Positions 1-64,000 of a stretch of DNA of 64,000 nt are shown here, one piece after another; position 1 is the stretch's first letter; the number at the start of each line of letters is the position of its first letter. Source of the DNA: Candidatus Poribacteria bacterium. Lineage in GTDB: Bacteria; Poribacteria; WGA-4E; UBA9662. The stretch lies in the NCBI GenBank assembly GCA_036339735.1, contig JAYZAL010000066.1, forward strand, positions 42,652-106,651. Reading direction: 5' to 3'. The position numbers and the translations under genes were made by a program. The notes below the pieces were generated by a model. The model worked only from the letters and a program-made list of their open reading frames with translations. It did not search any database and was not told the DNA's origin.

Positions 1-2
1 TT

Positions 3-605
3 CAAAAATCATTAGCTGATTTAAGCTCTGGGCAAATTAGTCAACCGGTGGAGTCCGTCGATGGCTTCTACGTTTTTAGAGTTGAAAAAAAGAATGATCA
101 AAAAATTGTTTTTCAATACTTTCTGACCCCCTTCCAGATCAGCCAAACTGCAAAAGAGAAGGCACTTCAAAAGTCAGAACAGCTTGTTGAAAAACTCGAT
201 CAAGGTAGTGACTTTGACCAAGTGCTGCAAACACACCGCCAAACAACTTCGGGGTATGACTCAGAACTCGAAAAAAATAGGTTTGGTGGAGACTTGGGAT
301 TTCAACCATTAGCCAATCTATCGACCGAAATTCGTAAAGTAGTCGAATCATTGGGGGTTGGTGTTTATAGTGGCCCAGTTGAAACTAGTTCTGGGTTTCA
401 TATTTTTATTGTTATTGACAAACAGAAAAGCCAGTTAAATGAAAAAGAAAAAGAGCAGGTAAATCTTTACTTGAGAGATCAAAAGTTTCAAAAAGAATGG
501 AAGAACTATACGAATCTTCTAATTGAATATTCATTTGTCAAATACTTTGACCCAAAATTGATCATTGAACCGACTGAAAACGAGGGTGCCACGGCTATCG
601 AATGA
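3..605 (+). CDS. SurA/PrsA-like parvulin (PpiC-type) peptidyl-prolyl isomerase, 5'-truncated by the window
   Basis: The frame is open from position 3 (QKSLADLSSGQISQPVESVDGFYVF). It has two rotamase C-terminal motifs (GQISQPVES.DGFYVF and GGDLGF...GVYSGPVETSSGFHIF) and a SurA-like C-terminal helix. Its stop overlaps the lptD start (ATGA). Confidence 0.85.
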   Translation, partial: QKSLADLSSGQISQPVESVDGFYVFRVEKKNDQKIVFQYFLTPFQISQTAKEKALQKSEQLVEKLDQGSDFDQVLQTHRQTTSGYDSELEKNRFGGDLGFQPLANLSTEIRKVVESLGVGVYSGPVETSSGFHIFIVIDKQKSQLNEKEKEQVNLYLRDQKFQKEWKNYTNLLIEYSFVKYFDPKLIIEPTENEGATAIE

Positions 606-3600
606 CCCGCCCCAGTAATTCGGCGAGTCAGCAACAACTCTCTGCCATCCACGCTTTGTCTGTAAGCTTGCTCTCCGGTCTGTTCCTGTTGCTTCCATTC
701 GGTCTTGACCACGTTTTGGCGCAAGATACATCAACTGGGCCCGTACTTACCTCCCAAATAAATACCGAATCAAAAGATAATAACACTAGTGAGACACCAC
801 CGGTGCTCTCTCCTCAGCTTAATTCTCGGTCGGATCTTCTAAGACCAGAAGAAACAGAACCAGAAGAGGGTAAAATTATTGGTAAGGGAGATGAACTATT
901 TCTAGTAGGAAATTTAGTTCACATTCATGGTAATGCACTAGTTAAGTCAGGAGATATGACTCTTTATGCTGACCACGTTTGGGCTGACTTCGATCAAAAT
1001 CTACTACGAGCCTCTGGTAATGTTAGATTAATTTCTGGTCAAGAACGTACTTACTCGAATGAACTTCTTTTCAATTTAGACAATAGAAAAGGTATTATCC
1101 GTCAAGGTTCGACTTATAGTGAACCCTGGTATTATCGGGGAAATGAAATTTTCAAGACTGAGGACGACGAATCCTATATTCGCAAAGGATCATTGACTAC
1201 CTGTTCCTTGAAACACCCACATTATTATTTCAGTAGTTCAGAGATTATAGTTAAGGTTGACAAAGAGTTGATTGCCAAAAATGTAGTCCTCAAAATTGGT
1301 GGAATTCCGCTTTTTTATATTCCAGCTTATCGTCGCGATTTACGTACCGACAAATTAGCCAAGGTAATTGTAAGGTTAGGAACAGATAGCTATCAGGGAC
1401 CATTTTTAAGCATTGAGTTGCCACTATCCCGCAAAAGGAGGCTGGATGCACGTCTAATGTTCGACCATACCTCCAGAAGGGGACGTGGGGGAGGAGCCGA
1501 TAGTACTTATCAAATTAACGATACACGTTATGATGAAATTTTTATCCCCATCTTTCATGATGCCACTCCTAGCGAGAAGAAAAAATTAGAAGACCTCGCA
1601 ACTGAGATTAGGGAAAAACTTGATGGAGATCATGATTCATACAAATTGAAGGAACTCTTCCTAGAATATCGGTTGGAGCCAGAGGATCTTGCTCGAGCCA
1701 AGGACAAAGTAGAAAAAATTTATAATAAACTAACAACTGATCTAATCACGACCGAAGCTGATCAGCCATCCGATCCATTACCGTTAGGATCAGAAGCCGC
1801 TTTTGCACAAATCGCACAGGAGAACTCAGATCACCAAGAAACTCGCTATGAGGGTGGAGATATGGGCTATATTATACGTGGTGAAGTCGACGAAGAAGGA
1901 AAACGACGACTAAGTCCTATGTTGGAGGATGCTGTTTTTTCATTGTCAGCTGGACAAATTAGTCCAATCCTAAAAACCAATTTTGCTTATCATATTTTTA
2001 GGGTCGATCATGTATTAGAAGTTTACGGAAAGAAAGAGATTAAGCTCCGCCGTATCGATATCAAAATTAGTCCGACGAGCGAAACGAAAGATCAAATACG
2101 CGAACTCGCTGATAAGATCCAAGAACAAGCAGTAGATGGTAAGGACTTAGCTGATTTGGCATTAAAAAACAAAGGTGCTATCTGGCGAAATGTCAATAAT
2201 GGAGACTGGTTACCCCTAAACGAAATGGACGACAGATGGCAGTATTCGGTTAGACGGTTGGAAGAAGTGGGGGATGTAACTACAACGGTTATGACTGACA
2301 GAGGCGTACACATTTTTCAACTTGTTCAAAAAATGCCGACACCTACCTTCGCTGAATTAGCCAGCGAATTTGAGTCTCAGTACGGAGATTGGTTGCGTGA
2401 AGAGTATGAACGCCGCAAACCGGAAGAAAAAAAACAATCTCAGAGTTTTCTGATGGGTACAACTGCAGAGCGAGCCCCCCTCAAAAGAAAGCCTTCTAAT
2501 ATAGATGAGAAGAAGGAATTACCAAATCAAGCACCTTCGGAGACATCGACAATTGATGAAGATGGAGTTGTAGAGCAAAAGGAACAATTAGAAGTTTTCC
2601 GTCAACATGACTTTCAGGGTAGTTGGCAAAATGAAAAGGCTGTTGCACGACAAGCTCGTCAGTTAAATCGGGGCGAAACGAGTAACATTATCGATAGTAA
2701 AATAGGTTTCCACCTCATAGATATCAAAAAAAAGCGAACTTATCGGGGTGATTTTTACTTGTATGGCCAAGATCAATATTCCTATTCGCGAAAAGATGCT
2801 ATGAAAATTGGGCGAGAATACGTTGCGCGGTGGGGGCATTATCATAGTATCTACACACCTTGGGATAAACCAGAAGAGGGAAGAAAACCCCTTAACTTCA
2901 TGGGAAGAGCTGAATGGCAAGCACGCCATTACGATGAAAATTATGGTACATCTGAATCGGCTATTCATTCTTTTGGTATGTTGACATGGGGAAATGCTTT
3001 TTCTGCTTGGGATACAGATGATCGCGATGCTGACGGCAATCTGAAATTTTCTACCAAAACTATTGGTGAGTTTTTAGGTCGTTTACAATTCAGTCATTCG
3101 TATGAATTAATCGAAAGTGATGTTGCATCTACCCTACAAAAACTACCTGAGTTATCTCTTCACTTTTCCCGAATGAGAATGAGTAACTTGCCTGTTTTTG
3201 AAACTATCAATGACACACTGGTCAAAATTTCGGAAAAAACAAAAACTAATATACCTATATTGTCTCTCATATCTCTTCCTACTCTAGAAGATGCTTCATT
3301 TGATTTAGATATGAATTTAGGTAATTTTTTTAGAAAACGTTATGAAAAAGAGCAAGATGTTTATTTGAAAACAGGAGTGATGGGATTCGACATTCAAAAA
3401 CAATCGACACTCAAGTTATCTTCTACACGGGAAGTTCGCCTAGATCTTGGCTTCGATTCTGATGCTGTATGGCATGATCGAGATCGGGATGGCCATAAAA
3501 ACATTCTGAGGGGTATCTATAGCCTCAACGCCGATGCTCGCAACATATTATTTCGTATCTATGACATTAGCTGGATTCCTGGAGCACGACGCCTAAGACA

Positions 3601-4405
3601 CCAGATCAATTCTGGCGTGTATTTTAATTATCAGCCTGCCGTAGATCGGGATGAAAACAGCCGCTTATATCCCTTTGGACCAAGTACTTATTTTTACGAG
3701 CGCAAAGATATTAGCTACACATTAGAAACAAGCATTGAAATCAAAACGCGTAAGCATCGATCAGCTCTAAGATTGATCGATTTTCGCACCCAATTGCGTG
3801 GGGATTTTACAGAATATGCAGCTGAAAACAATAGGACTTATGATTATATAGAGAGCGATATCACTCTCACACCACTACCCAATCGCACGATGAGTATTAT
3901 CATGCGTACTACTCATGATCCTAACCCATCAGAGGTAGATGGGAAAAGATTTAAACAAGTAGGTTTTCGCTCTAATTTTAGTTATCGTCGCGAAAAATGG
4001 AATCTAACTTTCGGTAACTCGTTCAGTAAACGAACAAGTTATGCCTCTCGTCGTATTAACACAAGTTTTCAATATCGTCCCAATTCAATGTTCGAAGTCG
4101 ACTTTAATGCTGACTATGACTGGGTGGAAAAACAGTTTTATTCTCAAAGTTTAACCATTCGAAGGAACCTACATGATTGGGACTTGCGACTTTCCTGGCA
4201 TCGGATTGGCATCAAAAGGCCACCTGATTTTAACAGTGTACGACAAGATTTCACCTTTCAAATTAACCTGATTGCTGACTCAGCTGCTTCGGTTGGTCTC
4301 GGTTACGATGCAGTAACTGAGACTTGGGGCTTCCGTAGCCTGCCAGTTGGTGTACCTTATAACGCTTTTGGTGTTGGTAATGCTATGAGTCGCTCATATT
4401 TCTAA
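602..4405 (+). CDS. lptD: LPS-assembly protein LptD with an internal multi-parvulin insertion
   Basis: Signal peptide; OstA-like jellyroll (GNALVKSGDMTLYAD, RASGNV); TTC...PHYYF and GIPLFYIP motifs; barrel strands (DHTSRRG, QKLPEL, RRLRHQI, RNLHDW). About 400 aa of PpiC-like sequence lies at ~1520-2740. Confidence 0.85.
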   Translation: MTRPSNSASQQQLSAIHALSVSLLSGLFLLLPFGLDHVLAQDTSTGPVLTSQINTESKDNNTSETPPVLSPQLNSRSDLLRPEETEPEEGKIIGKGDELFLVGNLVHIHGNALVKSGDMTLYADHVWADFDQNLLRASGNVRLISGQERTYSNELLFNLDNRKGIIRQGSTYSEPWYYRGNEIFKTEDDESYIRKGSLTTCSLKHPHYYFSSSEIIVKVDKELIAKNVVLKIGGIPLFYIPAYRRDLRTDKLAKVIVRLGTDSYQGPFLSIELPLSRKRRLDARLMFDHTSRRGRGGGADSTYQINDTRYDEIFIPIFHDATPSEKKKLEDLATEIREKLDGDHDSYKLKELFLEYRLEPEDLARAKDKVEKIYNKLTTDLITTEADQPSDPLPLGSEAAFAQIAQENSDHQETRYEGGDMGYIIRGEVDEEGKRRLSPMLEDAVFSLSAGQISPILKTNFAYHIFRVDHVLEVYGKKEIKLRRIDIKISPTSETKDQIRELADKIQEQAVDGKDLADLALKNKGAIWRNVNNGDWLPLNEMDDRWQYSVRRLEEVGDVTTTVMTDRGVHIFQLVQKMPTPTFAELASEFESQYGDWLREEYERRKPEEKKQSQSFLMGTTAERAPLKRKPSNIDEKKELPNQAPSETSTIDEDGVVEQKEQLEVFRQHDFQGSWQNEKAVARQARQLNRGETSNIIDSKIGFHLIDIKKKRTYRGDFYLYGQDQYSYSRKDAMKIGREYVARWGHYHSIYTPWDKPEEGRKPLNFMGRAEWQARHYDENYGTSESAIHSFGMLTWGNAFSAWDTDDRDADGNLKFSTKTIGEFLGRLQFSHSYELIESDVASTLQKLPELSLHFSRMRMSNLPVFETINDTLVKISEKTKTNIPILSLISLPTLEDASFDLDMNLGNFFRKRYEKEQDVYLKTGVMGFDIQKQSTLKLSSTREVRLDLGFDSDAVWHDRDRDGHKNILRGIYSLNADARNILFRIYDISWIPGARRLRHQINSGVYFNYQPAVDRDENSRLYPFGPSTYFYERKDISYTLETSIEIKTRKHRSALRLIDFRTQLRGDFTEYAAENNRTYDYIESDITLTPLPNRTMSIIMRTTHDPNPSEVDGKRFKQVGFRSNFSYRREKWNLTFGNSFSKRTSYASRRINTSFQYRPNSMFEVDFNADYDWVEKQFYSQSLTIRRNLHDWDLRLSWHRIGIKRPPDFNSVRQDFTFQINLIADSAASVGLGYDAVTETWGFRSLPVGVPYNAFGVGNAMSRSYF

Positions 4406-4630
4406 ACGAACTTTTCCGATTAGATAAACAAAAGTTTGAGTTGCTGAACATCAACCAAACGATCGGTTCTACGTCTAAAACAGGTCGAAAATCAAATATA
4501 GGCATAAAGATAGATTCAGCAAAAGCTAAGGCGTCCGAATTCGCCACTGTTGATCATCGAAATTACACTTCCATATCAAGTTATACAAGATCAGAAGTAG
4601 CATTCATTAAAATTTACGGGGGACAGTATT

Positions 4631-7600
4631 TTGGGTAAAAGGGGCTTGAGTTGCAAGGATAGCCAAGCGAGTATCAGTGTGCAGGCACCAATCACGGGAA
4701 TTAGTCTAGGTGTCATTTGGTGGTATGTTCTTTGTTCATGTATCAGCGTTTATGCTGCCGATTTTGCCATTCCACCGCAAGTTCTTGACGATACGACAGA
4801 AATAGACGCAGTTTTTAGTCCCAATGGTGATAACATCCAAGATAAGGTCGTCATTGTCTTTGAAATGGATGGTACAACCGGTGAGTACGAGATAATCATC
4901 GATGTCCATGGGCCAGGCGGTGTTGGTAAACCTGACGGTCAGTTCAATGTAGATGATGACTGGTCAGTTTTAGGTAAGTTTGGCCCTGGTGTAACAATCA
5001 ATGATGCCCCTAAGCGTTTTCGTATTGAATGGGATGGAAGAGATAGTGTTGCTGGAACAGCTAAAACTGTAACTGATGGAAACTATCAACTGCGCCTGCA
5101 AGTTGACTTTTTTCAGAATGAAATATTGGATCCAATACAGGATTCACACTCCCAAATCTTTCCTATAATTGTTGATACAGAATCACCACAAACGTCGGCT
5201 AAGTTGGAAAGAACAGGCTTCTCACCCAATGGTGATGGTAACCGTGACCAACTACCTATTAACTATGTTTTAGGAGAACAATTATCCGGCCTGGAACTAT
5301 TAGTTCCAAGCCATTCATCAATTCAATTATCGGACCTAGCAGCAGGCAATCAAATTTTCAACTGGAATGGACAAGACGGGCTTGGAGCTGTTCTGCCAGA
5401 CGAGTCTTACAATCTTCAATTAAGAAGTTTGGATTTAGCCGGTAACGAAAGTATCGTTTCTCTAGGGCAGATTTGGCTTGATACAAAAAAACCAACTATC
5501 AGCCAAATAATTCCATCTCCTGATGCCAAAGTGAATACTACAGTCAATGAGTTGATAGCTACCTTTGAAAGTGGAACAGGTAGTCAGATTGACTTTGATA
5601 ACTCGATTATAAGTTTGACTCATCTTGATGAAACTATTCAAAATGGGACTGTTAGTTATGAGAATATGACCTTGAGGCTAACATTAGAGAATTCTCTTAA
5701 TTTGGCTTCAGAGAATGGGCTTTACACAGTGAATGTGCAAGCTGTTGACCTCGCGGGAAATAGGGAAGTCTCAACTTTCAATTTGGTTTTTGATACGATT
5801 CAACCATCAGTACTACAAATTCGTCTCGATGAAGACAACTTGCGTGACCGAGTTCATGTTAATAGTAGTATCGGTTATATTGAGGCAGACCTAAGTGATA
5901 ATCTTTCTGGATTAGATTTGGCAAATTCACTTCTGCAATTGTCAAAATCAGGTACAGTTGTAGATGGAGTTCAGTTACAGATCGATACCGATACAATTCG
6001 TTTTCAACTTAGCCGAGCACTTAAATCAGACGGGAGTGATGATGGAGCTTACGAAATCCTGCTTACGGTATTTGACACAGCGGGTAACAGTCAGGTACAA
6101 ACACATCCGCTAGTTTACGATACTACAGCCCCTACTTTGATAGGAACAAACCCTCCAGATCTTTCACAAGAAAAAGTCCGTATAGATCAAGCTGTAGCAA
6201 CAATTGAGCTCACCTTTTCTGACCAAAACGATAATGTTGTTACTTCTGGGCTAAGCTTTGATGAGACGACAGTTTTTGTCACTAAAAGTGATGGAACGTT
6301 AGTCTCTACAATTAAGCAGGTCACTTCTCCTTCTAATTTAGAGCTACGCTTTTCTAGTTCTCTGACTGCTGGTGATTATACACTTTCATTCGTAGCAAGC
6401 GATAAAGCAGGCAATCAAGGAAAAGAAACTAACTATCCTTTCTATATCGACCTGAGGGTACCAGAAATACAATTCACGCCAAATAACGTACCATTGGCTA
6501 CATTAGAAGCAGTCTCAGCTCAATTGATAAACTATACTGGGATTGGTTTAGATCTGGTTAGGTCTAGCCTACTAGTTCAAGACGTTAGTGGTAATACGAT
6601 TCCATCCCAAAAGACCGAGATAGTTGATCAATCTCTAGTTTGGCATATCAAAAACCAGTTACCAAAAAATGGAAGTCAAGATGGAAATTACATAGCCACG
6701 GCCAACTTTGCTGATTTTGAAGGTAGAACCTATACAGCGAGTTCGACCTTGACTGTTGATACGCTACCACCTACTATTGACAAGACCATCCCTGTTGATG
6801 GTTCGAAAGTCTCTGTCCTAAAAGAAGTTGACGTATTCCTAAACGACAATTTAAGTGGAATTGACTTTAGTCAAACCGAAGTCTTGTTAAGTTCAGACGG
6901 TGGTACAATTTCTACCACAAAAAGTGATAATGGAGACAATCACATAAGACTCACCTTTACTGACCGCCACGCGGACGGGTCGGCGGATGGTTTGTATACG
7001 GTTGGTATCACGGCAGTTGATTTAGCCGGAAATATTAGTGGGACTCAAAACGTGTCCTTCTACCTAGTCACACAAAAGCCGGAAATTATTTCGGTTACAC
7101 CGTCTGCTAACTCTCGAATCAATCATTTATCTACAATTTCTGCATCATTGTTGGATCTTAGTGGAAAGGGTATTGATTTTGATAAAACAACCATTACTTT
7201 GTCCAATTCTAGCGGTGAAGTTCTGGGTGGAACCTCATTAACACATACTGACTCACAGATCACATTAACAGGAATAGAATTACCTACAGATGGATCGGCA
7301 GATGGTATATATACTATGTTAATCACATTAGTAGATAAACTTGGTTCCACAGCAGAAAAGCTGCAAAAAATTCACTATGATACGCAACCACCTGTCATGA
7401 GGACAAGCAATCAATCCTTCGAGAGACTATCAACAGACCAGGTGTCAGTTAGCTTCGAGGTAGTTGATTCCGGCAGTGGAATTGATATTACTAACTCTAG
7501 CCTACAGCTATCCAATACCGATGGAACAGTAGTCCCAGGCCAGTTTAGTTATGATGGTACAGCAAACCTCAGCTATAAGTCAGCTAAACTCAACGCTAGT

Positions 7601-10600
7601 GGCATTTATATGCTCCAAGTTGTACTTACAGATCAGGCAGGCAACAGCAGCATACCATATACTTTTTACTACGCATACGGGGTAGAGCTAGCAGAAGTTG
7701 TTGAGGTCACACCCCGTTTGACTAATAATTTGGAAGCGGTCGTTGTCACATTCAAGAGCCAGCAAAGTCTCGATTTTGAGCAGACGATTCTTGAACTGAT
7801 AGCTCCGAATCAGCAAGTTGTTTCTGGTGTTATGACCAACGATGGTCAACAACTGATAACCTTCACTCCAAGCATACCATTAGCTGTTGACGGAAGCCAA
7901 GACGGCGCTTACGCATTAACAATCCAGCCATCAGTTATGGCCATAGGCCGCTCAGATAAAAAGTGGTCTGGTGAAATTACTTTTGACACACAACCACCCG
8001 AAGTAAAGTCAATATCTTATATTACTCAACCTGAACAGTTAGCGGTTGATTTGCAAGGCACGGTTGTGGGTTTACCCACACAATTTCAGTTGGTGTTAGC
8101 TGATACTATTAGTGGAATTAATGGGCAACAAACAACAGCTCAGTTGATTTCGCCTACAGGACAAGTTAGTACCACAAAATCCTTGAAAGCCGATATAGAA
8201 ACCAATGAATACTCTATTAATCTAAGCCTAAACAGTCAGCCTAAACCTGATCCTTCCGTAAATGGCGACTATGTTCTTGAAATTATAGCCGTTGACCTAG
8301 CTGGTAACTCAACGACCTACAGTCGTAGTTTTACAGTCATGTGGGCTGCAGCTACGGTTTCATCGACTCAACCAGCATCGTTTAGTAAACTGAATGAGTT
8401 GCAACGAGTCGACGTGATGCTTGAAAATATGGCCGAAACTGAAATTGAAAAAATGGCCACTGTTCGATTAGTAAGTCCAGACAACTCCGAGGTCGCAGGG
8501 CGACAAGAAGTTGTAGGTACTATGGTAAGTTGGATATTGGATCAACCACCACCACAAGATGGAACTGCCGATGGAGTCTATACAATTCAATCCACGGTTC
8601 TTAAGAATGATCAGGTTCTGCTATCCGAAAACACCACATTCCTATATGATACCAAAAGCCCTCAAGTTGATAGCGTAGTACTGCAGACAAACGAATTGAC
8701 TGAACTGATACCTAGTCAAGTTATAATGGTTACAGAACCATTCTCTGCCATAAAAATTAAGATAGTTGATCAGCTAGCAGGGACTGATTTGACGACCTCA
8801 ACAGTTAGCCTGAGAACTAGTGAAGGTTTAGGGATCGAACAAGGCCTAAATAATGGTACTGGCGAAGTTCTTGAGGTCAAGAATAATGGTATTGATACAA
8901 TTACGGTTGAATTTGCAGAATTGAAATTAACTGGTATCTACACATTAGTGATTACACCAAAAGACTTGGCTGGTAATACTGGCCATCCATCGCTTTATCA
9001 AATTAACCTCAATCTCTCAAAGCCAAAACTCACTTCAATCAAAATTAGCGACCGACTGGGACTTGTCACAGCAGAATTAGCTAATGCGACCGCAGAGTAT
9101 TCTACCATCGAAGTTGTGGGTCCTAATGGGCAAGTTATTGGTAAAACCACAGAGGACAATCTTAAGAAACAAATTACTTGGACTCCGACAAATCTTGCTC
9201 AGGACGGTACTGATGATGGGGTTTATACGATTACGGTTACACCAGTTAACAAGCAAGGTATATCCGGCCAAGTATTAGTAAAGCGGTTCACTTATGACAC
9301 CCAAGAGCCTGAGATTAATAATATTACTGCTGTCGATCTAACACAACCGGTCTCTTATCTATCGAACCCAACGTCACAAATTACAGCAACGGTCTCTGAT
9401 CTGGGACCAGCAGGGCTCGACACTGAACAACAAAAGATAACACTAATTGACAGTAGTGGGCAAACTGTCAGCGCATTTTTAACTCATGATGGTAGAGAAA
9501 ATCTATACTTCACTTTCAATCCATCGTTCGCCAAAGATGGGACTAACGATGGAGAATATCAACTAGCTATTAACTTAATTGATAAGGCTGGTAACAAAAA
9601 AGACTTCACACATTCGGTATTTTATGATAGTTCTCCACCAACGCTGACCGATATTATTCCAGGCGATGGGGCTCTTCTTAAGGGAGAAATTAATCAGGTT
9701 ACAGTTAATTTGGCTGACAAAAACGGAAGTGGTATCGATTTCAGTCTAACGACCATTTCGGTAACAGATACTGAGGGCAATTCGGTGAGTGGTCAAATGA
9801 GCCACGATGGAAAGTCTAAAATAATCTTTAAAATTGATGATCTAGCACCAAGTGGATCCTATTTGGTTCGAGTTGAAGTCGCCGATCGAGCTGGTAATCA
9901 AGCCATATTCGAAAGCGGATTCACAAATTTGTCTAATTTACTTGTAGCTTCCTCCACTACACCTGTAACACGTCCAATTGAAAAGGCATTCAACCGAAAA
10001 AAACTAGATTCAGTTACAGTTCAACTGCCAAAAGATGTTGGGATCCACTTGTCTACGTTACATTTGGTCGACAGTAGTGGTCAAATGGTCATGGGGTACC
10101 AAGACCGTAATGGTTCTTCAGATTTACAATATCAGCTCCAAAAGCCATTGAAGGACGATGGATCAGATGATGGGACATATACTATTGTTTTTACTCCTAT
10201 TAGCGCTAATGGGCAAAGAGGGCAACCACAACTTATGAGTTTCGTCCACGATACAGTAGAGCCAGAAATCGATGATGGCCAAATTCGGCTGAATGTAGCT
10301 CAAGCAGGAGTTAATAACTCACTAGTATCAATTCAGCTACCAGTGTATGACCCATCTCCATCTTCGGGTATAGACTGGTTAGAACGTCCATTGCCAATCG
10401 TAGTAACGTTAGAATCTTTCGCAAAGGAAAATATTGCAGGTCGGATTTTAGTTGAATCTGATAAAGAGGAGGTGACTTTTGTCCTAAACAAACCTCTGGC
10501 GAGTGACGGCAGCCAAGATGGGAAATATAAGCTGAAAGTCGATGTTACAGACCAAGCAGGTAATGACTTGAATTGGATTTATGATTTTGATTACGATACT

Positions 10601-11641
10601 CGTCCCCCAGAGATCCAAACCTCAGATTTACAGATTAATGGGCAGCCACTAATTGTTGATGCTAACCATATCGACTACCCATCAGTTGCAGGTCGTGGTG
10701 GTTCAGTTATCATAACAGCCAAGATAAAGGATAGTGACGGTTTAGGGGTAGACTTATCAACTTCCAGCATAAATGTTATCTCACCAAGTGGTGAGGCCAT
10801 AACCGGAGGCCTCACACAGAATGGAATTGATTTTCTGGTTTTTAGCTCATCGCAATTATTGCCCAATCAAGGATACTATAGGGTGGTGATTACAAGCGTC
10901 GGGTTAGATCCTCAGAACTTGGGTTTCCAGCCGACAAAGACAATTAGTACTGAATTCCTCTATGAGACATTACCACCGGTTGCAAGCCTCACTGATAGTG
11001 GTAAAGATAAGATTGAAGAAGGAGATGCCTTAACACTAAAAGGTGTAGCTTCAGATCCTGATAGTCAAGAAATACCAGCTTCTGGTGTTAGTCGTGTTGA
11101 GATTGTTGGTACAGGACCCGACGGAAAAGATATAGAACCGGCTGTAGCGGTGGACATGAGTAAAGGTGGTAGTAACCAATGGAGTAGCTGGAAAATTGAT
11201 TACTTACCACCTAAATCTGGTAGATATGTATTGAGTGTTCGAGTTTATGATAAAGCGGGTAATGCCGAAACTTATGAAAAGAAAGATGTTACTTTCACAG
11301 TTTCACTTGGATTCAAAGGTGAGACATTTTGTTGGCCTAATCCCGTATCGTTGTCTGCGTCATCTAGTGGTTCGGTGGCACATATATCTTTCGATCCTAA
11401 TATAGCCAGTAATGATACAGCTAATCTGACCCTTAGTGTTTACGATTTATCTGGTGACTTAGTCTATCGATATAAAGAACCTGATATAAAACCAGGTAGA
11501 CAAGATACTACACTCAAATGGAATTTAAGTAATTCTTCTGGAAGTAAGGTCGCACGTGGTATTTACCTTTTTCGACTGGAAATAGTAAATGGCGTGGATG
11601 AATCATCCAATACGGTTGGTAAAATCCTAGTAGTGGAATAA
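4631..11641 (+). CDS. Giant secreted Ig-repeat surface protein with FlgD-like Ig domains and a T9SS-type C-terminal sorting domain
   Basis: Signal peptide (SVYA/ADF); two FSPNGD(G) FlgD-Ig units; roughly 20 repeats with SG.D...S, DG[ST]xDGxY and DxAGN...DT.PP motifs; C-terminal WPNP..YDLSG..V..WNL.N..G.KVARGIYLFRL. The TTG start is uncertain. Confidence 0.8.
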   Translation: MGKRGLSCKDSQASISVQAPITGISLGVIWWYVLCSCISVYAADFAIPPQVLDDTTEIDAVFSPNGDNIQDKVVIVFEMDGTTGEYEIIIDVHGPGGVGKPDGQFNVDDDWSVLGKFGPGVTINDAPKRFRIEWDGRDSVAGTAKTVTDGNYQLRLQVDFFQNEILDPIQDSHSQIFPIIVDTESPQTSAKLERTGFSPNGDGNRDQLPINYVLGEQLSGLELLVPSHSSIQLSDLAAGNQIFNWNGQDGLGAVLPDESYNLQLRSLDLAGNESIVSLGQIWLDTKKPTISQIIPSPDAKVNTTVNELIATFESGTGSQIDFDNSIISLTHLDETIQNGTVSYENMTLRLTLENSLNLASENGLYTVNVQAVDLAGNREVSTFNLVFDTIQPSVLQIRLDEDNLRDRVHVNSSIGYIEADLSDNLSGLDLANSLLQLSKSGTVVDGVQLQIDTDTIRFQLSRALKSDGSDDGAYEILLTVFDTAGNSQVQTHPLVYDTTAPTLIGTNPPDLSQEKVRIDQAVATIELTFSDQNDNVVTSGLSFDETTVFVTKSDGTLVSTIKQVTSPSNLELRFSSSLTAGDYTLSFVASDKAGNQGKETNYPFYIDLRVPEIQFTPNNVPLATLEAVSAQLINYTGIGLDLVRSSLLVQDVSGNTIPSQKTEIVDQSLVWHIKNQLPKNGSQDGNYIATANFADFEGRTYTASSTLTVDTLPPTIDKTIPVDGSKVSVLKEVDVFLNDNLSGIDFSQTEVLLSSDGGTISTTKSDNGDNHIRLTFTDRHADGSADGLYTVGITAVDLAGNISGTQNVSFYLVTQKPEIISVTPSANSRINHLSTISASLLDLSGKGIDFDKTTITLSNSSGEVLGGTSLTHTDSQITLTGIELPTDGSADGIYTMLITLVDKLGSTAEKLQKIHYDTQPPVMRTSNQSFERLSTDQVSVSFEVVDSGSGIDITNSSLQLSNTDGTVVPGQFSYDGTANLSYKSAKLNASGIYMLQVVLTDQAGNSSIPYTFYYAYGVELAEVVEVTPRLTNNLEAVVVTFKSQQSLDFEQTILELIAPNQQVVSGVMTNDGQQLITFTPSIPLAVDGSQDGAYALTIQPSVMAIGRSDKKWSGEITFDTQPPEVKSISYITQPEQLAVDLQGTVVGLPTQFQLVLADTISGINGQQTTAQLISPTGQVSTTKSLKADIETNEYSINLSLNSQPKPDPSVNGDYVLEIIAVDLAGNSTTYSRSFTVMWAAATVSSTQPASFSKLNELQRVDVMLENMAETEIEKMATVRLVSPDNSEVAGRQEVVGTMVSWILDQPPPQDGTADGVYTIQSTVLKNDQVLLSENTTFLYDTKSPQVDSVVLQTNELTELIPSQVIMVTEPFSAIKIKIVDQLAGTDLTTSTVSLRTSEGLGIEQGLNNGTGEVLEVKNNGIDTITVEFAELKLTGIYTLVITPKDLAGNTGHPSLYQINLNLSKPKLTSIKISDRLGLVTAELANATAEYSTIEVVGPNGQVIGKTTEDNLKKQITWTPTNLAQDGTDDGVYTITVTPVNKQGISGQVLVKRFTYDTQEPEINNITAVDLTQPVSYLSNPTSQITATVSDLGPAGLDTEQQKITLIDSSGQTVSAFLTHDGRENLYFTFNPSFAKDGTNDGEYQLAINLIDKAGNKKDFTHSVFYDSSPPTLTDIIPGDGALLKGEINQVTVNLADKNGSGIDFSLTTISVTDTEGNSVSGQMSHDGKSKIIFKIDDLAPSGSYLVRVEVADRAGNQAIFESGFTNLSNLLVASSTTPVTRPIEKAFNRKKLDSVTVQLPKDVGIHLSTLHLVDSSGQMVMGYQDRNGSSDLQYQLQKPLKDDGSDDGTYTIVFTPISANGQRGQPQLMSFVHDTVEPEIDDGQIRLNVAQAGVNNSLVSIQLPVYDPSPSSGIDWLERPLPIVVTLESFAKENIAGRILVESDKEEVTFVLNKPLASDGSQDGKYKLKVDVTDQAGNDLNWIYDFDYDTRPPEIQTSDLQINGQPLIVDANHIDYPSVAGRGGSVIITAKIKDSDGLGVDLSTSSINVISPSGEAITGGLTQNGIDFLVFSSSQLLPNQGYYRVVITSVGLDPQNLGFQPTKTISTEFLYETLPPVASLTDSGKDKIEEGDALTLKGVASDPDSQEIPASGVSRVEIVGTGPDGKDIEPAVAVDMSKGGSNQWSSWKIDYLPPKSGRYVLSVRVYDKAGNAETYEKKDVTFTVSLGFKGETFCWPNPVSLSASSSGSVAHISFDPNIASNDTANLTLSVYDLSGDLVYRYKEPDIKPGRQDTTLKWNLSNSSGSKVARGIYLFRLEIVNGVDESSNTVGKILVVE

Positions 11642-11647
11642 TTCGGA

Positions 11648-12721
11648 ATGGGTCAATATAAACCACTTCAAGTTGCTATCGTGGGTTGCGGCAATATTTC
11701 ACGTGCTTATGGTGCTAGCCTTAGTAAACGGCCAGATCAGGTTGAAGTAATCGGGGCTTACGATCTAGATCAAGATAAAGCCACAAGTTATGTTTCAGAA
11801 TTTGGTGGGCAAATTTATCCAAGTTTAGAAGCATTATTAGACGACGAGAAAGTTGAAGCTGTCGTCAACTTGACCATACATACGGCTCATGCTGAAGTAA
11901 CTGCTGCAGCACTCAATGCTGGTAAACATGTTCACGTTGAAAAGCCTCTCGCTACAAATCGTGAAGATGGTCAAATGGTAGTTGATTTGGCAGAAGCCAA
12001 AGGATTACGCTTGAGTGCCTCTCCATTCACTTTTCTAGGAGAAGGACAGCAGACCGTTTTGAAAGCGGTTCAGTCCGGTCTGGTGGGTCCAATCTTGACG
12101 GCTTACGCAGAAATGAATTGGGCAAGAATTGAACGCTGGCATCCCAATCCAGCTCCGTTTTATCAAAAAGGTGTTGGCCCAATGTTAGATGTTGGTGTAT
12201 ACGCTCTAACTTTTCTGACTTCAGTCTTGGGAGTTGTCAAGAATGTACAAGGTTATGCTCAAATATGCCAGCCTCAACGAAAGACCAAAGCTGGACAAGC
12301 CTACCAAGTGACAACACCCGATCAAATCACTGGCTTTCTTCACTTTGAATCAGGTATTACCGCTCGGTTGACTGCAAGTTTTCTAGGATTTAGCAAACAA
12401 GTAGGTGTTGAATTTCACGGCCGAAATGGATCTATTTATATCTCTTCCTCTCATGATTTCGATGCCATAGTAGAGGTACATACTCTCGACGATGAGTGGA
12501 AGACAATACCGTATATTGCTACGCCTTTTCGAGGTGTAGAGTGGGGGCGAGCCGTATTCCAATTAGCTGACTCCATAAGAATGGGCGTCCCGCAAAGATG
12601 TACAGGTCAACAAGCTAATCACGTCCTTGAAATTTGCTTAAGTATTTTGGACTCGGCTGAGGAAAACTCTGCTCTTATTCCAATCAAATCGACTTTTGAA
12701 CTACCTATTCCTGCATACTAA
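11648..12721 (+). CDS. Gfo/Idh/MocA family oxidoreductase
   Basis: VAIVGCGNIS Rossmann motif, AGKHVHVEKP and GPMLDVGVY. Confidence 0.9.
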   Translation: MGQYKPLQVAIVGCGNISRAYGASLSKRPDQVEVIGAYDLDQDKATSYVSEFGGQIYPSLEALLDDEKVEAVVNLTIHTAHAEVTAAALNAGKHVHVEKPLATNREDGQMVVDLAEAKGLRLSASPFTFLGEGQQTVLKAVQSGLVGPILTAYAEMNWARIERWHPNPAPFYQKGVGPMLDVGVYALTFLTSVLGVVKNVQGYAQICQPQRKTKAGQAYQVTTPDQITGFLHFESGITARLTASFLGFSKQVGVEFHGRNGSIYISSSHDFDAIVEVHTLDDEWKTIPYIATPFRGVEWGRAVFQLADSIRMGVPQRCTGQQANHVLEICLSILDSAEENSALIPIKSTFELPIPAY

Positions 12722-12772
12722 CGTAATGGATTTATTGAATACACAAACTAAACCGAAGATCAAAATAAGCTA

Positions 12773-13705
12773 ATGAAAAAATACCGATATACCTCACTAT
12801 TTGCGACGCTATTTATATTGCTCTGTGCCAACTTTTCCATGGCAGAAGACATCCATAAAAAGTCGGGTACAACCTCTGCGGCATTCCTAAAAGTCGATGC
12901 TGCTAGTAGACCGATTTCCATGGGTGGAGCTTTCACTGGCTTAGCAGATGATGTAAACGCTCTATTTTGGAACCCAGCCGGTCTCATGTCCCTCCAGAAA
13001 CAACAGATATCAGCAATGCAGAACTTTTCTATTGGAAATGTTTACACTCAGGCTCTAAGCTATGGTAGAGTACTCAATCAAAAAATGGCCATTGGTGTAA
13101 GTCTACAAGGAGCATTCACTCGTATCGATTTTCGTCAAGCTCCAACGGCTACACCTGACCAAGAAGTAACTGTTGGTGGATTTGCTCCTGGTTTTAGTTT
13201 GGCTTATCAACCATTTTCTTTTTTTTCCGTTGGTATAACAACAAAAGCTATTGTGGAGCAACTTGATGTTGAGACACTCTTAGGTTTTGCGGGTGATTTA
13301 GGCATTTTAATTCGGCCTTTTGGCGAGGCCACAAAGCTTGGTGCCACCTTGCAAAATCTTGGAAGTATTAATTCAGGTTCACCTCTGCCGACAAACTTTC
13401 GCGGTGGTATTTCCTTTCAGCCAACTAAAGCAAATATTTTGGCTGCGGATATAAACTTACCGTTGGTTGCAGGTTATCCAAGTGTTCACTTTGGCGCTGA
13501 GAATTGGTTCGGTGATTTTGTCGCTGTGCGTCTTGGTTATTCCGTGAGTCAGGGAGAGAATCCACGTAACGGTATAACCGCTGGAATCGGACTAAAGCGT
13601 AAAGGACGTGTGTCACTGGAAAATATTAACTTTCAGTTTGATTATGCAATCGTTCCTGACCCTATGGGCAATGTCCATCGTATTGCATGCCTGATGCGCT
13701 TTTAA
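12773..13705 (+). CDS. PorV/PorQ-like (UPF0164) outer-membrane beta-barrel
   Basis: Signal peptide; FLK...SRPISMGGAFTGLADDVNALFWNPAGL N-terminal motif; barrel ending FDYA...G.VHRI...RF. Confidence 0.85.
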   Translation: MKKYRYTSLFATLFILLCANFSMAEDIHKKSGTTSAAFLKVDAASRPISMGGAFTGLADDVNALFWNPAGLMSLQKQQISAMQNFSIGNVYTQALSYGRVLNQKMAIGVSLQGAFTRIDFRQAPTATPDQEVTVGGFAPGFSLAYQPFSFFSVGITTKAIVEQLDVETLLGFAGDLGILIRPFGEATKLGATLQNLGSINSGSPLPTNFRGGISFQPTKANILAADINLPLVAGYPSVHFGAENWFGDFVAVRLGYSVSQGENPRNGITAGIGLKRKGRVSLENINFQFDYAIVPDPMGNVHRIACLMRF

Positions 13706-13900
13706 TTTTTCTACTGAGAAAAAATTAATATTGTGTGGATTGAAAGTATATTCACTCAGAAGTTCGAGGGCAATAAATCAATTTCTGTCCCCAAATCTTT
13801 TATCTACAACATTAGCCTTGCTCGCTTTATGTAGGCTTGGCTGTCTCCTTCCACAGCTTACTCGATCTCTAAAACAGTAAACTATATAATATTTTTGTTC

Positions 13901-13948
13901 TTGTACCAAAAAAGGGGCTTTTTGTATAAGCCCCCTTTTTTGGTACAA
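13901..13948. terminator. Bidirectional rho-independent terminator between the convergent porV-like gene and ppdK
   Basis: Near-perfect inverted repeat ttgtaccaaaaaaggggctt / aagcccccttttttggtacaa with A/T tracts on both sides. Confidence 0.9.
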
Positions 13949-13960
13949 ATCTGTTTCTGG

Positions 13961-16678
13961 TTAGTCTTGAATTACTGCATGTGCAGCCGCTAGTCTGGCG
14001 ATCGGTACGCGAAACGGAGAACAAGATACATAATCCATGTTAATGTTATGACAGAAGATAACTGAATCGGCATCACCACCGTGTTCACCACAAATTCCAA
14101 CTTTTAGATCAGGCCGGGTTTTGCGTCCACGCTCGATGCCAACTTCTATCAATTGGCCAACACCATCCTGATCTACTGTTTGGAATGGATCATTGTCTAG
14201 AACACCTTGTTCGAGATAATCTGGCAAGAAACCAGCAACGTCATCACGGCTAAAACCGAAACTCATTTGCGTAAGATCATTGGTACCAAAGGAGAAAAAT
14301 TCTGCAGCTTCAGCAACTTTATCCGCAGTTAAAGCTGCTCGGGGAATTTCGATCATAGTGCCAACCATATGATCAATCACATCGACATTATATTTCTCTC
14401 GCACTTCTTGATAGACTTGGTCTACAATTTTCTTTTGGTTCTTGAGTTCATTGACATGTCCTAGTACTGGGATCATGATTTCCGGATGGGTATCCTTTCC
14501 CTCTTGAGTCAACTCAACAGCGGATTCAAGAATCGCACGTACTTGTGCTTCAGTAATTTCCGGAAAGCTTATACCTAGACGGACACCACGATGTCCCATC
14601 ATGGGATTAGTTTCGTGCAGATCATCGCTACGCCGGTTAAATTCGGTAATGCTGACATTCAATTCACTTGCCAACTCTTGACGAGCATTTGCATCGTGTG
14701 GAACAAACTCATGTAGTGGAGGATCTAACAGTCGAATTGTGACAGGATATCCTGACATAACATCTAAAGTGGCTTTAATATCTGATTTCATATGCGGATA
14801 AAGTTCGTCGAGTGCAGCCCTACGTTCCACTTCATCTGATGACATAATCATCTTTCTCAGCTTAAATAATGGCTCATCGGAACCTTCACCATAGAACATG
14901 TGTTCTATGCGGAACAGCCCAATACCTTCAGCTCCAAATCCAATTGCTCTTTGAGCATCGGCTGGCGTGTCGGCATTGGTCCGAATTTTTAACCGCCTGA
15001 ATTCATCAGCGAAGTCCATCAGTTCGGTAAACTCGACATTAGTCTCTAAATCTGGGTCTATTAGATCGAGCTGCCCTTCGTAAACGTTACCTGTTGTTCC
15101 ATTTAGGGTAATCCACTCACCCTCTTTTAATATTTGTCCACCTATGGACATCTGCCGATTCTCAACATCAATTTCAATATCAGAACAACCAACGATGCAA
15201 CACTTACCCCAAGCGCGTGCCACTAGAGCTGCATGACTGGTCATTCCACCTTTAGCTGTTAGGACTGCTGACGCCGCATGCATTCCGTGCACGTCTTCTG
15301 GACTAGTTTCGTCCCGTACCAGAATAACTTTTTCACCATTTTCTTTACCTTGGGTTACAGCATCATCAGATGTGAAGACCAGTTTGCCATTGGCACCACC
15401 AGGTCCAGCAGGCAAACCCTTTGCCAATAATTCAGCCGTCCCTTCTGCGGCAGGATCCACCATAGGCAACAAAACCTGAACAAGTGAGTCTGCCGAGACT
15501 CTTTTTAAAGCTTCTTTTTTATCAATTAAACCTTCTTTACACATATCAACAGCCATTTTAATTGCTGCTGCACCTGTACGTTTACCTGTCCGGCACTGTA
15601 GCATCCATAGCTGGCCATCCTCAATTGTAAACTCAATATCCTGCATATCTCCATAGTGTTGTTCCAACTTTTCACGAAGATCGATCATTTCATCGTAGCA
15701 GGCTTTATGGCGGGACTCCAAAGTTTCGGAATCATCACTACTGTCATTTTTCATTAGGTCATTAACTGGTAGTGGAGTGCGCAAACCAGCAACCACGTCT
15801 TCTCCTTGGGCGTTTGCTAGCCATTCACCATAGAAAATATTCTCACCTGTGGCAGGATCGCGTGTAAAAGCAACACCTGTAGCGGAATTCTCGCCCATAT
15901 TACCAAACACCATAGCCTGAACGTTAACTGCCGTTCCCCATTCATCGGGAATCCCTTCGATCCGGCGATAGGCGATTGCACGCGTTGAATTCCAAGAATC
16001 GAATACGGCTCCAATAGCCCCCCAAATTTGCTCTTCGGCGGAATCTGGGAAAGGTGTTCCTAGGACTCTTTCGACTGTGGTTTTATACTGATCTACCAAA
16101 TCTTTCAAATCATCAGCAGTTAGATCCGTGTCGCCTTCAGCACCAAGAGCTTCTTTCTTAGCTTCTAGTAAATGTTCTAGTTGTAATCGAATTCCTCTTC
16201 CTTCTCTAGGCTCGATCCCTTTACTCTTTTCCATGACTACATCTGAATACATGGTAATAAGCCGACGGTAGGCATCGTAGGCGAAGCGCTCATTCCCGGT
16301 TTGTTTGATCAAACCACCAATCGTTTCCGTGGTTAACCCCACATTCAAGATAGTATCCATCATTCCTGGCATTGATTGTCGAGCCCCTGATCGAACCGAA
16401 AGTAAAAGAGGATTTTCGGTGGAACCATAAGCTCCACCACGAATATCACCCATCTTGACAATCGCAGCATTAACTTGTTCTTTTAGACCCTCGGGATAAT
16501 CACCATCTAATTCGTAGTAAATGTTACACAGATCAGTAGGAATTGTAAAACCGGGTGGGACAGGAAAACCAAGATTTGCCATTTCACAGAGGTTGGCTCC
16601 CTTACCCCCTAGCAGATTCCTCATTGTTGAATCACCTTCGGCAGTCCCCCCGCCAAAGGAATAGACGTATTTAGACAT
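13961..16678 (-). CDS. ppdK: Pyruvate, phosphate dikinase
   Basis: LLGGKGANL, LLSVRSGARQSMPGMMDT, GGMTSHAA (phospho-His), FFSFGTNDLTQM and GICGEHGGD. Confidence 0.97.
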   Translation of the reverse strand: MSKYVYSFGGGTAEGDSTMRNLLGGKGANLCEMANLGFPVPPGFTIPTDLCNIYYELDGDYPEGLKEQVNAAIVKMGDIRGGAYGSTENPLLLSVRSGARQSMPGMMDTILNVGLTTETIGGLIKQTGNERFAYDAYRRLITMYSDVVMEKSKGIEPREGRGIRLQLEHLLEAKKEALGAEGDTDLTADDLKDLVDQYKTTVERVLGTPFPDSAEEQIWGAIGAVFDSWNSTRAIAYRRIEGIPDEWGTAVNVQAMVFGNMGENSATGVAFTRDPATGENIFYGEWLANAQGEDVVAGLRTPLPVNDLMKNDSSDDSETLESRHKACYDEMIDLREKLEQHYGDMQDIEFTIEDGQLWMLQCRTGKRTGAAAIKMAVDMCKEGLIDKKEALKRVSADSLVQVLLPMVDPAAEGTAELLAKGLPAGPGGANGKLVFTSDDAVTQGKENGEKVILVRDETSPEDVHGMHAASAVLTAKGGMTSHAALVARAWGKCCIVGCSDIEIDVENRQMSIGGQILKEGEWITLNGTTGNVYEGQLDLIDPDLETNVEFTELMDFADEFRRLKIRTNADTPADAQRAIGFGAEGIGLFRIEHMFYGEGSDEPLFKLRKMIMSSDEVERRAALDELYPHMKSDIKATLDVMSGYPVTIRLLDPPLHEFVPHDANARQELASELNVSITEFNRRSDDLHETNPMMGHRGVRLGISFPEITEAQVRAILESAVELTQEGKDTHPEIMIPVLGHVNELKNQKKIVDQVYQEVREKYNVDVIDHMVGTMIEIPRAALTADKVAEAAEFFSFGTNDLTQMSFGFSRDDVAGFLPDYLEQGVLDNDPFQTVDQDGVGQLIEVGIERGRKTRPDLKVGICGEHGGDADSVIFCHNINMDYVSCSPFRVPIARLAAAHAVIQD

Positions 16679-16849
16679 AACGATGCCTCCTTAGTGTTAA
16701 AGTATTAATTAATAATCGTTCGGATTTGTTTACAAGCGGCCGAGTATTTTAAAGTAGGAAAATATAAAAACGCAATACAACTCTAGGAACACAGCTGTAA
16801 GTCTGCACAAATGTATTCCCATTTGGCTAATCACTTAATTCCTCAGTTT

Positions 16850-18208
16850 TTATATCGAGTAAATCATTTTACTTGCTTCCTCGTATTCAGCTTGAAGTGG
16901 ATCAGTTGATAAAAATAACTTTTGGTAAGGTTCATAAAGTTGGATATAACTCCAGTTTACACCACAAGTAATTTTCTTCTCATTGCAGAGTTGCACAAAA
17001 CGTCCCCGGAATTTAGCCCGAGTGGTTTCAGGTGGAAAACGCATGGCACGTTCAATATTTTTGTCTTTACAAATTCGATGAACTAGACTTTCTCTTTCCA
17101 ACTTATAGTATAATCCCTGATCGGTACGAACGTTGTGATACTGTAAGTCAAGCATCGCAACTTTCGCCGAATCCCAGTTCAAATTTCTTGTTTTTACATA
17201 CTTATCAATCAGTTTCTTTTTGATAACCCAGTCAAGTTCTCTGTCTAATTGCATTGGGTCATCGGACAAATACTGCAAGACATATTGCCAGTATTCCATT
17301 GTCTGGTCAGTGATAAAATCAGATTCCTCTTGCTCTAAATAGCGCTTGGCTGTGTAAAAGTATTCCCACTGTAATTCAACCGCAGATAAACGCTTTCCAT
17401 TTTCGAGCTCGATTTTACGCGTGCAAGTTATATCATCTGAAATTTGTTGAATGGCTCGAACGGCATTTTTCAAATTGAAACTTTGCTCAATAAAACCATC
17501 TTCTATCATCCTCAAAATGATGTTGGTGGTTGCTATCTTCAAAAAGTTGGTGAATTCTGACATATTTGAGTCACCAACAATAACATGTAAACGACGATAT
17601 TTTTCTCGATCTGCGTGAGGCTCATCTCTTGTATTTATAATGCCACGCGCAGTTGTAGTAGCGATTGAGATCTCCTCACGAATGTGCTGAGCCCTCTGTG
17701 AGATAGAATAACGACCATCTTTTTCAAGTTTAATCTTACCTGCGCCACTAAAGACCTGACGTGTGACAAAAAACGGTATTAACTTCGATGCCAATTGGCG
17801 AAAAGTAACTCGTCTGTCCATCAGATAATTTTCGTGGCAACCAAACGTATTGCCGGGAGTATCTGTGTTGTTTTTGAAAACCGAAATAACTCCATCAAAC
17901 CCATCACTTTTCATACGGCGTTCGGCCGAACGGGCTAATTGAGCCAGAATTCGTTCACCTGCTTTATCATGAGCAACAAGGTCAATTACATCATCACATT
18001 CAGGTGTAGCATATTCCGGATGGCAACCTATATCTTGGTAAAATCTAGCTCCATTTTCGAGAAAAACATCTGGATACATTCGACCATGAATGATTTCACG
18101 GAACAAATACATAACAGTATTTTGAATTGACATAGGCTTTGAATTCGGGTGCTTAGGAGTACAGATGATTCCGTATTCTGTTTCAATCCCAAATATACGT
18201 CTTTTCAT
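16850..18208 (-). CDS. pafA: Pup-protein ligase PafA
   Basis: RRIFGIETEYG, FLENGARFYQDIGCHPEYATPECD, KNNTD..GNTFGCHENY, INTRDEPHAD and RRLHVIVGDSNMSE. It lacks the Dop loop and is the last gene of the operon. Confidence 0.93.
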   Translation of the reverse strand: MKRRIFGIETEYGIICTPKHPNSKPMSIQNTVMYLFREIIHGRMYPDVFLENGARFYQDIGCHPEYATPECDDVIDLVAHDKAGERILAQLARSAERRMKSDGFDGVISVFKNNTDTPGNTFGCHENYLMDRRVTFRQLASKLIPFFVTRQVFSGAGKIKLEKDGRYSISQRAQHIREEISIATTTARGIINTRDEPHADREKYRRLHVIVGDSNMSEFTNFLKIATTNIILRMIEDGFIEQSFNLKNAVRAIQQISDDITCTRKIELENGKRLSAVELQWEYFYTAKRYLEQEESDFITDQTMEYWQYVLQYLSDDPMQLDRELDWVIKKKLIDKYVKTRNLNWDSAKVAMLDLQYHNVRTDQGLYYKLERESLVHRICKDKNIERAMRFPPETTRAKFRGRFVQLCNEKKITCGVNWSYIQLYEPYQKLFLSTDPLQAEYEEASKMIYSI

Positions 18209-18912
18209 GACAAAATTTCGGTTATATCCTCAACGGACAAGCGAGAAAATTTGCGCCGATTTCTTTTTTGGTCCAAGACTGCGACCTCTAGCGTCGATGG
18301 GTTAATCGCATAACGATCTACCTCGTCGACGCTATCTTCAATAGAAATGAAGGTTTCTGTAGCCAATTTTACAGCAGCTGGTAAGCTAAGTTCAGCTTGA
18401 TAGGTATCTTCCAGAATTTGAGAAATTTCATCGGACCTTCCACCAATTACGGCGTAGTCTTTTTCTTCCCAAAATGTACCATCAAAAGAAATGTGGTAAA
18501 TATTATTCGCTTGATTGCCTGTTTCAGCAACCTCACAAACCAATAACTCGACTTCTAAAGGTTTAGAATCCAACTGCCAAAATACACCACCGATATATTG
18601 GGAATAAACATTAGTCAACCACTTAGCCGTAACATCTTGCCTTGTGTAAGTTAGCCCTTTGATCTCAGCGTCGCGAATACCAACAAAACGGAGTGTTTCA
18701 TACTCTCGATAAAGGCCGGTCGCAGCAAACCCAATCCGGTCATAGATCTCCGATATTTTAAAAACCGTTGACAATGGATTTTCCGCGACTAAAACGATTC
18801 CTTCTGCATACTCCAGAACAATTACTTCTTTGGCCTGATCAATACCTTTATGGACAAAATCTGATTTATCCTGCATGATCTGATCTGGAGAAACATAGTA
18901 CGGTGATGCCAT
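18205..18912 (-). CDS. prcA: 20S proteasome alpha subunit
   Basis: N-terminal PYYVSPDQIMQDK..F..KGI, KISEIYDRI, KPLEVE and LEVAVLD..R.RRKF.R, as in actinobacterial PrcA. Confidence 0.93.
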   Translation of the reverse strand: MASPYYVSPDQIMQDKSDFVHKGIDQAKEVIVLEYAEGIVLVAENPLSTVFKISEIYDRIGFAATGLYREYETLRFVGIRDAEIKGLTYTRQDVTAKWLTNVYSQYIGGVFWQLDSKPLEVELLVCEVAETGNQANNIYHISFDGTFWEEKDYAVIGGRSDEISQILEDTYQAELSLPAAVKLATETFISIEDSVDEVDRYAINPSTLEVAVLDQKRNRRKFSRLSVEDITEILS

Positions 18913-18979
18913 AAAAACAAATTCCTCGCAAGCTATCCTAGATTTCTTTAAGTCTCAATCTTCAGTAAGAGATTAATTG

Positions 18980-19813
18980 CTACTCACTTTCGGAAAGCGA
19001 GCTTTTATTTTCGCTAATCCTTTGAAAGAGATCAGTGTAAAAGGATTTTATTATTTCTGGGGAGACTTCGGTAATGCCTGATTGATCGATAATACGAACA
19101 ATCGGATAAATGTTACGAAGGAAATCTGGACCTGCGGTCCCAACATCTTCGTCTGCAGCATCCCATAGAGCATGGAGAACAGCATGAAGGGCTTCCCTTG
19201 ACTTCATTTCAGGACGATACAATTTTTTAAGAGCTGACCGAGCATCCTTGCCGCCTGACCCCTCAGCATAGTAATCTACCTGTTCGTAACGCCCTCCGGT
19301 AATATCATATTTGAAAATACGCCCTATATTCTCTTTTAAATCATAGCCGGCAAAGATTGGTATGACAATCAAACCCTGAAGTGCCAAGGGTAAATTGGAT
19401 TTCAGCATGTTTGATAAATAACTGGCTTTTCCCTCTAGACTTAGGTGAGATCCTTCGACTTTCTCGTAGAACTCCACCTGAGTTTGAAAGAGTTTAGCCA
19501 TATCAATACATGGACCAGCAACACCTGCAATAGCAATAGCCGAATGTGTATCAACCTCATATACTTTTTGGACCCTACGTTCACCAATTTGGAATCCTCC
19601 AGTTGCTTGACGATCTCCTGCTACAACGACACCGTCAGCGTAAATTAGAGCTAGGATCGTTGTGCCTTCTAAGAATTGTCCCACCTCGCCACGAGGCTGA
19701 GTAGATTCTATAAACTGAGCGTTAGTAGAAAAAGATTGTAACAAGCTAGGTTGTCGACACTTCAGAATTTGAAGAAGATCATTTGTTATGTATTCTGACT
19801 GATCGGGCGCCAC
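18980..19813 (-). CDS. prcB: 20S proteasome beta subunit with a 50-aa propeptide
   Basis: G/TTILAL..DGVVVAGDR.AT.G with the catalytic Thr at residue 51; GSG and DAADED..T.GPD motifs. The GTG start overlaps the pup stop (TAGTG). Confidence 0.94.
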   Translation of the reverse strand: MAPDQSEYITNDLLQILKCRQPSLLQSFSTNAQFIESTQPRGEVGQFLEGTTILALIYADGVVVAGDRQATGGFQIGERRVQKVYEVDTHSAIAIAGVAGPCIDMAKLFQTQVEFYEKVEGSHLSLEGKASYLSNMLKSNLPLALQGLIVIPIFAGYDLKENIGRIFKYDITGGRYEQVDYYAEGSGGKDARSALKKLYRPEMKSREALHAVLHALWDAADEDVGTAGPDFLRNIYPIVRIIDQSGITEVSPEIIKSFYTDLFQRISENKSSLSESE

Positions 19814-20034
19814 TACTCTCCTCCCCGCTGAACGTAACTTTCTATAAATTCCTCATATTCTTCTTCTAAGATTTCATCAATTTCGTCCAGAAGCCGATCT
19901 AAATCATCTTTGATTTCTTCACCTTTTTCCGTAACCTCTTTATTTGGTTGAACAGACTCAGTGTCTTGAGTTCCTTCTTGCTCTGCACTTTGCGTGTTTT
20001 TTTCTTCTTGTTCTTTATTCTTATCAGGCGACAC
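19813..20034 (-). CDS. pup: Prokaryotic ubiquitin-like protein Pup (C-terminal GGE), 73 aa
   Basis: GTG at 20034 follows an AGGAGGT Shine-Dalgarno. The protein has an acidic disordered N-terminus and ends LDRLLDEIDEILEEEYEEFIESYVQRGGE. It lies between dop and prcB. Confidence 0.93.
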   Translation of the reverse strand: MSPDKNKEQEEKNTQSAEQEGTQDTESVQPNKEVTEKGEEIKDDLDRLLDEIDEILEEEYEEFIESYVQRGGE

Positions 20035-20053
20035 CTTGATACCTCCTATTTGG

Positions 20054-21595
20054 TTAAGATGAATCACTAACGGGCTCAACAGGATCATCAGAAGAAGAAA
20101 GTTTCTCGACCAATTGGCTGACACTATTACAATTGAGCAAATCACCAACTAAGGCTTTATTACCAAAATGCGGTCGATCCATAAAGATTTTATTCAACGA
20201 CGAACCTTCAGTAGAAAAGACAATCGAATTCCAACTTACGCTGTGTATATCCGCACTAAACTTTCTTAAGCATGTGCCACGAAAATAAGCTCGAGTATCA
20301 GTTGGTGGACAGGTCATCGCGTGAATGATTTCTTCTTGGTCAACAACTGAAATCACTTGATTGTTTTTGACCAAATGATGGTATAAACCTCTATCGGAAC
20401 GTAAGTCGTGATACTGTAAGTCGAGCATCTTAATACGCGAGTCTTTCCAATTTAGATTGTGTCTTTCTATATATGCCGACATCAGTCGGAGCTTGATCAC
20501 CCAATCTAAATGCTTGTCTAACTGCATAGGATTACTTTCTAATTGATTTAAGACAAAATCCCATTTAGATAAAATATCTAGGTCTGTAGAGCTTAGTTCG
20601 TCTGTGGAAAAGCTTCGCCGGACTAAATTTAGATAGTCCCGTTGTAACTCAATTGGCGATTTTTCTTCGCCTGATTCTAGTCTCAGTTTTTTCTGACAGG
20701 TTAAGTCTCTAGAAACCTTTCTAATGTCACTAACAGGATCCATCAACTTGAACTGACACTTCAACGCACCAATCTGAATCAGTCTCAAAACCAGCGAGGT
20801 AATCCCAATTTTTAGGTATATTGAAAATTCCGACATGTTGGAATCGCCAACAATCACATGAAGGCGACGGTAGATTTCATTATTGGCGTGTGGTTCATCT
20901 CTTGTATTGATAATTGGTCGAGAAACCATCGTACTTAGCCCAACTTCGGTCTCAAAGAAATCGGCTCGTTGGGAAATCTGAAAATCAACTGGTTCAGCGC
21001 CATTTTCAAAACCGATCTTTCCACTTCCTGCAATAATTTGCCGTGTGACAAAGAAAGGTGTTAGTGCATCCGTAAAATCCTGAAACTCAATTTCTCTTGG
21101 TACAAGATAATTTTCGTGGCTACCATAACTATGTCCTTTGTAGTCGGTATTATTTTTATAAATGAGGATTTCTTGTTCTGCTGGTAGGGTAGCTTCAGCC
21201 TTTTTACGTGACGAATCAACAATTAGATCCCCTGCTTTTTCATATATGACTACATCTCTTGCCGTAGTACATTCTGGTGTGCAGTATTCTGGGTGGGCAT
21301 GATCAACATAATATCTACCACCGTTGATAAGAATATCGTTAATAACAGTGTTATCTTCGTCTTTTGGTACGCCATTCCCACCTTCATAAACAAAGCCCCG
21401 GGCATCAGTTAGAGGTGACTCTTGATCATAATCCCAATAAATGTCATTCTCAGTTGACTCGTCAGCCGATTCTACATCTTTTTGACTATAAGAACTTACG
21501 ACCAACATAGAGGCCGCAACAGGATCTTGTTCCTTGACGTTTCTCACGGAAATCCCATATTCAGTTTCTGTGCCAATTATTGAAGGGAAACTCAT
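20054..21595 (-). CDS. dop: Pup deamidase/depupylase Dop
   Basis: ATG at 21595 follows the arc stop. Motifs: IIGTETEYGI, Dop-loop WDYDQESPLTDARGF, YVDHAHPEYCTPE, KNNTD.KG.SYGSHENY, SQRADFFE.EVGL and PP.DTRAYFRG.C. Confidence 0.93.
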   Translation of the reverse strand: MSFPSIIGTETEYGISVRNVKEQDPVAASMLVVSSYSQKDVESADESTENDIYWDYDQESPLTDARGFVYEGGNGVPKDEDNTVINDILINGGRYYVDHAHPEYCTPECTTARDVVIYEKAGDLIVDSSRKKAEATLPAEQEILIYKNNTDYKGHSYGSHENYLVPREIEFQDFTDALTPFFVTRQIIAGSGKIGFENGAEPVDFQISQRADFFETEVGLSTMVSRPIINTRDEPHANNEIYRRLHVIVGDSNMSEFSIYLKIGITSLVLRLIQIGALKCQFKLMDPVSDIRKVSRDLTCQKKLRLESGEEKSPIELQRDYLNLVRRSFSTDELSSTDLDILSKWDFVLNQLESNPMQLDKHLDWVIKLRLMSAYIERHNLNWKDSRIKMLDLQYHDLRSDRGLYHHLVKNNQVISVVDQEEIIHAMTCPPTDTRAYFRGTCLRKFSADIHSVSWNSIVFSTEGSSLNKIFMDRPHFGNKALVGDLLNCNSVSQLVEKLSSSDDPVEPVSDSS

Positions 21596-21596
21596 T

Positions 21597-23393
21597 TTAC
21601 AAGTAAGCTCCACCTTTAACTGTCTTAATTTCTTTTTTCCTTTTTTCTGGCTCATCAGTCATGGCACGAATATTTACAATACGTTCTCCTTTACGTCCGG
21701 AAATTTTAGCCCAATCGTCAGGATTAGTGGTATTTGGCAAGTCCTCATTTTCCTTATATTCTTCCCGAATTGCTTGAACCAGATCATCGAGTTGAAGTCC
21801 TTTTTTACCCGATTCTTTTGATGAATCCTTTATTAATCTCTTAACTGCAGACTTTTTGGCACGGTCCACAATGTTACGAATCATAGCCCCACTAACAAAA
21901 TCTTTGAAATATAACATCTCTCGTTCACCACGAGCATAAGTAACTTCAATGAACTTGTTATCATCAGTCGTGGTATACATCTCGTTTATGGCAGCGAGGA
22001 TTACACTGTTTAACGCTTTTTTTTCATCACCATCATATTCAGCGAGTAACTCAGAATCAATTGGTATCCCGGCACACAAGTATTTGGAAAAAATATCTAC
22101 AGCGTCGTCTTCAGTTGGCCGATCCACCTTGATTTTGACATCTAAGCGTCCAGGTCTTAGCACCGCTGGGTCGAGGAGATCTTGTCGATTGCTAGCACCA
22201 ATTACTATGACGTCCCGCAACCCTTCAATCCCGTCAATTTCAGCCAAAAAGGTAGGGACAACGGTTGATTCCATGTCTGATGAAATACCCATACCGCGGG
22301 ACCTGAACAACGAATCCATTTCATCAAAAAATATAACAACAGGAACACCTTCTTTCGATTTGTTTCGAGCTTTCTGGAATACCTCTCGGATTTTACGTTC
22401 AGTTTCCCCAACATATTTGTTGAGCAACTCTGGGCCTTTGACATTGATAAAGTACCCCCGTACGTCCTCACGGCCTGTTTTCTCTCGAATACGCTTGGCC
22501 AAGTTGTTCGCGATTGCACTTGCCATCATAGTTTTACCACACCCTGGTGGCCCATAAAGTAGGATGCCCTTGGGTGGTGAAAGTTCAAACTCCTTATACT
22601 CATCAGGGTAAAGATAAGGAGTCTCAATCGCATCTCGAATGTGTTCTATCTGTTGGCTTTGACCGCCAATGTCATTGAAACTGATGTCAGGGACCTCTTG
22701 CAGCATTAAATCTTGTGCTTCGTACATCGGTAATTTTTCCATGAGTATGCCACTCACCCGATTCAATAAAACGGAATCCCCAAACCTGAGATCATCCGTA
22801 TTTACCAGCGCGGAAACTTCGACTACACGCTCTTCATCTGCCCTCAGTCCAATCAATACTCGCTGCCTGTCAATGACTTTTTTCACTTTGACTACATCAC
22901 CTCTAGAATCGAAGTGGCAAGTACCCACAACATTAAACGCGCCATTAAGAATTACTTCTTGGCCACGGCGTAATTGACTAACCTGAATTTCGGGATCCAC
23001 GTTGACACGTTGTTTCTTTCCTAACATGTCGATATCAACAGTACCATCCTTGTTCTCAGAAAGAAAAACCCCATAGTGATTTGGTGGAGCACTCAGCTGT
23101 TCGACCTTTCCCTTCAGGTTTTGCAGATGTTCTTTGGTTTCTTGAAGAGCATTTGATAACTTCCGGTTCCGCCGGTGAGCCGACATTAATTCACGAGTCA
23201 TCTCATACAAACGCAATTCAGTCTCATCCGTTGGCGGAGAATTTATTTGCTCACGCAGACTATTAATTTCATTCTGAAGGGACTCAATCTGGTATTCTTG
23301 TTGTCGAACAATATCTTCATCCGTATAGACTTCGTCAACAATAGGAGTTGGCATCGTTTCTGTTTTGTTTGACTTGTTGTCAGGTCTAGGCAT
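21597..23393 (-). CDS. arc: Proteasome-associated AAA ATPase ARC/Mpa
   Basis: N-terminal coiled coil ending PP, two OB-like domains, Walker A GPPGCGKT, KGPELLNKYVGETER, FFDEMD, RPGRLD, EDLPNTTNPDDWAKISG and C-terminal GAYL. Confidence 0.95.
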   Translation of the reverse strand: MPRPDNKSNKTETMPTPIVDEVYTDEDIVRQQEYQIESLQNEINSLREQINSPPTDETELRLYEMTRELMSAHRRNRKLSNALQETKEHLQNLKGKVEQLSAPPNHYGVFLSENKDGTVDIDMLGKKQRVNVDPEIQVSQLRRGQEVILNGAFNVVGTCHFDSRGDVVKVKKVIDRQRVLIGLRADEERVVEVSALVNTDDLRFGDSVLLNRVSGILMEKLPMYEAQDLMLQEVPDISFNDIGGQSQQIEHIRDAIETPYLYPDEYKEFELSPPKGILLYGPPGCGKTMMASAIANNLAKRIREKTGREDVRGYFINVKGPELLNKYVGETERKIREVFQKARNKSKEGVPVVIFFDEMDSLFRSRGMGISSDMESTVVPTFLAEIDGIEGLRDVIVIGASNRQDLLDPAVLRPGRLDVKIKVDRPTEDDAVDIFSKYLCAGIPIDSELLAEYDGDEKKALNSVILAAINEMYTTTDDNKFIEVTYARGEREMLYFKDFVSGAMIRNIVDRAKKSAVKRLIKDSSKESGKKGLQLDDLVQAIREEYKENEDLPNTTNPDDWAKISGRKGERIVNIRAMTDEPEKRKKEIKTVKGGAYL

Positions 23394-23648
23394 GTTTATA
23401 TCTCCGGTTCAATCTGTTGATGACTGCCTAACATTAGTGGGTGATTCGAGATCAATACACCTACTTTCTGTATTCTGAGATAGAACTAAATCTAAATAAC
23501 GAGGCGAGGCTTGCTCCTGACTGCGTAACCGTCACTTTCTCTAAGTAAAACTGTGGAGGGACGCTATCTAGTATTAGAGGTTACTCTGAGGGATAGGCTC
23601 TATGGAACGTCGTAAAACCCAGTTACAGAAGGAGTCTTGAGTGCTGCA

Positions 23649-23677
23649 ATTATAGCATTCGACATAATGAGTGTCAA
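23649..23677 (-). promoter_or_regulatory. Consensus sigma70 promoter of the proteasome operon
   Basis: Minus strand TTGACA (23677-23672), 17 nt spacer, TATAAT (23654-23649) with an extended TG. The predicted TSS is ~23642, about 250 nt upstream of arc. Confidence 0.8.
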
Positions 23678-23702
23678 GACCAAGTGATACTCATGTCCAT
23701 GG

Positions 23703-23731
23703 TTGACGCGTTTCTAGACGTGTGATATAAT
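23703..23731 (+). promoter_or_regulatory. sigma70 promoter of the methyltransferase gene
   Basis: TTGACG, 17 nt spacer, TATAAT with an extended TG. Confidence 0.75.
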
Positions 23732-23762
23732 CCGCCGGCAATAAGGAAGAAAGAACATAAAA

Positions 23763-24401
23763 GTGCCATCATCAGATCTTAGTTTTTATGATATAAACAA
23801 TTATCTCAGTTCAGTCACACCTGCTAGAGATCCGATTTTAACCGAAATGGAGATTTACGGCCAAGAACACAATTTTCCAATTGTTGGGCCAACAGCGGGC
23901 TCTTTTCTGCATCAAATGGTACTTTTGACAAATCCCAAACGAATTTTTGAAATGGGGTCAGGGTTTGGCTATTCCGCTTATTGGATGGCAAAAGCACTAA
24001 ATGATCCAGAGGCAAAGATTATTTGTACTGAGGGAGCCACGAAAAATGCGACGCGTGCAACTTCTTACTTTGAAAGGGGTGGCATAGCTGACAAAATCGA
24101 CTTCAAAATCGGAAACGCACTGGAAATTATCGAAGAAACCACAGGTTTTTTTGATATCATCTACAATGATATCGATAAACATGAATACCCAATAGCCTTC
24201 CAAAAAGCTATACCTCGACTGAGAAAGGGCGGGATGTTTATTACTGACAATTTGATTTGGAACGGACGCGTGATGGGCAAAGACAACGAACCTAGTACAG
24301 TTGGTGTTCGGGAACTCACTAGGCTTCTTTACGAGTCGGATCAATTCTTCACGACCATTGTTCCACTACGTGATGGCCTAGCTGTAGCAATCAAATTATA
24401 G
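23763..24401 (+). CDS. SAM-dependent O-methyltransferase (Methyltransf_3 / CCoAOMT-like)
   Basis: PIVGP..G.FL, RIFEMGSGFGYSA, FDIIYNDIDK..YP, DNLIW.G.V and IVPLRDGL. Confidence 0.9.
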   Translation: MPSSDLSFYDINNYLSSVTPARDPILTEMEIYGQEHNFPIVGPTAGSFLHQMVLLTNPKRIFEMGSGFGYSAYWMAKALNDPEAKIICTEGATKNATRATSYFERGGIADKIDFKIGNALEIIEETTGFFDIIYNDIDKHEYPIAFQKAIPRLRKGGMFITDNLIWNGRVMGKDNEPSTVGVRELTRLLYESDQFFTTIVPLRDGLAVAIKL

Positions 24402-24619
24402 GTGCTCCACAGATGAATAGCCAGCCGGAAGGATTCACACACTTGCAAAATTACCCACTTTGAGTTGCCAATTGACCGTTCAGGTTAAGCCAAACTCCAG
24501 CAACGAAGATGTCGTAGTTATTTTTACTGGTCTTGTGTATCAGAAATTTTTTCTGAAAGTTTGGTCCCCAGCGCCTACTGGCTGATTAAAGTTAGTATGA
24601 CGTTTTTTCATCCGATTAG

Positions 24620-27064
24620 ATGATAAGTTCACAATACCCATTTTTAAACCGAATTCAAAGAGAATACAAGGCTGCCGCTGCCCACGTGTTCTTACTCCAT
24701 CACAACGTTCACGATTTACTCTGGGATCGTCGCTACGGGCTTCTGCCGACTCAGTATTTCTTGATGGAGCAACTAAATATCATCGGCTGTGACATCGTTC
24801 TTGGTTACATTCCCTCGCAAGGTATTATCTGGCCTCATATTGATCATTGGCGACAAATACAACACGCCTTGGGTTTAGAGGTAGAAAAGATAGAGTGGGA
24901 CGATGGACCTCCAGATCCGTCAAAGCCAATTGGTCAATTTCGCCAGGATGGTACTTTTATCGCAGAGCAACTGGGTCTAGTACGGGTTCAGGCTAAGATA
25001 GACTCGACCTATGGAAAGATATATTCAAACCCGAGAACCGTGTATGTGGGAGATACCAAGCGAGATATTCATCGAATAGAAATTCAACCTAGTAGTCAGC
25101 GACATATTTCAGCTGGCAAGCATATTCGTTTTCAAGCTATAGCTTTTGATCAAATGGGAGAGAGAATTGGTATTCAGAACGCCAACTGGCAGGTAGAAGG
25201 AAATATTGGTCAAATTTCTAGAGACGGTGTTTTTGTAGCACAAAAAGGCGGTGAAGGATTCATTAAACTTCAAATAGGGAACCTTAACGCTAAAACCAAC
25301 CGAATGGTTGTTCATCCTAGCGCAGCAGTCGAAATACATTTAGACCCACCAAAAGACCCATTAGAAATTCGAAAGCCTCACCGTTTCTCTGTATCAGGCC
25401 GAGATGTAGGTGGTAATACTTTTAAGCTGCAAAAGGATATCGAGTTTGAAATTGTACCAACCCCTGAAGACAACACTCCCTATCACCCCATTAATCAACA
25501 CGGATTTCATCGCGATAAAATCCATGAAGACCCCTTGATTAGCGATCGGTTACCTCCAGGAAAAGAGCTAAGCCAAAAACTGAGAGAACTCTTTGAGCAA
25601 AATCATTTTAAGGTTGGTTTAGTAGTTTACCAACTGGAAAAAATTGCCCCAAACTCTGACTTGCTAGCATTTGATGAAGAGTACCGATTTTTCGTGGATT
25701 CAATCCATCAATGGTCAGCAGATCTTGAAATGCGGTTCCGTAAACATATTATTCTCATGGCAACTCAGAATTTAGCTGAGGTTCATCCTATGCTTTCTAA
25801 CAATATCGAGATTCCTGTAGTTGAATTGCCATTTCCCGATCTCGAAGAACGAAAGGAGTTAACTAAGCACATAGAAAGCCTATCACGTCTAAGAGCAGAA
25901 AACCAACGCTATCAGGGCGAGTTAATCCACCAAGTTCGTTTGGCAGATGATTACTCACATGATCAGTTTGCTCGAGATACAACTGGCTTAAAATTGTTTG
26001 GTCTACACGACCTGGCTTTGAGAGCTGAGGAAGAGGGAATTCCGATTTCACCCGAATTCGTAGCAGAACATCGCCGACAGAGTGTGTCGGTACATACGTC
26101 TGACATTTTGGAAGTTATGCCTACTCCTTATGATTTGTCTATCGTTGGTGGGCATTCCCACGTGGGGCGAATTCTTGAAAATATCATAACTGCTATACAC
26201 CAGAAAGACCTAAAAAGAATACCTCACGGGGTTTTATTACTTGGTCCATCTGGGACAGGCAAAACCATGATTGCCCAAATGTTGGCACGATACAGCGAAT
26301 TGCCGTTTCTGCGACTCAAAAATCCACGAGAATGGGTGAGAACTGGGGCTACTGGGGATGCTAAAATTTATGAGAAAAAACTTACAGTGGCCTTAAACTT
26401 CATTTCAGGAATGCTGCCAGCAATTGTTTTTATTGATGATATTGACCAAATTAGTGGACTCAGTGAAAGAGCTGGTAAACACAAAGACAACGATAGTATG
26501 TTGCCAGCAGAGTTAGTGAATTTGATTGCTGACCCTACAAAACATGGCCAGATTTTGTGGGTTGGCGCTAGTAATCGGCCGGATCTTTTGGACCCACTTT
26601 TTCGACGGCAAGGACTCTTTGAAGAAAGAATTATCCTCCTGCGACCAACTGACGGAGAAAGAGCAGATATCTTACGTAAATTGTATCACAAGCACCAAAT
26701 TAAACATCAAAATATAGATTTTGACGAAATGGATGAATACACAAGAAAAATGACGGGTGCTGACATTGAACAAGTTGTCCGGCGAAGCTACACTTTTGCT
26801 AAAGCAGATGGGCTAGAAATTGTGAACAACGAATATCTACGAAAAGCAATCTCAGACTTTGTACCACTTTATTCTGATCAAATTAACGAAGCTATTGGGT
26901 TGTTGGCAATGCGCGAGGCAACCTCACGTTCTATGCTTCCACAACGATTACCCTACGAATTGAGAAAATTTGTAGCTGAAGAAGGGAATTATGCTGAATG
27001 GGGTATCGATAAATCTCAAATTAACCAACGCCTCAGAGAATTAGGGGACGTCTTCAGTTTATAA
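24620..27064 (+). CDS. AAA+ family protein with a degenerate N-terminal domain, an inserted Ig-like (Big_2-type) module and a divergent ATPase domain
   Basis: FLLHHNVHDL N-terminal motif; Ig-like segment at ~24890-25460; Walker A GPSGTGKT; Walker B FIDDID; GASNRPDLLDP; MTGADIE. Confidence 0.8.
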   Translation: MISSQYPFLNRIQREYKAAAAHVFLLHHNVHDLLWDRRYGLLPTQYFLMEQLNIIGCDIVLGYIPSQGIIWPHIDHWRQIQHALGLEVEKIEWDDGPPDPSKPIGQFRQDGTFIAEQLGLVRVQAKIDSTYGKIYSNPRTVYVGDTKRDIHRIEIQPSSQRHISAGKHIRFQAIAFDQMGERIGIQNANWQVEGNIGQISRDGVFVAQKGGEGFIKLQIGNLNAKTNRMVVHPSAAVEIHLDPPKDPLEIRKPHRFSVSGRDVGGNTFKLQKDIEFEIVPTPEDNTPYHPINQHGFHRDKIHEDPLISDRLPPGKELSQKLRELFEQNHFKVGLVVYQLEKIAPNSDLLAFDEEYRFFVDSIHQWSADLEMRFRKHIILMATQNLAEVHPMLSNNIEIPVVELPFPDLEERKELTKHIESLSRLRAENQRYQGELIHQVRLADDYSHDQFARDTTGLKLFGLHDLALRAEEEGIPISPEFVAEHRRQSVSVHTSDILEVMPTPYDLSIVGGHSHVGRILENIITAIHQKDLKRIPHGVLLLGPSGTGKTMIAQMLARYSELPFLRLKNPREWVRTGATGDAKIYEKKLTVALNFISGMLPAIVFIDDIDQISGLSERAGKHKDNDSMLPAELVNLIADPTKHGQILWVGASNRPDLLDPLFRRQGLFEERIILLRPTDGERADILRKLYHKHQIKHQNIDFDEMDEYTRKMTGADIEQVVRRSYTFAKADGLEIVNNEYLRKAISDFVPLYSDQINEAIGLLAMREATSRSMLPQRLPYELRKFVAEEGNYAEWGIDKSQINQRLRELGDVFSL

Positions 27065-27090
27065 GTTGGAAAAAACGGAAAAGGTTGTGA

Positions 27091-30000
27091 ATGAACCTAA
27101 AACATGCATTGCTAACCGGTATTGCTCTCCTATTAGGATTTTTATTTTACCCTCGTTCAACGACCAACTACTCAATTGACCAATCCCTAATCTCACCTGC
27201 ACGCACATTGGATAGTGAACCATTGCGCCTGACGGAACTGGTACGTAGCAACCCACCGTATTCAACTTTTGATCTAGGTTACATTTACAAAATTGATACG
27301 GCTCAGGTTGTATTTGGTAGCCCTGAGGATAGTGGCCCACGACAATTCGATATACTGGTTAAAAATCAGTTAAATGATCGTTACAAGAGGATCTATTCCT
27401 TCATTGGAAATTCGCATGAGTATGGTTACCCGCTTCAATCTTTTCAAACCCAGACAGAAGCTCGTTGGGTCCAAGTTGTCATCAATGACTGGTTCACCAA
27501 TAAGCCACAATTACAAAAAGATAGATTTAGAGTTGGTACACGGTATAAGCGACATGGGCCGATCAAAGCTATAACAGCCACTCATAACACTGAATTCCTA
27601 TTTCATCTAACCGATCTTTTGCCCAATACAAAATGGGCTGCAGCTGATGTGATCATTAATAACAAGGAAATAGAAAATGCATCAGTGGCCCCTGAATTTC
27701 GTACACCAACCTTAAATGGCCAATTTGCAACAGTCGCGGTAAAAATTGACCTTGGCCGACGTCAGAACATCTATGGTACTCGTATTACTACAGCTGGGTC
27801 AGGTAATAACCTGAAGCGATATAGTTTGGAGATTGGTGGAAGATCAGCGATCACTCGAGGAGATACTGAGATCAATGATTTTATCCCTTACTACACATCC
27901 GAAATACTTCCAAATGAAGTAGTAAAAGATACTTATCTTCCGGAGACGAGCCAGCGCGGGCGTTTTATAAAGCTGAAAATAGACGTCAACGATTGGTATG
28001 GTGAATATGCTGAAGTTAGCAATTTTGAGGTGTTTACTGACGAATATCGAATACTTTCTAGCCAATTATCTTCCGACCCTCAATACCGGAACTTCGAAGA
28101 TTACACCACAAAGCGAGTAGAATATGAGAATTTGGGAGCTAATAATAACCAGTACGCACCGCATCTCAAGCAAGGGTTTGCATATGATAAAGAAACTGGT
28201 GATTTTCAAAACCGTTATTTATTACCAAAAACAGTTTCAGAACCCGACGCTCCAAATTCTATAGCTTCAGGAGGTTTAGTTGATCAGCGCAGTTTCGCAT
28301 ATCATTACGACACAGTTGAAATCCAATTTGGTGCCATGCGCCCGATGAATCCGAGAATGTTATACTGGGTACAAGTATCTTATCTTCAAAATAGTGATGG
28401 AAAACGAATCCAAAATTTATTGGCGGACCAATTCCTTCTCCACTCTGCACTAGAAATCCCTACTAATGCAGCAAAAACATATACTTTTCAAATTCCGACT
28501 CAAGCTTATGCCAGTGGGCCAACTGCGGGTAAAGTTGCTCTTCGTTTCAATCGATTAGCTGGTGCAAATGCGGTTGTCTCAACTGTCGCATTACTCGAGT
28601 CCTCACCTTTACGTGATGATAATTTGGCTAATAAAAAAGATGGTCAAAAAACTCACTTACTAACAAATCAAAAGCAGGGGCGATCTGTTCGAACAGATAA
28701 TACTATCAAAATAGACGGTTTGGTAAATGACTGGCACTTGTTATACTCCCTAGTACCAATGTTTGCGGGTCAACGAGATAAACCATTACCAACTGAATAC
28801 CAATCCAGAAAAGAATCACCAGTTCACTTATATACGCAATGGAATGATAATAATCTTTATATTTTGCTCAACTTTAATCAGCCAGACGATGAAAAAAATC
28901 GGCTTATTAACCAGCATCATCGACTGCACTTATTCATCGATACGCAGCGCACTGCCTCTCCGGGCATGTACACACCAACGGATCATCATTTTACATTTGA
29001 TTTATCTAATTTTACTGAGCCTGAACCAGAAGTCTATGTTTCGCAAGTTCATCATCACTTGGATGCTATTCCAGCTACTATCAATAACTACGAAGATATC
29101 TCAGTTGCCGTGCGATTAATTCCTTCCACTAATTCTGACTCAAACATTAAAGAAGGTTATACAATTGAGATCCAGTTGCCAAAGCAACTAGTTTTAAATC
29201 GGTTCAAAACCGGCGTTGGCTATTTATTTGGCCTAAACTATATTCTGAATCGAACAGATTTAGAAAAAAAGAGGAACTTATCAAGCTTCGCTTTTACCTC
29301 CTCTGATTCAGATAGTCCACCTCAAAACTGGTTTCCCGTTGAAATGGTTAGCCGCGTCAGTGGTGAGGTAGATATTATGAGTCAAACGGGTCTAGAACCA
29401 ATTGAAAAACTGGTTGTTGGCGACACGATTTCCTTATGTGTTTGGGATGCAGATCGAAATAACGACCCCACTTTGGAAGAATCAATTACTGTTCAATTGA
29501 AAAATAACCGCAGCGAAGTGTCGTCGACGCTGAGACTACCAGAAGTTGATTATGCATCTTTTATCGATGATAACCAAAAACACAATGGAAGTCCTAATAG
29601 TTCGTTCTTCGCTGCCAAAATACTCACTGAGTTTGATGAATTCCCCCCCTCCAATAAAGCTAATATACTCACGACATCACTCCTTAAGGTCCGTGGTGGT
29701 GATGAAATTGTACTATCTTATACTGATCCCTATTTTGGTTACAACCAAAGAGACAAGTTGATTCAGAAAACAGCTCTCGTAGAAAAGGGCCACGATGGAC
29801 GGGTTTACTTTGGTACATTTAATGGTGAAGTATTGGGGCAAATATCTATTGGGTCTGAACTTTTTGTGTTCATTGAAGATGATGATTTACAGGAAAATTT
29901 AGTAAAACCGGTGTCGATTGAACTAAATATACTAGCACCAAAATCTTCTTATCGGTCGCTACAGAAAGAAATAGTAACAGTCTCCTTGGTTGAAACCGAG

Positions 30001-33000
30001 GGCAAGATACTGTATAGAGGACATATACCTACCATATATCAGCCAGTAGGGGTTTCTCTCGATAACCAACTCCAACTAGCAGGAGGACAAGTTATTGAAG
30101 CCACCTACTTGGATATGTTGCAATCGACTGGCCAAACTACTGTTCATGTCAAAACACAATTGGCTGTAAAAACAGGAGAAACTGCTAAGTTAGAGATTAC
30201 CGGAAATGGAAAGATTTTGACTGGAGAAAGTTTCCAAATTCGGTTAATCGATAAAGATTTAAATACTTCACCTGATGAAGCAGACTTTGCGACCGTCGAA
30301 ATTAGTACGAACCGTCTCTCTTCAAGCGAGAGGAGTTGGTTTGAATGGCCATTAAGTGAAAGTAACTTGAACAGTGGTGTTTTTACTGCCTCATGTCCGA
30401 CTGTTTTTCAGAATCCTAGTTTTAGTTCGGAAGTCAATATGGACAAAATACACAGTATACCTATAAGTGGGGGAGAAGAAATTACAGTTCGTTATTTGGA
30501 TGAGCACCAGTCTAGCGGACAAACAAGACAAATGATTACTGAGAGTGTATTAGTTGAATCAGGAGATGATGGCGTATTGACTATTACCAGTGAAAACTAC
30601 GTGTCTGTCGTTGAACAGTTTCGTGCAGGAACTAGTCTTCATTTTCTCCTTCAAGATGCTGATTTAATTGATCCGTCCGTCACTATAGACGTCATTGATC
30701 AGATAGGAGGCGATAAAGAAAGGGTGATTTTGAATCGTCAGTTGGGTGGAGTAAATTTTGCCGGTAAAATACCAACTGAGTTCTGGCACAAAAGTGAAAC
30801 TGAATCGGATCAGCCAGTAGCTAATAATGGAACTCTGAAAGTTCAAGGAGATAGCATTGTTCAAGCTATCTATAAAGACAAATTACGATCGACTGGAGAA
30901 ACACAAATCGATTTTTCCGTTCAAGCTAGTGTGATGCGAGGTAGGACAGGAAAGTTGAACGCATATACAATTAGCAAAATGCCAATTGTAGATACCAACC
31001 CAGAAATGATCGGGAACACTTTGGAAACACCAGCCACTCATTTTAGAGCTGGTCAGGCAATTATACTAGAAGTTTTGGATCATGATTTATTAGATACACT
31101 TAGAGTAACAAAGGGTCTAGATGTAGAACCGGTTAGTTTCGTAGAGATAAACACGAGTAGAGATCAGTTTCGAGATCGTTTAGTATTACCATTAGAAGAT
31201 GCGACATCCGCAAATGGGGCAGTTAGGTGGGTAATCCAGACCCAGTATAATACAATTGGAATGCTCGAAGACCAGGTTTTACAGGTCCTAGGCGGCGATA
31301 TTGTGAGTTGCAACTATGTAGACGACTTACAAGCTAATGGAGCTACGAGGGTACTTGTCAATCTTGAGCTATCAGTTGATATTGGTACAACTGGACATTT
31401 GTCAGTTTATCGACAGAATATAAGCACGCCAATCAGTAAAGGTAAAAAAGCCTTTGTTGGTTTTGAGATTGGAGAAGATTTACGAATTGTTCTGGAAGAT
31501 GATGATCTGAATATTTTCGACCAAGATACTGAGACTGCGAGCGTATTAGTCGCCTCCCCAATCAACAAAGTACAACTTGATTTGTCGGAAGTGTCGGCGG
31601 GTGTTTTTGTTGGCCTACTACAAACCAATTATTTAACAGCAGATAATGTTTCGCGAGGTACCGATAGTACACTAATACTTCAAAGCGGCCAGGTAGTCAC
31701 TATCCAGTATAGTGACAACTTGACACAAACAGGACAAACCGATGTAGTTTTGTCTGAAACTATTATCGCTTTAAGTGGCCGAAAAGGAGCAATAAGAATC
31801 GTTTCCATGAACAGTATTGAACAAAACGAGACAACAGAGATTGCAAATTTTCGAGCTGGCGACGTACTAGGTATTCGGTTGGAAGACGACTTGCTAGAGA
31901 CCAAATATGCCTCAACAGACGACGTTATCCGTATCCCTGTCACGATACAAAGCAGAGAAACACAGGATGTACTCAAGATTGACCTAAAGCCATTAGAAGA
32001 AAATAATGGGGTTTATATTGGCCACTTTGCAACACGATATAGTGTAACCCCAATTGTTGATCAGATACTAGATGTAAAAGGTGGAGAAACAGTGGTTGCT
32101 GTCTATGACTCCCTCCTGTTAAGTAATACAACTATTGAGGATCAAGTATCAGTTGCAAAAGGTCGAAGAGCTCACTTGGAAGTGGTAACGAAACATGGAG
32201 TACCCATTCAAAATTTCAACGTTGGAGATAGCCTCTATTTTCGACTGGAGGATCCTGACCTAAGTGAAGATGAACAAGTAGTTGACCAAATTACTGCGAC
32301 AGTCGTAGTCGATGGTAACGAAGCTTTTCCGCAACTTGTAATGACCAGAGAATCCATCAGTAGTAGTCGTTTTATAGGACAGATTGGCACGTTTTACGGG
32401 CGAACTCTGACACCTAATTCAAAGGTAGAATCTCTTTCCGTTCTACCTCTGATTGGTGGTGAGGTTATCACAGTCCAATATCTGGATTCGCTGACTGAAA
32501 CCGGTGCAACTAACATCCCAGTTGCCCTTAGTTGTCGCAGCAACTTACATGCCTTTGCTCAATACACTGAAAATCATATAGTAATTGATGGTGTGAATGA
32601 CAACTGGCCGTTAGAGAACGCTCTCAGAACAGACAAAGATACCGTGTTGCTCTGGTTTCAATGGAACCATGAAGCCCTCTATTTCCTAGCGCAAATTCGA
32701 GACCGATCGGTAGAGGTTAAAGATCCATTGACTTACTTTCGAGGTTCAGACGCACTTGAACTTCACTTAGATTTAGCCCCGGAAAAAGCGAAGAAACCGA
32801 TCTATTTGCAAGAACAAATCCTTTCCAATAGTCTTGCTAAAAGTCATAAACAAGCGGATATATCAGCACTAAACAGTCGTTATATTTTTTGGTTTTGTCC
32901 AAAAGGAGCTGGGTTTGATGGCCAAAAACCATATATGGGCCAGGCTCAACCAAGGCTAATCCCTAACTACCAAGCAAAGGGACTACAGTTCGCCGTTCGT

Positions 33001-33237
33001 TATAATCAGCCAGCAGATAAGAATAATAGTGAACAATACTATACAATTGAAGGTCGTATACCCTTCTTTCCACTACTGCCCCAGTTTGATCCGCTGAAAA
33101 CTAAACGGAACCTGCGGCTAGGTTTCAATTTTGTTCTTTATCGTTCTGATGATCAGGCGATTCATTGGGCTCGGCCGGTAACAGGAATGGAAACTATATT
33201 TCCCAGTGACTTAGGGCTACTAGTACTACTCCCTTAA
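27091..33237 (+). CDS. Large exported multidomain carbohydrate-binding protein (discoidin-like, malectin-like, two CBM9-like domains, eight tandem repeats)
   Basis: Hydrophobic N-terminus; F5/8C-like segments (FDLG...ARWVQV and IDLG...GRFIKL); two IDG..DW/NW...WN...LY...YTIE CBM9-like domains flanking eight D.DL...GG..I.V.Y.D..TG.T repeats. Confidence 0.65.
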   Translation: MNLKHALLTGIALLLGFLFYPRSTTNYSIDQSLISPARTLDSEPLRLTELVRSNPPYSTFDLGYIYKIDTAQVVFGSPEDSGPRQFDILVKNQLNDRYKRIYSFIGNSHEYGYPLQSFQTQTEARWVQVVINDWFTNKPQLQKDRFRVGTRYKRHGPIKAITATHNTEFLFHLTDLLPNTKWAAADVIINNKEIENASVAPEFRTPTLNGQFATVAVKIDLGRRQNIYGTRITTAGSGNNLKRYSLEIGGRSAITRGDTEINDFIPYYTSEILPNEVVKDTYLPETSQRGRFIKLKIDVNDWYGEYAEVSNFEVFTDEYRILSSQLSSDPQYRNFEDYTTKRVEYENLGANNNQYAPHLKQGFAYDKETGDFQNRYLLPKTVSEPDAPNSIASGGLVDQRSFAYHYDTVEIQFGAMRPMNPRMLYWVQVSYLQNSDGKRIQNLLADQFLLHSALEIPTNAAKTYTFQIPTQAYASGPTAGKVALRFNRLAGANAVVSTVALLESSPLRDDNLANKKDGQKTHLLTNQKQGRSVRTDNTIKIDGLVNDWHLLYSLVPMFAGQRDKPLPTEYQSRKESPVHLYTQWNDNNLYILLNFNQPDDEKNRLINQHHRLHLFIDTQRTASPGMYTPTDHHFTFDLSNFTEPEPEVYVSQVHHHLDAIPATINNYEDISVAVRLIPSTNSDSNIKEGYTIEIQLPKQLVLNRFKTGVGYLFGLNYILNRTDLEKKRNLSSFAFTSSDSDSPPQNWFPVEMVSRVSGEVDIMSQTGLEPIEKLVVGDTISLCVWDADRNNDPTLEESITVQLKNNRSEVSSTLRLPEVDYASFIDDNQKHNGSPNSSFFAAKILTEFDEFPPSNKANILTTSLLKVRGGDEIVLSYTDPYFGYNQRDKLIQKTALVEKGHDGRVYFGTFNGEVLGQISIGSELFVFIEDDDLQENLVKPVSIELNILAPKSSYRSLQKEIVTVSLVETEGKILYRGHIPTIYQPVGVSLDNQLQLAGGQVIEATYLDMLQSTGQTTVHVKTQLAVKTGETAKLEITGNGKILTGESFQIRLIDKDLNTSPDEADFATVEISTNRLSSSERSWFEWPLSESNLNSGVFTASCPTVFQNPSFSSEVNMDKIHSIPISGGEEITVRYLDEHQSSGQTRQMITESVLVESGDDGVLTITSENYVSVVEQFRAGTSLHFLLQDADLIDPSVTIDVIDQIGGDKERVILNRQLGGVNFAGKIPTEFWHKSETESDQPVANNGTLKVQGDSIVQAIYKDKLRSTGETQIDFSVQASVMRGRTGKLNAYTISKMPIVDTNPEMIGNTLETPATHFRAGQAIILEVLDHDLLDTLRVTKGLDVEPVSFVEINTSRDQFRDRLVLPLEDATSANGAVRWVIQTQYNTIGMLEDQVLQVLGGDIVSCNYVDDLQANGATRVLVNLELSVDIGTTGHLSVYRQNISTPISKGKKAFVGFEIGEDLRIVLEDDDLNIFDQDTETASVLVASPINKVQLDLSEVSAGVFVGLLQTNYLTADNVSRGTDSTLILQSGQVVTIQYSDNLTQTGQTDVVLSETIIALSGRKGAIRIVSMNSIEQNETTEIANFRAGDVLGIRLEDDLLETKYASTDDVIRIPVTIQSRETQDVLKIDLKPLEENNGVYIGHFATRYSVTPIVDQILDVKGGETVVAVYDSLLLSNTTIEDQVSVAKGRRAHLEVVTKHGVPIQNFNVGDSLYFRLEDPDLSEDEQVVDQITATVVVDGNEAFPQLVMTRESISSSRFIGQIGTFYGRTLTPNSKVESLSVLPLIGGEVITVQYLDSLTETGATNIPVALSCRSNLHAFAQYTENHIVIDGVNDNWPLENALRTDKDTVLLWFQWNHEALYFLAQIRDRSVEVKDPLTYFRGSDALELHLDLAPEKAKKPIYLQEQILSNSLAKSHKQADISALNSRYIFWFCPKGAGFDGQKPYMGQAQPRLIPNYQAKGLQFAVRYNQPADKNNSEQYYTIEGRIPFFPLLPQFDPLKTKRNLRLGFNFVLYRSDDQAIHWARPVTGMETIFPSDLGLLVLLP

Positions 33238-33316
33238 TTAAGAGCGCCGAGATATTGTGGTGAAATATTTTTGATATGGTTATACCCTAAATGTGGTGGT
33301 TGTGGTACGAAAGTAA

Positions 33317-34234
33317 ATGGATACTTTTATTATAAGATTCTTTTTCTTTTATTTTCTGATTACCCTTTTCCCAGGAGTTTGGAGCGAAAAGATGACTCTG
33401 AATGGTGAAAAATCATCAGAACCATTTTCGAACCGTTACCTAAATGTGAAACAAGTTAGCGGAGAAATAGAGTGGGTTCATATTGAAAGTGGAAAATTCT
33501 TGATGGGGTCTACACAAAAAGAAGTGGAAAAGATCTACCAAGAAGCAAGGATCCGTAGCTCAATGCTAGATAGGAACATATTTTCAGCAGAAACACCACA
33601 GAGGTGGGTGACGCTTTCCTCATTCGAAATTTCTAAATACGAAGTAACAAATGCTCAGTATTATGCTTTCGTGATTGCCACTGGTCGACCAGTACCAAGA
33701 GGATACAATGGGGAACCCGTTTGGGAGAATCCAGCGTTGAATCAAGCTCAACAGCCAGTCGTCGGTGTAACTTGGTACGATGCACAAGCTTTCGCTGAGT
33801 GGGTTGGTGGCAGTTTGCCTACTGAAGCACAGTGGGAACGGGCGGCACGTGGTAAAAATGGTGCAAAATATCCTTGGGGAAACGAATCACCTAGAAGGCA
33901 ATTCGCCAATTTCGCCAAACGACAACCTTCTACAACACCAGTTGGCCAATTCCCGTTAGGTGACACAGATACTGGTATTTCTGATTTGGCAGGTAACGTT
34001 TGGGAGTGGTGTTTAGATGATTACTCTCAAACCTTTTATCAAATTGCTGGTAATAACCAGCCGGTCAATACGCAGCATCCAAACCTGATTAGAGATCGGG
34101 TAATCCGAGGTGGATCTTGGGATTACGGCCGTATATTTATCCGATCGCAACTGCGTTTTAAATTTTTCCCCCTAGATTCGGCAAACAATATTGGCTTCCG
34201 AATAGTCAAGAAAAAGAGGGGAATTGAGAATTAA
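33317..34234 (+). CDS. FGE-sulfatase (SUMF1/EgtB/PvdO-like) domain protein
   Basis: FLMGS, YEVTNAQY, QPVVGVTWYDA, LPTEAQWERAARG, DLAGNVWEW, RGGSW and IGFR. It lacks the catalytic Cys pair of true FGE. Confidence 0.9.
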   Translation: MDTFIIRFFFFYFLITLFPGVWSEKMTLNGEKSSEPFSNRYLNVKQVSGEIEWVHIESGKFLMGSTQKEVEKIYQEARIRSSMLDRNIFSAETPQRWVTLSSFEISKYEVTNAQYYAFVIATGRPVPRGYNGEPVWENPALNQAQQPVVGVTWYDAQAFAEWVGGSLPTEAQWERAARGKNGAKYPWGNESPRRQFANFAKRQPSTTPVGQFPLGDTDTGISDLAGNVWEWCLDDYSQTFYQIAGNNQPVNTQHPNLIRDRVIRGGSWDYGRIFIRSQLRFKFFPLDSANNIGFRIVKKKRGIEN

Positions 34235-35918
34235 ACTGATCATTCGACAATCTTGGTTAATTATTTCTTTGTTACTTTTTGATATCAGTTTGGCGCATGC
34301 TCAGTCCACGCCCCAAATTGCTTTCGTTGATGTGACTGCGAAGTTAGGATTCGACTTTGAATACCAGAACGATTTTTCACCAGAACGACGGTTGGTAGAA
34401 ACCATGGGAGGAGGAGGAACTCTGCTAGACTTCGATGGAGATGGAGATCTTGATCTGTATCTAGTACAAGGTGCGGATCTCGACAACTTACAAAAGGATT
34501 CAAAACATCGAATGTGCTGGTCTAATCGACTTTACCGAAACGAGTCAGGAAAACATTTTGTCGATGTCACCGAGCAGGCGCAAGTTAGTGGTACTGGCTA
34601 TGGTCTCGGCGCAGTATCGGCTGATTATGATGGAGATGGTGATGTAGATATATATGTGACCAATTTAGGCTCCAACATCTTGTATCAAAACAATGGCAAT
34701 AGTACATTTAGCGACGTGACTGAGATTGCCGGTCTTAAATCAGACTTGATTAGTACGAGTGCGGCTTTTTTCGATTATGACCAAGATGGAGATCTCGACC
34801 TTTATTTATGTAATTACGTTGACTATGATCTATCGGAGGATATCCCCTGCTATTTTGGACAACTACGAATTTACTGTGGTCCTAACGAATACGATGGTAT
34901 TGCAGATCAACTTTATCGAAATAATGGTGATGGGTCATTTACCGATGTGACTAAGCAAGCAGGTGTTTGGATGCCTACAGCACGTGGGCTTGGTGTGATT
35001 TGCCCTGATGTTAACGATGATGGTTGGGCAGATATTTACGTCGCTAACGACATGAATCCCAACACTTTATTTATCAATCAAGGTGATGGTACCTTCAAAG
35101 AAGAGGGGCAACTTCGAGGATGTGCTTACAATGCTGATGGCATTGCCAATGGTTCCATGGGGGTTGATGCGGGTGATTACGATAACGATGGTGATATGGA
35201 TTTGTGGGTGACCAACTTTTCATTGGAGGCTAATTGTTTGATGGTCAATGACGGGAACGGATATTTTGATGATTTGACATTTGATATAGGATTAGCAGAA
35301 CCTTCATTTGTGCCACTGGCATTCGGAACAAAATTCATTGATTATGATAATGATGGTTGGTTAGATCTAGTCGTCGGAAATGGGCATATTTGGGATAATG
35401 TTAATCAAATTGATTCTAGTATGACATATGCCCAGCCATTACAACTGTTTAAGAATAAAAATGGCATTTTCAACGAAGTAATACTGGAAGGGCTCTCCAG
35501 CTATGTAGTTCGTGGCTTAATGACTGGCGACTACGATAACGATGGAGACCAAGACCTATTTTTATGTCAGTCGAATGGACCTTTAGTCGTACTAGAAAAT
35601 CAATTGCTGGGAAAGAATGAAGCCAAAGGAGTAGCTTGGTTGACTCTAGACCTTACATCTAACGGTCTAAATGGGAACGGCATAGGAGCAACTGTAAAAG
35701 TTACAGCCGGCGCAAAAGCCCAAACTAAGCAACTGCTAAGCGGTGGTAGTTATCTAGTTGGGAATGATACACGATTAAGCTTTGGGTTGTCGTCTGCAGA
35801 GATTATCGATAAAATAGAGATTTACTGGCCTAATGGTTACCAAGAGGTATTAGTGAATATCCAACCTCGGCAAATCTTAACCATTGAGCAAAAAAATAAT
35901 CGACCGAAAACGGAGTAA
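34224..35918 (+). CDS. CRTAC1-family FG-GAP/VCBS repeat protein with a C-terminal ASPIC/UnbV domain
   Basis: Repeated DYDxDGDxDLY and LYRNNGDGxFxDVT motifs; NGIGA.V.V...GGSYL..ND.RL.FGL...WPNG. Confidence 0.9.
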   Translation: MRIKLIIRQSWLIISLLLFDISLAHAQSTPQIAFVDVTAKLGFDFEYQNDFSPERRLVETMGGGGTLLDFDGDGDLDLYLVQGADLDNLQKDSKHRMCWSNRLYRNESGKHFVDVTEQAQVSGTGYGLGAVSADYDGDGDVDIYVTNLGSNILYQNNGNSTFSDVTEIAGLKSDLISTSAAFFDYDQDGDLDLYLCNYVDYDLSEDIPCYFGQLRIYCGPNEYDGIADQLYRNNGDGSFTDVTKQAGVWMPTARGLGVICPDVNDDGWADIYVANDMNPNTLFINQGDGTFKEEGQLRGCAYNADGIANGSMGVDAGDYDNDGDMDLWVTNFSLEANCLMVNDGNGYFDDLTFDIGLAEPSFVPLAFGTKFIDYDNDGWLDLVVGNGHIWDNVNQIDSSMTYAQPLQLFKNKNGIFNEVILEGLSSYVVRGLMTGDYDNDGDQDLFLCQSNGPLVVLENQLLGKNEAKGVAWLTLDLTSNGLNGNGIGATVKVTAGAKAQTKQLLSGGSYLVGNDTRLSFGLSSAEIIDKIEIYWPNGYQEVLVNIQPRQILTIEQKNNRPKTE

Positions 35919-35920
35919 AA

Positions 35921-37639
35921 ATGGCTTTCAAGATTGCTTTTATTACTGACACTCACCTTTACCCTGAGGCTCCGAAAAACTTTGGTGCTGGGACACAACT
36001 TCAAGAGGACAGCGTCGAAATCTACGAAGCTATGGTACAACAAGTCTCTGATTTTAGACCCGATGTGGTAATTCATGGTGGGGATATTGTTTGTGGAGGT
36101 GATAATTTTGAAATGCCAATGAGCAATTACCAAATTGCTCTGGATCACGCACAGATGTTAGGAGAACAACTTTCGGCTCCCGTATACTATATTCCAGGTA
36201 ATCATGATCTCGACCCAGAAAGCGGTGATAAGACACAGTATCTACAAAGGTTCGGCTATCATCCATCAAAAAACAATTCAGACGATGTGAATCAAAACCA
36301 AGTAGATGAACTAGCAAACGTAGTAGAGCCTCGAGGATATTCTAGCTTAGTTTATGAAGATGTTCGACTGATCTTATTGGATTGTCAAGAGGTCGAGCGT
36401 GATGTGACCCACGGCTATATTGGAGAGGAACAACTTGAGTGGATAAAGTGCGAATTGGAACAGTCGAAAGACAATAGTCAGGATGTCCTGATTTTTGCCC
36501 ATCAACTTCTACAGCCAACTGATGAATTCCCAAACCTAGAGTCAACAATCGAAAATTGGGAGCAGGTAACTCAAATACTCAACAATTATGACCATGTTTT
36601 GGCTACTTTCCATGGCCACCTTCATTGCCAGAGGATAATTGGACCAGATCCGACAACTAAGTGGCTAACTGTTATAACGTCTAGTACCATTTGCTATCCG
36701 ATGATGTGGCGAAAAATTGAGATAAATTCAGAACAGATTCGAATCGATAGTGTTCAACTGCCACTATCGCAAAAATTAGCGAAATCCTCCGCGGCACATC
36801 CTCAGCGCGGACGATCATTAATTGGTGAAGAGCAAGACCTGCGGGTAAGTATAAAACGTTCCATCCAGACACCAAATAATTTGGTAACCAAGGGCATAGA
36901 AACTTCTTTAATAAAAGCCTTAATCCTGACTGGGGTTAACAATCATGATTGGGAGCGGTCATCCTCAATTTGCCAAAATTTACTAGAAAGTACGGGTAGA
37001 TTTAGTGTCGAAATCTGTGAAACCCCATCAGCTAGGTTAGAAAACCGAGAACAACTTGACCAGTACCAGCTATTTTTAGTCGATTATAATACCGGATTCG
37101 ATAACCTATATACTGGGACAGAATGGAGCAGCCTCGCTCGCGATAATTTTATTGATTCAGTCAGATGTGGAGTGAATGTTTGTATTCTTCACTCAGCTAA
37201 TAACTCATTCCCGGAATGGGTAGAATATGAAGAAATTTGCGCTTTGATGTGGCGTGAAGATTCTAGTCATGGTGTGTATCACAGTTTCGATATCGAGTTT
37301 ACCGATCTCGACCACCCAATTGTCAATGGATTTGCCCAAACATTACCCAGTGGAAAAATTAAAAACCATCCTGATGAACTTTACCACCAACTGAAACACA
37401 TGCATGGTACTGACTACCACGTCATTGCACAGGCATTTTCGAGTGTTGATTCAGGCGGGACTGGGCAGTATGAACCAATGGTCTTGGTTAAGAACTATGG
37501 TCAAGCTAGAGTCTTTCATTCCATTTTAGGCCATTTGGGGCTTGATGGAGTATCTGATACTTGGGATAATCCTGACTTTCAAACATTGTTAGTGAGAGGA
37601 TGTGAATGGGCTGCGCTAGGAACAGTTACCAACGCATAA
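35921..37639 (+). CDS. Calcineurin-like metallophosphoesterase fused to a ThuA-like domain
   Basis: ITDTH, HGGD, PGNHD and FHGHLH, followed by LILTG.NNHDW, DELY, EPM...YG..RVFH..LGH and RGCEWAA. Confidence 0.8.
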   Translation: MAFKIAFITDTHLYPEAPKNFGAGTQLQEDSVEIYEAMVQQVSDFRPDVVIHGGDIVCGGDNFEMPMSNYQIALDHAQMLGEQLSAPVYYIPGNHDLDPESGDKTQYLQRFGYHPSKNNSDDVNQNQVDELANVVEPRGYSSLVYEDVRLILLDCQEVERDVTHGYIGEEQLEWIKCELEQSKDNSQDVLIFAHQLLQPTDEFPNLESTIENWEQVTQILNNYDHVLATFHGHLHCQRIIGPDPTTKWLTVITSSTICYPMMWRKIEINSEQIRIDSVQLPLSQKLAKSSAAHPQRGRSLIGEEQDLRVSIKRSIQTPNNLVTKGIETSLIKALILTGVNNHDWERSSSICQNLLESTGRFSVEICETPSARLENREQLDQYQLFLVDYNTGFDNLYTGTEWSSLARDNFIDSVRCGVNVCILHSANNSFPEWVEYEEICALMWREDSSHGVYHSFDIEFTDLDHPIVNGFAQTLPSGKIKNHPDELYHQLKHMHGTDYHVIAQAFSSVDSGGTGQYEPMVLVKNYGQARVFHSILGHLGLDGVSDTWDNPDFQTLLVRGCEWAALGTVTNA

Positions 37640-37652
37640 TTGAGGGAAGTAC

Positions 37653-38885
37653 ATGAAAGTTATTCAAGGCGGTATTACCAGCGTTGTTGGGATTCGAGCT
37701 GCAGGCGTTTATGCAGGCATTAAGAAAAAGAGCCACAAAGAATCAACTAAAGATATAGCTTTAATAGTAGCTGATCCAGTTTCACCTACCGATCAGCCTA
37801 TTGCCGCTGGTGTTTATACAAAAAACCGCGTTTGTGCTGCACCAGTCTTACTTTGTAAGGAACACCTTCAACAACCAACAACCCGTGCAATTATTATTAA
37901 CAGTGGTAATGCCAATGCTTGTACTGGTGATCAAGGCGTACATAACGCCAAACAGATGGCTCAAGTAGTTGCCAACACACTCTCGATTTCGGTTGATGAG
38001 GTCTTAGTTTGTTCGACTGGCGTTATTGGTCAACAGCTACCCATGGAAAAAATAGAAGCTGGTATTATATCTGCGGCCGATCATGTGTCAAACGATGGGG
38101 GTAATGATGTAGCTGTAGCAATTATGACGACTGATACAGTTTCTAAATCGGTGTCGGTTGAAATTGAAATCGACAACCAAGCCGTTAGGATTGGTGGGAC
38201 AGCAAAAGGTTCTGGTATGATAGCTCCTAATATGGCAACTATGCTTGGTTTTATTACCACTGATGTAGCAATCACACCAGAATTATTACAGTCCAGCCTG
38301 AGTCAAGCTAATGAGATTAGTTTTAATTGTATTACTGTTGATACTGATACCAGTACTAATGACACAGTATTGGTATTAGCAACCGGTGCGGCAAACCACA
38401 CCAAAATTGAGTCTGATACAGACCCAAACTACGAAGTATTCTGTAAAGGTCTAACATATGTATGTACTGAATTGGCCAAGATGATTGCACGTGATGGAGA
38501 AGGTGCAACGAAACTCGTCGAGATCTTGATAGAAAACGCTCAAACAAAAAGTGATGCTGTTAAAGCGGGTAGGGCTGTTGCTGAATCTCCCCTAGTCAAG
38601 ACGGCTATCTTTGCTAACGATGCTAACTGGGGCCGTTTCATGATGGCAATTGGCAAGTCAGGAGCAATTTTTGATCCTTATCAAGTAAATATCTTTGTTG
38701 ACGACTACCAAATCGTCAGGAACGGGATGAATGCTGGTTATAAAGAGGAAACGGCCTCAGAATATTTGAATTCGGATATCATTCAGATTCGTATTGACTT
38801 AGGGGCTGGTATCCGAACGGCTAAGTTTTGGTCGTGCGATTATTCATATGACTACATCCGCATTAATGCTGATTATCGCACCTAG
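37653..38885 (+). CDS. argJ: Ornithine acetyltransferase / N-acetylglutamate synthase
   Basis: NSGNANACTG, STGVIG, IMTTDT, KGSGMIAPNMATML, DTSTNDT, DGEGATK and INADYRT. Confidence 0.97.
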   Translation: MKVIQGGITSVVGIRAAGVYAGIKKKSHKESTKDIALIVADPVSPTDQPIAAGVYTKNRVCAAPVLLCKEHLQQPTTRAIIINSGNANACTGDQGVHNAKQMAQVVANTLSISVDEVLVCSTGVIGQQLPMEKIEAGIISAADHVSNDGGNDVAVAIMTTDTVSKSVSVEIEIDNQAVRIGGTAKGSGMIAPNMATMLGFITTDVAITPELLQSSLSQANEISFNCITVDTDTSTNDTVLVLATGAANHTKIESDTDPNYEVFCKGLTYVCTELAKMIARDGEGATKLVEILIENAQTKSDAVKAGRAVAESPLVKTAIFANDANWGRFMMAIGKSGAIFDPYQVNIFVDDYQIVRNGMNAGYKEETASEYLNSDIIQIRIDLGAGIRTAKFWSCDYSYDYIRINADYRT

Positions 38886-38902
38886 AGTTATGTCGGTAGA
38901 AC

Positions 38903-38932
38903 TTGGCCTTAATTTTTTATATGTGGTATGAT
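38903..38932 (+). promoter_or_regulatory. Promoter of rnpB
   Basis: TTGGCC, 18 nt spacer, TATGAT with an extended TG, just upstream of the RNA. Confidence 0.6.
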
Positions 38933-38956
38933 TTTGTAGCTTGGGTTGAGTGGCTG

Positions 38957-39318
38957 AATAGAGTCAAGTAGGCGGTCGCACTTCTGTTTTTCAGAGGTGA
39001 GGAAAGTCCGGGCTCCACAGAGCGGGATGCTGGATAACGTCCAGGAGTGGCGACACTACGGAGAGTGCAACAGAAAGTAAACTACAGCACTTACAGTGCT
39101 GTACAGGTGAAACGGTGCGGTAAAAGCGCACCAGTCTTGGTGGTGACATCAAGAGCTTGTAAACCCCATCTGGAGCAAGACCAAGTAGGTGAATTGGGTT
39201 CGCTCGCCCTGTTCGCGGGTAAGGTCGCAAGAGGTTAGTGGTAACACTAATCCTAGATGAATGATCGCTAACACTGTTCCAGACAGTGTACAGAACCCGG
39301 CTTATTCTTTGCTCTATT
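38957..39318 (+). ncRNA. rnpB: RNase P RNA, bacterial type A
   Basis: Conserved GAGGAAAGTCCGGGC, AGTGCAACAGAAA, GGTGAAACG..GGTAA.AG, GTAAACCCC..GGAGCAAG, AGATGAATGA and ACAGAACCCGGCTTA. The ends pair (aatagag/ctctatt). Confidence 0.97.
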
Positions 39319-39679
39319 TGGCTAATTAACCCGAGTTTTCTGGTCGGAATTAAAGCATGAAACGAAAGGGATTGGTCAATTGTAATATTTTTTTAGGAAC
39401 TGTTTGACCTACTTACTGGCTGTCATCTGACTTTGTCATTTGTTTGTATGCTATTTTAATTTCGGGTGAATACAACATTCGGTATGAAGCCCCTCCTGCA
39501 TACTACATTATTGGTCGTGTTCTAAGTGGCTGAAACAAAGACGGAATTGAACTTGGTTGCCTGACTCCTCGCTATTACCCACAAAAGTAGAACAATATGT
39601 TCCATCAAACCTGTGTGGCTGTTTTTGCGAAAGTCAGTTAAATTCTTATCGTGTTCCTAACAAAAACTGAGCTGAAGAA

Positions 39680-40150
39680 TCACTTTACAGTAAATGTGTG
39701 GCTTCGTTCAAAAATGTTGTCCAAGAAAATCTCTACAAACCACTCACCTGTAGAGAAGCCTCCTGATCTTGGATTAATGTAGAACCAAGTTATATGCTGA
39801 AAATCAGAGGAAAATCTAATTTCTTCTTCATCGTATGGAAGGTCATCTAATCCTTCGGCTGGTGAAAACCAGCGGACTTTGACAGTATGTGTACCAGTTA
39901 CATTGGTCCAATAGAGCCAAAGGAAAATGCGTTCGGAATCAGAAAAGAAATGATTAGTTATTCCATCAGGTCTGTCTTGGGATACATTAATCGCTAATAC
40001 AGAGTCAGCTACAATTCCTTCACCACGCACCAAGTTGGCAGAAACGCCAGCACTATTTTTATCATCCCCACAACTGCTAACTAACAAAAGAACCAAGACA
40101 AACAGAAGGGAATAGTATTCTGGGTAAGAAAATTTCTTAAACGATTCCAT
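39680..40150 (-). CDS. Hypothetical lipoprotein with an Ig-like beta-sandwich
   Basis: Lipobox LLVSSC; beta-rich sequence ending W..P...GEWFVEIFLD. Confidence 0.7.
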   Translation of the reverse strand: MESFKKFSYPEYYSLLFVLVLLLVSSCGDDKNSAGVSANLVRGEGIVADSVLAINVSQDRPDGITNHFFSDSERIFLWLYWTNVTGTHTVKVRWFSPAEGLDDLPYDEEEIRFSSDFQHITWFYINPRSGGFSTGEWFVEIFLDNIFERSHTFTVK

Positions 40151-40303
40151 ATTGATTCTGTACTTAAACTTAATGAAAACTCAATAATAGCAAATTGTAT
40201 CAGTTAATTCAGTAAACTGCAAAAAGATCGAAAATCAATGCTGAAAACGAGCTTAATGAGCAAGGGATTAACAACTGAATTGGCACAAAATCGGCTGTAA
40301 CAA

Positions 40304-40359
40304 AAGTAAAAAAGCACATACTAGGAATAATCCGAATTGCTAGTATGTGCTTTTTACTT
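40304..40359. terminator. Terminator-like hairpin
   Basis: aagtaaaaaagcacatactag ... ctagtatgtgctttttactt. It lies between divergent genes, so its role is unclear. Confidence 0.55.
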
Positions 40360-40641
40360 CTACTGTTTATTATTTGGTAATTCGTTAAGATTTTTTATTA
40401 AATTTAAATATAGTTAAAACATTTGTAAAATAGAATTCGTTTGAGCCTACTCTAATATTGAAAAATGGAACCTCCAGAGTTTTGCTACACAAAAAGATTA
40501 ATGACCATCCACTCAAATCCGGATTAGTCCTTTGGTTGTTGTTGATTTGTTCAGTCAGTGTTATAATTTTAGTAAGTTTAATGATCGCACATCATACAGA
40601 CCAGAAATTTAGTAATGGCGAAATCAAGATAGGAAAACAAG

Positions 40642-41418
40642 ATGTTAACAGCAGAACAGGTTCAATCTTATAATTCTGATGGTTATCTGTTAATACCAAA
40701 TGTATTTAATAAAGAAGAAATAAGTGAATGTGTGCAAGAAACAGACGCCATGTTTGAGCGTTTGCAAATGGATGGAGGAAAGTTGGAAGCGACTTGGGGT
40801 GGCAAATGGCAAGAGAGCCAAGTTGAGCAAACTGAACGTGGAAAGACTTCGGTGTTGAGTATACATAATATGCAGTATCATTCTGCTGTTTTTACCCGAA
40901 TGTTAGTACACCGCGAACTCACTTCAGCGGTTGTGAGTCTAATAGGACCAAACGTGCAATTACACCACACCAAATTGCATGTCAAACCCCCATACAAAGG
41001 CTCACCCTTTCCACTTCATCAAGATTACGAGTATTTTCCTCATACCAATGATACGATGTTGGCTGCAGTTGTGTACTTGGAAGATTCTTCTGTTGAAAGT
41101 GGTTGTTTGTGCGTGATACCAGGTGTGCATCGTCAGGGAGCAATAGACCATCAACATGATGGTAGCTATTATTTAGAACCCGAAAAATACCCATTAGATC
41201 AAGCGACACCCTGTGAAGGAAAAGCTGGAGATGTATTAATCTTCAGTTATCTGACCCCCCATGGTTCTTATCCAAATCGCACAAAAAATCCAAGGAGGAT
41301 TGTATTATTCCAGTTTCGTTCCGCAGATGATCTGCCATTGAAAGGAGTACATCAGTCTCCAGGACAAGGTATGATGATAGCTGGTATTAACCCAATCCCA
41401 ACGGCGAAACAAATCTAG
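40642..41418 (+). CDS. Phytanoyl-CoA dioxygenase (PhyH) family Fe(II)/2-oxoglutarate dioxygenase
   Basis: LTAEQV.SY..DGYL, HQD iron motif, GCL.VIPG.H and AGDVLIF...TPHGS.PN....RR. Confidence 0.9.
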   Translation: MLTAEQVQSYNSDGYLLIPNVFNKEEISECVQETDAMFERLQMDGGKLEATWGGKWQESQVEQTERGKTSVLSIHNMQYHSAVFTRMLVHRELTSAVVSLIGPNVQLHHTKLHVKPPYKGSPFPLHQDYEYFPHTNDTMLAAVVYLEDSSVESGCLCVIPGVHRQGAIDHQHDGSYYLEPEKYPLDQATPCEGKAGDVLIFSYLTPHGSYPNRTKNPRRIVLFQFRSADDLPLKGVHQSPGQGMMIAGINPIPTAKQI

Positions 41419-41419
41419 C

Positions 41420-43033
41420 ATGTTCGGCGATTATCAACCTAATCGGTTTGGCCCTAGCCGTTCGCCCATTATCTGTAAAAATGGTGCAGTTGCAACTAGC
41501 CAGCCATTAGCGGCTCAAGCTGGATTGAAAATCTTACAAGAAGGTGGTAATGCTGTGGACTCGGCTATAGCAACCGCTGCTGTATTGAATGTGGTTGAAC
41601 CAATGTCAACTGGCATTGGTGGTGATGCCTTTGCCTTGGTTTACATGCAAACAGAAAAGAAACTAGTGGGATTAAATGCTAGTGGCCGCTCAGCTTATGC
41701 TGCTGATCCAGAATTACTACTTCATCAGGGATTAACCACGATACCTGCGTACCATGACCTGCGAGCTTTCAATGTCCCAGGAGCCTTTGACGGTTGGGCT
41801 CAATTAATGGACCGATACGGTTCTATGTCGATGTCTGAGGTCTTACAGCCAGCTATTGATTACGCTGAAAATGGATTTCCTGTAAGTCCTCAAATTGGCA
41901 AATCCTGGTCTAAGTCAGTGCAGATGTTAGGTTACTGTAAAAATGCCCGACAAACTTATTTGATTAATGGTAGGAGTCCTAAAATAGGAGAAGTTTTTCA
42001 AATTAAGTCTTTAGCCCGTACACTGCGGCTATTAGCTGAAGGTGGTAGGCAAGCCTTCTATGAAGGTGAAATAGCAAAACGAATTGTTCAATATTCCAAT
42101 CAGAATAACGGTTGGATAAGCATGAAAGATTTTAAAGATCATACCTCAGAATGGGTTGAACCTATTTGTACCAATTATGGGGGATACCAAGTTTATGAGT
42201 TACCTCCCAACGGACAAGGTATTGCTGCTTTAATAGCTCTTAATATTATGAAGCAATTCGAACAGGTAAAAGTGCCGTTTGATAGTCCAGATCGTTTCCA
42301 CTTGATGATTGAAGCCATGAAACTTGGGTTGGTCGATTTACACCAGCATGTAACCGACCCGACATTTTCTGATATTCCTATTAGCCAGCTTTTATCTTTA
42401 AGTTATGGTAAGGAACAGGCGAAAAGAATTAACATGGGGCATTCTTTGCCCTCTGTTGATTTAACTAAATCAACTGTTGGATATGATACTGTTTACTTAT
42501 CGATAGTAGACAAGGACAGAAATGTAGTGTCGTTCATTAATAGTTTATTTCACCAGTTTGGTTCTTACTTAGTTGCTGGGAATACAGGCATTTTGTTGCA
42601 GAATCGAGGTGCTGGATTCTCACTTGACTGTGATCATGTCAACTACTTAGCTCCACACAAACGCACCTTACATACTATTATTCCAGGTATGATGATGAAA
42701 GATGGTATACCGTTGATGCCGTTTGGCGTAATGGGTGGACCAATGCAACCGCAAGGACATCTACAACTTATTAGTAATCTGGTTGATTACAATATGGATA
42801 TTCAATCGGCCCTAGACGCTCCAAGATTTCAGGTCATGCTAGATGGAAAAATTGCGGTTGAGGACAGTTTCAGGTTAGAAGTGTCAAAAGCTTTGGAAAA
42901 GAAGAATCATCAACTACTATTGGATAGCGATACATTTTTCGGTGGTGGCCAAGCCATTTTAGTTGATTCAGAAAATAATACACTTGTTGCAGGTTCTGAC
43001 TCACGAAGGGACGGTTGTGCAGTAGGATATTAG
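41420..43033 (+). CDS. ggt: Gamma-glutamyltransferase
   Basis: GGNAVD.A, GIGGDAF, catalytic DTVY, LQNRG, KR.LHTIIP, GVMGG.MQPQGH and D.RRDG. Confidence 0.93.
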   Translation: MFGDYQPNRFGPSRSPIICKNGAVATSQPLAAQAGLKILQEGGNAVDSAIATAAVLNVVEPMSTGIGGDAFALVYMQTEKKLVGLNASGRSAYAADPELLLHQGLTTIPAYHDLRAFNVPGAFDGWAQLMDRYGSMSMSEVLQPAIDYAENGFPVSPQIGKSWSKSVQMLGYCKNARQTYLINGRSPKIGEVFQIKSLARTLRLLAEGGRQAFYEGEIAKRIVQYSNQNNGWISMKDFKDHTSEWVEPICTNYGGYQVYELPPNGQGIAALIALNIMKQFEQVKVPFDSPDRFHLMIEAMKLGLVDLHQHVTDPTFSDIPISQLLSLSYGKEQAKRINMGHSLPSVDLTKSTVGYDTVYLSIVDKDRNVVSFINSLFHQFGSYLVAGNTGILLQNRGAGFSLDCDHVNYLAPHKRTLHTIIPGMMMKDGIPLMPFGVMGGPMQPQGHLQLISNLVDYNMDIQSALDAPRFQVMLDGKIAVEDSFRLEVSKALEKKNHQLLLDSDTFFGGGQAILVDSENNTLVAGSDSRRDGCAVGY

Positions 43034-43106
43034 TTTTCGGCTAATCCTTTTTCACCACTAGTCAAAAAGAGCAGTTAGGCTGTTGTTATTATCTTTTTGA
43101 TTTGTC

Positions 43107-43135
43107 TTGACATGCGCTAGCGCCTTACGTAAACT
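43107..43135 (+). promoter_or_regulatory. sigma70 promoter upstream of the TPR gene and hisC
   Basis: TTGACA, 17 nt spacer, TAAACT. Confidence 0.6.
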
Positions 43136-43238
43136 TTGCGTGCTTTGGTTCTGGCAGATTGGTTAGTTTTTCGTAATTCGGGTATTTAGAGTCATTAGAT
43201 TTAATATTATCTTGGCAAGAGATTTCAAGGAGTAGCTG

Positions 43239-44474
43239 GTGAAGCGTACCATTGTTATAGTCGATTTGGTAATTCTAGCATGTTTGGCCGGTTTTTTTAT
43301 TGGCCGAGGCACTAGCCACCAGATAAGCAAGTATGATGAACGAGCTGAAAAAGCTTGGAAGAAAGTAGAGCAAGCCGACACTCCGCCCGTGACGGAAGAT
43401 AGCACGCAAAAACAATTTGAAAAAGTACGAGTACTCTATCGAAAAGTTTTTGATCTATATCCGGATTCTCATTGGGCTGATGACGCACTTTATCAGTATG
43501 CATCTCGATTAGCCCGATCTCAAGAACAACAGTTTATTATGTTGCGTCGCTTGATTTCGGATTATCCAGATAGTGAGTACGCCGATGATTCTTTGTACGC
43601 TATTGCCTATGCAAACTATCGGCTTGCTGAGGACGAAAAAGCCAAAAATTCTGAGTTGGCTGAATCTGATTTGTATTATAACCGTGCTTTGCGTTTTTTT
43701 GAGCAGCTAGTCGCTAATTATCCAGGTAGTAGCTTACATAACAACTCTCTATTTAACAGAGCTATGTGTTACTATGGAAAAGGGCAATGGAGTATAGCTC
43801 AAGATGAGTTTCGAACATTGAGAATTGATTTAGCTAGTGATCCGATCGTTCATGAGGTAGTCTACCAACTTGGGCGTATAGCTATTGAGACTCAGCAATA
43901 CGAAGATGCGGTTTCTGAATTTCAGAATGTAGTTGATGCAGGAATTCAGAGGCTAGCACCCAATGCTCAGTTCGGTATTGCCCAGGCGTTTTTCTCTCAG
44001 AGTAAATATGAAGAAGCAATTTCTGCATACGAGCGTACAATTGAGAATTACCCTAAATCAATAGCAGCCCAAGATTCTTACTTCTACATAGGTTGGGCTT
44101 ACCAGCGAATGGGGAAAAATGAGGAGGCAATTATACAATTGGAAGAGGCCATATCATCATACCCGCGGAATGAGAATGCGCCAAATTCGCTTGTTTTTAT
44201 AGCCCAAATCCACTACGACCAAGAAAATTCTGATGGTGCTATTGAAACTTACCGAAAAGTGGTTGACGATAACGAAAAGTTTAGCTACGATATGCGCCGA
44301 TCGGCGCTGTATTGGATTGGCAAGATATACGAAGAAGAAGGTGACTTGGATCAGGCTGTTAATACCTATACTTCTCTGGTAAAAGATTATGCGGAGCATC
44401 ACCAAACGCATCATCACCCATCCAACAACATTAATGAAGAATATATCCAAAAGCTTCAAGCTAGTCGCTCTTAA
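43239..44474 (+). CDS. Membrane-anchored/periplasmic TPR protein (BamD/CpoB-like TPR_6 repeats)
   Basis: N-terminal hydrophobic segment and many ..YP.S..A..ALY repeats. Confidence 0.85.
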   Translation: MKRTIVIVDLVILACLAGFFIGRGTSHQISKYDERAEKAWKKVEQADTPPVTEDSTQKQFEKVRVLYRKVFDLYPDSHWADDALYQYASRLARSQEQQFIMLRRLISDYPDSEYADDSLYAIAYANYRLAEDEKAKNSELAESDLYYNRALRFFEQLVANYPGSSLHNNSLFNRAMCYYGKGQWSIAQDEFRTLRIDLASDPIVHEVVYQLGRIAIETQQYEDAVSEFQNVVDAGIQRLAPNAQFGIAQAFFSQSKYEEAISAYERTIENYPKSIAAQDSYFYIGWAYQRMGKNEEAIIQLEEAISSYPRNENAPNSLVFIAQIHYDQENSDGAIETYRKVVDDNEKFSYDMRRSALYWIGKIYEEEGDLDQAVNTYTSLVKDYAEHHQTHHHPSNNINEEYIQKLQASRS

Positions 44475-44487
44475 TTAGTTAGGTTCG

Positions 44488-45558
44488 ATGGATTTACGAC
44501 GTTTTTTTCGTTCGGACTTAGCTAAACTTTCGCCCTATTCTGTAAAAAAAAGTCGACCTCGGATTAAGCTTGACGCAAACGAGTCTCCGTTCGATCTACC
44601 AGTTTTTATTAGGCAGGAAATCCAAGAAAAGCTGTCAAGGCTAACTTTCCACCTTTACCCAGAACCAACCGCAGATGAGCTAAGAAGTTCTCTTGCAACA
44701 TACTTAGGCTTGCCTGCTGACTGGATCGTCATTGGTAATGGTTCAGACGAGCTATTATCTTACCTCGTTCAAGTTTTTTCCCGCGAACATTCCTCAATAC
44801 TCTACCCAACCCCAACCTTTTCAATGTATGGTATTTTGGCTCAGATAGCCGGAGTCTCTGCGTTTGGTATACCACTTGACAACAACTTCGATCTCGATGC
44901 CGAAATCTGGCAACATCAGCTAAACCAAAAGAGACAGAATTTGATTTTTTTGTCTTATCCAAACAATCCAACAGGGAACTTATTCAATACCAAAGTAATA
45001 GATCAAATATTAGAGCAGCCTAACACCCTTGTTGTGTTAGATGAAGCATACTATGAATTTTCTGGACGAACCTTTTTAGATAAGATAGGCTCTAATAAAA
45101 ATTTGATAATTACAAGGACTTTTTCTAAAGCTTATGGTTTGGCAAGTCTGCGTTGTGGTTATTTGATTGCTCACCCAGACATTATCAATCAAATCAACAA
45201 AGTTCGATTGCCCTATAACCTAAACCAATTCACACAAGTATGTGTTTCTAGTGTTCTGCAGCAAAGAGAGATGATTACGAGTAAGATTGCCATGCTTCAG
45301 TATGAACGTGGAATAGTTTACGAAGCATTGAAGAACATGGAGGGTGTGGATCCATTTCCGACCGACGCTAATTTCATCCTTTTTCGTACTCAATCTTCAT
45401 CAAGTCGGGTACATGCATCTTTACTTGATAAAGGCATTTTAATTCGTTCTTTCGAACAAAAAGAACCTCTAATTGACTGTTTGCGGGTGACTGTGGGAAC
45501 GGATAAACAGAATCACGAGTTTCTATCAAACCTTGCTATAGCTCTATCCCAAGATTAA
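44488..45558 (+). CDS. hisC: Histidinol-phosphate aminotransferase
   Basis: KLDANESP, GNGSDE, PTFSMY, PNNPTG, DEAY, RTFSKAYGLA.LR.GY and LRVTVGT. Confidence 0.95.
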   Translation: MDLRRFFRSDLAKLSPYSVKKSRPRIKLDANESPFDLPVFIRQEIQEKLSRLTFHLYPEPTADELRSSLATYLGLPADWIVIGNGSDELLSYLVQVFSREHSSILYPTPTFSMYGILAQIAGVSAFGIPLDNNFDLDAEIWQHQLNQKRQNLIFLSYPNNPTGNLFNTKVIDQILEQPNTLVVLDEAYYEFSGRTFLDKIGSNKNLIITRTFSKAYGLASLRCGYLIAHPDIINQINKVRLPYNLNQFTQVCVSSVLQQREMITSKIAMLQYERGIVYEALKNMEGVDPFPTDANFILFRTQSSSSRVHASLLDKGILIRSFEQKEPLIDCLRVTVGTDKQNHEFLSNLAIALSQD

Positions 45559-45736
45559 AAAAACAAGGTGCCGTACCCTGTTTTACTAGATTGGAAGGCT
45601 GTATAATTCAATGAAAATTTCAAACATTCTTCGAACTTGTCTAGGTAGGCAAGTTACAATACGTCTCATTGATTTATAGTCTCTAGCCGTTTTGCACACC
45701 GGTAGTAGGCTTACCACATATATGGGTCATTGACAA

Positions 45737-46699
45737 TCAAACCAAAAATGTCTGGGGCATAACCAAGCCTGTACTAGATTCAGTAGAACTATTTCCATGA
45801 GTGCCAAATGCCAGAACACCTTTAGCTGGCTCAATTAACGTTGGTGCTAAAAAAATCAAAGACCTATTGCGTTGACGAAATAAGTGAACAGCGTGATGCC
45901 CATTGATCCCATACATATTGATAAAATCGTAGATAATTTTTGGTAATTGCTGAGCTTCATCTGACTTGTGAGGCTGGTAAGCTGAAAATTCCCGAGCCTC
46001 AGTCTGTAATAAAGCCCCCATATCTAAACCTAAACGATGCTCTGATGGTGCAAATAGATGGATTACCTCCCGTTTTACGGGTGTAGATTTACCCCATCGG
46101 TGTTGGATAGATTTTAAGAAACTGTTAGCTGGATCTGAGTACTTTGCCACAGGGATTGATAAAGAAGATGTCTGGGTTGTCACTGGCATGTACTGGCAAA
46201 GAAGCAAATTCAAGGGGCCAAATTTTAAGTGATAATAGGTGTATTTCCATTTTGGCATTTGTACTAATTCCACCAAATGATTAAAGCTATCCACTTGAAA
46301 CTGGTTTTTGACCTGCAATGTCACATCATTAGACAAATCAAAATTATAAAAAACAAATCGTTCATCAATCTGGCTTGGCATATCACCAATTATCTGTTCT
46401 AGATCAACAATCTGTCGTTGCATATCTTCTAGAGTTATCTGCGCAATAGTTTCTTGATTCTCAGCTGTGCGTTCTGCCAACCTCTTGAGATCGTATATAA
46501 TTTTCGTTTTTTTGGATTGAATTTGCTGAAAATTCAATCCAGACGAAGCTAATCCATCTAACCGATCTAAATACTCAATATATTTGCGAGTGTCCTTCGC
46601 TGCTAGTTCCATTGTGGTTTGAATAGTCTTGATGGATTCAGAAATTGGTAGATTTTTCAGATTTAGATTGATCAAGTTAGATATCAGTTTTCTTTGCAT
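45737..46699 (-). CDS. Hypothetical protein (N-terminal coiled coil)
   Basis: 320-aa ORF filling the gap; helical N-half and alpha/beta C-half; no motif recognised. Confidence 0.65.
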   Translation of the reverse strand: MQRKLISNLINLNLKNLPISESIKTIQTTMELAAKDTRKYIEYLDRLDGLASSGLNFQQIQSKKTKIIYDLKRLAERTAENQETIAQITLEDMQRQIVDLEQIIGDMPSQIDERFVFYNFDLSNDVTLQVKNQFQVDSFNHLVELVQMPKWKYTYYHLKFGPLNLLLCQYMPVTTQTSSLSIPVAKYSDPANSFLKSIQHRWGKSTPVKREVIHLFAPSEHRLGLDMGALLQTEAREFSAYQPHKSDEAQQLPKIIYDFINMYGINGHHAVHLFRQRNRSLIFLAPTLIEPAKGVLAFGTHGNSSTESSTGLVMPQTFLV

Positions 46700-46882
46700 A
46701 CTTTGATTAGATTGCTCTTTTCCTACAACTGCTGGCTGTGCTATAATGTGCTTGTCCTTTGGCTCATAGAGACATTGGATTATACATTAAAATAATATCT
46801 AAATAACATACTTTTCCTCTAACCGTTTCTATTTTTATACTTTATTATTTTTTTGTTAAATTAGAGTCGTGGAGAACACTAG

Positions 46883-49090
46883 ATGGCAAAATGGAATGAG
46901 TTCATAGACAGTGCATTAACTAAGCTGTCAGGTACAAGACGAGGAGATAAGCTGCCACAACTGGCAGTCGGGTCGTCAGATGACGAAAAATCCGGTAAGC
47001 TCGTCCTTTTGGAAGGGAAAAAAAAGCGTCAGGAAAGACAGGTTAAGCAGAGGCTCAGCTATCAATTACTGGAGAAGATGCGTAGGCGAGCACTGAGTTG
47101 GAAATCTTACTATTATCATGATCAATATCAGATTCCTCGCCTAGCTATTACAAATGATAATGCTACTGGTGCCCATGTTGTCGAACGACGGTACCTAGTT
47201 TCCTTTGACCAAATTATTGAGGCCAATTTGTATACTAATGCTTCTGGGTCAGTGATCTCGATTGATGTTAACGATCTACAACATGTTCATCGTCAACAGT
47301 TTGATCAGTTGGATCAAGGCAAAATTCGTTTTCAAGTTTACGATGAAACGTTCGAAATGCGGATTTGGTATGGCGATCAAGAAAACAATGAGCATAATCA
47401 GCCTCAACCACTGGGGAAGCACAAAATTTTTATTAATGGTAATGTCTCTTTTTTACTTCGTCCCTTTCGTAATCTAGGAGCTGATGGTTTCGCAGCAGTA
47501 GCTAATCGCCTTTTGATTCAAGAAGATGTACCGGTTGATGCCAAAAATTCTATCGAATCGCTTTTGATGGAGCTAGGTAGTGAAGAGCTTTTAAAGCATT
47601 ATCAATCCGCTTTAGACGAGTTTAATCAAAAATCTGCCTTACGTCGTTCAATGAAACTAAACCAAGAAGCATCTGATGTGCCACTAGTTATTACTAAAGT
47701 TGACCGGCAAAAAAAGAATAGAAATGGGGAGCATAAGTTGATTGTTGACCACTCAGTGTCTGATAGTGCTTATCAGCTCTTTGCGGTAATGAGCGACAAT
47801 CATTTCGCCGAAATCGAAGAGGATTTGCTTTATATTAGCCTTTCCTCCCTGAGTTTTGATCGTTCAGGAGTATTGGATGGATGCTCATCCCTAAAAGAAA
47901 AACTTTATCAGTACGTCGAAGATGACATGTTAATTGATAAACAACTCGGTAATTTCTATCATTTCCTCAGTCAAGAAACTGAAGAACGTGAACTCAAAGA
48001 AACTAGAGTTGATTCGCTTAGATACTCAGCATTGGAAGATGAAGCCTACGAAGAGATTTTAGTAGAGATTTTAGAGGATCTACGGTGGATTATCGCCGAT
48101 TATCGCTACTCTAGTTACCTGCCGTTAAGAAGTCAGATCGACCAACTTCAACCGATAATTCACTCTTTGGGACAAGCACTAGAAGATGCCCGCGAGCTCC
48201 ATCGAAGACGCGAAATTACTGATTCTCGACAGATTCTTACCGAAAGAGCATTTGAATCTCCAAATGACCGACAATATCAAATGTCTTCCAGTTCGGAAAA
48301 TAGGAGCTACTATGACCAATTGCTCGACGTACAGCAAATCATCGAAGATATCAAAAAGCAGATGTATAGATCCGTTTCGGATGTTTCATTGTCTTTGACA
48401 AAATCAGCTTTCTTGATAGTTGAAATAAGCCTTCAGGATTTCCCGATTCTAACTCCGGTTAGCAGAAAATTACTTGAATTGATGGGACATATCATGTCAT
48501 CTCAAGAACAACCATCAGGAATTGTAGAACAAACGGTGGGTACAGATTTAGTTGCATCTCAAAATTTTGAGCTTGAAATTGTTGATCAATTGGTACATCT
48601 GATGGCTGAAATCCAGCAGGCTCTAGAAAACCAAGTAGCAGGCGATGATGTCCGTTATCTGCAATCTCTATCCACGGAATTAGAACAGATATGCCTTGGT
48701 GATAAATTAGTTTCCGATAGTGACTGGCACTCAGATTACGTTGAATTTGTAGACCATAAGGTTACTGATTTCAATGATCGAATTTTTCAAATGGCAATTG
48801 ATCGGCAAAAACAACTAGAAAGTGACCTCGGCGATCTGAATGAATTAGTTGATACTTTTGTCAGTGGTGTTAGTGTACCAGCTCTCTTACCATCACAACT
48901 CCATGAATCAGGTAATGGTATACAAACATACCTAGTACAAGAATTACAAAGTTATCTCAATGCTCAGGATTTGCAACTACATACAGTCCCAGGTCAGGAA
49001 CAACAACTCCAATCGTTATTGAATGAGTTACTACCAAAACGTTTGGATACACCACTCGAGCAAGTTGAATATTTTTTCCGTTTCTGCTAA
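46883..49090 (+). CDS. Hypothetical 735-aa, largely alpha-helical cytoplasmic protein
   Basis: Long ORF with a GGAG SD before the ATG. No signal peptide or known motif; acidic helical C-half. Confidence 0.8.
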   Translation: MAKWNEFIDSALTKLSGTRRGDKLPQLAVGSSDDEKSGKLVLLEGKKKRQERQVKQRLSYQLLEKMRRRALSWKSYYYHDQYQIPRLAITNDNATGAHVVERRYLVSFDQIIEANLYTNASGSVISIDVNDLQHVHRQQFDQLDQGKIRFQVYDETFEMRIWYGDQENNEHNQPQPLGKHKIFINGNVSFLLRPFRNLGADGFAAVANRLLIQEDVPVDAKNSIESLLMELGSEELLKHYQSALDEFNQKSALRRSMKLNQEASDVPLVITKVDRQKKNRNGEHKLIVDHSVSDSAYQLFAVMSDNHFAEIEEDLLYISLSSLSFDRSGVLDGCSSLKEKLYQYVEDDMLIDKQLGNFYHFLSQETEERELKETRVDSLRYSALEDEAYEEILVEILEDLRWIIADYRYSSYLPLRSQIDQLQPIIHSLGQALEDARELHRRREITDSRQILTERAFESPNDRQYQMSSSSENRSYYDQLLDVQQIIEDIKKQMYRSVSDVSLSLTKSAFLIVEISLQDFPILTPVSRKLLELMGHIMSSQEQPSGIVEQTVGTDLVASQNFELEIVDQLVHLMAEIQQALENQVAGDDVRYLQSLSTELEQICLGDKLVSDSDWHSDYVEFVDHKVTDFNDRIFQMAIDRQKQLESDLGDLNELVDTFVSGVSVPALLPSQLHESGNGIQTYLVQELQSYLNAQDLQLHTVPGQEQQLQSLLNELLPKRLDTPLEQVEYFFRFC

Positions 49091-49137
49091 TTTTATATAC
49101 TGATTAGTAAACTAAGTAAGGCAATTCTTCCAATCAA

Positions 49138-50703
49138 ATGAAAAAGTTGGCGAAGGGTAATTCGGTGCCCTTAGATCAATCTGATAACGAGAATTTACTA
49201 GTAGAGAGTTCGTCTAATAACTTGGCCTACCGTTCCTTCGAAAAACAGAAGGCAACAGATCGATTACATCAAATACTGCCGACATATCGTGCAACGAACA
49301 CGCCCATTAAACAAACGGCCAAGGCTATTAGATTTATTCTTCTAGCCACTATACCTGTTGCGTTGATGGTTTGTTTAACAGCTCTTTTGTTCATTGGTTA
49401 CAGAGCTTTCGGCGATTTTGAAACCTTCTGGCATCATCTAAGAGAGAATAAGACATTTGCTGTTAGCCTCAGTGACGATAAAACTCTGCAAGATGTAGCG
49501 GTCGAGGATGTCTTAGCCAGATTGGAGTCTACTGATAAATCAGTTCATCAAAAGTTAGCAGAATTAGCCGCAGTTGGTTATGACTCGAATAATGGCTCAA
49601 GTTTGGTTATATATGATGAAAAGAAAAGAGCTGAGTACCGCCTAACGTATGAACAACAGATTCAATTGGCGATCACTCAAGCTTATGAAATTTATAATCA
49701 GTATGATCCAGCCACGGAGGCAAGCGTTTTTGGCGTTACAACGGAAAATTTAATATACCAAAAAGGACTAAAAGTCAGCGGGTACGCACCGATGACGCTA
49801 CGGCAATCGCTATATGAAGGGCGTCGGTACTTTGCTTTTGCTTTGATTGCAGGTCAGTTAGCAGGCATTGATCCGCTACGTTTACTAAAAATATTTGAAA
49901 TTGAAAGTAACTTTACTGAAACTGCGGTGGGTTCCAATCGACAGGGTGATGCAGACGACGATATAGGTATAGCTCAAAATAATCTAGTAGTAATCCCAGG
50001 ATTAATTCGAGAAATGCTGAACCCAAATAGCAAAGTATACTGTCCTTACTTCGAATTTCTTTCTATTGGAGAAGATTTAGAAACTAAGCAACAGCTGTCG
50101 TGGTCTGGTTATCTGGTTCGGTTAGAGTCCGAGTTGGATGGGAGTTATCATCGACCAAGTAACCCTTCAGGCAGATACTACATTAACTTGCTAAAAGCTC
50201 CACATATTTCGGCAATCTTAGCAGCCTACCATATTAAGCGAGACCAATACTACGGATTTCAAAAGTGTGTCAAATTTTATCAAGAAAACGCTAAAGCGCT
50301 GAAGAAGACGCTCAACCTAAAAAGCGATATCGATCCATATCACTGGACAGATTATAGTTTTTACAATGGCGGCCCCACGCGATGGCGAATGATACAAAAT
50401 TACTTAAAATTGACAGAGGCAAAAAAGCCAGTAGGTAAAAATTTACAGACCATTGTCCGATTAACCAAGCATCGTAATCTCAATGCTCAAAAAATCGGAA
50501 GTAAAAACGAAGCTCTCCGTCAGATGACCTACGATATAGAAAAAGGCCAACTGGTCGAAAATGATGGTGGCCAACAATATGGGTTGTACGGGTTTTGCGA
50601 GACATTTTCGCCTCGTCAACTAATGTACAATTTGAGTCAACAAGTAGCTGAATCCCCCATACCAACTCAGGTTAAAAATCGTTCTCGGTTGGAAACTCAA
50701 TAA
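49138..50703 (+). CDS. Membrane-anchored lytic transglycosylase (SLT/lysozyme-like fold)
   Basis: One TM helix, then GIDP..L.KI.EIESNF (catalytic Glu), N...D.DDIGIAQNN and YNGGP motifs. Confidence 0.65.
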   Translation: MKKLAKGNSVPLDQSDNENLLVESSSNNLAYRSFEKQKATDRLHQILPTYRATNTPIKQTAKAIRFILLATIPVALMVCLTALLFIGYRAFGDFETFWHHLRENKTFAVSLSDDKTLQDVAVEDVLARLESTDKSVHQKLAELAAVGYDSNNGSSLVIYDEKKRAEYRLTYEQQIQLAITQAYEIYNQYDPATEASVFGVTTENLIYQKGLKVSGYAPMTLRQSLYEGRRYFAFALIAGQLAGIDPLRLLKIFEIESNFTETAVGSNRQGDADDDIGIAQNNLVVIPGLIREMLNPNSKVYCPYFEFLSIGEDLETKQQLSWSGYLVRLESELDGSYHRPSNPSGRYYINLLKAPHISAILAAYHIKRDQYYGFQKCVKFYQENAKALKKTLNLKSDIDPYHWTDYSFYNGGPTRWRMIQNYLKLTEAKKPVGKNLQTIVRLTKHRNLNAQKIGSKNEALRQMTYDIEKGQLVENDGGQQYGLYGFCETFSPRQLMYNLSQQVAESPIPTQVKNRSRLETQ

Positions 50704-50710
50704 AAAACCA

Positions 50711-52447
50711 GTGGACAAGAAACACAATTTAACACCTGCTTCTGGTTTCTTGTTGCTTCTAGTTTCAGTTTACTTGCTAGTTTTTTTAATCTATCCCCTC
50801 TTGTACGTATTCAAATCAGCTCTGTGGATCGAAGGGCGATTCAGCCTACAATTTTTTGCTAACATTGTAACTGATGAGACACAGAGGATTCTGGTTGTTA
50901 ATAGTTTCAAGTTAGCAGTTTCTGTTACCCTAGCGACTACCTTAGTTAGCTTACCTTTAGCCTACATATTGACTCGGTTTCGTTTTCCAGGTCGAGGGGT
51001 ATTCCAAGGCTTAATTCTAATTCCAATGATTATGCCTCCTTTTGTCGGAGCAATTGGAATGAAACAACTGTTTGGTTTATACGGAAGTATAAATACTTTT
51101 CTCGTCCAGGCTGGCTTAGTGGATTTGGCTGATATAGCACCTGCTTCCTTTCTTGACTGGTTTGGAGGTGGTTTTTTTGGTGTAGTCTTATTGTCAACCC
51201 TACACCTATACCCAATCATGTATCTCAACGTTTCTGCTTCTTTAGCTAATGTAGATCCCAGTTTAGAAGAAGCCGCAGAAAACATGGGTGCAAGCAAAAC
51301 AAAGTTGTTTTTCACTATTACCCTACCATTGATGATTCCTGGGTATTTTGCGGGTGCTATAATCGTATTCATTTGGTCTTTTACTGATCTCGGTACCCCA
51401 CTAATTTTCGACTACTACGACGTAATTGCTGTTCGAATTTTTAAACAAGTCAGCGACATAAACGTCAACCCAAGTGGTTATGCGCTTGTTGTTTTAATTA
51501 TTACCCTAACAGCGGCCTGTTTCTGGGTATCAAAACGTATGACAGCTAGTAGACAATACGCTATGGTTGGCCGAGGACATGTAGGCTCGCGTGAAAATGA
51601 AGCCGTTGGTCTAACTCGTTGGTTTATCTACACATTTATGTGTGGTTTAGGATTGTTGGCTATTCTACCTCACCTAAGTATTATTATGATTTCCTTGACT
51701 CCGGACGCTAGCTTTTTAGAGCCTTTAGAAGACATCTTCCCAAAGCAAATTACGTCCTCTCATTATGGTGATGTTTTTCAGCACGAAGATACTTTTCCAA
51801 GTATTAAAAATAGTCTCTTTTACAGTGTATTCAGCACCATATTAGCTGTTGTTTCAGGCCTACTAATTTCGTTTTTCCTAACTCGAAAAGAGTTACCTTT
51901 TAAAAATTTATTAGATTCAGTTGCCATGTTGCCACTAGCACTTCCAGGCGTTGCTATTGCTTTTGGCTATGTAGGAAGTTTTTCTAGTACGACTATTTTC
52001 TCTTTTTTAGACCCGCGTGAAAATCCAGTTGCATTACTAATCATTGGATATTCAGTTCGTCGTCTTCCATACATGCTACGGTCAATCTACGCAGGGTTAC
52101 AACAAACATCAGTCACATACGAAGAAGCTTCAGCAAATCTTGGTGCAACATCAAGCCAAACGCTTTTCAAAATTACTTTTCCATTAATAGCAGCTAATAT
52201 TATCGCAGGTTCAATTTTGGTTTTTTCTTTCTCGATGCTTGAGGTCAGTGAAAGTTTAATTCTAGCTATGAAAGACGAGTTTGCACCCATCACGAAAGCT
52301 ATTTATAACCTATCGATGTATCCAGGGGGCGAAGGTACTTTTTTAGCTTGCGCTTTGGGTGTTGTCGGTATGTTATTGTTGATATTCTGTTTATTAATGG
52401 CCAGTCGTACTTTAGGTGGGAAGTTAGGAGAAATTTTCAAAATCTAA
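50711..52447 (+). CDS. ABC transporter permease, FbpB/ThiP-like (two BPD_transp_1 domains)
   Basis: About 12 TM helices and two EAA motifs (DPSLEEAAENMGA, YEEASANLGA). Confidence 0.9.
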   Translation: MDKKHNLTPASGFLLLLVSVYLLVFLIYPLLYVFKSALWIEGRFSLQFFANIVTDETQRILVVNSFKLAVSVTLATTLVSLPLAYILTRFRFPGRGVFQGLILIPMIMPPFVGAIGMKQLFGLYGSINTFLVQAGLVDLADIAPASFLDWFGGGFFGVVLLSTLHLYPIMYLNVSASLANVDPSLEEAAENMGASKTKLFFTITLPLMIPGYFAGAIIVFIWSFTDLGTPLIFDYYDVIAVRIFKQVSDINVNPSGYALVVLIITLTAACFWVSKRMTASRQYAMVGRGHVGSRENEAVGLTRWFIYTFMCGLGLLAILPHLSIIMISLTPDASFLEPLEDIFPKQITSSHYGDVFQHEDTFPSIKNSLFYSVFSTILAVVSGLLISFFLTRKELPFKNLLDSVAMLPLALPGVAIAFGYVGSFSSTTIFSFLDPRENPVALLIIGYSVRRLPYMLRSIYAGLQQTSVTYEEASANLGATSSQTLFKITFPLIAANIIAGSILVFSFSMLEVSESLILAMKDEFAPITKAIYNLSMYPGGEGTFLACALGVVGMLLLIFCLLMASRTLGGKLGEIFKI

Positions 52448-52593
52448 ATTGTAATCCCACCTTGCTTGATTAATTTAGTCTCCGCTGTCAAAATTACCAA
52501 AATCAAACTGAACACCAAACCGTCTGGTTTTGATTTCGAGAAAGGTAAATACGTTTTTGGAATACACTCGGGTCCAAAGTGTTGGTATGACAT
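52444..52593 (-). CDS. Possible 49-aa small ORF or gene remnant (MSYQHFGPECIPKTYLPFSKSKPDGLVFSLILVILTAETKLIKQGGITI)
   Basis: AAGGAGG lies 6 nt before the ATG at 52593; the TAG overlaps the permease stop. It is below the ORF-track cutoff. Confidence 0.3.
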   Translation of the reverse strand: MSYQHFGPECIPKTYLPFSKSKPDGLVFSLILVILTAETKLIKQGGITI

Positions 52594-52998
52594 GCTGGGC
52601 CTCCTTCTGAGCTACTTTGTCAGTCTACTGATATGGAAGCAAACACTCAAAAATTAGTTCCTACAAATCTGGCTGGCAAAATAGCTAGATTCATGTCTGT
52701 TCTATAGGAGTTAAAAATCTAAAAAATCAGAAGCTCAGATGGTTAGGCCAATATAAAGCAACACAGAGGCTAATTACTCTTATAAGAAAACTGGTCTAAC
52801 TCCTACAAATTCGGCAATTCCGCCTCTAAGTTTTTAGATATTCCTTGTCTTTCTAGCAAAGATACAAAAATTCAAGTTGAACTTTTATTACCAATTAGCC
52901 GTTATCATTTTATGGTAGGTTAGTTTAGGAAAATCACCACTGAATAAAGACAAAAGTTGAATTGATTAGACCTTAATCCTTCGGACTCCACTTTTTAG

Positions 52999-54693
52999 AT
53001 GTACATAGAATTGAATCTTCAATTTTTTCAGTTCCCAAATAGAATTATATCTCATCTAACTATTTTATTATTCATGGTAGCTGCAGCTCATGTATCAATT
53101 GCAACACCTTTTTTCAAAAATGTAAATGAGATCGCTGGCATTGAATTCAACCACCAATCTGGAAAAAGTAAAGAAAAACATATGATTGAAACCATGGGGT
53201 CAGGGGTTATACTAATCGACTACAACAATGACGGTTTATTAGATCTCTATTTGGTAAATTCTGGAGATACTTCAACAGGAAAAAATGGAGTTGGCAACGT
53301 TTTATACAGAAATAATGGAGGTGGAACATTCACAGATACCACTAATGAAGCTGGGCTGGGAGATCTCGGCTATGGCATGGGGGGTACGTCAGCCGACTAT
53401 GATAATGATGGCGATACTGATCTTTATCTGGCGAACTTTGGTGCTGACTCTTTTTATCGTAACAATGGTGACGGGAGTTTTACAGAAATATCTCAGGAAG
53501 TGGGCATTGATAATCCTGATTGGGCTGTAGCTGGTGCTTTTTTAGATTATGACTTGGACGGGGACTTAGATTTGTTCATTGTAAACTACTTGCAATATTC
53601 TCTAGTGGATCGCCAATCTAACTCAGGAAACAGTATGGTAGGTTACCAACACCCAAGAGCATTCAAAGGTACAAAAGACAAACTTTACCAAAATAATGGA
53701 GATGGTACTTTTACTGATGTTTCTCTTGTTTCGGGTGTCACTAATGCTGAAGAAGGTCGTGGCATGGCCGTCGTCTCCTTCGATTATGATAATGATCATT
53801 GGCCTGACATCTATGTGGCAAATGATACCAATCGTAATTTTCTATATCGTAATAATGGAGATGGTACTTTCACCGATAATAGCTTATTAGCAGGAACCGG
53901 TTACGATGAAACTGGTATTGCAGAAGGGTCAATGGGTGTCGATTGTGGGGACTATAATCAAGATGGATGGTTAGACCTAATTGTTGCCAATTCAGAAACA
54001 GCAACTTTATATAGAAATGATCAACATGGTTTTTTCGTTGAGGCAACAGTTGAAGCTGGACTAAGCGAGCCGACCTTCCGTTTTGTTGGTTTTAGTCCCA
54101 TTTTTTTTGACTATGACCATGACACATATCTTGACATATTCTCAGTTAATGGCCACCCACAGGATATTATTGAACAGTTGATGGACAGTGAGACCTATGC
54201 CCAAGTAGACCAGCTGTTTCGCAATCTGGGTGATGGATCATTTTTAGAGGTATCAACATTTGCCGGCGAATATTTTGATAAACCCTACGTTGGTCGATCT
54301 GTTGTTGGTGGAGACTACGATAATGATGGGGACATCGATTTGTTGGTTTCTAACTCTAATCAGCCAGCGTTTTTGTTAAGAAATGAGATTGGGAATCAGC
54401 AAAATTGGCTCTTGATTCGGTTAGAGGGCAAATATAGTAATCGAGATGGAATTGGTTCTCGAGTCACGGTTGAGATTAAAAACGAAGGGAAAAGAATTAC
54501 ACAAACAGCAGAAGTAAAGAGTGGTTCAAATTATGCTTCAAACAGTGACATTCGGCTACATTTTGGATTAGGTAAAGCACAAAACGTAGATCGTATCCAT
54601 ATTCATTGGAGTCGGGGAACCAAACAGAATATATATAATGCTTCCGTTAATCAGTTGCTAATTATCCAAGAAGTTTTGGGGCAAGGACAATGA
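52999..54693 (+). CDS. CRTAC1-family FG-GAP repeat protein with an ASPIC/UnbV domain (paralogue of 34224..35918)
   Basis: ETMGSG, DYDNDGDxD repeats and NRDGIGSRV...SGS.YAS.SD.RLHFGLG. Confidence 0.9.
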   Translation: MYIELNLQFFQFPNRIISHLTILLFMVAAAHVSIATPFFKNVNEIAGIEFNHQSGKSKEKHMIETMGSGVILIDYNNDGLLDLYLVNSGDTSTGKNGVGNVLYRNNGGGTFTDTTNEAGLGDLGYGMGGTSADYDNDGDTDLYLANFGADSFYRNNGDGSFTEISQEVGIDNPDWAVAGAFLDYDLDGDLDLFIVNYLQYSLVDRQSNSGNSMVGYQHPRAFKGTKDKLYQNNGDGTFTDVSLVSGVTNAEEGRGMAVVSFDYDNDHWPDIYVANDTNRNFLYRNNGDGTFTDNSLLAGTGYDETGIAEGSMGVDCGDYNQDGWLDLIVANSETATLYRNDQHGFFVEATVEAGLSEPTFRFVGFSPIFFDYDHDTYLDIFSVNGHPQDIIEQLMDSETYAQVDQLFRNLGDGSFLEVSTFAGEYFDKPYVGRSVVGGDYDNDGDIDLLVSNSNQPAFLLRNEIGNQQNWLLIRLEGKYSNRDGIGSRVTVEIKNEGKRITQTAEVKSGSNYASNSDIRLHFGLGKAQNVDRIHIHWSRGTKQNIYNASVNQLLIIQEVLGQGQ

Positions 54694-55046
54694 CAAATAC
54701 AAAAAGAACAAAGCCAAAAAAATTAAAACGCATCGATAATGGTTTTCTAATTGTTTGGCAAGACGGGCACTCAAGTTATTACGAATTGACCTATCTACGA
54801 GCTTTGTGCCCGTGTGCTGAATGTAGCGCTATACGAAATGATGGACAAGATGTACATTCTTTTTTTTCGAGTATTGGCCATGGAAATATCGATAAGATCG
54901 ATACAGTTGGGATTGAAGCTATAGATATAAAACTGGTGGGACGGTACGCGATCAACTTTTTTTGGAATGATGGCCACCGATCAGGTATCTACGATTTCAA
55001 ATTCCTGCGTTCCATCTGTCCAACTGAAAGCGAAGAGAAGGAGTAA
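54690..55046 (+). CDS. DUF971 / GBBH-like N-terminal domain protein
   Basis: W.DGH.S.Y...YLR..CPCAEC...VGRYAI...W.DGH.SGIY.F..LR. Confidence 0.9.
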   Translation: MTNTKRTKPKKLKRIDNGFLIVWQDGHSSYYELTYLRALCPCAECSAIRNDGQDVHSFFSSIGHGNIDKIDTVGIEAIDIKLVGRYAINFFWNDGHRSGIYDFKFLRSICPTESEEKE

Positions 55047-55189
55047 AAGATCCAGTTAATATGGTACTGACGGGTATCATAGGTCTCGTTTGGGATCGTT
55101 TTTGACTCGTTTTTTTGTCAATGAATCTTGTGAATTGATTTCAGTTAGTCATAACACAAGTACAAGATCCCTGATAAAGACTTTTGGTA

Positions 55190-55218
55190 TTGACGGTTCC
55201 GAATTATCCTGTTACTAT
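55190..55218 (+). promoter_or_regulatory. sigma70 promoter for the 286-aa gene
   Basis: TTGACG, 17 nt spacer, TACTAT with an extended TG. Confidence 0.6.
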
Positions 55219-55266
55219 TTTCGGTGGACTGATTAAGCAAACAATCACCGATTTCAGGGAAAAATT

Positions 55267-56127
55267 ATGTCAGAAGAAACTGCAAGCAAGGAGCTCGCGC
55301 CTTTAACTGAGTTTGAGGTGCTGGAGCAAGTTGACGACCAAGCTATTGTGCAGATGATGACTGGACAAGCCATAAAAGATTATGTTTACTCCTTCAAACA
55401 AGGTGGAAAAACGGTTGAAGGATTAACTTTAGCTGGTATCAACGAAGCCGCCAATAGACGTGGAGGCATCGAAGTAGAGAGCCTCGAATTCGAGGAAAAA
55501 GAAAAAAGTTGGTTGGCGATTGTTAAAGCTACAGATACAATCACTGGTTCCAGTCGCTTTGGAGCTTCAGAACAGAGTAAAACCATGGGGTCTCGAACGG
55601 ATCCACATGCCTTTACTAAAGCTATTCATAAGGCCCAAAGGAACGCTATCAAACAATTACTACCAGTTCCAATTATCAAAGAAGTATTGAACTTCTATCT
55701 ACATCGTCAACACGAAACAAAGCATGTTTCTGTTTCCAACGATGCTAATACTGAACAATTAGGTAGTGCCCAAAAAGCAGCTTTTGCTCTCGCTACAAAG
55801 TTGAAAGATAAACTAGAGCAACAAAGTATATCTCAGGAAAATTTTTGGTCGTACGTAAAAACGCGGTTCGGAGTGGAATCTCGTAACCAAATGAGTGAAG
55901 TTGATTGGACAACACTGGCAGCTGAGTTAACCGCAGCTTCGTCGAAAAGAGAATTATTTCAAGAGTTTATAAAGAAGATTAAACAGATACAGGCCGCTAG
56001 CCAAGAAAGCGAAGTTACCAAACCTGCTGATACGCCAACAGAACCTGAACCTATAGTTGTTGAGGCAATGCCAACAGAACCGGTGACTCCCAAAGCTACC
56101 GACCGGTCAACAGTCCTACCTTTCTAG
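55267..56127 (+). CDS. Putative Rad52/Sak/RecT-superfamily single-strand annealing protein
   Basis: GLT..G..E.A, a beta-meander (IEVESLEFEE..WLAIVKATD..TG..R.G), the helix AFTKA.HKA.RNAI, a helical C-terminal domain and an acidic/Pro tail ending LPF. Confidence 0.5.
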   Translation: MSEETASKELAPLTEFEVLEQVDDQAIVQMMTGQAIKDYVYSFKQGGKTVEGLTLAGINEAANRRGGIEVESLEFEEKEKSWLAIVKATDTITGSSRFGASEQSKTMGSRTDPHAFTKAIHKAQRNAIKQLLPVPIIKEVLNFYLHRQHETKHVSVSNDANTEQLGSAQKAAFALATKLKDKLEQQSISQENFWSYVKTRFGVESRNQMSEVDWTTLAAELTAASSKRELFQEFIKKIKQIQAASQESEVTKPADTPTEPEPIVVEAMPTEPVTPKATDRSTVLPF

Positions 56128-56149
56128 TTAATATTGCCCGTTCCCCCTT

Positions 56150-57733
56150 ATGGTGATAAACCATAGAAAAGAAACAGAGGGGAGAAATGTTTCCCCTCTC
56201 TCTGACTACTTCCACCGCCTAGAAAAGAGCAATCATTTCATTTTGGGTTTGACCGGAGTGTATTTTCTTGTGCTTCTCTTCGCAATTTACCATCATGAAA
56301 TGTGGCGCGACGAAATGCAAGCGTGGCTTCTAGCACGAGACAGTAGTAATTTTTTTGCTTTGTTCCAACATATGAAGTATGAGGGACACCCCGCGTTGTG
56401 GCACCTAATTTTGATGCCGATTACTCGATTATCCCTGTCCCCGATTGGCATGCAAGTTACTCATCTAGTCATTGCTACAACTACTGTTTTTCTTATAGTC
56501 AAATATTCGCCTTTCACTCTATTTCAAAAGCTTTTTTTCGTTTTTGGATACTACCCTTTGTACGAATATAGTGTTATCTGCCGTAACTATGCTATTGGCT
56601 TGCTACTAGTTATAGTTCTTTGTATTCTTCTAGAACAACGCTACAAATCCCCGATGTTGTTAGCTGCGACTCTTTTTCTACTCAGTCATTCAAGTGTACA
56701 TGCCCTAATTTTGGTTATCGGAACGACACTCGGCTTAGGGGCAGACTACTTACTGAACCATCAGAAAATCAGTTCTCGTCGGATTTATATTGGTTTGGGT
56801 CTAATCATTATTGGAATCGTAACAGCAATTATTCAACTAAACCCACCGAGCGATACTGGATTTGCTGTTGGCTGGTATTTCAAATTCGATCTTGAGCGTG
56901 TTTATAAGACTCTTCATCTAGTCTCGAGAGCGTTTTTTCCTATTCCGAACGAGGGAATCCATTTTTGGGGTAGCGAATTACTAATGAAATTCAGTTGGTT
57001 CCAGAAATATAAGTTAACAATTGCCCTCCTGATCATAGGAGTTACTACAGTAATTACATTAGCTCGCCCTTCAGCTTTGTTAGTTTATATTTCCAGCACA
57101 ACTGGCCTATTAGTCTTTTTTTATATCAAATATCAAGGTTCAATTCGCCATCATGGTTTCTTGTTTATTACGTTTTTACTGATAGTGTGGGGGGGGAGAT
57201 CCTTCAAATCTTACTTCCGATGGCCCTACTTTTTTCAATCTTATGTTCGAACTACTCTGAATCTTCTTTTGACGGGTTTGCTATTGATGCATGCTGTGGG
57301 TGGTTTAACAGCAGTCGCCAACGACATTAGGTATCCCTTTTCTTATGGTAAACTAACAGCGGAATTCATCAAGGCACAGAAGTTAGACCAAATACCGATT
57401 GTGGGTGATGTTGATTTTGCAGTCAGTACAGTAGTCGGTTACTTAGAAAAAGAATCGGTTTACTACGCGAGAGGAGATCGAAAAGGGTCATTCGTCCGAT
57501 GGGATAATCGGCGCACACAAGGGGTTAGCAACCAAAAAGTTTTAGAGAAAGCCAAACAGATCGGCATAGAAAGCCAAAGTGACGTTCTACTCATTCTCAA
57601 CCGCCGTCTTCCCACTGAAGAAGCTATAAAAAAACATCCTGTAGAGAAGTTGGTTGAATTTACTGGTTCTACGATCGGTGATGAGGGCTTTTACTTATAT
57701 CGTTACCGAACAATATTAGGATTGTCTGACTAA
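56150..57733 (+). CDS. Polytopic membrane protein, GT-C glycosyltransferase-like
   Basis: HHEMWRDE.QAW after TM1, YEGHP.LW, YS..CRNY and many TM helices. Confidence 0.65.
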   Translation: MVINHRKETEGRNVSPLSDYFHRLEKSNHFILGLTGVYFLVLLFAIYHHEMWRDEMQAWLLARDSSNFFALFQHMKYEGHPALWHLILMPITRLSLSPIGMQVTHLVIATTTVFLIVKYSPFTLFQKLFFVFGYYPLYEYSVICRNYAIGLLLVIVLCILLEQRYKSPMLLAATLFLLSHSSVHALILVIGTTLGLGADYLLNHQKISSRRIYIGLGLIIIGIVTAIIQLNPPSDTGFAVGWYFKFDLERVYKTLHLVSRAFFPIPNEGIHFWGSELLMKFSWFQKYKLTIALLIIGVTTVITLARPSALLVYISSTTGLLVFFYIKYQGSIRHHGFLFITFLLIVWGGRSFKSYFRWPYFFQSYVRTTLNLLLTGLLLMHAVGGLTAVANDIRYPFSYGKLTAEFIKAQKLDQIPIVGDVDFAVSTVVGYLEKESVYYARGDRKGSFVRWDNRRTQGVSNQKVLEKAKQIGIESQSDVLLILNRRLPTEEAIKKHPVEKLVEFTGSTIGDEGFYLYRYRTILGLSD

Positions 57734-57780
57734 GGCGACCTTCCCAAACCAATGGTTCAGTTAGTCTAGGAAGGTACCTT
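57732..57780. terminator. Imperfect hairpin between convergent genes
   Basis: aagg.accttcc ... ggaaggt.cctt. Confidence 0.4.
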
Positions 57781-57808
57781 ATTAAATAACAACCGAAATG
57801 ATAAGGGA

Positions 57809-58594
57809 TCATTCAGATGATTTGATTTGTCCCCAAATTGTCGACAGTTTGTCTTTAGACTCTACAGTGAATGGGTTGTCTAGGTCTTTGAAGTATTCAA
57901 AATGAGCGGTCAATTTTCCTCCAGCACCATCGGCAATTCCAGAATAAATACCAACTTCTAGAGGATCTTTCAACTTGGATTTATACTCACCCACGAGGTT
58001 CCATTTATCACCTTCTTTTAGTTTGAACCAAGTGGTAAATGTATCTTTTTTGCGTTGCATCCGCATATACATTGGTAAAGCACCTTGCTTGACTTGACCA
58101 TAAGCCGGTACCGTACCAATAAGTCCGGGCTCATTATCTCTCTCTCTGGCTTGGTACTGCAAAACGGCGTTTTTATCGTCCCCACCACGTCCCCACAATT
58201 TCAAAGTTACCCAATCTGGAGTTCTGCCTTTATTGTCTTTAGCTGTCTTAGACAGTGCTACTATACCCTGAACGGTCGAAACATCTTTGTAGTCATGGAT
58301 GAGGTTAGTTTCGATATGGAAATCACCAGAGTGCTTCTGAAACAACCGGTTCGACTGATCTTCTCCCCACAGGTTACGATTGTGCTCACCGGCAATCGTT
58401 AACCAACCGTCTTTGGTTTTACCAATGTCCCACTTCTTCGGTTCATTGGACCACTCCCAGTTTGGATTTCTTAGTGCGTTTCCATCGAACGGGTCCCCCA
58501 GCGAATCAGCAGCTTGACCTAGAAAAACAATTGCAAAAAACAAGAAAAAGGAACAGAAAATTTTAGTCGGTGTTTTCATATTTAGAACCTCCAT
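57809..58594 (-). CDS. Secreted concanavalin-A-like (DUF1349-type) protein with a C-terminal KL.T.WG.IK tail
   Basis: Signal peptide; D.FDG..L.NPNW.W.NEP, GDF.IET and RMQR..DTFT.WF...G..W; ends VESKDKLSTIWGQIKSSE. The start may be the second Met. Confidence 0.75.
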   Translation of the reverse strand: MEVLNMKTPTKIFCSFFLFFAIVFLGQAADSLGDPFDGNALRNPNWEWSNEPKKWDIGKTKDGWLTIAGEHNRNLWGEDQSNRLFQKHSGDFHIETNLIHDYKDVSTVQGIVALSKTAKDNKGRTPDWVTLKLWGRGGDDKNAVLQYQARERDNEPGLIGTVPAYGQVKQGALPMYMRMQRKKDTFTTWFKLKEGDKWNLVGEYKSKLKDPLEVGIYSGIADGAGGKLTAHFEYFKDLDNPFTVESKDKLSTIWGQIKSSE

Positions 58595-58649
58595 AATTTA
58601 CTTATAAATGCAACCACCGAATGATTGTTGCAAATTTTAGTTAGTTAGT

Positions 58650-60917
58650 CTAATTTTGTTGCTTGCGAATTAGGTTAAGAGCAGATCCAGCCCTGACCCA
58701 TTCAATCTGTTGATCATTGTAAGTATGATTCAGTAAGATAATATCTACTGAGCTGTCTTGATGAACGAGCTCTAAAGTTAATTGTCTTCCAGGAGAAAAA
58801 TCGGCTAAGTCAACAAAGTTGAAAGTGTCATCCTCCCGAATTTTATCGTAATCAGCTTCGTTTGCAAATGTCAACCCCAGCAGTCCCTGTTTTTTGAGGT
58901 TTGTTTCATGTATGCGAGCAAAGGATTTAACAATCACGGCTCGTACGCCCAAATGCCTCGGTTCCATAGCTGCATGCTCTCTAGAACTCCCTTCACCATA
59001 GTTGTGGTCGCCAATAACAATTGAAGGAACTCCCGCTGCCTTGTAAGCCCGTGCGACATTGGGCACTTCGCCGATAGATCCATCAAGCTGATTTTTGATT
59101 TGGTTAGTTTTTCCATTAAAAGCATTGACCGCACCAATTAAACAGTTGTTACTAATGTTGTCTAAATGGCCTCTAAAACGTAACCAAGGCCCTGCCATAG
59201 ATATGTGATCAGTAGTACATTTCCCTTCAGCCTTGATTAGTAACTTAGCCTCAGTAATATTTTGGCCATCCCAGGCGGGAAATGGGGTTAACAATTGCAG
59301 ACGCTCAGAATCAGGATTGACAACTACCTCGATTTTACTGCCATCATCGGCTGGAGCCTGATAACCATTATCTTCTACTGCGAAACCGGCCGATGGTAAT
59401 TCCATCCCACAAGGTTCATCCAATTTAATTTTCCGGCCATCCTCTCGAGTTAGTTCATCAGTCATAGGATTAAAGTCCAACCGACCTGAAATTGCTACCG
59501 CTGCAACCATTTCAGGGGAAGCGACAAAAGCATGCGTATTAGGATTTCCATCTGCACGCTTAGCAAAATTACGATTAAATGAGTGAACAATCGAGTTCTT
59601 TTCCTCTTTTTCAGAACCTTTCCTATCCCATTGACCAATGCAAGGGCCACAAGCATTGGTAAAAATGCGGGTTGATTCAAATTTATTGAAGGTGTCTAGC
59701 AATCCATCTCTTTCGGCTGTATAGCGAACTTGTTCCGACCCTGGATTTATACCCAAGATGGCTTTAGGCCTAACGCCTTTTTCAATCGCATCCTCAACGA
59801 TCGAAGCTGCTCGTGTCAAATCTTCGTATGATGAGTTAGTACACGAACCTATTAGGGCCCACTCTACATCCAATGGCCAATCATTAGAAACTGCTTTTTC
59901 CTTCATCTCGGATACAGGTGTAGCTAGATCTGGTGTAAATGGACCGTTGAGATGAGGAGTTAATTCTGATAAGTTAATTTCAATTACTTGATCAAAATAC
60001 TGATCTGGATTTGCATAGACTTCATCGTCTCCGGTTAGATGTTCCATGATCGAATTTGCATGGTCGGCAACATCATCACGGCCCGTCGCACGCAAATAAC
60101 GCTCCATACTTTCATCGTAACCAAATGTCGAAGTCGTTGCGCCAATTTCGGCACCCATATTACAAATGGTTCCTTTACCAGTAGCAGATAAGCTTTCTGC
60201 GCCCTCACCAAAATACTCGACGATACAGCCTGTTCCACCTTTTACGGTTAGGATTCCGGCAACTTTTAGGATGACATCCTTAGGGGCAGCCCAACCGCTT
60301 AATCTACCGGTTAGCTTAATACCAATCAGGTTGGGAAACTTCAATTCCCAAGGCATTCCAGCCATGACATCAACAGCATCGGCTCCGCCAACACCAATTG
60401 CAACCATACCAAGACCACCTGCGTTGACCGTGTGGGAGTCAGTTCCAATCATCATGCCTCCAGGGAAAGCATAATTTTCTAAAACTACTTGATGAATAAT
60501 ACCTGCACCTGGCTTCCAGAAACCGATACCATACTTGTTGCATACAGAACTCAGAAAATTGAAAACCTCGTTGTTGGTATTCAGGCTTTCTTGTAAATCT
60601 TTATCCGCACCTATTTTTGCCTGAATCAGGTGATCGGCGTGAGCAGTTGAAGGAACGGCCGTTTTGTTTTTACCAGCCTGCATAAACTGAAGCAATGCCA
60701 TCTGCGCAGTAGCATCTTGCATCGCAACTCTATCGGGTCCGAAATCTACATAATCTTGGCCTCTTCGAAAAGCCTGAGTAATTTCTCCATTCCACAAATG
60801 GGCATACAAAATCTTTTCAGATAGTGTTAAGGCTTGACCAACAACTTGGCGAGCTGAATCGACCTGTTTTGGGAATTGGTCATATACTTTTTTAATCATC
60901 TCAAAATCAAAAGCCAT
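58650..60917 (-). CDS. acn: Aconitate hydratase (mitochondrial/Bacteroidota-like type)
   Basis: [51 protein letters not shown] and [10 protein letters not shown]; 755 aa. Confidence 0.95.
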
Positions 60918-61045
60918 AGTATGTGTCTCCTATCAACTGTCAGCTGGGCAATCCGATCAATAAAATGCGCCATCGATGCACATCAAGCAGGCCGTATGTT
61001 AGCATATTTTTCGACTGGAACACAAAGTCCAATTGTTAATTTGGC

Positions 61046-61074
61046 TTGACGAGTAAATTTGCTGGTGGTAAGAT
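61046..61074 (+). promoter_or_regulatory. sigma70 promoter of queF
   Basis: TTGACG, 17 nt spacer, TAAGAT with an extended TG. Confidence 0.6.
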
Positions 61075-61098
61075 TGCGGACTTAACTCAAAAAACAGG

Positions 61099-61512
61099 AT
61101 GAGAATGACAAAAAACACCTATTCTGATTTACAAGATCATGTCCGAGAAATTTCAATGCCCAATATTGAAACTTGGCAAAACCAATACGCTGATAAAGAA
61201 TACACAATTGATATAACCGTCAGCGAATTTACCGCGATCTGTCCCAAAACGGGGTTGCCCGATTTTGCTGAGATTCAAATTTCTTATGTTCCAAACCAGC
61301 GTTGTGTTGAACTAAAATCGTTAAAAGAGTACATGTTTGCCTACAGAGAAATTGGTATTTTTCACGAACATGTTGTTAACAAGGTAATGGAGGATTTTAT
61401 TAGAGACTGTCAACCTAGAAAAGTTAATATTGTAGGTGATTTTAATATTCGAGGTGGAATCAAGACAGTCGTCCGAGCCAATTACGAACAGCCAACAGTC
61501 GAAAGTGAATAA
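61099..61512 (+). CDS. queF: NADPH-dependent preQ0 reductase, type I
   Basis: EFT..CPKTGLPDFA, ELKSLK.Y, FHE and RGGI. Confidence 0.95.
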   Translation: MRMTKNTYSDLQDHVREISMPNIETWQNQYADKEYTIDITVSEFTAICPKTGLPDFAEIQISYVPNQRCVELKSLKEYMFAYREIGIFHEHVVNKVMEDFIRDCQPRKVNIVGDFNIRGGIKTVVRANYEQPTVESE

Positions 61513-62557
61513 AATCAGACCATTTTCTGTCAGAAAACTGTACTGGCAGAAACCATTCAACCATTAAGCAGAGTAAAGTAAAAGCTAGCGGCCATTGGAA
61601 TTTATCTTCGTATCGGGTGTATCTCTGTTTTTGTACAATTGATTGCTTGAAGTTAGATAATGCCTGATAAAGATCATTGATTTCTTTCGTTGAATTAGAT
61701 AAACGATAATACGAGCCCCCCGTGGTTTCTGCGATTCCTTTTAGTAACTTTTCATTCAGCTTGGATACAACCACGTTACCTTTTTGATCTTTTTTATAAC
61801 CGTATAATCTGCCTTGTTCATTGTAAACTGGGATCGGACTTCCTATGTCTGGTTGCCCGATACCTAGGCAATAAATCCGAACTTCATGCTCTTTGGCAAT
61901 TTTTGCTGTTTCAAGAGCAACTTGGCTGTGATCTTCACCATCACTAACAAAAACAAGTATTTTTTTTCTTTGTTCAATGGTTAACCTAGAGTCAACCGTT
62001 TGTTCTGAAAAGTGGTCAATGGCTAACTGAATGGCTCGACTAATTTCGGTTCCACTATGAGATACAGTAGTTGAATCAATTGACAACAGAAAAGTTTTGA
62101 TGGACGAATAATCGGTTGTAAGTGGACTCTGAATATAGCTACTACCAGCAAAAACAATTAACCCAATCCCATCGTTATTTACTAGGTCTAGTAATTGAAT
62201 AATTTTTGTTTTGGCGAACTCTAACCGGCTCGGTTTCATATCCTGAGCTAACATACTCGTCGACACATCAATAGCAATCATGATTTCAACGCCTGGTTGC
62301 CCAATAAACTCAGGTTCTTGACCAATTTGTGGTTGAAGATATGCTAGAACTAAACTAGTGAAGGCTAAGACAATGAGAAGTTGGGATAGGTGTCGGCTAT
62401 GTGGAAATATATGTCGAGTCAGATGTGAAAAAGATTGACTGAATCTTTGGCCCTGCTGTTGTTTTTGCCGATTAGCCCAAGTGAAAAGAAGAATGAGAGG
62501 AAGTATGCCCAGAAAAAGAAAAAAAGCTTTGGAATTATTGAATCGGATCCAGGACAA
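61460..62557 (-). CDS. VWA-domain membrane protein, BatB-like
   Basis: N-terminal TM helices, MIDAS DVSTSMLAQD.KPSRL, PLTTDY, SDGEDH, VVSKLNE..L..IA..TGG.Y and a C-terminal FQWPL TM. Confidence 0.88.
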   Translation of the reverse strand: MSWIRFNNSKAFFLFLGILPLILLFTWANRQKQQQGQRFSQSFSHLTRHIFPHSRHLSQLLIVLAFTSLVLAYLQPQIGQEPEFIGQPGVEIMIAIDVSTSMLAQDMKPSRLEFAKTKIIQLLDLVNNDGIGLIVFAGSSYIQSPLTTDYSSIKTFLLSIDSTTVSHSGTEISRAIQLAIDHFSEQTVDSRLTIEQRKKILVFVSDGEDHSQVALETAKIAKEHEVRIYCLGIGQPDIGSPIPVYNEQGRLYGYKKDQKGNVVVSKLNEKLLKGIAETTGGSYYRLSNSTKEINDLYQALSNFKQSIVQKQRYTRYEDKFQWPLAFTLLCLMVEWFLPVQFSDRKWSDFIHFRLLAVRNWLGRLS

Positions 62558-62559
62558 AA

Positions 62560-63579
62560 TTATTTATTCGACCTTTGTTTTGCTAGTACGGCAGCACCAA
62601 TAATGCCAGCGTCATCACCTAGTTGGGTAGTCGTAATCTCAACACCACTCATCGCATGTGGAACAGCATACTTGGTAGCGAAATGGCGAATTCGATCCAT
62701 CGTTTTGTTGCCAAGTGCTTCAATCAAACCTCCACCCAAAATAATCATCTCGGGGTTTAGAAAGTTCACTGTTGAGGCTATACCGATTCCAATGTACTTA
62801 GTAGCTCTTTTGATGACTTTAACAGTTACTTTGTCCTTTTTTCGGAAAGCTTTAGCAATAGAGCCACTTTTTATCGTATCCAATTGGTTACCGTTGATTT
62901 GAGTCAGAATGCTAGGTTCTTTATCGATCAAAATATGTTTTCTTAACTGTTTAGTAATTGCTGTTCGGCTAGCAATAGCTTCTAGACATCCTCGATTACC
63001 ACAACCGCACTTGGGACCACCGACTTTAATAATGGTGTGACCAATTTCACCTGAAGTAGAACTGGAACCGTAAAATAACTTCCCATCGATGATAATACCT
63101 CCACCAATACCGGTGCCGACAAAAATACACACGACACTCTTCTTTCCGCGACCAGCACCGAAGACATACTCACCAAGTGTACCCACATTAACATCGTTAT
63201 CTAAATGAGTTGGCAGACCTGTTTTTTCTTCCAAATCTTTCTTTAGTGGAACATTATGCCAACCAAGATTAGGAGCAAATATGACGACTCCGTCATCTGG
63301 GTCTATTGGTCCAGGAGCACCAATTCCAACTGCAGAGATTTGTTCTTTCTTGATTTTTGCCTTTTTAATAACAGAATCAACTTGGTCTGCTATTCGTTCA
63401 ATAACAGCCTCTGATCCCTGCTCAGGGGCTGTAGCTTGTTTATTTCGGGAGATAATTTGGCCATTACTATTGATAACAGAAGCCAATATTTTAGTGCCGC
63501 CCATGTCAATACCTATATGGTATTGCTTAGAATCTTGACTTCGCGTACCACTAGTTAAGGAATCTTTTTCTTCTTTCAA
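62560..63579 (-). CDS. ROK family sugar kinase (glucokinase-like)
   Basis: IGIDMGGTKI, DNDVN...LGE, GTGIGGG, GEIGH..CGCGNRGCLE and DDAGIIGAA. Confidence 0.93.
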   Translation of the reverse strand: MKEEKDSLTSGTRSQDSKQYHIGIDMGGTKILASVINSNGQIISRNKQATAPEQGSEAVIERIADQVDSVIKKAKIKKEQISAVGIGAPGPIDPDDGVVIFAPNLGWHNVPLKKDLEEKTGLPTHLDNDVNVGTLGEYVFGAGRGKKSVVCIFVGTGIGGGIIIDGKLFYGSSSTSGEIGHTIIKVGGPKCGCGNRGCLEAIASRTAITKQLRKHILIDKEPSILTQINGNQLDTIKSGSIAKAFRKKDKVTVKVIKRATKYIGIGIASTVNFLNPEMIILGGGLIEALGNKTMDRIRHFATKYAVPHAMSGVEITTTQLGDDAGIIGAAVLAKQRSNK

Positions 63580-63846
63580 AATTGTCCACCTTTAGATAAT
63601 AATTGATACCGAAAAAGCCTATGAATCAAATAGAATAATTGATTAAAGACTAAGATTTAAAAACAAGGATCCACAAAGCTATCTCAATTACCGAGGAAAA
63701 AGCTCCTATACTATAAGAACTCGAAAATCCTCTTTGAATTTGAACTGTCTCAATTCTGGTAAAACTCGGTGTACCGATAATATAACTAGCTATGGCGGAA
63801 AGTACATGGTGAACACTAGCTACCAAATTTAAGGTTATTTTAGTAG

Positions 63847-64000
63847 CTATGCCAACAGGCTCTCATGCCGAGAAACCAAACTTTTTCGTTTCTTAAAACT
63901 AGAAGCCAGACAAATTTCTTCAAGTTCTTGAGTATTTAACAATTCGTTAATCTTACCAGAGTTTACTAAGGCTGCAAGGTCATCATCATTTCCAATGTGC
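63847..64000 (-). CDS. 3' end of a probable glutaredoxin-like protein (gene starts beyond the window)
   Basis: The minus frame reads HIGNDDDLAALVNSGKINELL..., resembling the glutaredoxin C-terminal HIGG.DDL.AL...GKL..LL. Confidence 0.5.
   Translation of the reverse strand, partial: HIGNDDDLAALVNSGKINELLNTQELEEICLASSFKKRKSLVSRHESLLA

What the first reader, a model, noticed from the sequence alone, without database searches (positions are those of the whole stretch)
602..4405. LptD carrying its own SurA-like parvulin domains inside the barrel
Seen: between strands RGGGADSTYQIN and YRGDFYLYG (~1520-2740, ~400 aa) lie three PpiC-like units. They appear nested. Unit A starts (YDEIFIP plus a helix), two complete units follow (FAQIAQENSD..GGDMGY..GQISPILKTNFAYHIFRV and DLADLA..GDVTT.V.TDRGVHIFQL), and unit A then resumes (PTFAELASEF...GETSNIIDSKIGFHLIDI). 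Established: LptD biogenesis in E. coli depends on SurA, and lptD and surA are typically co-operonic. Inference: aligned by eye to E. coli LptD, the insert sits in the beta4-beta5 periplasmic turn, so this would be an LPS translocon with a tethered chaperone. A separate SurA-like gene overlaps its start codon. I do not know this architecture from described LptD proteins.
Basis: partly seen in the sequence, partly recalled or inferred. Interest (0 to 1): 0.85.

Follow-up and report, generated by a model that had tools for sequence, protein, structure and literature searches.

The report
LptD with built-in parvulin domains
The only LptD (the outer-membrane protein that inserts lipopolysaccharide) of this marine Poribacteria genome carries three parvulin-type folding-helper domains spliced into a periplasmic turn of its barrel, an arrangement kept across the whole phylum and not found described in print.

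Summary
Window 602-4405 (+) is one intact 1267-aa ORF: signal peptide, LptA-like beta-jellyroll, four barrel strands, a ~405-aa insert (residues ~308-712), then the rest of a large barrel ending in ...SRSYF.

It is LptD. The 22 best-ranked listed Foldseek rows are LptD (best E 1.7e-18), VIA gives Z 20.2 to E. coli LptD, and hhalign to canonical LptD_2 proteins gives E 2.6e-57. It is the only LptD candidate in the genome.

Pfam finds three parvulin stretches (91 bits). AlphaFold plus VIA support the nested layout: a split parvulin A, continuous with strands beta4 and beta5, holds complete parvulins B and C and a variable disordered linker.

Profile alignment and strand parity place the insert in the beta4-beta5 turn, which is periplasmic. 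No model coordinates were available to confirm this.

It is not a misassembly. 174 of 176 Poribacteria genomes hold it, many of them single-contig, and an independent 4.2-kb metagenome contig spans both junctions.

"Tethered SurA-like chaperone" remains inference. The insert lacks SurA's core chaperone domain, and units A and C have lost catalytic histidines. A complete surA lies just upstream, overlapping by 4 bases.

Verdict: a new variant of a known kind, currently annotated only as "peptidylprolyl isomerase" or "hypothetical".

The parts
3..605 (+). 3' part of the upstream surA gene. The full 464-aa gene starts outside the window, at L021:5863.
   Evidence: SurA_N_3 (E 1.9e-13), SurA_N, and two Rotamase stretches. 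Its stop codon overlaps the LptD start by 4 bases.
602..4405 (+). The whole LptD-parvulin ORF, 1267 aa plus stop.
   Evidence: open frame with no internal stops.
602..724 (+). Predicted Sec signal peptide (residues 1-41: hydrophobic core ALSVSLLSGLFLLLPFGL, then VLA/QD).
   Evidence: Read from the sequence. No signal-peptide predictor was available.
725..871 (+). Low-complexity S/T/P/E-rich linker (residues 42-90).
   Evidence: Read from the sequence. It was left out of the AlphaFold construct.
872..1336 (+). N-terminal LptA/OstA-like beta-jellyroll (residues 91-245), holding the conserved TTC cysteine C201.
   Evidence: LptA 2r1a_C Z 13.3, rmsd 2.0, 112 aligned over model 1..112. Pfam LptD_N only E 0.55; hhalign to the jellyroll of LptD_2 relatives; the Cys column is conserved in 38 of 41.
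1352..1522 (+). Barrel strands beta1-beta4 (residues ~251-307).
   Evidence: DSSP strands at model 166-172, 176-186, 193-199 and 209-226; the first three have pLDDT <50; collinear with the GFLIP / LPYYW / DATITPHY / VMWENEFRY region of canonical LptD.
1523..1627 (+). Parvulin unit A, N-terminal part: strand YDEIFIPI, continuous with beta4, plus helix alpha1 (residues 308-342).
   Evidence: E9-22 and H29-46, pLDDT about 90. Pin1 domain aligned over model 10..416.
1634..2023 (+). Parvulin unit B, complete (residues 345-474), with SD, GGDMG and the second histidine kept.
   Evidence: searches (Rotamase E 2.7e-15; PrsA PPIase 2jzv_A E 7e-6).
2027..2341 (+). Parvulin unit C, complete but degenerate (residues 476-580).
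   Evidence: Rotamase E 3.1e-6. (E183-194 to E274-284); 8hm3_B tandem parvulins, Z 14.6, 204 aligned, rmsd 4.6, over model 51..286..
2348..2413 (+). Unit A resumes with the helix FAELASEFES... (residues 583-604).
   Evidence: H289-310, pLDDT about 90.
2417..2593 (+). Disordered, poorly conserved charged linker inside unit A (residues 606-664).
   Evidence: pLDDT <50 over model 316-366; mean column conservation 0.31, against 0.62-0.79 elsewhere.
2594..2737 (+). Unit A, C-terminal part (residues 665-712). Its last strand GFHLIDI runs straight into barrel strand beta5.
   Evidence: Rotamase_2 5.2e-4. (E372-378, H385-393, E408-422). (E612-632).
2738..4402 (+). Barrel strands beta5 to the C-terminus (residues 713-1267), ending ...SRSYF.
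   Evidence: LptD chains top-ranked; barrel-only LptD 9rpt_A Z 14.2, 408 aligned, rmsd 7.2, model 619..1136 to chain 278..764; the barrel profile reaches Pfam-positive LptD_2/LptD proteins.

Best explanation
This is the LptD subunit of the outer-membrane LPS translocon of a free-living marine member of Candidatus Poribacteria, and it is the only LptD in the genome.

Shown: its barrel is interrupted after strand beta4 by a ~405-residue module. The beta4-beta5 hairpin is prolonged into a two-stranded ribbon that forms the first and last strands of a discontinuous parvulin domain (A). Between helix alpha1 and the next helix of A sit two complete parvulin domains (B and C). A also contains a 50-100-residue disordered linker.

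Inferred from strand parity: the chain enters beta1 from the periplasmic jellyroll, so four strands later it is back in the periplasm. The module therefore hangs beside the jellyroll and the beta1-beta4 lateral-gate lobe.

Inferred, roughly 35-40% likely: the module works mainly as a non-enzymatic or weakly enzymatic binding and holding device that acts in cis. It would keep the long unfolded barrel soluble and dock it at BAM/SurA during assembly, hard-wiring part of the help that E. coli LptD gets from free SurA.

I put the architecture and LptD identity at about 0.9. The single confidence figure below covers the whole statement, function included.
For: LptD identity. The 22 best-ranked listed Foldseek rows are LptD chains (4q35_A E 1.7e-18); the first non-LptD barrel appears at 1.2e-4. 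VIA gives E. coli LptD Z 20.2 with 574 aligned, over model 1..1132 and chain 51..757. hhalign of 41 poribacterial sequences against 18 canonical LptD_2 proteins gives probability 100, E 2.6e-57, 642 columns. Those 18 match solved LptD at E 1.3e-42. Of the 10 distant hits scanned, 8 carry Pfam LptD_2 (7 of them also LptD) and 2 carry only Rotamase. Across 176 Poribacteria genomes, 92 reach the LptD_2 cut-off, and every listed match lies in a long ORF of the parvulin-LptD size, or in one cut by a contig end; I checked a few by coordinates.

Sole copy. PF04453 and PF19838 find nothing else in the genome. LpxC, LptF/G, an LptA-like ORF and a weak LptE-like lipoprotein are present.

Insert. Pfam finds 3 parvulin stretches. 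The insert-only AlphaFold model has pLDDT 79.3. SurA P1 2pv1_A gives Z 13.7, rmsd 1.9, 98 of 103 aligned; Pin1 gives Z 11.1, rmsd 2.6, 99 aligned over 10..416.

Position. Four DSSP strands lie between the jellyroll and the insert. The alignment is collinear up to ...ADSTYQIND and is then interrupted. P231 is in beta1, P246 is in beta2, and the beta24-beta25 turn is periplasmic (passages of PMC6164715 and of bioRxiv 10.1101/2025.04.10.648201).

Selection. Insert domains are conserved at 0.62-0.73, against 0.72 for the barrel and 0.31 for the linker.

Reality of the junctions. 174 of 176 genomes of the phylum match at E<=1e-20. All 5 distant-class genomes tested have N-terminal, parvulin and C-terminal matches in one frame of 1120-1319 aa. 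A DNA contig from a run not flagged as a possible source covers window 300-3027 with 9 differences and no gaps.

Background for the chaperone idea. [quoted passage not shown]
Against: This genome's own protein reaches no Pfam or NCBIfam LptD threshold. The barrel profile alone finds no PDB sequence.

The full-length model is only moderate: pLDDT 70.2, pTM 0.46. Strands beta1-beta3 are below pLDDT 50, and the full-length LptD superpositions have rmsd 13-15 A.

No model coordinates or PAE could be inspected. The periplasmic side therefore rests on strand parity and alignment, not on seeing the model. The total strand count (4 + 24 DSSP elements, last 20 residues unmodelled) does not reproduce 26.

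Against the chaperone function: the insert has no SurA core domain. Units A and C lack the second catalytic histidine in >=80% of 41 orthologues, although this genome has His in both. Unit B has Phe where I read the first histidine; that position is my reading, not a tool alignment. A full SurA and two further parvulin proteins are already encoded just upstream, so there is no obvious need for a tethered one. No binding or activity was tested.
Confidence: 0.55

Rival explanations
1. Structural brace. The parvulin module is a rigid periplasmic buttress. It positions the beta-jellyroll relative to the beta1-beta4/beta26 lateral-gate lobe, or contacts LptA or LptE. In this view it takes over the role played in E. 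coli by the two interdomain disulfides and by LptM, and it has no folding-helper activity.
For: Only one cysteine column is conserved near-universally (C201, the TTC motif, 38 of 41), and no conserved partner cysteine exists in the barrel. In E. coli, C31 and C173 are tied to C724 and C725 in the beta24-beta25 turn, and LptM binds the periplasm-facing side of beta1-beta4, the lobe that moves between the contracted and extended states (passages of bioRxiv 10.1101/2025.04.10.648201). Unit A is fused rigidly to beta4 and beta5 through a continuous ribbon. Units A and C are catalytically degenerate.
Against: Three domains plus a long disordered linker are more than a brace needs. Unit B keeps SD, GGDMG and the second histidine at >=90%. 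The number of parvulin stretches varies from 1 to 4 among relatives, which is odd for a precise brace. The full-length model gives no confident placement of the insert against the jellyroll (pTM 0.46).
Confidence: 0.28
2. Trans-acting outer-membrane-anchored foldase. LptD merely serves as an anchor that places parvulin domains under the outer membrane, where they act on other outer-membrane or secreted proteins, for example the giant Ig-repeat protein encoded next door.
For: Unit B retains most parvulin motifs. Its closest PDB sequence matches are PrsA foldase PPIase domains (2jzv_A E 7e-6). Four consecutive genes in the cluster carry parvulin domains. A 2336-aa surface-type protein lies directly downstream.
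Against: There is no evidence of any client. Insertion into an essential, low-copy translocon (recalled knowledge for E. coli) is a poor way to supply a general foldase. The rigid fusion to beta4/beta5 limits its reach.
Confidence: 0.12
3. Artefact or mislocated insert: a chimeric assembly, a frameshift fusing two genes, or an insert in an extracellular loop.
For: One relative (G038) has the gene split over two frames of 627 and 709 aa. Strands beta1-beta3 are modelled with pLDDT <50, so the strand count before the insert is not certain from the model alone.
Against: All 41 genomes of the order (40 relatives plus this genome) and 174 of 176 genomes of the phylum hold the protein, many as single-contig genomes with one open frame of ~1230-1450 aa. 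Independent metagenome contigs bridge both junctions without indels or joints. hhalign and the HMM alignment put exactly the beta1-beta4 region before the insert.
Confidence: 0.03

Closest known systems
LptD (LPS-assembly outer-membrane protein; Pfam LptD_2 PF19838 / LptD PF04453; solved examples 4q35, 5iv9, 9ia0)
   Same: It has the N-terminal LptA-like jellyroll with the TTC...PHY motif, the hinge, and a large C-terminal barrel. The fold and profile matches are the best in the PDB. It is the only such gene in a genome that has LpxC and LptF/G.
   Different: A ~405-aa tri-parvulin module sits in the beta4-beta5 turn, giving 1267 aa against about 700-850 aa for the canonical relatives found. 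There are no partner cysteines for interdomain disulfides. The residues aligned to E. coli P231 and P246 are not prolines; a Pro lies two positions after the P246 column. Its own sequence falls below the Pfam thresholds.
SurA (periplasmic OMP chaperone; solved example 1m5y)
   Same: It has tandem parvulin domains of the same fold: SurA P1 2pv1_A Z 13.7, rmsd 1.9, 98 aligned. It is periplasmic and genetically linked to lptD. One domain is inserted within another structural unit, in the way SurA's parvulins sit between its N and C segments (recalled).
   Different: It has no SurA_N or C-terminal core chaperone domain. The whole-SurA superposition is poor (1m5y_B rmsd 16.5 over 161 residues). Sequence identity to the poribacterial SurA genes upstream is only about 22-30% over the parvulin part. 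The real SurA is the separate upstream gene.
PrsA / Bacteroides fragilis PPIase (8hm3, 8hm4) / PpiD: membrane-anchored parvulin foldases
   Same: Parvulin domains are held at a membrane surface. Units B and C superpose as a pair on the two parvulin domains of 8hm3_B (Z 14.6, 204 aligned, rmsd 4.6). The best PDB sequence hits are PrsA PPIase domains.
   Different: Those proteins are anchored by a lipid or a helix and carry a dedicated NC chaperone domain. Here the anchor is the barrel of an LPS translocon, and the host of the nested domains is itself a parvulin.

Membership tests
LptD (LPS translocon barrel) | N-terminal LptA/OstA-type beta-jellyroll | tested here: met
   LptA 2r1a_C Z 13.3, rmsd 2.0, 112 aligned (model 1..112); LptH 4uu4 Z 13.3; the hhalign alignment covers the jellyroll. 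At the sequence level Pfam LptD_N gives only E 0.55, 12.4 bits.
LptD (LPS translocon barrel) | C-terminal barrel homologous to the LptD/LptD_2 families | tested here: met
   (LptD top-ranked, E 1.7e-18). (Z 20.2). (E 2.6e-57).; 92 of 176 orthologues are over the Pfam LptD_2 cut-off. This genome's own protein has no Pfam match at E<=1.
LptD (LPS translocon barrel) | 26 barrel strands | tested here: inconclusive
   4 DSSP strands before the insert and 24 after. Some are probably split strands or loop hairpins, and the last 20 residues, which hold the terminal ...SRSYF, are unmodelled. No coordinates were available.
LptD (LPS translocon barrel) | Prolines in beta1 and beta2 (E. coli P231, P246) that loosen the lateral gate | tested here: not met
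   the columns aligned to P231 and P246 hold V and E. A Pro (ELPLS) lies two residues after the P246 column. The 18 canonical LptD_2 relatives also lack a consensus Pro at the P246 column, so this feature may be proteobacterial rather than family-defining.
LptD (LPS translocon barrel) | Interdomain disulfides between jellyroll and barrel (E. coli C31-C724, C173-C725) | tested here: not met
   this protein has a single Cys (C201, the C173 equivalent). No conserved Cys column exists in the barrel across 41 orthologues.
LptD (LPS translocon barrel) | Partner lipoprotein LptE and the rest of the LPS pathway in the genome | tested here: inconclusive
   LpxC 1.5e-84. LptF/G 4e-81 and 4e-70. An LptA-like ORF 2.9e-9. 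The LptE candidate is weak: E 0.0046, below the cut-off, 187 aa with a lipobox-like FIGC.
Parvulin PPIase (PF00639 Rotamase) | Profile match over the curated cut-off and the parvulin fold | tested here: met
   91.1 bits against a cut-off of 21.7, in 3 stretches; 2pv1_A Z 13.7 rmsd 1.9; 3gpk_B Z 12.9; Pin1 Z 11.1.
Parvulin PPIase (PF00639 Rotamase) | Catalytic set (two histidines, Asp/Cys, GG-D-L-G region) | tested here: inconclusive
   Unit B keeps SD, GGDMG and the second His (>=90%), but has Phe where I read the first His. Unit C has the second His replaced by Tyr in >=80% (His in this genome) and has lost GGDLG. Unit A has the second His replaced by Arg in >=80% (His in this genome). The first-His positions are my reading of the strand, not a tool alignment. 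Activity cannot be tested here.
SurA chaperone | SurA N-terminal domain plus C-terminal segment forming the core chaperone module | tested here: not met
   no SurA_N, SurA_N_2 or SurA_N_3 match in the insert. The upstream gene has them.

The most novel reading that the evidence does not exclude
Poribacteria have hard-wired part of the SurA-type assembly pathway into its most SurA-dependent client. On this reading the LPS translocon carries its own periplasmic parvulin holdase or docking module, fused rigidly to the lateral-gate lobe. That module is needed in cis for barrel assembly at BAM, and possibly also for holding the jellyroll in place of disulfides. It would be the first outer-membrane barrel known to contain folded chaperone-type domains inside a periplasmic turn.
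Probability: 0.3. Interest if true: 0.8.

Novelty: new variant of a known kind. Interest (0 to 1): 0.62.

Why it matters
LptD is essential in most LPS-producing bacteria. It is an antibiotic target, and it is the classic client that is hard to fold and depends on SurA. A natural LptD that carries three parvulin domains in a periplasmic turn next to the lateral gate, conserved across a whole phylum, offers a direct way to ask two questions: what parvulin domains contribute to barrel assembly, and how the jellyroll-barrel geometry can be fixed without disulfides or LptM.

There is also a practical consequence. These proteins are named only "peptidylprolyl isomerase", "parvulin-like peptidyl-prolyl isomerase" or "hypothetical protein" in public records. 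In this genome the Pfam LptD and LptD_2 models find nothing, so family-based annotation would miss LptD here. That could feed wrong conclusions about the cell envelope of Poribacteria.

Tried and rejected
- Pfam and NCBIfam run directly on the protein and on its N-terminal and C-terminal pieces gave no LptD-family hit. The only trace was a weak NCBIfam CT351 outer-membrane barrel match (E 0.0073, residues 135-308), so identity had to come from fold and profile-profile comparison.
- The barrel profile A2 against PDB sequences returned 0 matches at E<=10.
- The search for related loci in genome contigs with P0137 gave no answer and was not repeated. Taxon names came instead.
- Counting DSSP strands to reach 26, or to fix parity from the C-terminus, was inconclusive.
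- VIA ranges are ambiguous evidence for domain boundaries. SurA P1 aligns 98 residues but is reported over model 51..284, a span covering both B and C, and only the first and last aligned residues are given.
- Model coordinates and PAE were not present in the script box. Contacts between the insert and the jellyroll or barrel could therefore not be read.
- ESM Atlas: beyond the protein's own two clusters, the neighbours are LptD families at scores 0.81-0.82. That is below the tool's 0.9 line, so they count as a lead only.
- RNA-library contigs cover parts of the gene, including 2662-2894 across the second junction. Contigs from RNA libraries do not prove transcription, and uncovered parts prove nothing.
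- I looked for a recent origin of the insert by duplication of the neighbouring surA. Only 22-30% identity was found between the insert and the upstream SurA ORFs of relatives, and none for this genome's own SurA at E<=1e-3. No sign of recent duplication.
- Literature searches: 'LptD'+'Poribacteria' 0 papers; 'LptD'+'rotamase' 0; 'LptD'+'parvulin'+'fusion' 13; 'LptD'+'PPIase domain' 11; 'LptD'+'PpiC' 5. By titles and abstract starts, none concerns an LptD with an inserted PPIase domain.
- Complex prediction was not used, because the report claims no specific binding partner.

Full report
**1. What is in the sequence**

Window 602-4405 (+) is a single ORF of 1267 aa with no internal stop. The preceding ORF ends at 605, so the two overlap by 4 bases. 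The window is contig C66:42652-106651 of a 4.32-Mb, 107-contig genome that is 92% complete.

Fetching the upstream DNA (L021) gives this gene order:
- mfd;
- a 444-aa LysM + Rotamase_2 protein;
- a 337-aa Rotamase_2 protein;
- a 464-aa true SurA (SurA_N_3 E 1.9e-13 plus two Rotamase stretches);
- the ORF in question.

**2. The parvulin units**

Pfam gives Rotamase PF00639 at E 9.2e-26, 91.1 bits against a cut-off of 21.7, in three stretches. Each piece matches when scanned on its own:

| Residues | Best match |
|---|---|
| 301-493 | Rotamase 2.7e-15 |
| 494-593 | Rotamase 3.1e-6 |
| 594-713 | Rotamase 9.7e-4; Rotamase_2 5.2e-4 over profile positions 6-108 of 121 |

The N-terminal 320 residues and the C-terminal 561 residues match no Pfam family, even at E<=10. 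The closest PDB sequences to the insert are PrsA PPIase domains (2jzv_A, E 7.1e-6).

**3. It is LptD**

*Fold.* An AlphaFold2 model of residues 91-1267, built with 41 aligned sequences, has mean pLDDT 70.2 and pTM 0.46.
- In Foldseek against the PDB, the 22 best-ranked listed rows are all LptD chains (4q35_A E 1.7e-18). PPIase and SurA chains follow. The first other barrel, a TonB-dependent receptor, appears at 1.2e-4.
- VIA-align gives E. coli LptD Z 20.2 with 574 aligned, over model 1..1132 and chain 51..757. The rmsd is 13.3 A, which is poor for the whole chain.
- Barrel-only LptD 9rpt_A gives Z 14.2, 408 aligned, rmsd 7.2.
- LptA 2r1a_C gives Z 13.3, rmsd 2.0, 112 aligned on model 1..112.

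*Sequence.* A profile of the C-terminal barrel from 20 poribacterial genes (A2) was searched against 1.84 billion representative proteins and found 62 proteins at E<=1e-3. I scanned 10 of the more distant ones:
- 8 carry Pfam LptD_2. Of these, 7 also carry LptD and 4 also carry LptD_N. None has a parvulin domain.
- 2 (P0137, P0148) carry only Rotamase domains.

An alignment of 18 such canonical proteins (A3) matches the poribacterial alignment by hhalign at probability 100, E 2.6e-57, over 642 columns. A3 also matches solved LptD, with K. pneumoniae 5iv9_A at E 1.3e-42.

*Sole copy.*
- The own genome has no other PF04453 or PF19838 match.
- Across 176 Poribacteria genomes, PF19838 matches 116 at E<=0.01 and 92 over the cut-off. 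There is one match per genome, except for one contaminated genome with two.
- Every listed match lies in a long ORF of the parvulin-LptD size, or in one cut by a contig end. I checked a few by coordinates.

So this is the phylum's only LptD.

*Rest of the pathway.* The LPS pathway is otherwise present:
- LpxC;
- LptF/G;
- an LptA-like ORF;
- a weak LptE-like lipoprotein, E 0.0046 with an FIGC lipobox.

*Evidence against.* This genome's own protein does not reach any curated LptD threshold, and profile A2 finds no PDB sequence.

**4. Where the insert sits**

The full-length model shows four DSSP strands between the jellyroll and the insert, at model 166-172, 176-186, 193-199 and 209-226. The first three have pLDDT <50.

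hhalign is collinear up to ...ADSTYQIND (residue ~307). After that the canonical proteins have only a short turn.

The HMM alignment of A3 to K. pneumoniae LptD shows the corresponding canonical segments in order:
- RRSGFLIP;
- SLPYYW;
- DATITPHY;
- RGG;
- VMWENEFRY;
- QLGS;
- GLTEFDY.

Counting along that chain puts the two prolines at the positions of E. coli P231 and P246. The literature places those in beta1 and beta2, and calls the beta24-beta25 turn periplasmic (figure-legend passage of PMC6164715; passages of bioRxiv 10.1101/2025.04.10.648201).

Hence the insert follows beta4, and even-to-odd turns are periplasmic. VIA ranges agree roughly: model 206 aligns to chain 271, and model 619/625 to chain 278/285.

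This is an inference from parity and alignment. I could not inspect coordinates.

**5. Nested layout**

The insert was modelled alone with its flanking strands (residues 295-735, 43 sequences). It has pLDDT 79.3 and pTM 0.63, with folded parts around 90. Model numbering is protein numbering minus 294. In order along the chain:
- **Start of unit A:** strand 9-22, which is beta4 running on into YDEIFIPI, then helix 29-46.
- **Unit B:** a complete parvulin, 52-180.
- **Unit C:** a second complete parvulin, 183-284.
- **Unit A resumes:** helix 289-310.
- **Linker:** a disordered stretch, 316-366.
- **End of unit A:** strand 372-378, helix 385-393, and strand 408-422, which is GFHLIDI running on into beta5.

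VIA results:
- The human Pin1 PPIase domain aligns 99 residues at rmsd 2.6 (Z 11.1) over model range 10..416. The three separated A segments together have about 104 structured residues, which fits a discontinuous parvulin A.
- Units B and C superpose as a pair on the two parvulin domains of 8hm3_B (Z 14.6, 204 aligned, rmsd 4.6).
- SurA P1 matches a single unit (Z 13.7, rmsd 1.9, 98 of 103 aligned).
- Whole SurA superposes badly (rmsd 16.5).

The reported ranges give only the first and last aligned residues, so this support is good but not conclusive.

**6. Real, conserved and expressed?**

*Conservation across genomes.*
- All 41 genomes searched in the same order (four families; 40 relatives plus this genome) hold the protein at 50-92% identity in frames of about 1190-1360 aa, many of them single-contig genomes.
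- One relative (G038) has it split over two frames.
- 25 of the 40 relatives also show a SurA-sized parvulin ORF directly upstream on the same strand.
- Phylum-wide, 174 of 176 genomes match at E<=1e-20. The two without a match are fragmented assemblies, 90% and 81% complete.
- Five genomes of other orders and classes all have N-terminal, parvulin and C-terminal matches in one frame of 1120-1319 aa.

*Variation.* The number of Pfam parvulin stretches varies among family members from 1 to 4.

*Names.* Public names are 'Candidatus Poribacteria' hypothetical protein, peptidylprolyl isomerase, or parvulin-like peptidyl-prolyl isomerase. The nearest canonical LptD cluster is from candidate division TA06.

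*Selection.* Column conservation is 0.79 for the jellyroll, 0.78 for beta1-4, 0.62-0.73 for the three parvulin units, 0.72 for the barrel and 0.31 for the linker. The domains are under constraint and the linker is not.

*Reads.*
- 14 DNA runs in at least 8 studies of marine or seawater metagenomes hold >=83% of the sampled words of window 1300-3000.
- A 4227-base contig of run X11, which is not flagged as a possible source, covers window 300-3027 with 9 differences and no gap.
- X12 contigs cover 1382-1630 and 2234-2812.
- RNA-library contigs cover 1696-2088, 2139-2419 and 2662-2894, among other parts.
- No indels or joints were seen.

Contigs from RNA libraries do not prove transcription.

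**7. What the module probably does**

*Catalytic residues* (the first-histidine positions are my own reading):

| Unit | State across 41 orthologues |
|---|---|
| B | Keeps SD, GGDMG and the second histidine at >=90%; has a conserved Phe at the first-histidine position |
| C | Tyr for the second histidine in >=80%; has lost GGDLG |
| A | Arg for the second histidine in >=80% |

This genome has His at the second-histidine position in both A and C.

*Cysteines.* The protein has a single cysteine (C201, the E. coli C173 equivalent) and no conserved barrel partner, so the E. coli-type interdomain disulfides are absent.

*Background.* In E. coli, LptD is 'principally dependent on SurA' (passages of PMC3747590). 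LptM binds the periplasmic face of beta1-beta4, the lobe that moves during the contracted-extended cycle.

*My ranking.*
- In-cis holding or docking module for assembly: about 0.35-0.4.
- Structural brace of the jellyroll and gate lobe: about 0.28.
- Trans-acting anchored foldase: about 0.12.
- Artefact or extracellular insert: about 0.03.

None of these functions was tested.

**8. Novelty**

Five literature searches found no paper on an LptD with an inserted PPIase domain, judging by titles and abstract starts. Public annotation does not recognise these proteins as LptD.

Noticed in passing
window 4631-11641 (+): A 2336-aa ORF lies directly downstream of LptD. It has many bacterial Ig-like domains (Big_13, Big_3_2, Big_5), a CopC-like stretch, and a C-terminal FlgD_ig/CHU_C-type region that resembles a type IX secretion sorting domain. 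It looks like a giant surface or adhesin-type protein.
   Followed up: partly
L021:3451-7257 (upstream of the window; the last gene ends at window 605): Three parvulin-containing genes stand in a row before LptD: a 444-aa LysM + Rotamase_2 protein with a C-terminal SEES-repeat acidic tail, a 337-aa Rotamase_2 protein, and a 464-aa SurA. With LptD that makes four consecutive genes carrying parvulin domains, and mfd precedes them.
   Followed up: partly
G038:C4:1024017-1027626 (relative): In this one relative the LptD-parvulin gene is split over two overlapping frames (627 and 709 aa) near residue ~540. This is a frameshift, a pseudogene or an assembly error.
   Followed up: no
P0150, P0152: These canonical LptD_2 relatives of 1014-1024 aa have about 260 extra residues between the LptD_N and LptD_2 matches and no parvulin domain. 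They are another size variant of LptD, of unknown content.
   Followed up: no
L034:1282-1845 (G000:C36): A 187-aa ORF with a lipobox-like FIGC and a sub-threshold Pfam LptE match (E 0.0046). It is the likely LptE partner of this translocon.
   Followed up: partly
P0148: An 856-aa protein named as Candidatus Poribacteria, on a 159-kb contig. It has two Rotamase stretches, and only the first ~140 barrel-profile positions match (residues 627-753). It may be a truncated or divergent form of the family.
   Followed up: no

Follow-up and report, generated by a model that had tools for sequence, protein, structure and literature searches.

The interval from 16850 to 23393 of the window (the whole 64,000-nucleotide stretch that was analysed) is filled exactly by a six-gene set on the minus strand, which open reading frames and profile searches identify as arc, dop, pup, prcB, prcA and pafA (Table 1). 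This agrees with the first-pass annotation, which had described a Pup-proteasome operon that is complete and ordered as in Actinobacteria, with tight or overlapping junctions and a composition like that of its flanks: pup and prcB overlap by 1 nt and prcA and pafA by 4 nt, gaps of 19 nt and 67 nt separate dop from pup and prcB from prcA, respectively, and the GC content is 0.39–0.43 in the operon versus 0.38–0.45 window-wide. The catalytic motifs, likewise described as intact, are all in place, namely Thr1, Asp17 and Lys33 of PrcB (T51, D67 and K83 as read from the translation, following a 50-residue propeptide), Walker A and B of the ATPase, and GxExE with the active-site Asp of the ligase-family enzymes. 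The operon is already known to databases, being recognised by NCBIfam equivalog models.

Table 1. Features of the Pup operon and its flank, in window positions; scores are given with the cut-off of the respective model where there is one to quote
Feature	Positions	Strand	Length	Evidence
Candidate sigma-70-type promoter of the operon	23649..23677	-		TTGACA, 17 nt, TG-TATAAT; 12/12 consensus positions
arc/mpa, proteasomal AAA+ unfoldase	21597..23393	-	598 aa	TIGR03689 683.9 bits (cut-off 504.75)
dop, depupylase/deamidase (long ORF)	20054..21655	-	533 aa	TIGR03688 575.7 bits (cut-off 492.3)
pup, tag	19813..20034	-	73 aa	TIGR03687 46.8 bits (cut-off 41.45); Pfam PF05639 60.8 (27)
prcB, 20S proteasome beta subunit	18980..19813	-	277 aa	TIGR03690 271.4 bits (cut-off 191.9)
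prcA, 20S proteasome alpha subunit	18205..18912	-	235 aa	TIGR03691 258.1 bits (cut-off 139.05)
pafA, Pup ligase	16850..18208	-	452 aa	TIGR03686 535.4 bits (cut-off 551.3)
ppdK, pyruvate, phosphate dikinase (outside the tagging machinery)	13961..16678	-		TIGR01828 1245.5 bits

The arc product combines two OB domains with an AAA domain (Pfam Prot_ATP_ID_OB_N, Prot_ATP_ID_OB_C and AAA; Walker A GPPGCGKT) and ends in ..GGAYL, with the penultimate aromatic residue whose role in the C-terminal GQYL motif of such ATPases is treated in a review (PMC8223512). For dop, the true start is likely the ATG at 21595 (513 aa), 1 nt past the arc stop: the TIGR03688 match begins at residue 26, and the Dop proteins of relatives begin near M21. 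Its product shows the active-site stretch DHAHPEY and the N-terminal Dop-type insertion. The pup gene starts with GTG behind an AGGAGG ribosome-binding site and encodes an acidic protein (pI 4.05, net charge −18) ending in ..YVQRGGE, which, going by this GGE end, would be ready for ligation without deamidation. It gives no match to the UBact model NF033388 even at E ≤ 1, and its end is RGGE, not R-[ST]-G-[EQ], so the earlier call of a true GGE Pup rather than a UBact stands. PafA is near-neutral (pI 7.98, net charge +2); it falls 16 bits below the TIGR03686 cut-off, yet scores above its own value on the Dop model (425.4) and matches the PafA structures 4B0T/4BJR in the PDB at E values of 1e-99 to 1e-100.

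Transcription and host lineage

The first-pass annotation had also placed ppdK, and no pafB or pafC, after pafA, and rightly so: ppdK holds this position in 57 of the 79 related loci, no pafBC-like gene is adjacent in the window, and the sole WYL-domain ORF of the genome sits on a different contig from the Pup operon. No terminator-like site was found on the minus strand of the pafA-ppdK interval and an RNA-library contig (16383-17071) spans this gap; ppdK may be co-transcribed with the operon. The operon itself is covered at ≥95% identity by RNA-library contigs from four runs of four studies, which bridge five gene junctions; as assembled contigs, gathered for the Pup operon only, these are compatible with DNA carry-over and do not by themselves demonstrate a single transcript. 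The candidate promoter, a match to the consensus only, precedes the arc ATG by 256 nt. Metatranscriptome contigs over the arc start reach up to 23626 and 23580, short of the −10 box on its downstream side, and thereby give it a weak hint of support.

That the host belongs to Poribacteria, as had been surmised, is evident from the closest PafA loci, 74 of 79 of which carry that title, with identities of 66–96% (best 96%) to the window PafA. The source is a marine/pelagic Poribacteria metagenome-assembled genome (MAG) of 107 contigs, 92% complete and with an estimated contamination of 2.4%. On one point the first-pass annotation is not borne out: no match to LptD or OstA was found among the 31 window ORFs scanned with Pfam, and the Pfam LptD model, positive in the Escherichia coli and Caulobacter controls, finds nothing in the genome at large (92% complete). 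An outer membrane is nevertheless supported by a BamA on another contig (TIGR03303 415.5 bits versus a cut-off of 297; contig C77), to which the window itself adds a BamD/YfiO-like TPR protein (43239-44474).

A second operon of the UBact type

The same genome carries, on contig C73, a second complete operon with the gene order of the first, but with UBact as its tag (NF033388 72.6 bits versus a cut-off of 35), a basic protein (pI 10.46) ending in RTGQ. This operon comes with separate Dop-like and PafA-like enzymes, a separate ATPase, whose tail (..V-I/V) lacks an aromatic residue, and a separate set of 20S genes; identity between the paralogues of the two operons is 25–42%. The Dop-like gene passes its model (509 bits, cut-off 492), whereas the other four machinery genes fall under their NCBIfam cut-offs (ARC 465 versus 505, PrcB 173 versus 192, PrcA 72 versus 139 and PafA 346 versus 551). 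The TIGRFAM models of the proteasome system were built mostly on actinobacterial sequences, and such low scores fit models made mainly from Pup-type sequences. Thus, the opposition drawn by the first-pass annotation, between a Pup here and UBact in other Gram-negative lineages, holds as far as the window tag is concerned but fails for the genome, which carries UBact as well, as do 140 of the 151 relatives sampled.

Both operons are common to the phylum-level sample around the window's genome: Pup is found in 144 of the 151 sampled Poribacteria genomes, UBact in 144 and both in 140, with the Pup operon spread over seven family-level groups and its gene order kept in 72 of 79 related loci. Three sampled genomes, all of other classes, have neither Pup, UBact nor any ligase gene. 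Within the class, only one system is seen in 8 of 148 genomes; some of these are 73–91% complete, and two (G069, which is 96% complete, and G048) have the Pup ligase pair only.

A MAG of 107 contigs with measurable contamination and with the two operons on different contigs raises the prospect that their co-occurrence is a binning artefact or that a contig is chimeric, i.e., that C73 or the window comes from another organism. The closed assemblies make this reading close to negligible: all five closed, single-chromosome Poribacteria genomes hold both ligase pairs, and indeed both operons, on the same chromosome, 0.1–1.3 Mb apart. Moreover, the trees of ligases and of PrcB group the operon-2 genes of the window's genome with their counterparts from the closed assemblies, and the window's Pup operon with ppdK is syntenic in those same 57 of 79 related loci.

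Elsewhere, a survey of four phyla with 61 genomes each (Latescibacterota and Nitrospirota are among the phyla outside it) yields one kind of system per group. UBact is found in 0 of 61 genomes of the Myxococcota-labelled sample and, above cut-off, in 0 of 61 of the Actinomycetota sample, and Pup in 0 of 61 each of Armatimonadota and Verrucomicrobiota; the closed genomes of these groups have a single ligase pair each. One of the two closed Myxococcota-labelled genomes shows an additional, remote and partial third ligase match.

Descent and selection of the two operons

The ligase tree (72 rows) resolves into four clades, Dop-Pup (99/94), PafA-Pup (100/100), Dop-UBact (98/90) and PafA-UBact (100/100), with the window Dop and PafA falling into the respective Pup clades. 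Within each of the four, Poribacteria form one clade (each 100/≥98) outside a monophyletic Actinomycetota. The PrcB tree is likewise split into Pup-type and UBact-type halves (100/100) with Poribacteria on both sides; the window PrcB belongs to the Pup-type beta clade (100/100). Judged from these trees, the two Poribacteria operons belong to two anciently diverged clades. Trees with Actinobacteria and UBact loci had been proposed as a check on the first-pass annotation, and those built here, of ligases and PrcB, place the Pup-type genes outside Actinomycetota rather than nested in it.

These placements bear on an alternative history in which the Pup operon was recently acquired by horizontal transfer from Actinobacteria, leaving the UBact operon as the sole native system. 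Such a history would accord with the published proposal of an actinobacterial origin of pupylation and its later dissemination through transfer (Hecht et al. 2020, PMC7947786), with the actinobacterial gene order, and with operon-1 proteins scoring far above operon-2 proteins on the TIGRFAM models. Against this, a single Poribacteria clade is recovered for each of Dop, PafA and PrcB, lying outside a monophyletic Actinomycetota in which Acidimicrobiia and Nitriliruptoria are included; the operon is widespread across genomes and family-level groups, and its composition is like that of the flanks; and the Poribacteria tag end is R-G-G-[EQ], common to the Myxococcota-labelled lineage, whereas all 29 actinomycetotal tags seen end in K-G-G-[EQ]. 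A recent transfer is therefore very improbable, although an older one, into the ancestor of the class, may have taken place and is compatible with this evidence.

Both operons are under purifying selection, with dN/dS of 0.02–0.13 for all twelve genes and 0.02–0.07 for those of operon 2 (0.045 for ppdK, for comparison). The suggestion that the system has long been resident in its lineage is thereby upheld by its presence in 144 of 151 genomes, its conserved order in 72 of 79 loci, its own clade and this selection. The low dN/dS of operon 2 also argues against the view that one of the systems is decaying or has been diverted from degradation, e.g., to tagging for regulation only. That view could draw on the sub-threshold ARC, PrcB, PrcA and PafA of operon 2 and on the few genomes that have lost one system; it is nonetheless scarcely tenable given that both beta subunits retain Thr1, Asp17 and Lys33, both ATPases retain Walker A/B, and all four ligase-family enzymes have GxExE with the active-site Asp.

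Proposed parallel tagging channels and known systems

Taken together, these observations favor, with a probability of about 0.8, a native and functional Pup-proteasome operon of pelagic Poribacteria that is one of two parallel systems, which we infer to act as separate channels. By analogy with the actinobacterial system, PafA would couple the 73-residue acidic Pup (GGE), through its C-terminal glutamate and at the expense of ATP, to lysines of target proteins; the N-terminal coiled coils of an ARC/Mpa hexamer would catch Pup and the target would be unfolded; the aromatic C-terminal tail of the ATPase (..AYL) would dock on the PrcA/PrcB 20S core, with degradation of the target; and Dop would strip Pup off. 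In the many relatives with a Pup ending in GGQ, Dop would first deamidate the tag. The specificity of the two channels would then come from charge-complementary tag–ligase pairs along with distinct docking tails between ATPase and core.

Several features suggest such a separation. The recognition parts of the two tags are opposite in charge and have no similarity detectable by BLAST; Pup-type PafA proteins have net charges of −9 to +9 (27 proteins) and UBact-type ones of −10 to −34 (18 proteins); and the ATPases end in ..[YF]L in the Pup type and in ..V[IV] in the UBact type in four phyla. It is because of the opposite tag charges, the matching ligase charges and the different ATPase tails that the two operons appear to act as two separate tagging-and-degradation channels. 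Structure prediction for a complex between the UBact-type ligase and UBact gives a score of 0.81 (best of three controls, 0.00), a result that may pass through likeness to the solved PafA-Pup structure and that addresses the cognate pair, not cross-reactivity. Of solved complexes, 116 of 157 attain that mark, as do 2 of 215 mismatched pairs; at least 65% of contacts are shared between runs, with a partner pLDDT of 50–52, and the last 28 residues of UBact are placed in the ligase groove and active site.

The two systems could instead be redundant or cross-talking, with interchangeable tags, ligases, ATPases and 20S cores, i.e., one would be a back-up copy rather than a separate code. Both tags share the tail Y-x-Q-R-x-G-[EQ], which enters the ligase active site, and so cross-ligation is conceivable; acidity does not differ between the Dop enzymes of the two types, such that charge does not tell them apart; and the identity between paralogues is compatible with mixed assemblies. 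However, both systems have been kept in nearly all sampled genomes under strong constraint, a long retention that is rare for simple redundancy, and the divergent tag recognition parts, together with ligase charges and ATPase tails that differ by system across phyla, leave interchangeability an unlikely but not negligible reading. The stronger form of the separate-channel reading, namely that each cell runs two orthogonal ubiquitin-like codes, an acidic Pup and a basic UBact, each with its own ligase, tag remover, unfoldase and 20S core, may be accepted about as readily as doubted.

By itself, the window operon adds one more case of a familiar system, from a phylum that has received little study; the novelty lies in the pairing, in that nearly a whole class keeps Pup and UBact side by side while the four other phyla sampled have one kind each. 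It is debated whether UBact is no more than Pup renamed, and the pairing turns this debate into a testable case, since coexistence under purifying selection implies different jobs. If the two codes are orthogonal, Poribacteria would become the first lineage of bacteria known with parallel tag-proteasome pathways, and Pup and UBact would be systems distinct in function whose divergence predates the radiation of these phyla, rather than lineage-specific spellings of one system. The remnants left on lysine by trypsin should differ (~243.09 Da for GGE versus ~287.11 Da for TGE, computed from standard residue masses), which makes for a clean read-out by proteomics, and a natural pair of possibly orthogonal tag–ligase systems would be attractive for proximity labelling with PUP-IT-like tools.

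Among known systems, the actinobacterial one (Mycobacterium, Corynebacterium, Rhodococcus), as laid out in the review (PMC8223512), agrees in all six components and in their order, and the window operon is at equivalog level with it in five of six genes, with PafA near the cut-off. The two share the GG[EQ] tag end and, with respect to the actinobacterial GQYL of that source, the penultimate aromatic residue of the ATPase tail, and they fall on the same side of the deep split seen for both ligases and PrcB. Unlike the actinobacterial system, that of the window resides in a host with an outer membrane (BamA) and a coexisting UBact system, its tag ends in R-G-G-E in place of K-G-G-[EQ], and its pafA directly follows prcA and is itself followed by ppdK instead of pafBC. 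The operons of uncultured Myxococcota-labelled MAGs (loci L085-L164) match that of the window in gene order and in a Q-R-G-G-[EQ] tag end, reside likewise in non-actinobacterial hosts that have an outer membrane, and encode the closest non-Poribacteria relative of the window PafA (~50% identity). They differ in an ATPase ending in ..GQYL rather than ..GAYL and in their lineage having, unlike Poribacteria, no UBact in its 61 genomes and one standard ligase pair in both closed genomes. The UBact-proteasome system of Gram-negative phyla, reportedly described by Lehmann, Udasin, Livneh and Ciechanover in BBRC in 2017, has homologous machinery in the order of the window operon and counts the C73 operon as a member; the window operon differs from it in an acidic rather than basic tag and in enzymes of the other deep clade. 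Rhodococcus erythropolis has two proteasome operons, which are close paralogues of one Pup-type system with one kind of tag. It too has two 20S gene sets, whereas those of Poribacteria are 25–42% identical and go with different tag families.

Two operons in one genome

The six-gene Pup operon proposed by the first-pass annotation, arc-dop-pup-prcB-prcA-pafA, holds up as real and intact; it is native and belongs to a known kind. Its span on the minus strand, 16850-23393, runs exactly from the pafA stop to the arc start, and the NCBIfam equivalog assignments (Table) are concordant with Pfam, which returns Pup (60.8 bits), Pup_ligase twice, and two proteasomal OB domains with an AAA domain. The pup gene starts with GTG seven bases 3' of AGGAGG, and its 73-residue product has the C-terminus ..YVQRGGE. 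The description of the tag as a true GGE Pup is borne out: it ends in ..RGGE, passes TIGR03687 and is not matched by the UBact model even at E<=1. The catalytic motifs, which had been described as intact, are indeed present in the translations: PrcB has a 50-residue propeptide followed by Thr1 (T51), Asp17 (D67) and Lys33 (K83); both Walker motifs, A and B, occur in the ATPase; the N-terminal GxExE and the active-site Asp occur in each of the two ligase-family enzymes; and Dop carries a DHAHPEY stretch common to the solved Acidothermus Dop. The tight or overlapping junctions and the flank-like composition can likewise be seen, with dop most likely starting at ATG 21595, one base past the arc stop, and ppdK does follow pafA with no pafBC-like gene adjoining.

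Features of the window and of the second, UBact-tag operon in the same genome (G000); bit scores are for NCBIfam equivalog models
Feature	Position	Strand	Remarks
2336-aa Ig-repeat protein	4631-11641	+	ends in a CHU_C sorting domain (type IX secretion)
ppdK (pyruvate, phosphate dikinase)	13961-16678	-	downstream of pafA, same strand, in 57/79 related loci
pafA		-	TIGR03686 535.4 bits, 16 bits below cut-off 551.3; Dop score 425.4, well below
prcA		-	TIGR03691 258.1 bits, cut-off 139.05
prcB		-	TIGR03690 271.4 bits, cut-off 191.9
pup		-	TIGR03687 46.8 bits, cut-off 41.45
dop		-	TIGR03688 575.7 bits, cut-off 492.3
arc		-	TIGR03689 683.9 bits, cut-off 504.75
O-methyltransferase	23763-24401	+	divergent from the Pup operon promoter region
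814-aa protein, single AAA domain	24620-27064	+	divergent from the Pup operon promoter region
2048-aa protein	27091-33237	+	CBM9 and F5/8 type C domains
FG-GAP/ASPIC protein	34224-35918	+	one of two paralogues
FG-GAP/ASPIC protein	52999-54693	+	one of two paralogues
UBact operon	contig C73, L084:6061-12801	+	outside the window; urease genes upstream, recG downstream

The window's own genome holds four matches to the Pup-ligase family, not two, the additional pair lying on contig C73 in a complete operon with the same order as the first: an AAA ATPase, a Dop-like gene, a 70-residue tag, beta, alpha and a PafA-like gene. The tag of this second operon ends in ..RYRQRTGQ and scores 72.6 bits against the UBact equivalog model (cut-off 35), and its Dop-like gene scores 509 versus 492 with the Dop model. 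Between the two operons, paralogue identity is 38% for ARC, 42% for Dop, 37% for PrcB, 25% for PrcA and 36% for PafA, and the two tags show no BLAST similarity to each other.

The guess of a Poribacteria-like host agrees with the closest PafA loci, 79 from species-representative genomes with identities of 66–96%, of which 74 are titled Candidatus Poribacteria; the closest (96%) is from a marine MAG, and public runs containing the window stretch carry marine or seawater metagenome labels. LptD had been claimed in the window, but Pfam matches it neither among the scanned window ORFs nor in the whole genome; it was therefore rejected as evidence for a diderm envelope, and BamA was used instead. 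Since BamA is encoded elsewhere in the genome, outside the window, an outer membrane is still likely.

The arc-dop-prcB-prcA-pafA order is kept in 72 of the 79 related loci, the other seven being partial and most of these ending at a contig edge. When two closed genomes are compared, dN/dS is 0.026–0.125 for the six genes of the Pup operon, 0.019–0.072 for those of the UBact operon and 0.045 for ppdK, with shadow ORFs in other frames above 1; these ratios are rough, as dS is close to saturation. A perfect (12-of-12) sigma-70-type match 256 nt upstream of arc is a candidate promoter only, from a scan that gave 33 promoter-like sites where 24.7 were expected by chance, and 11 terminator-like sites where 8.0 were. 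Contigs from four metatranscriptome runs (four studies) cover the Pup operon at 95–100% identity and span the ppdK/pafA, pafA/prcA, prcA/prcB, prcB/pup and dop/arc junctions. They are taken only as supportive of its use, given that such libraries may contain DNA and the contigs do not prove a single transcript; likewise, their depth cannot rank the expression of ppdK and the operon. In several runs they show small indels relative to the window at 23455, 23512 and 23525, in the arc 5' leader, which are probably strain variants.

ppdK, which encodes a central-carbon enzyme, thus has a conserved linkage to the proteasome operon; no terminator-like site was found in the pafA-ppdK gap, which an RNA-library contig bridges. 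The neighborhood of the O-methyltransferase and the 814-residue AAA protein recurs in only two of the 79 related loci.

Coexistence across the class

Pup and UBact systems coexist class-wide. Of 151 genomes sampled evenly from the phylum, 144 have Pup and 144 have UBact; a comparison of the lists places both tags in 140, Pup only in four, UBact only in four and neither in three. The last three are the sole members of other classes of the phylum in the sample, and no ligase-family gene was found in them. Of the eight genomes with a single system, all but G151 were checked for the number of ligase genes, which agrees in these seven; several of the eight are only 73–91% complete. That binning had artificially brought the two systems together is ruled out by closed chromosomes: all five from Poribacteria carry both ligase pairs together, separated by 0.1–1.3 Mb.

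The double system was not found outside Poribacteria in four sampled phyla of 61 genomes each. UBact was detected in none of the 61 genomes of the Myxococcota-labelled phylum, the source of the closest foreign Pup operon, and no UBact scores above the cut-off in the 61 of the Actinomycetota sample; Pup was found in none of the 61 genomes of either the Armatimonadota or the Verrucomicrobiota sample. The closed genomes of these comparison groups have one ligase pair each.

In two genomes of one Poribacteria genus (G051:C195:6667-7995 and G144:C272:3017-4381), a single long ligase-family ORF of 652–661 residues is kept in addition to the Pup pair, with no UBact gene detected. The closed chromosome of another genome (G002, about 3.76 Mb) has a third ligase-family gene as two ORFs (L293:3386-4751 and 4921-5722), which each span one half of the family model, first and second respectively, and might represent either a broken copy or a gene that is split. 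A tandem pafA duplicate lies directly behind pafA in three of the 79 loci, e.g., L023:7976-9377 and 9343-10903, where it groups with the neighboring pafA in a quick tree.

Ancestry of the two operons

The maximum likelihood ligase tree (LG+C20 PMSF) comprises 72 ligase-family proteins from both Poribacteria operons, Myxococcota-labelled MAGs, Actinomycetota (including Acidimicrobiia and Nitriliruptoria), Rokubacteria, Armatimonadota, Abditibacteriota, Bipolaricaulota, Fraserbacteria and Latescibacteria (two database proteins only). Seven of 79 rows were left out: two each from the loci L168 and L207 and one each from L241 and L235 for their long branches, and L023_9343 as a tandem duplicate. 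Four clades are recovered—Dop-Pup (99/94), PafA-Pup (100/100), Dop-UBact (98/90) and PafA-UBact (100/100)—and within each there is a single Poribacteria clade, supported at 100 and at least 98. The sister of the Pup-operon Dop clade is a monophyletic Actinomycetota (99/95), that of its PafA clade is Myxococcota with Rokubacteria and Actinomycetota (84/82), and that of the UBact-operon PafA clade is Latescibacteria (100/96). The PrcB tree of 32 rows (of 33, L294 was removed as the same record as L221) splits Pup-type from UBact-type at 100/100, with Poribacteria on each side. The ligase and PrcB trees thus argue that the Pup operon was not recently taken from a crown actinobacterium. They also show the two operons to be old, separate lineages of one machine, as opposed to a recent duplication.

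The free ligase tree groups Dop and PafA by system, ((DopU,PafAU),(DopP,PafAP)), with 93/94 on the central branch and 97 in the quick tree. If real, this would mean that the ligase and the tag-removing enzyme each arose twice, by independent duplications. The classical tree, which places all PafA together, has an lnL lower by 12.66 and is not rejected by the AU test (p-AU 0.223), and hence no claim is made on the order of the Dop/PafA duplication.

Two further loci may be mentioned here. A Rokubacteria MAG (L171 / G284) has a Pup-model match of 63.8 bits at C11:76216-76308, and its PafA is sister to Actinomycetota PafA (99/99). In a Chloroflexota MAG (L168), two very long-branched ligase-family genes lie next to a small ORF (3611-3785, minus strand) that ends in PGGE and upstream of that tail is unlike both Pup and UBact.

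Putative channels and known systems

By analogy with the actinobacterial mechanism described in PMC3511204 and PMC8223512, PafA would join the C-terminal Glu of Pup to target lysines, ARC would bind Pup, unfold the target and dock on the 20S core via a tail whose penultimate residue is aromatic, and Dop would take the tag off again. The ATPase tail reads ..AYL in the ARC of the window, as against GQYL in Mpa. The Pup C-termini of the related Poribacteria loci are RGGQ in 52 and RGGE in 20; since the window Pup ends in Glu, it requires no deamidation.

The charges of tags and ligases, the ATPase tails and a predicted complex suggest that the Pup and UBact systems may run as two separate channels. 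Pup is acidic (pI 4.05, net -18), whereas UBact is basic (pI 10.46, net +8), and the net charge of PafA differs in a complementary manner across phyla, from -9 to +9 in 27 Pup-type and from -10 to -34 in 18 UBact-type proteins. Pup-type ATPases end in ..[YF]L, and UBact-type ATPases, from Poribacteria, Armatimonadota, Bipolaricaulota and Fraserbacteria, end in ..V[IV], with no aromatic residue. The coiled-coil charge of the two ATPases was set aside as evidence, because this region could be placed only imprecisely on the UBact-type ATPases, which are distant. On the other hand, the common tail Y-x-Q-R-x-G-[EQ] of the two tags and the similar charge of Pup-type and UBact-type Dop speak against strict separation. 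The predicted complex of the UBact-type ligase and UBact passes at 0.81, versus 0.00 for the best of three controls, with runs sharing at least 65% of contacts and a partner pLDDT of 50–52; of 157 solved complexes, 116 attain this mark, as do 2 of 215 mismatched pairs. In the model, the last 28 residues of UBact occupy the ligase groove and active site. This result may reflect likeness to the solved PafA-Pup complex, and it is silent on cross-reactivity between the two proposed channels.

The 2017 UBact paper, or summaries of it, reportedly counts Poribacteria among the UBact-bearing candidate phyla. A literature search by titles, abstracts and some passages returned nothing tying Poribacteria to pupylation or UBact, and no genome with both. 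In the first 300,000 characters of PMC7203096, the Poribacteria passages concern taxonomy only. According to passages of a 2020 phylogeny (PMC7947786), the best Dop and PafA match per genome alone was retained, so that a second system would be hidden; its outgroup was the single-copy ligases of planctomycetes. Pup was already reported outside Actinobacteria in 2008 (Iyer et al., PMC2588565). By itself, the Pup operon of the window adds a new member, from an under-studied phylum, to this known family; the point of interest is the presence of the Pup and UBact systems side by side across a whole class.
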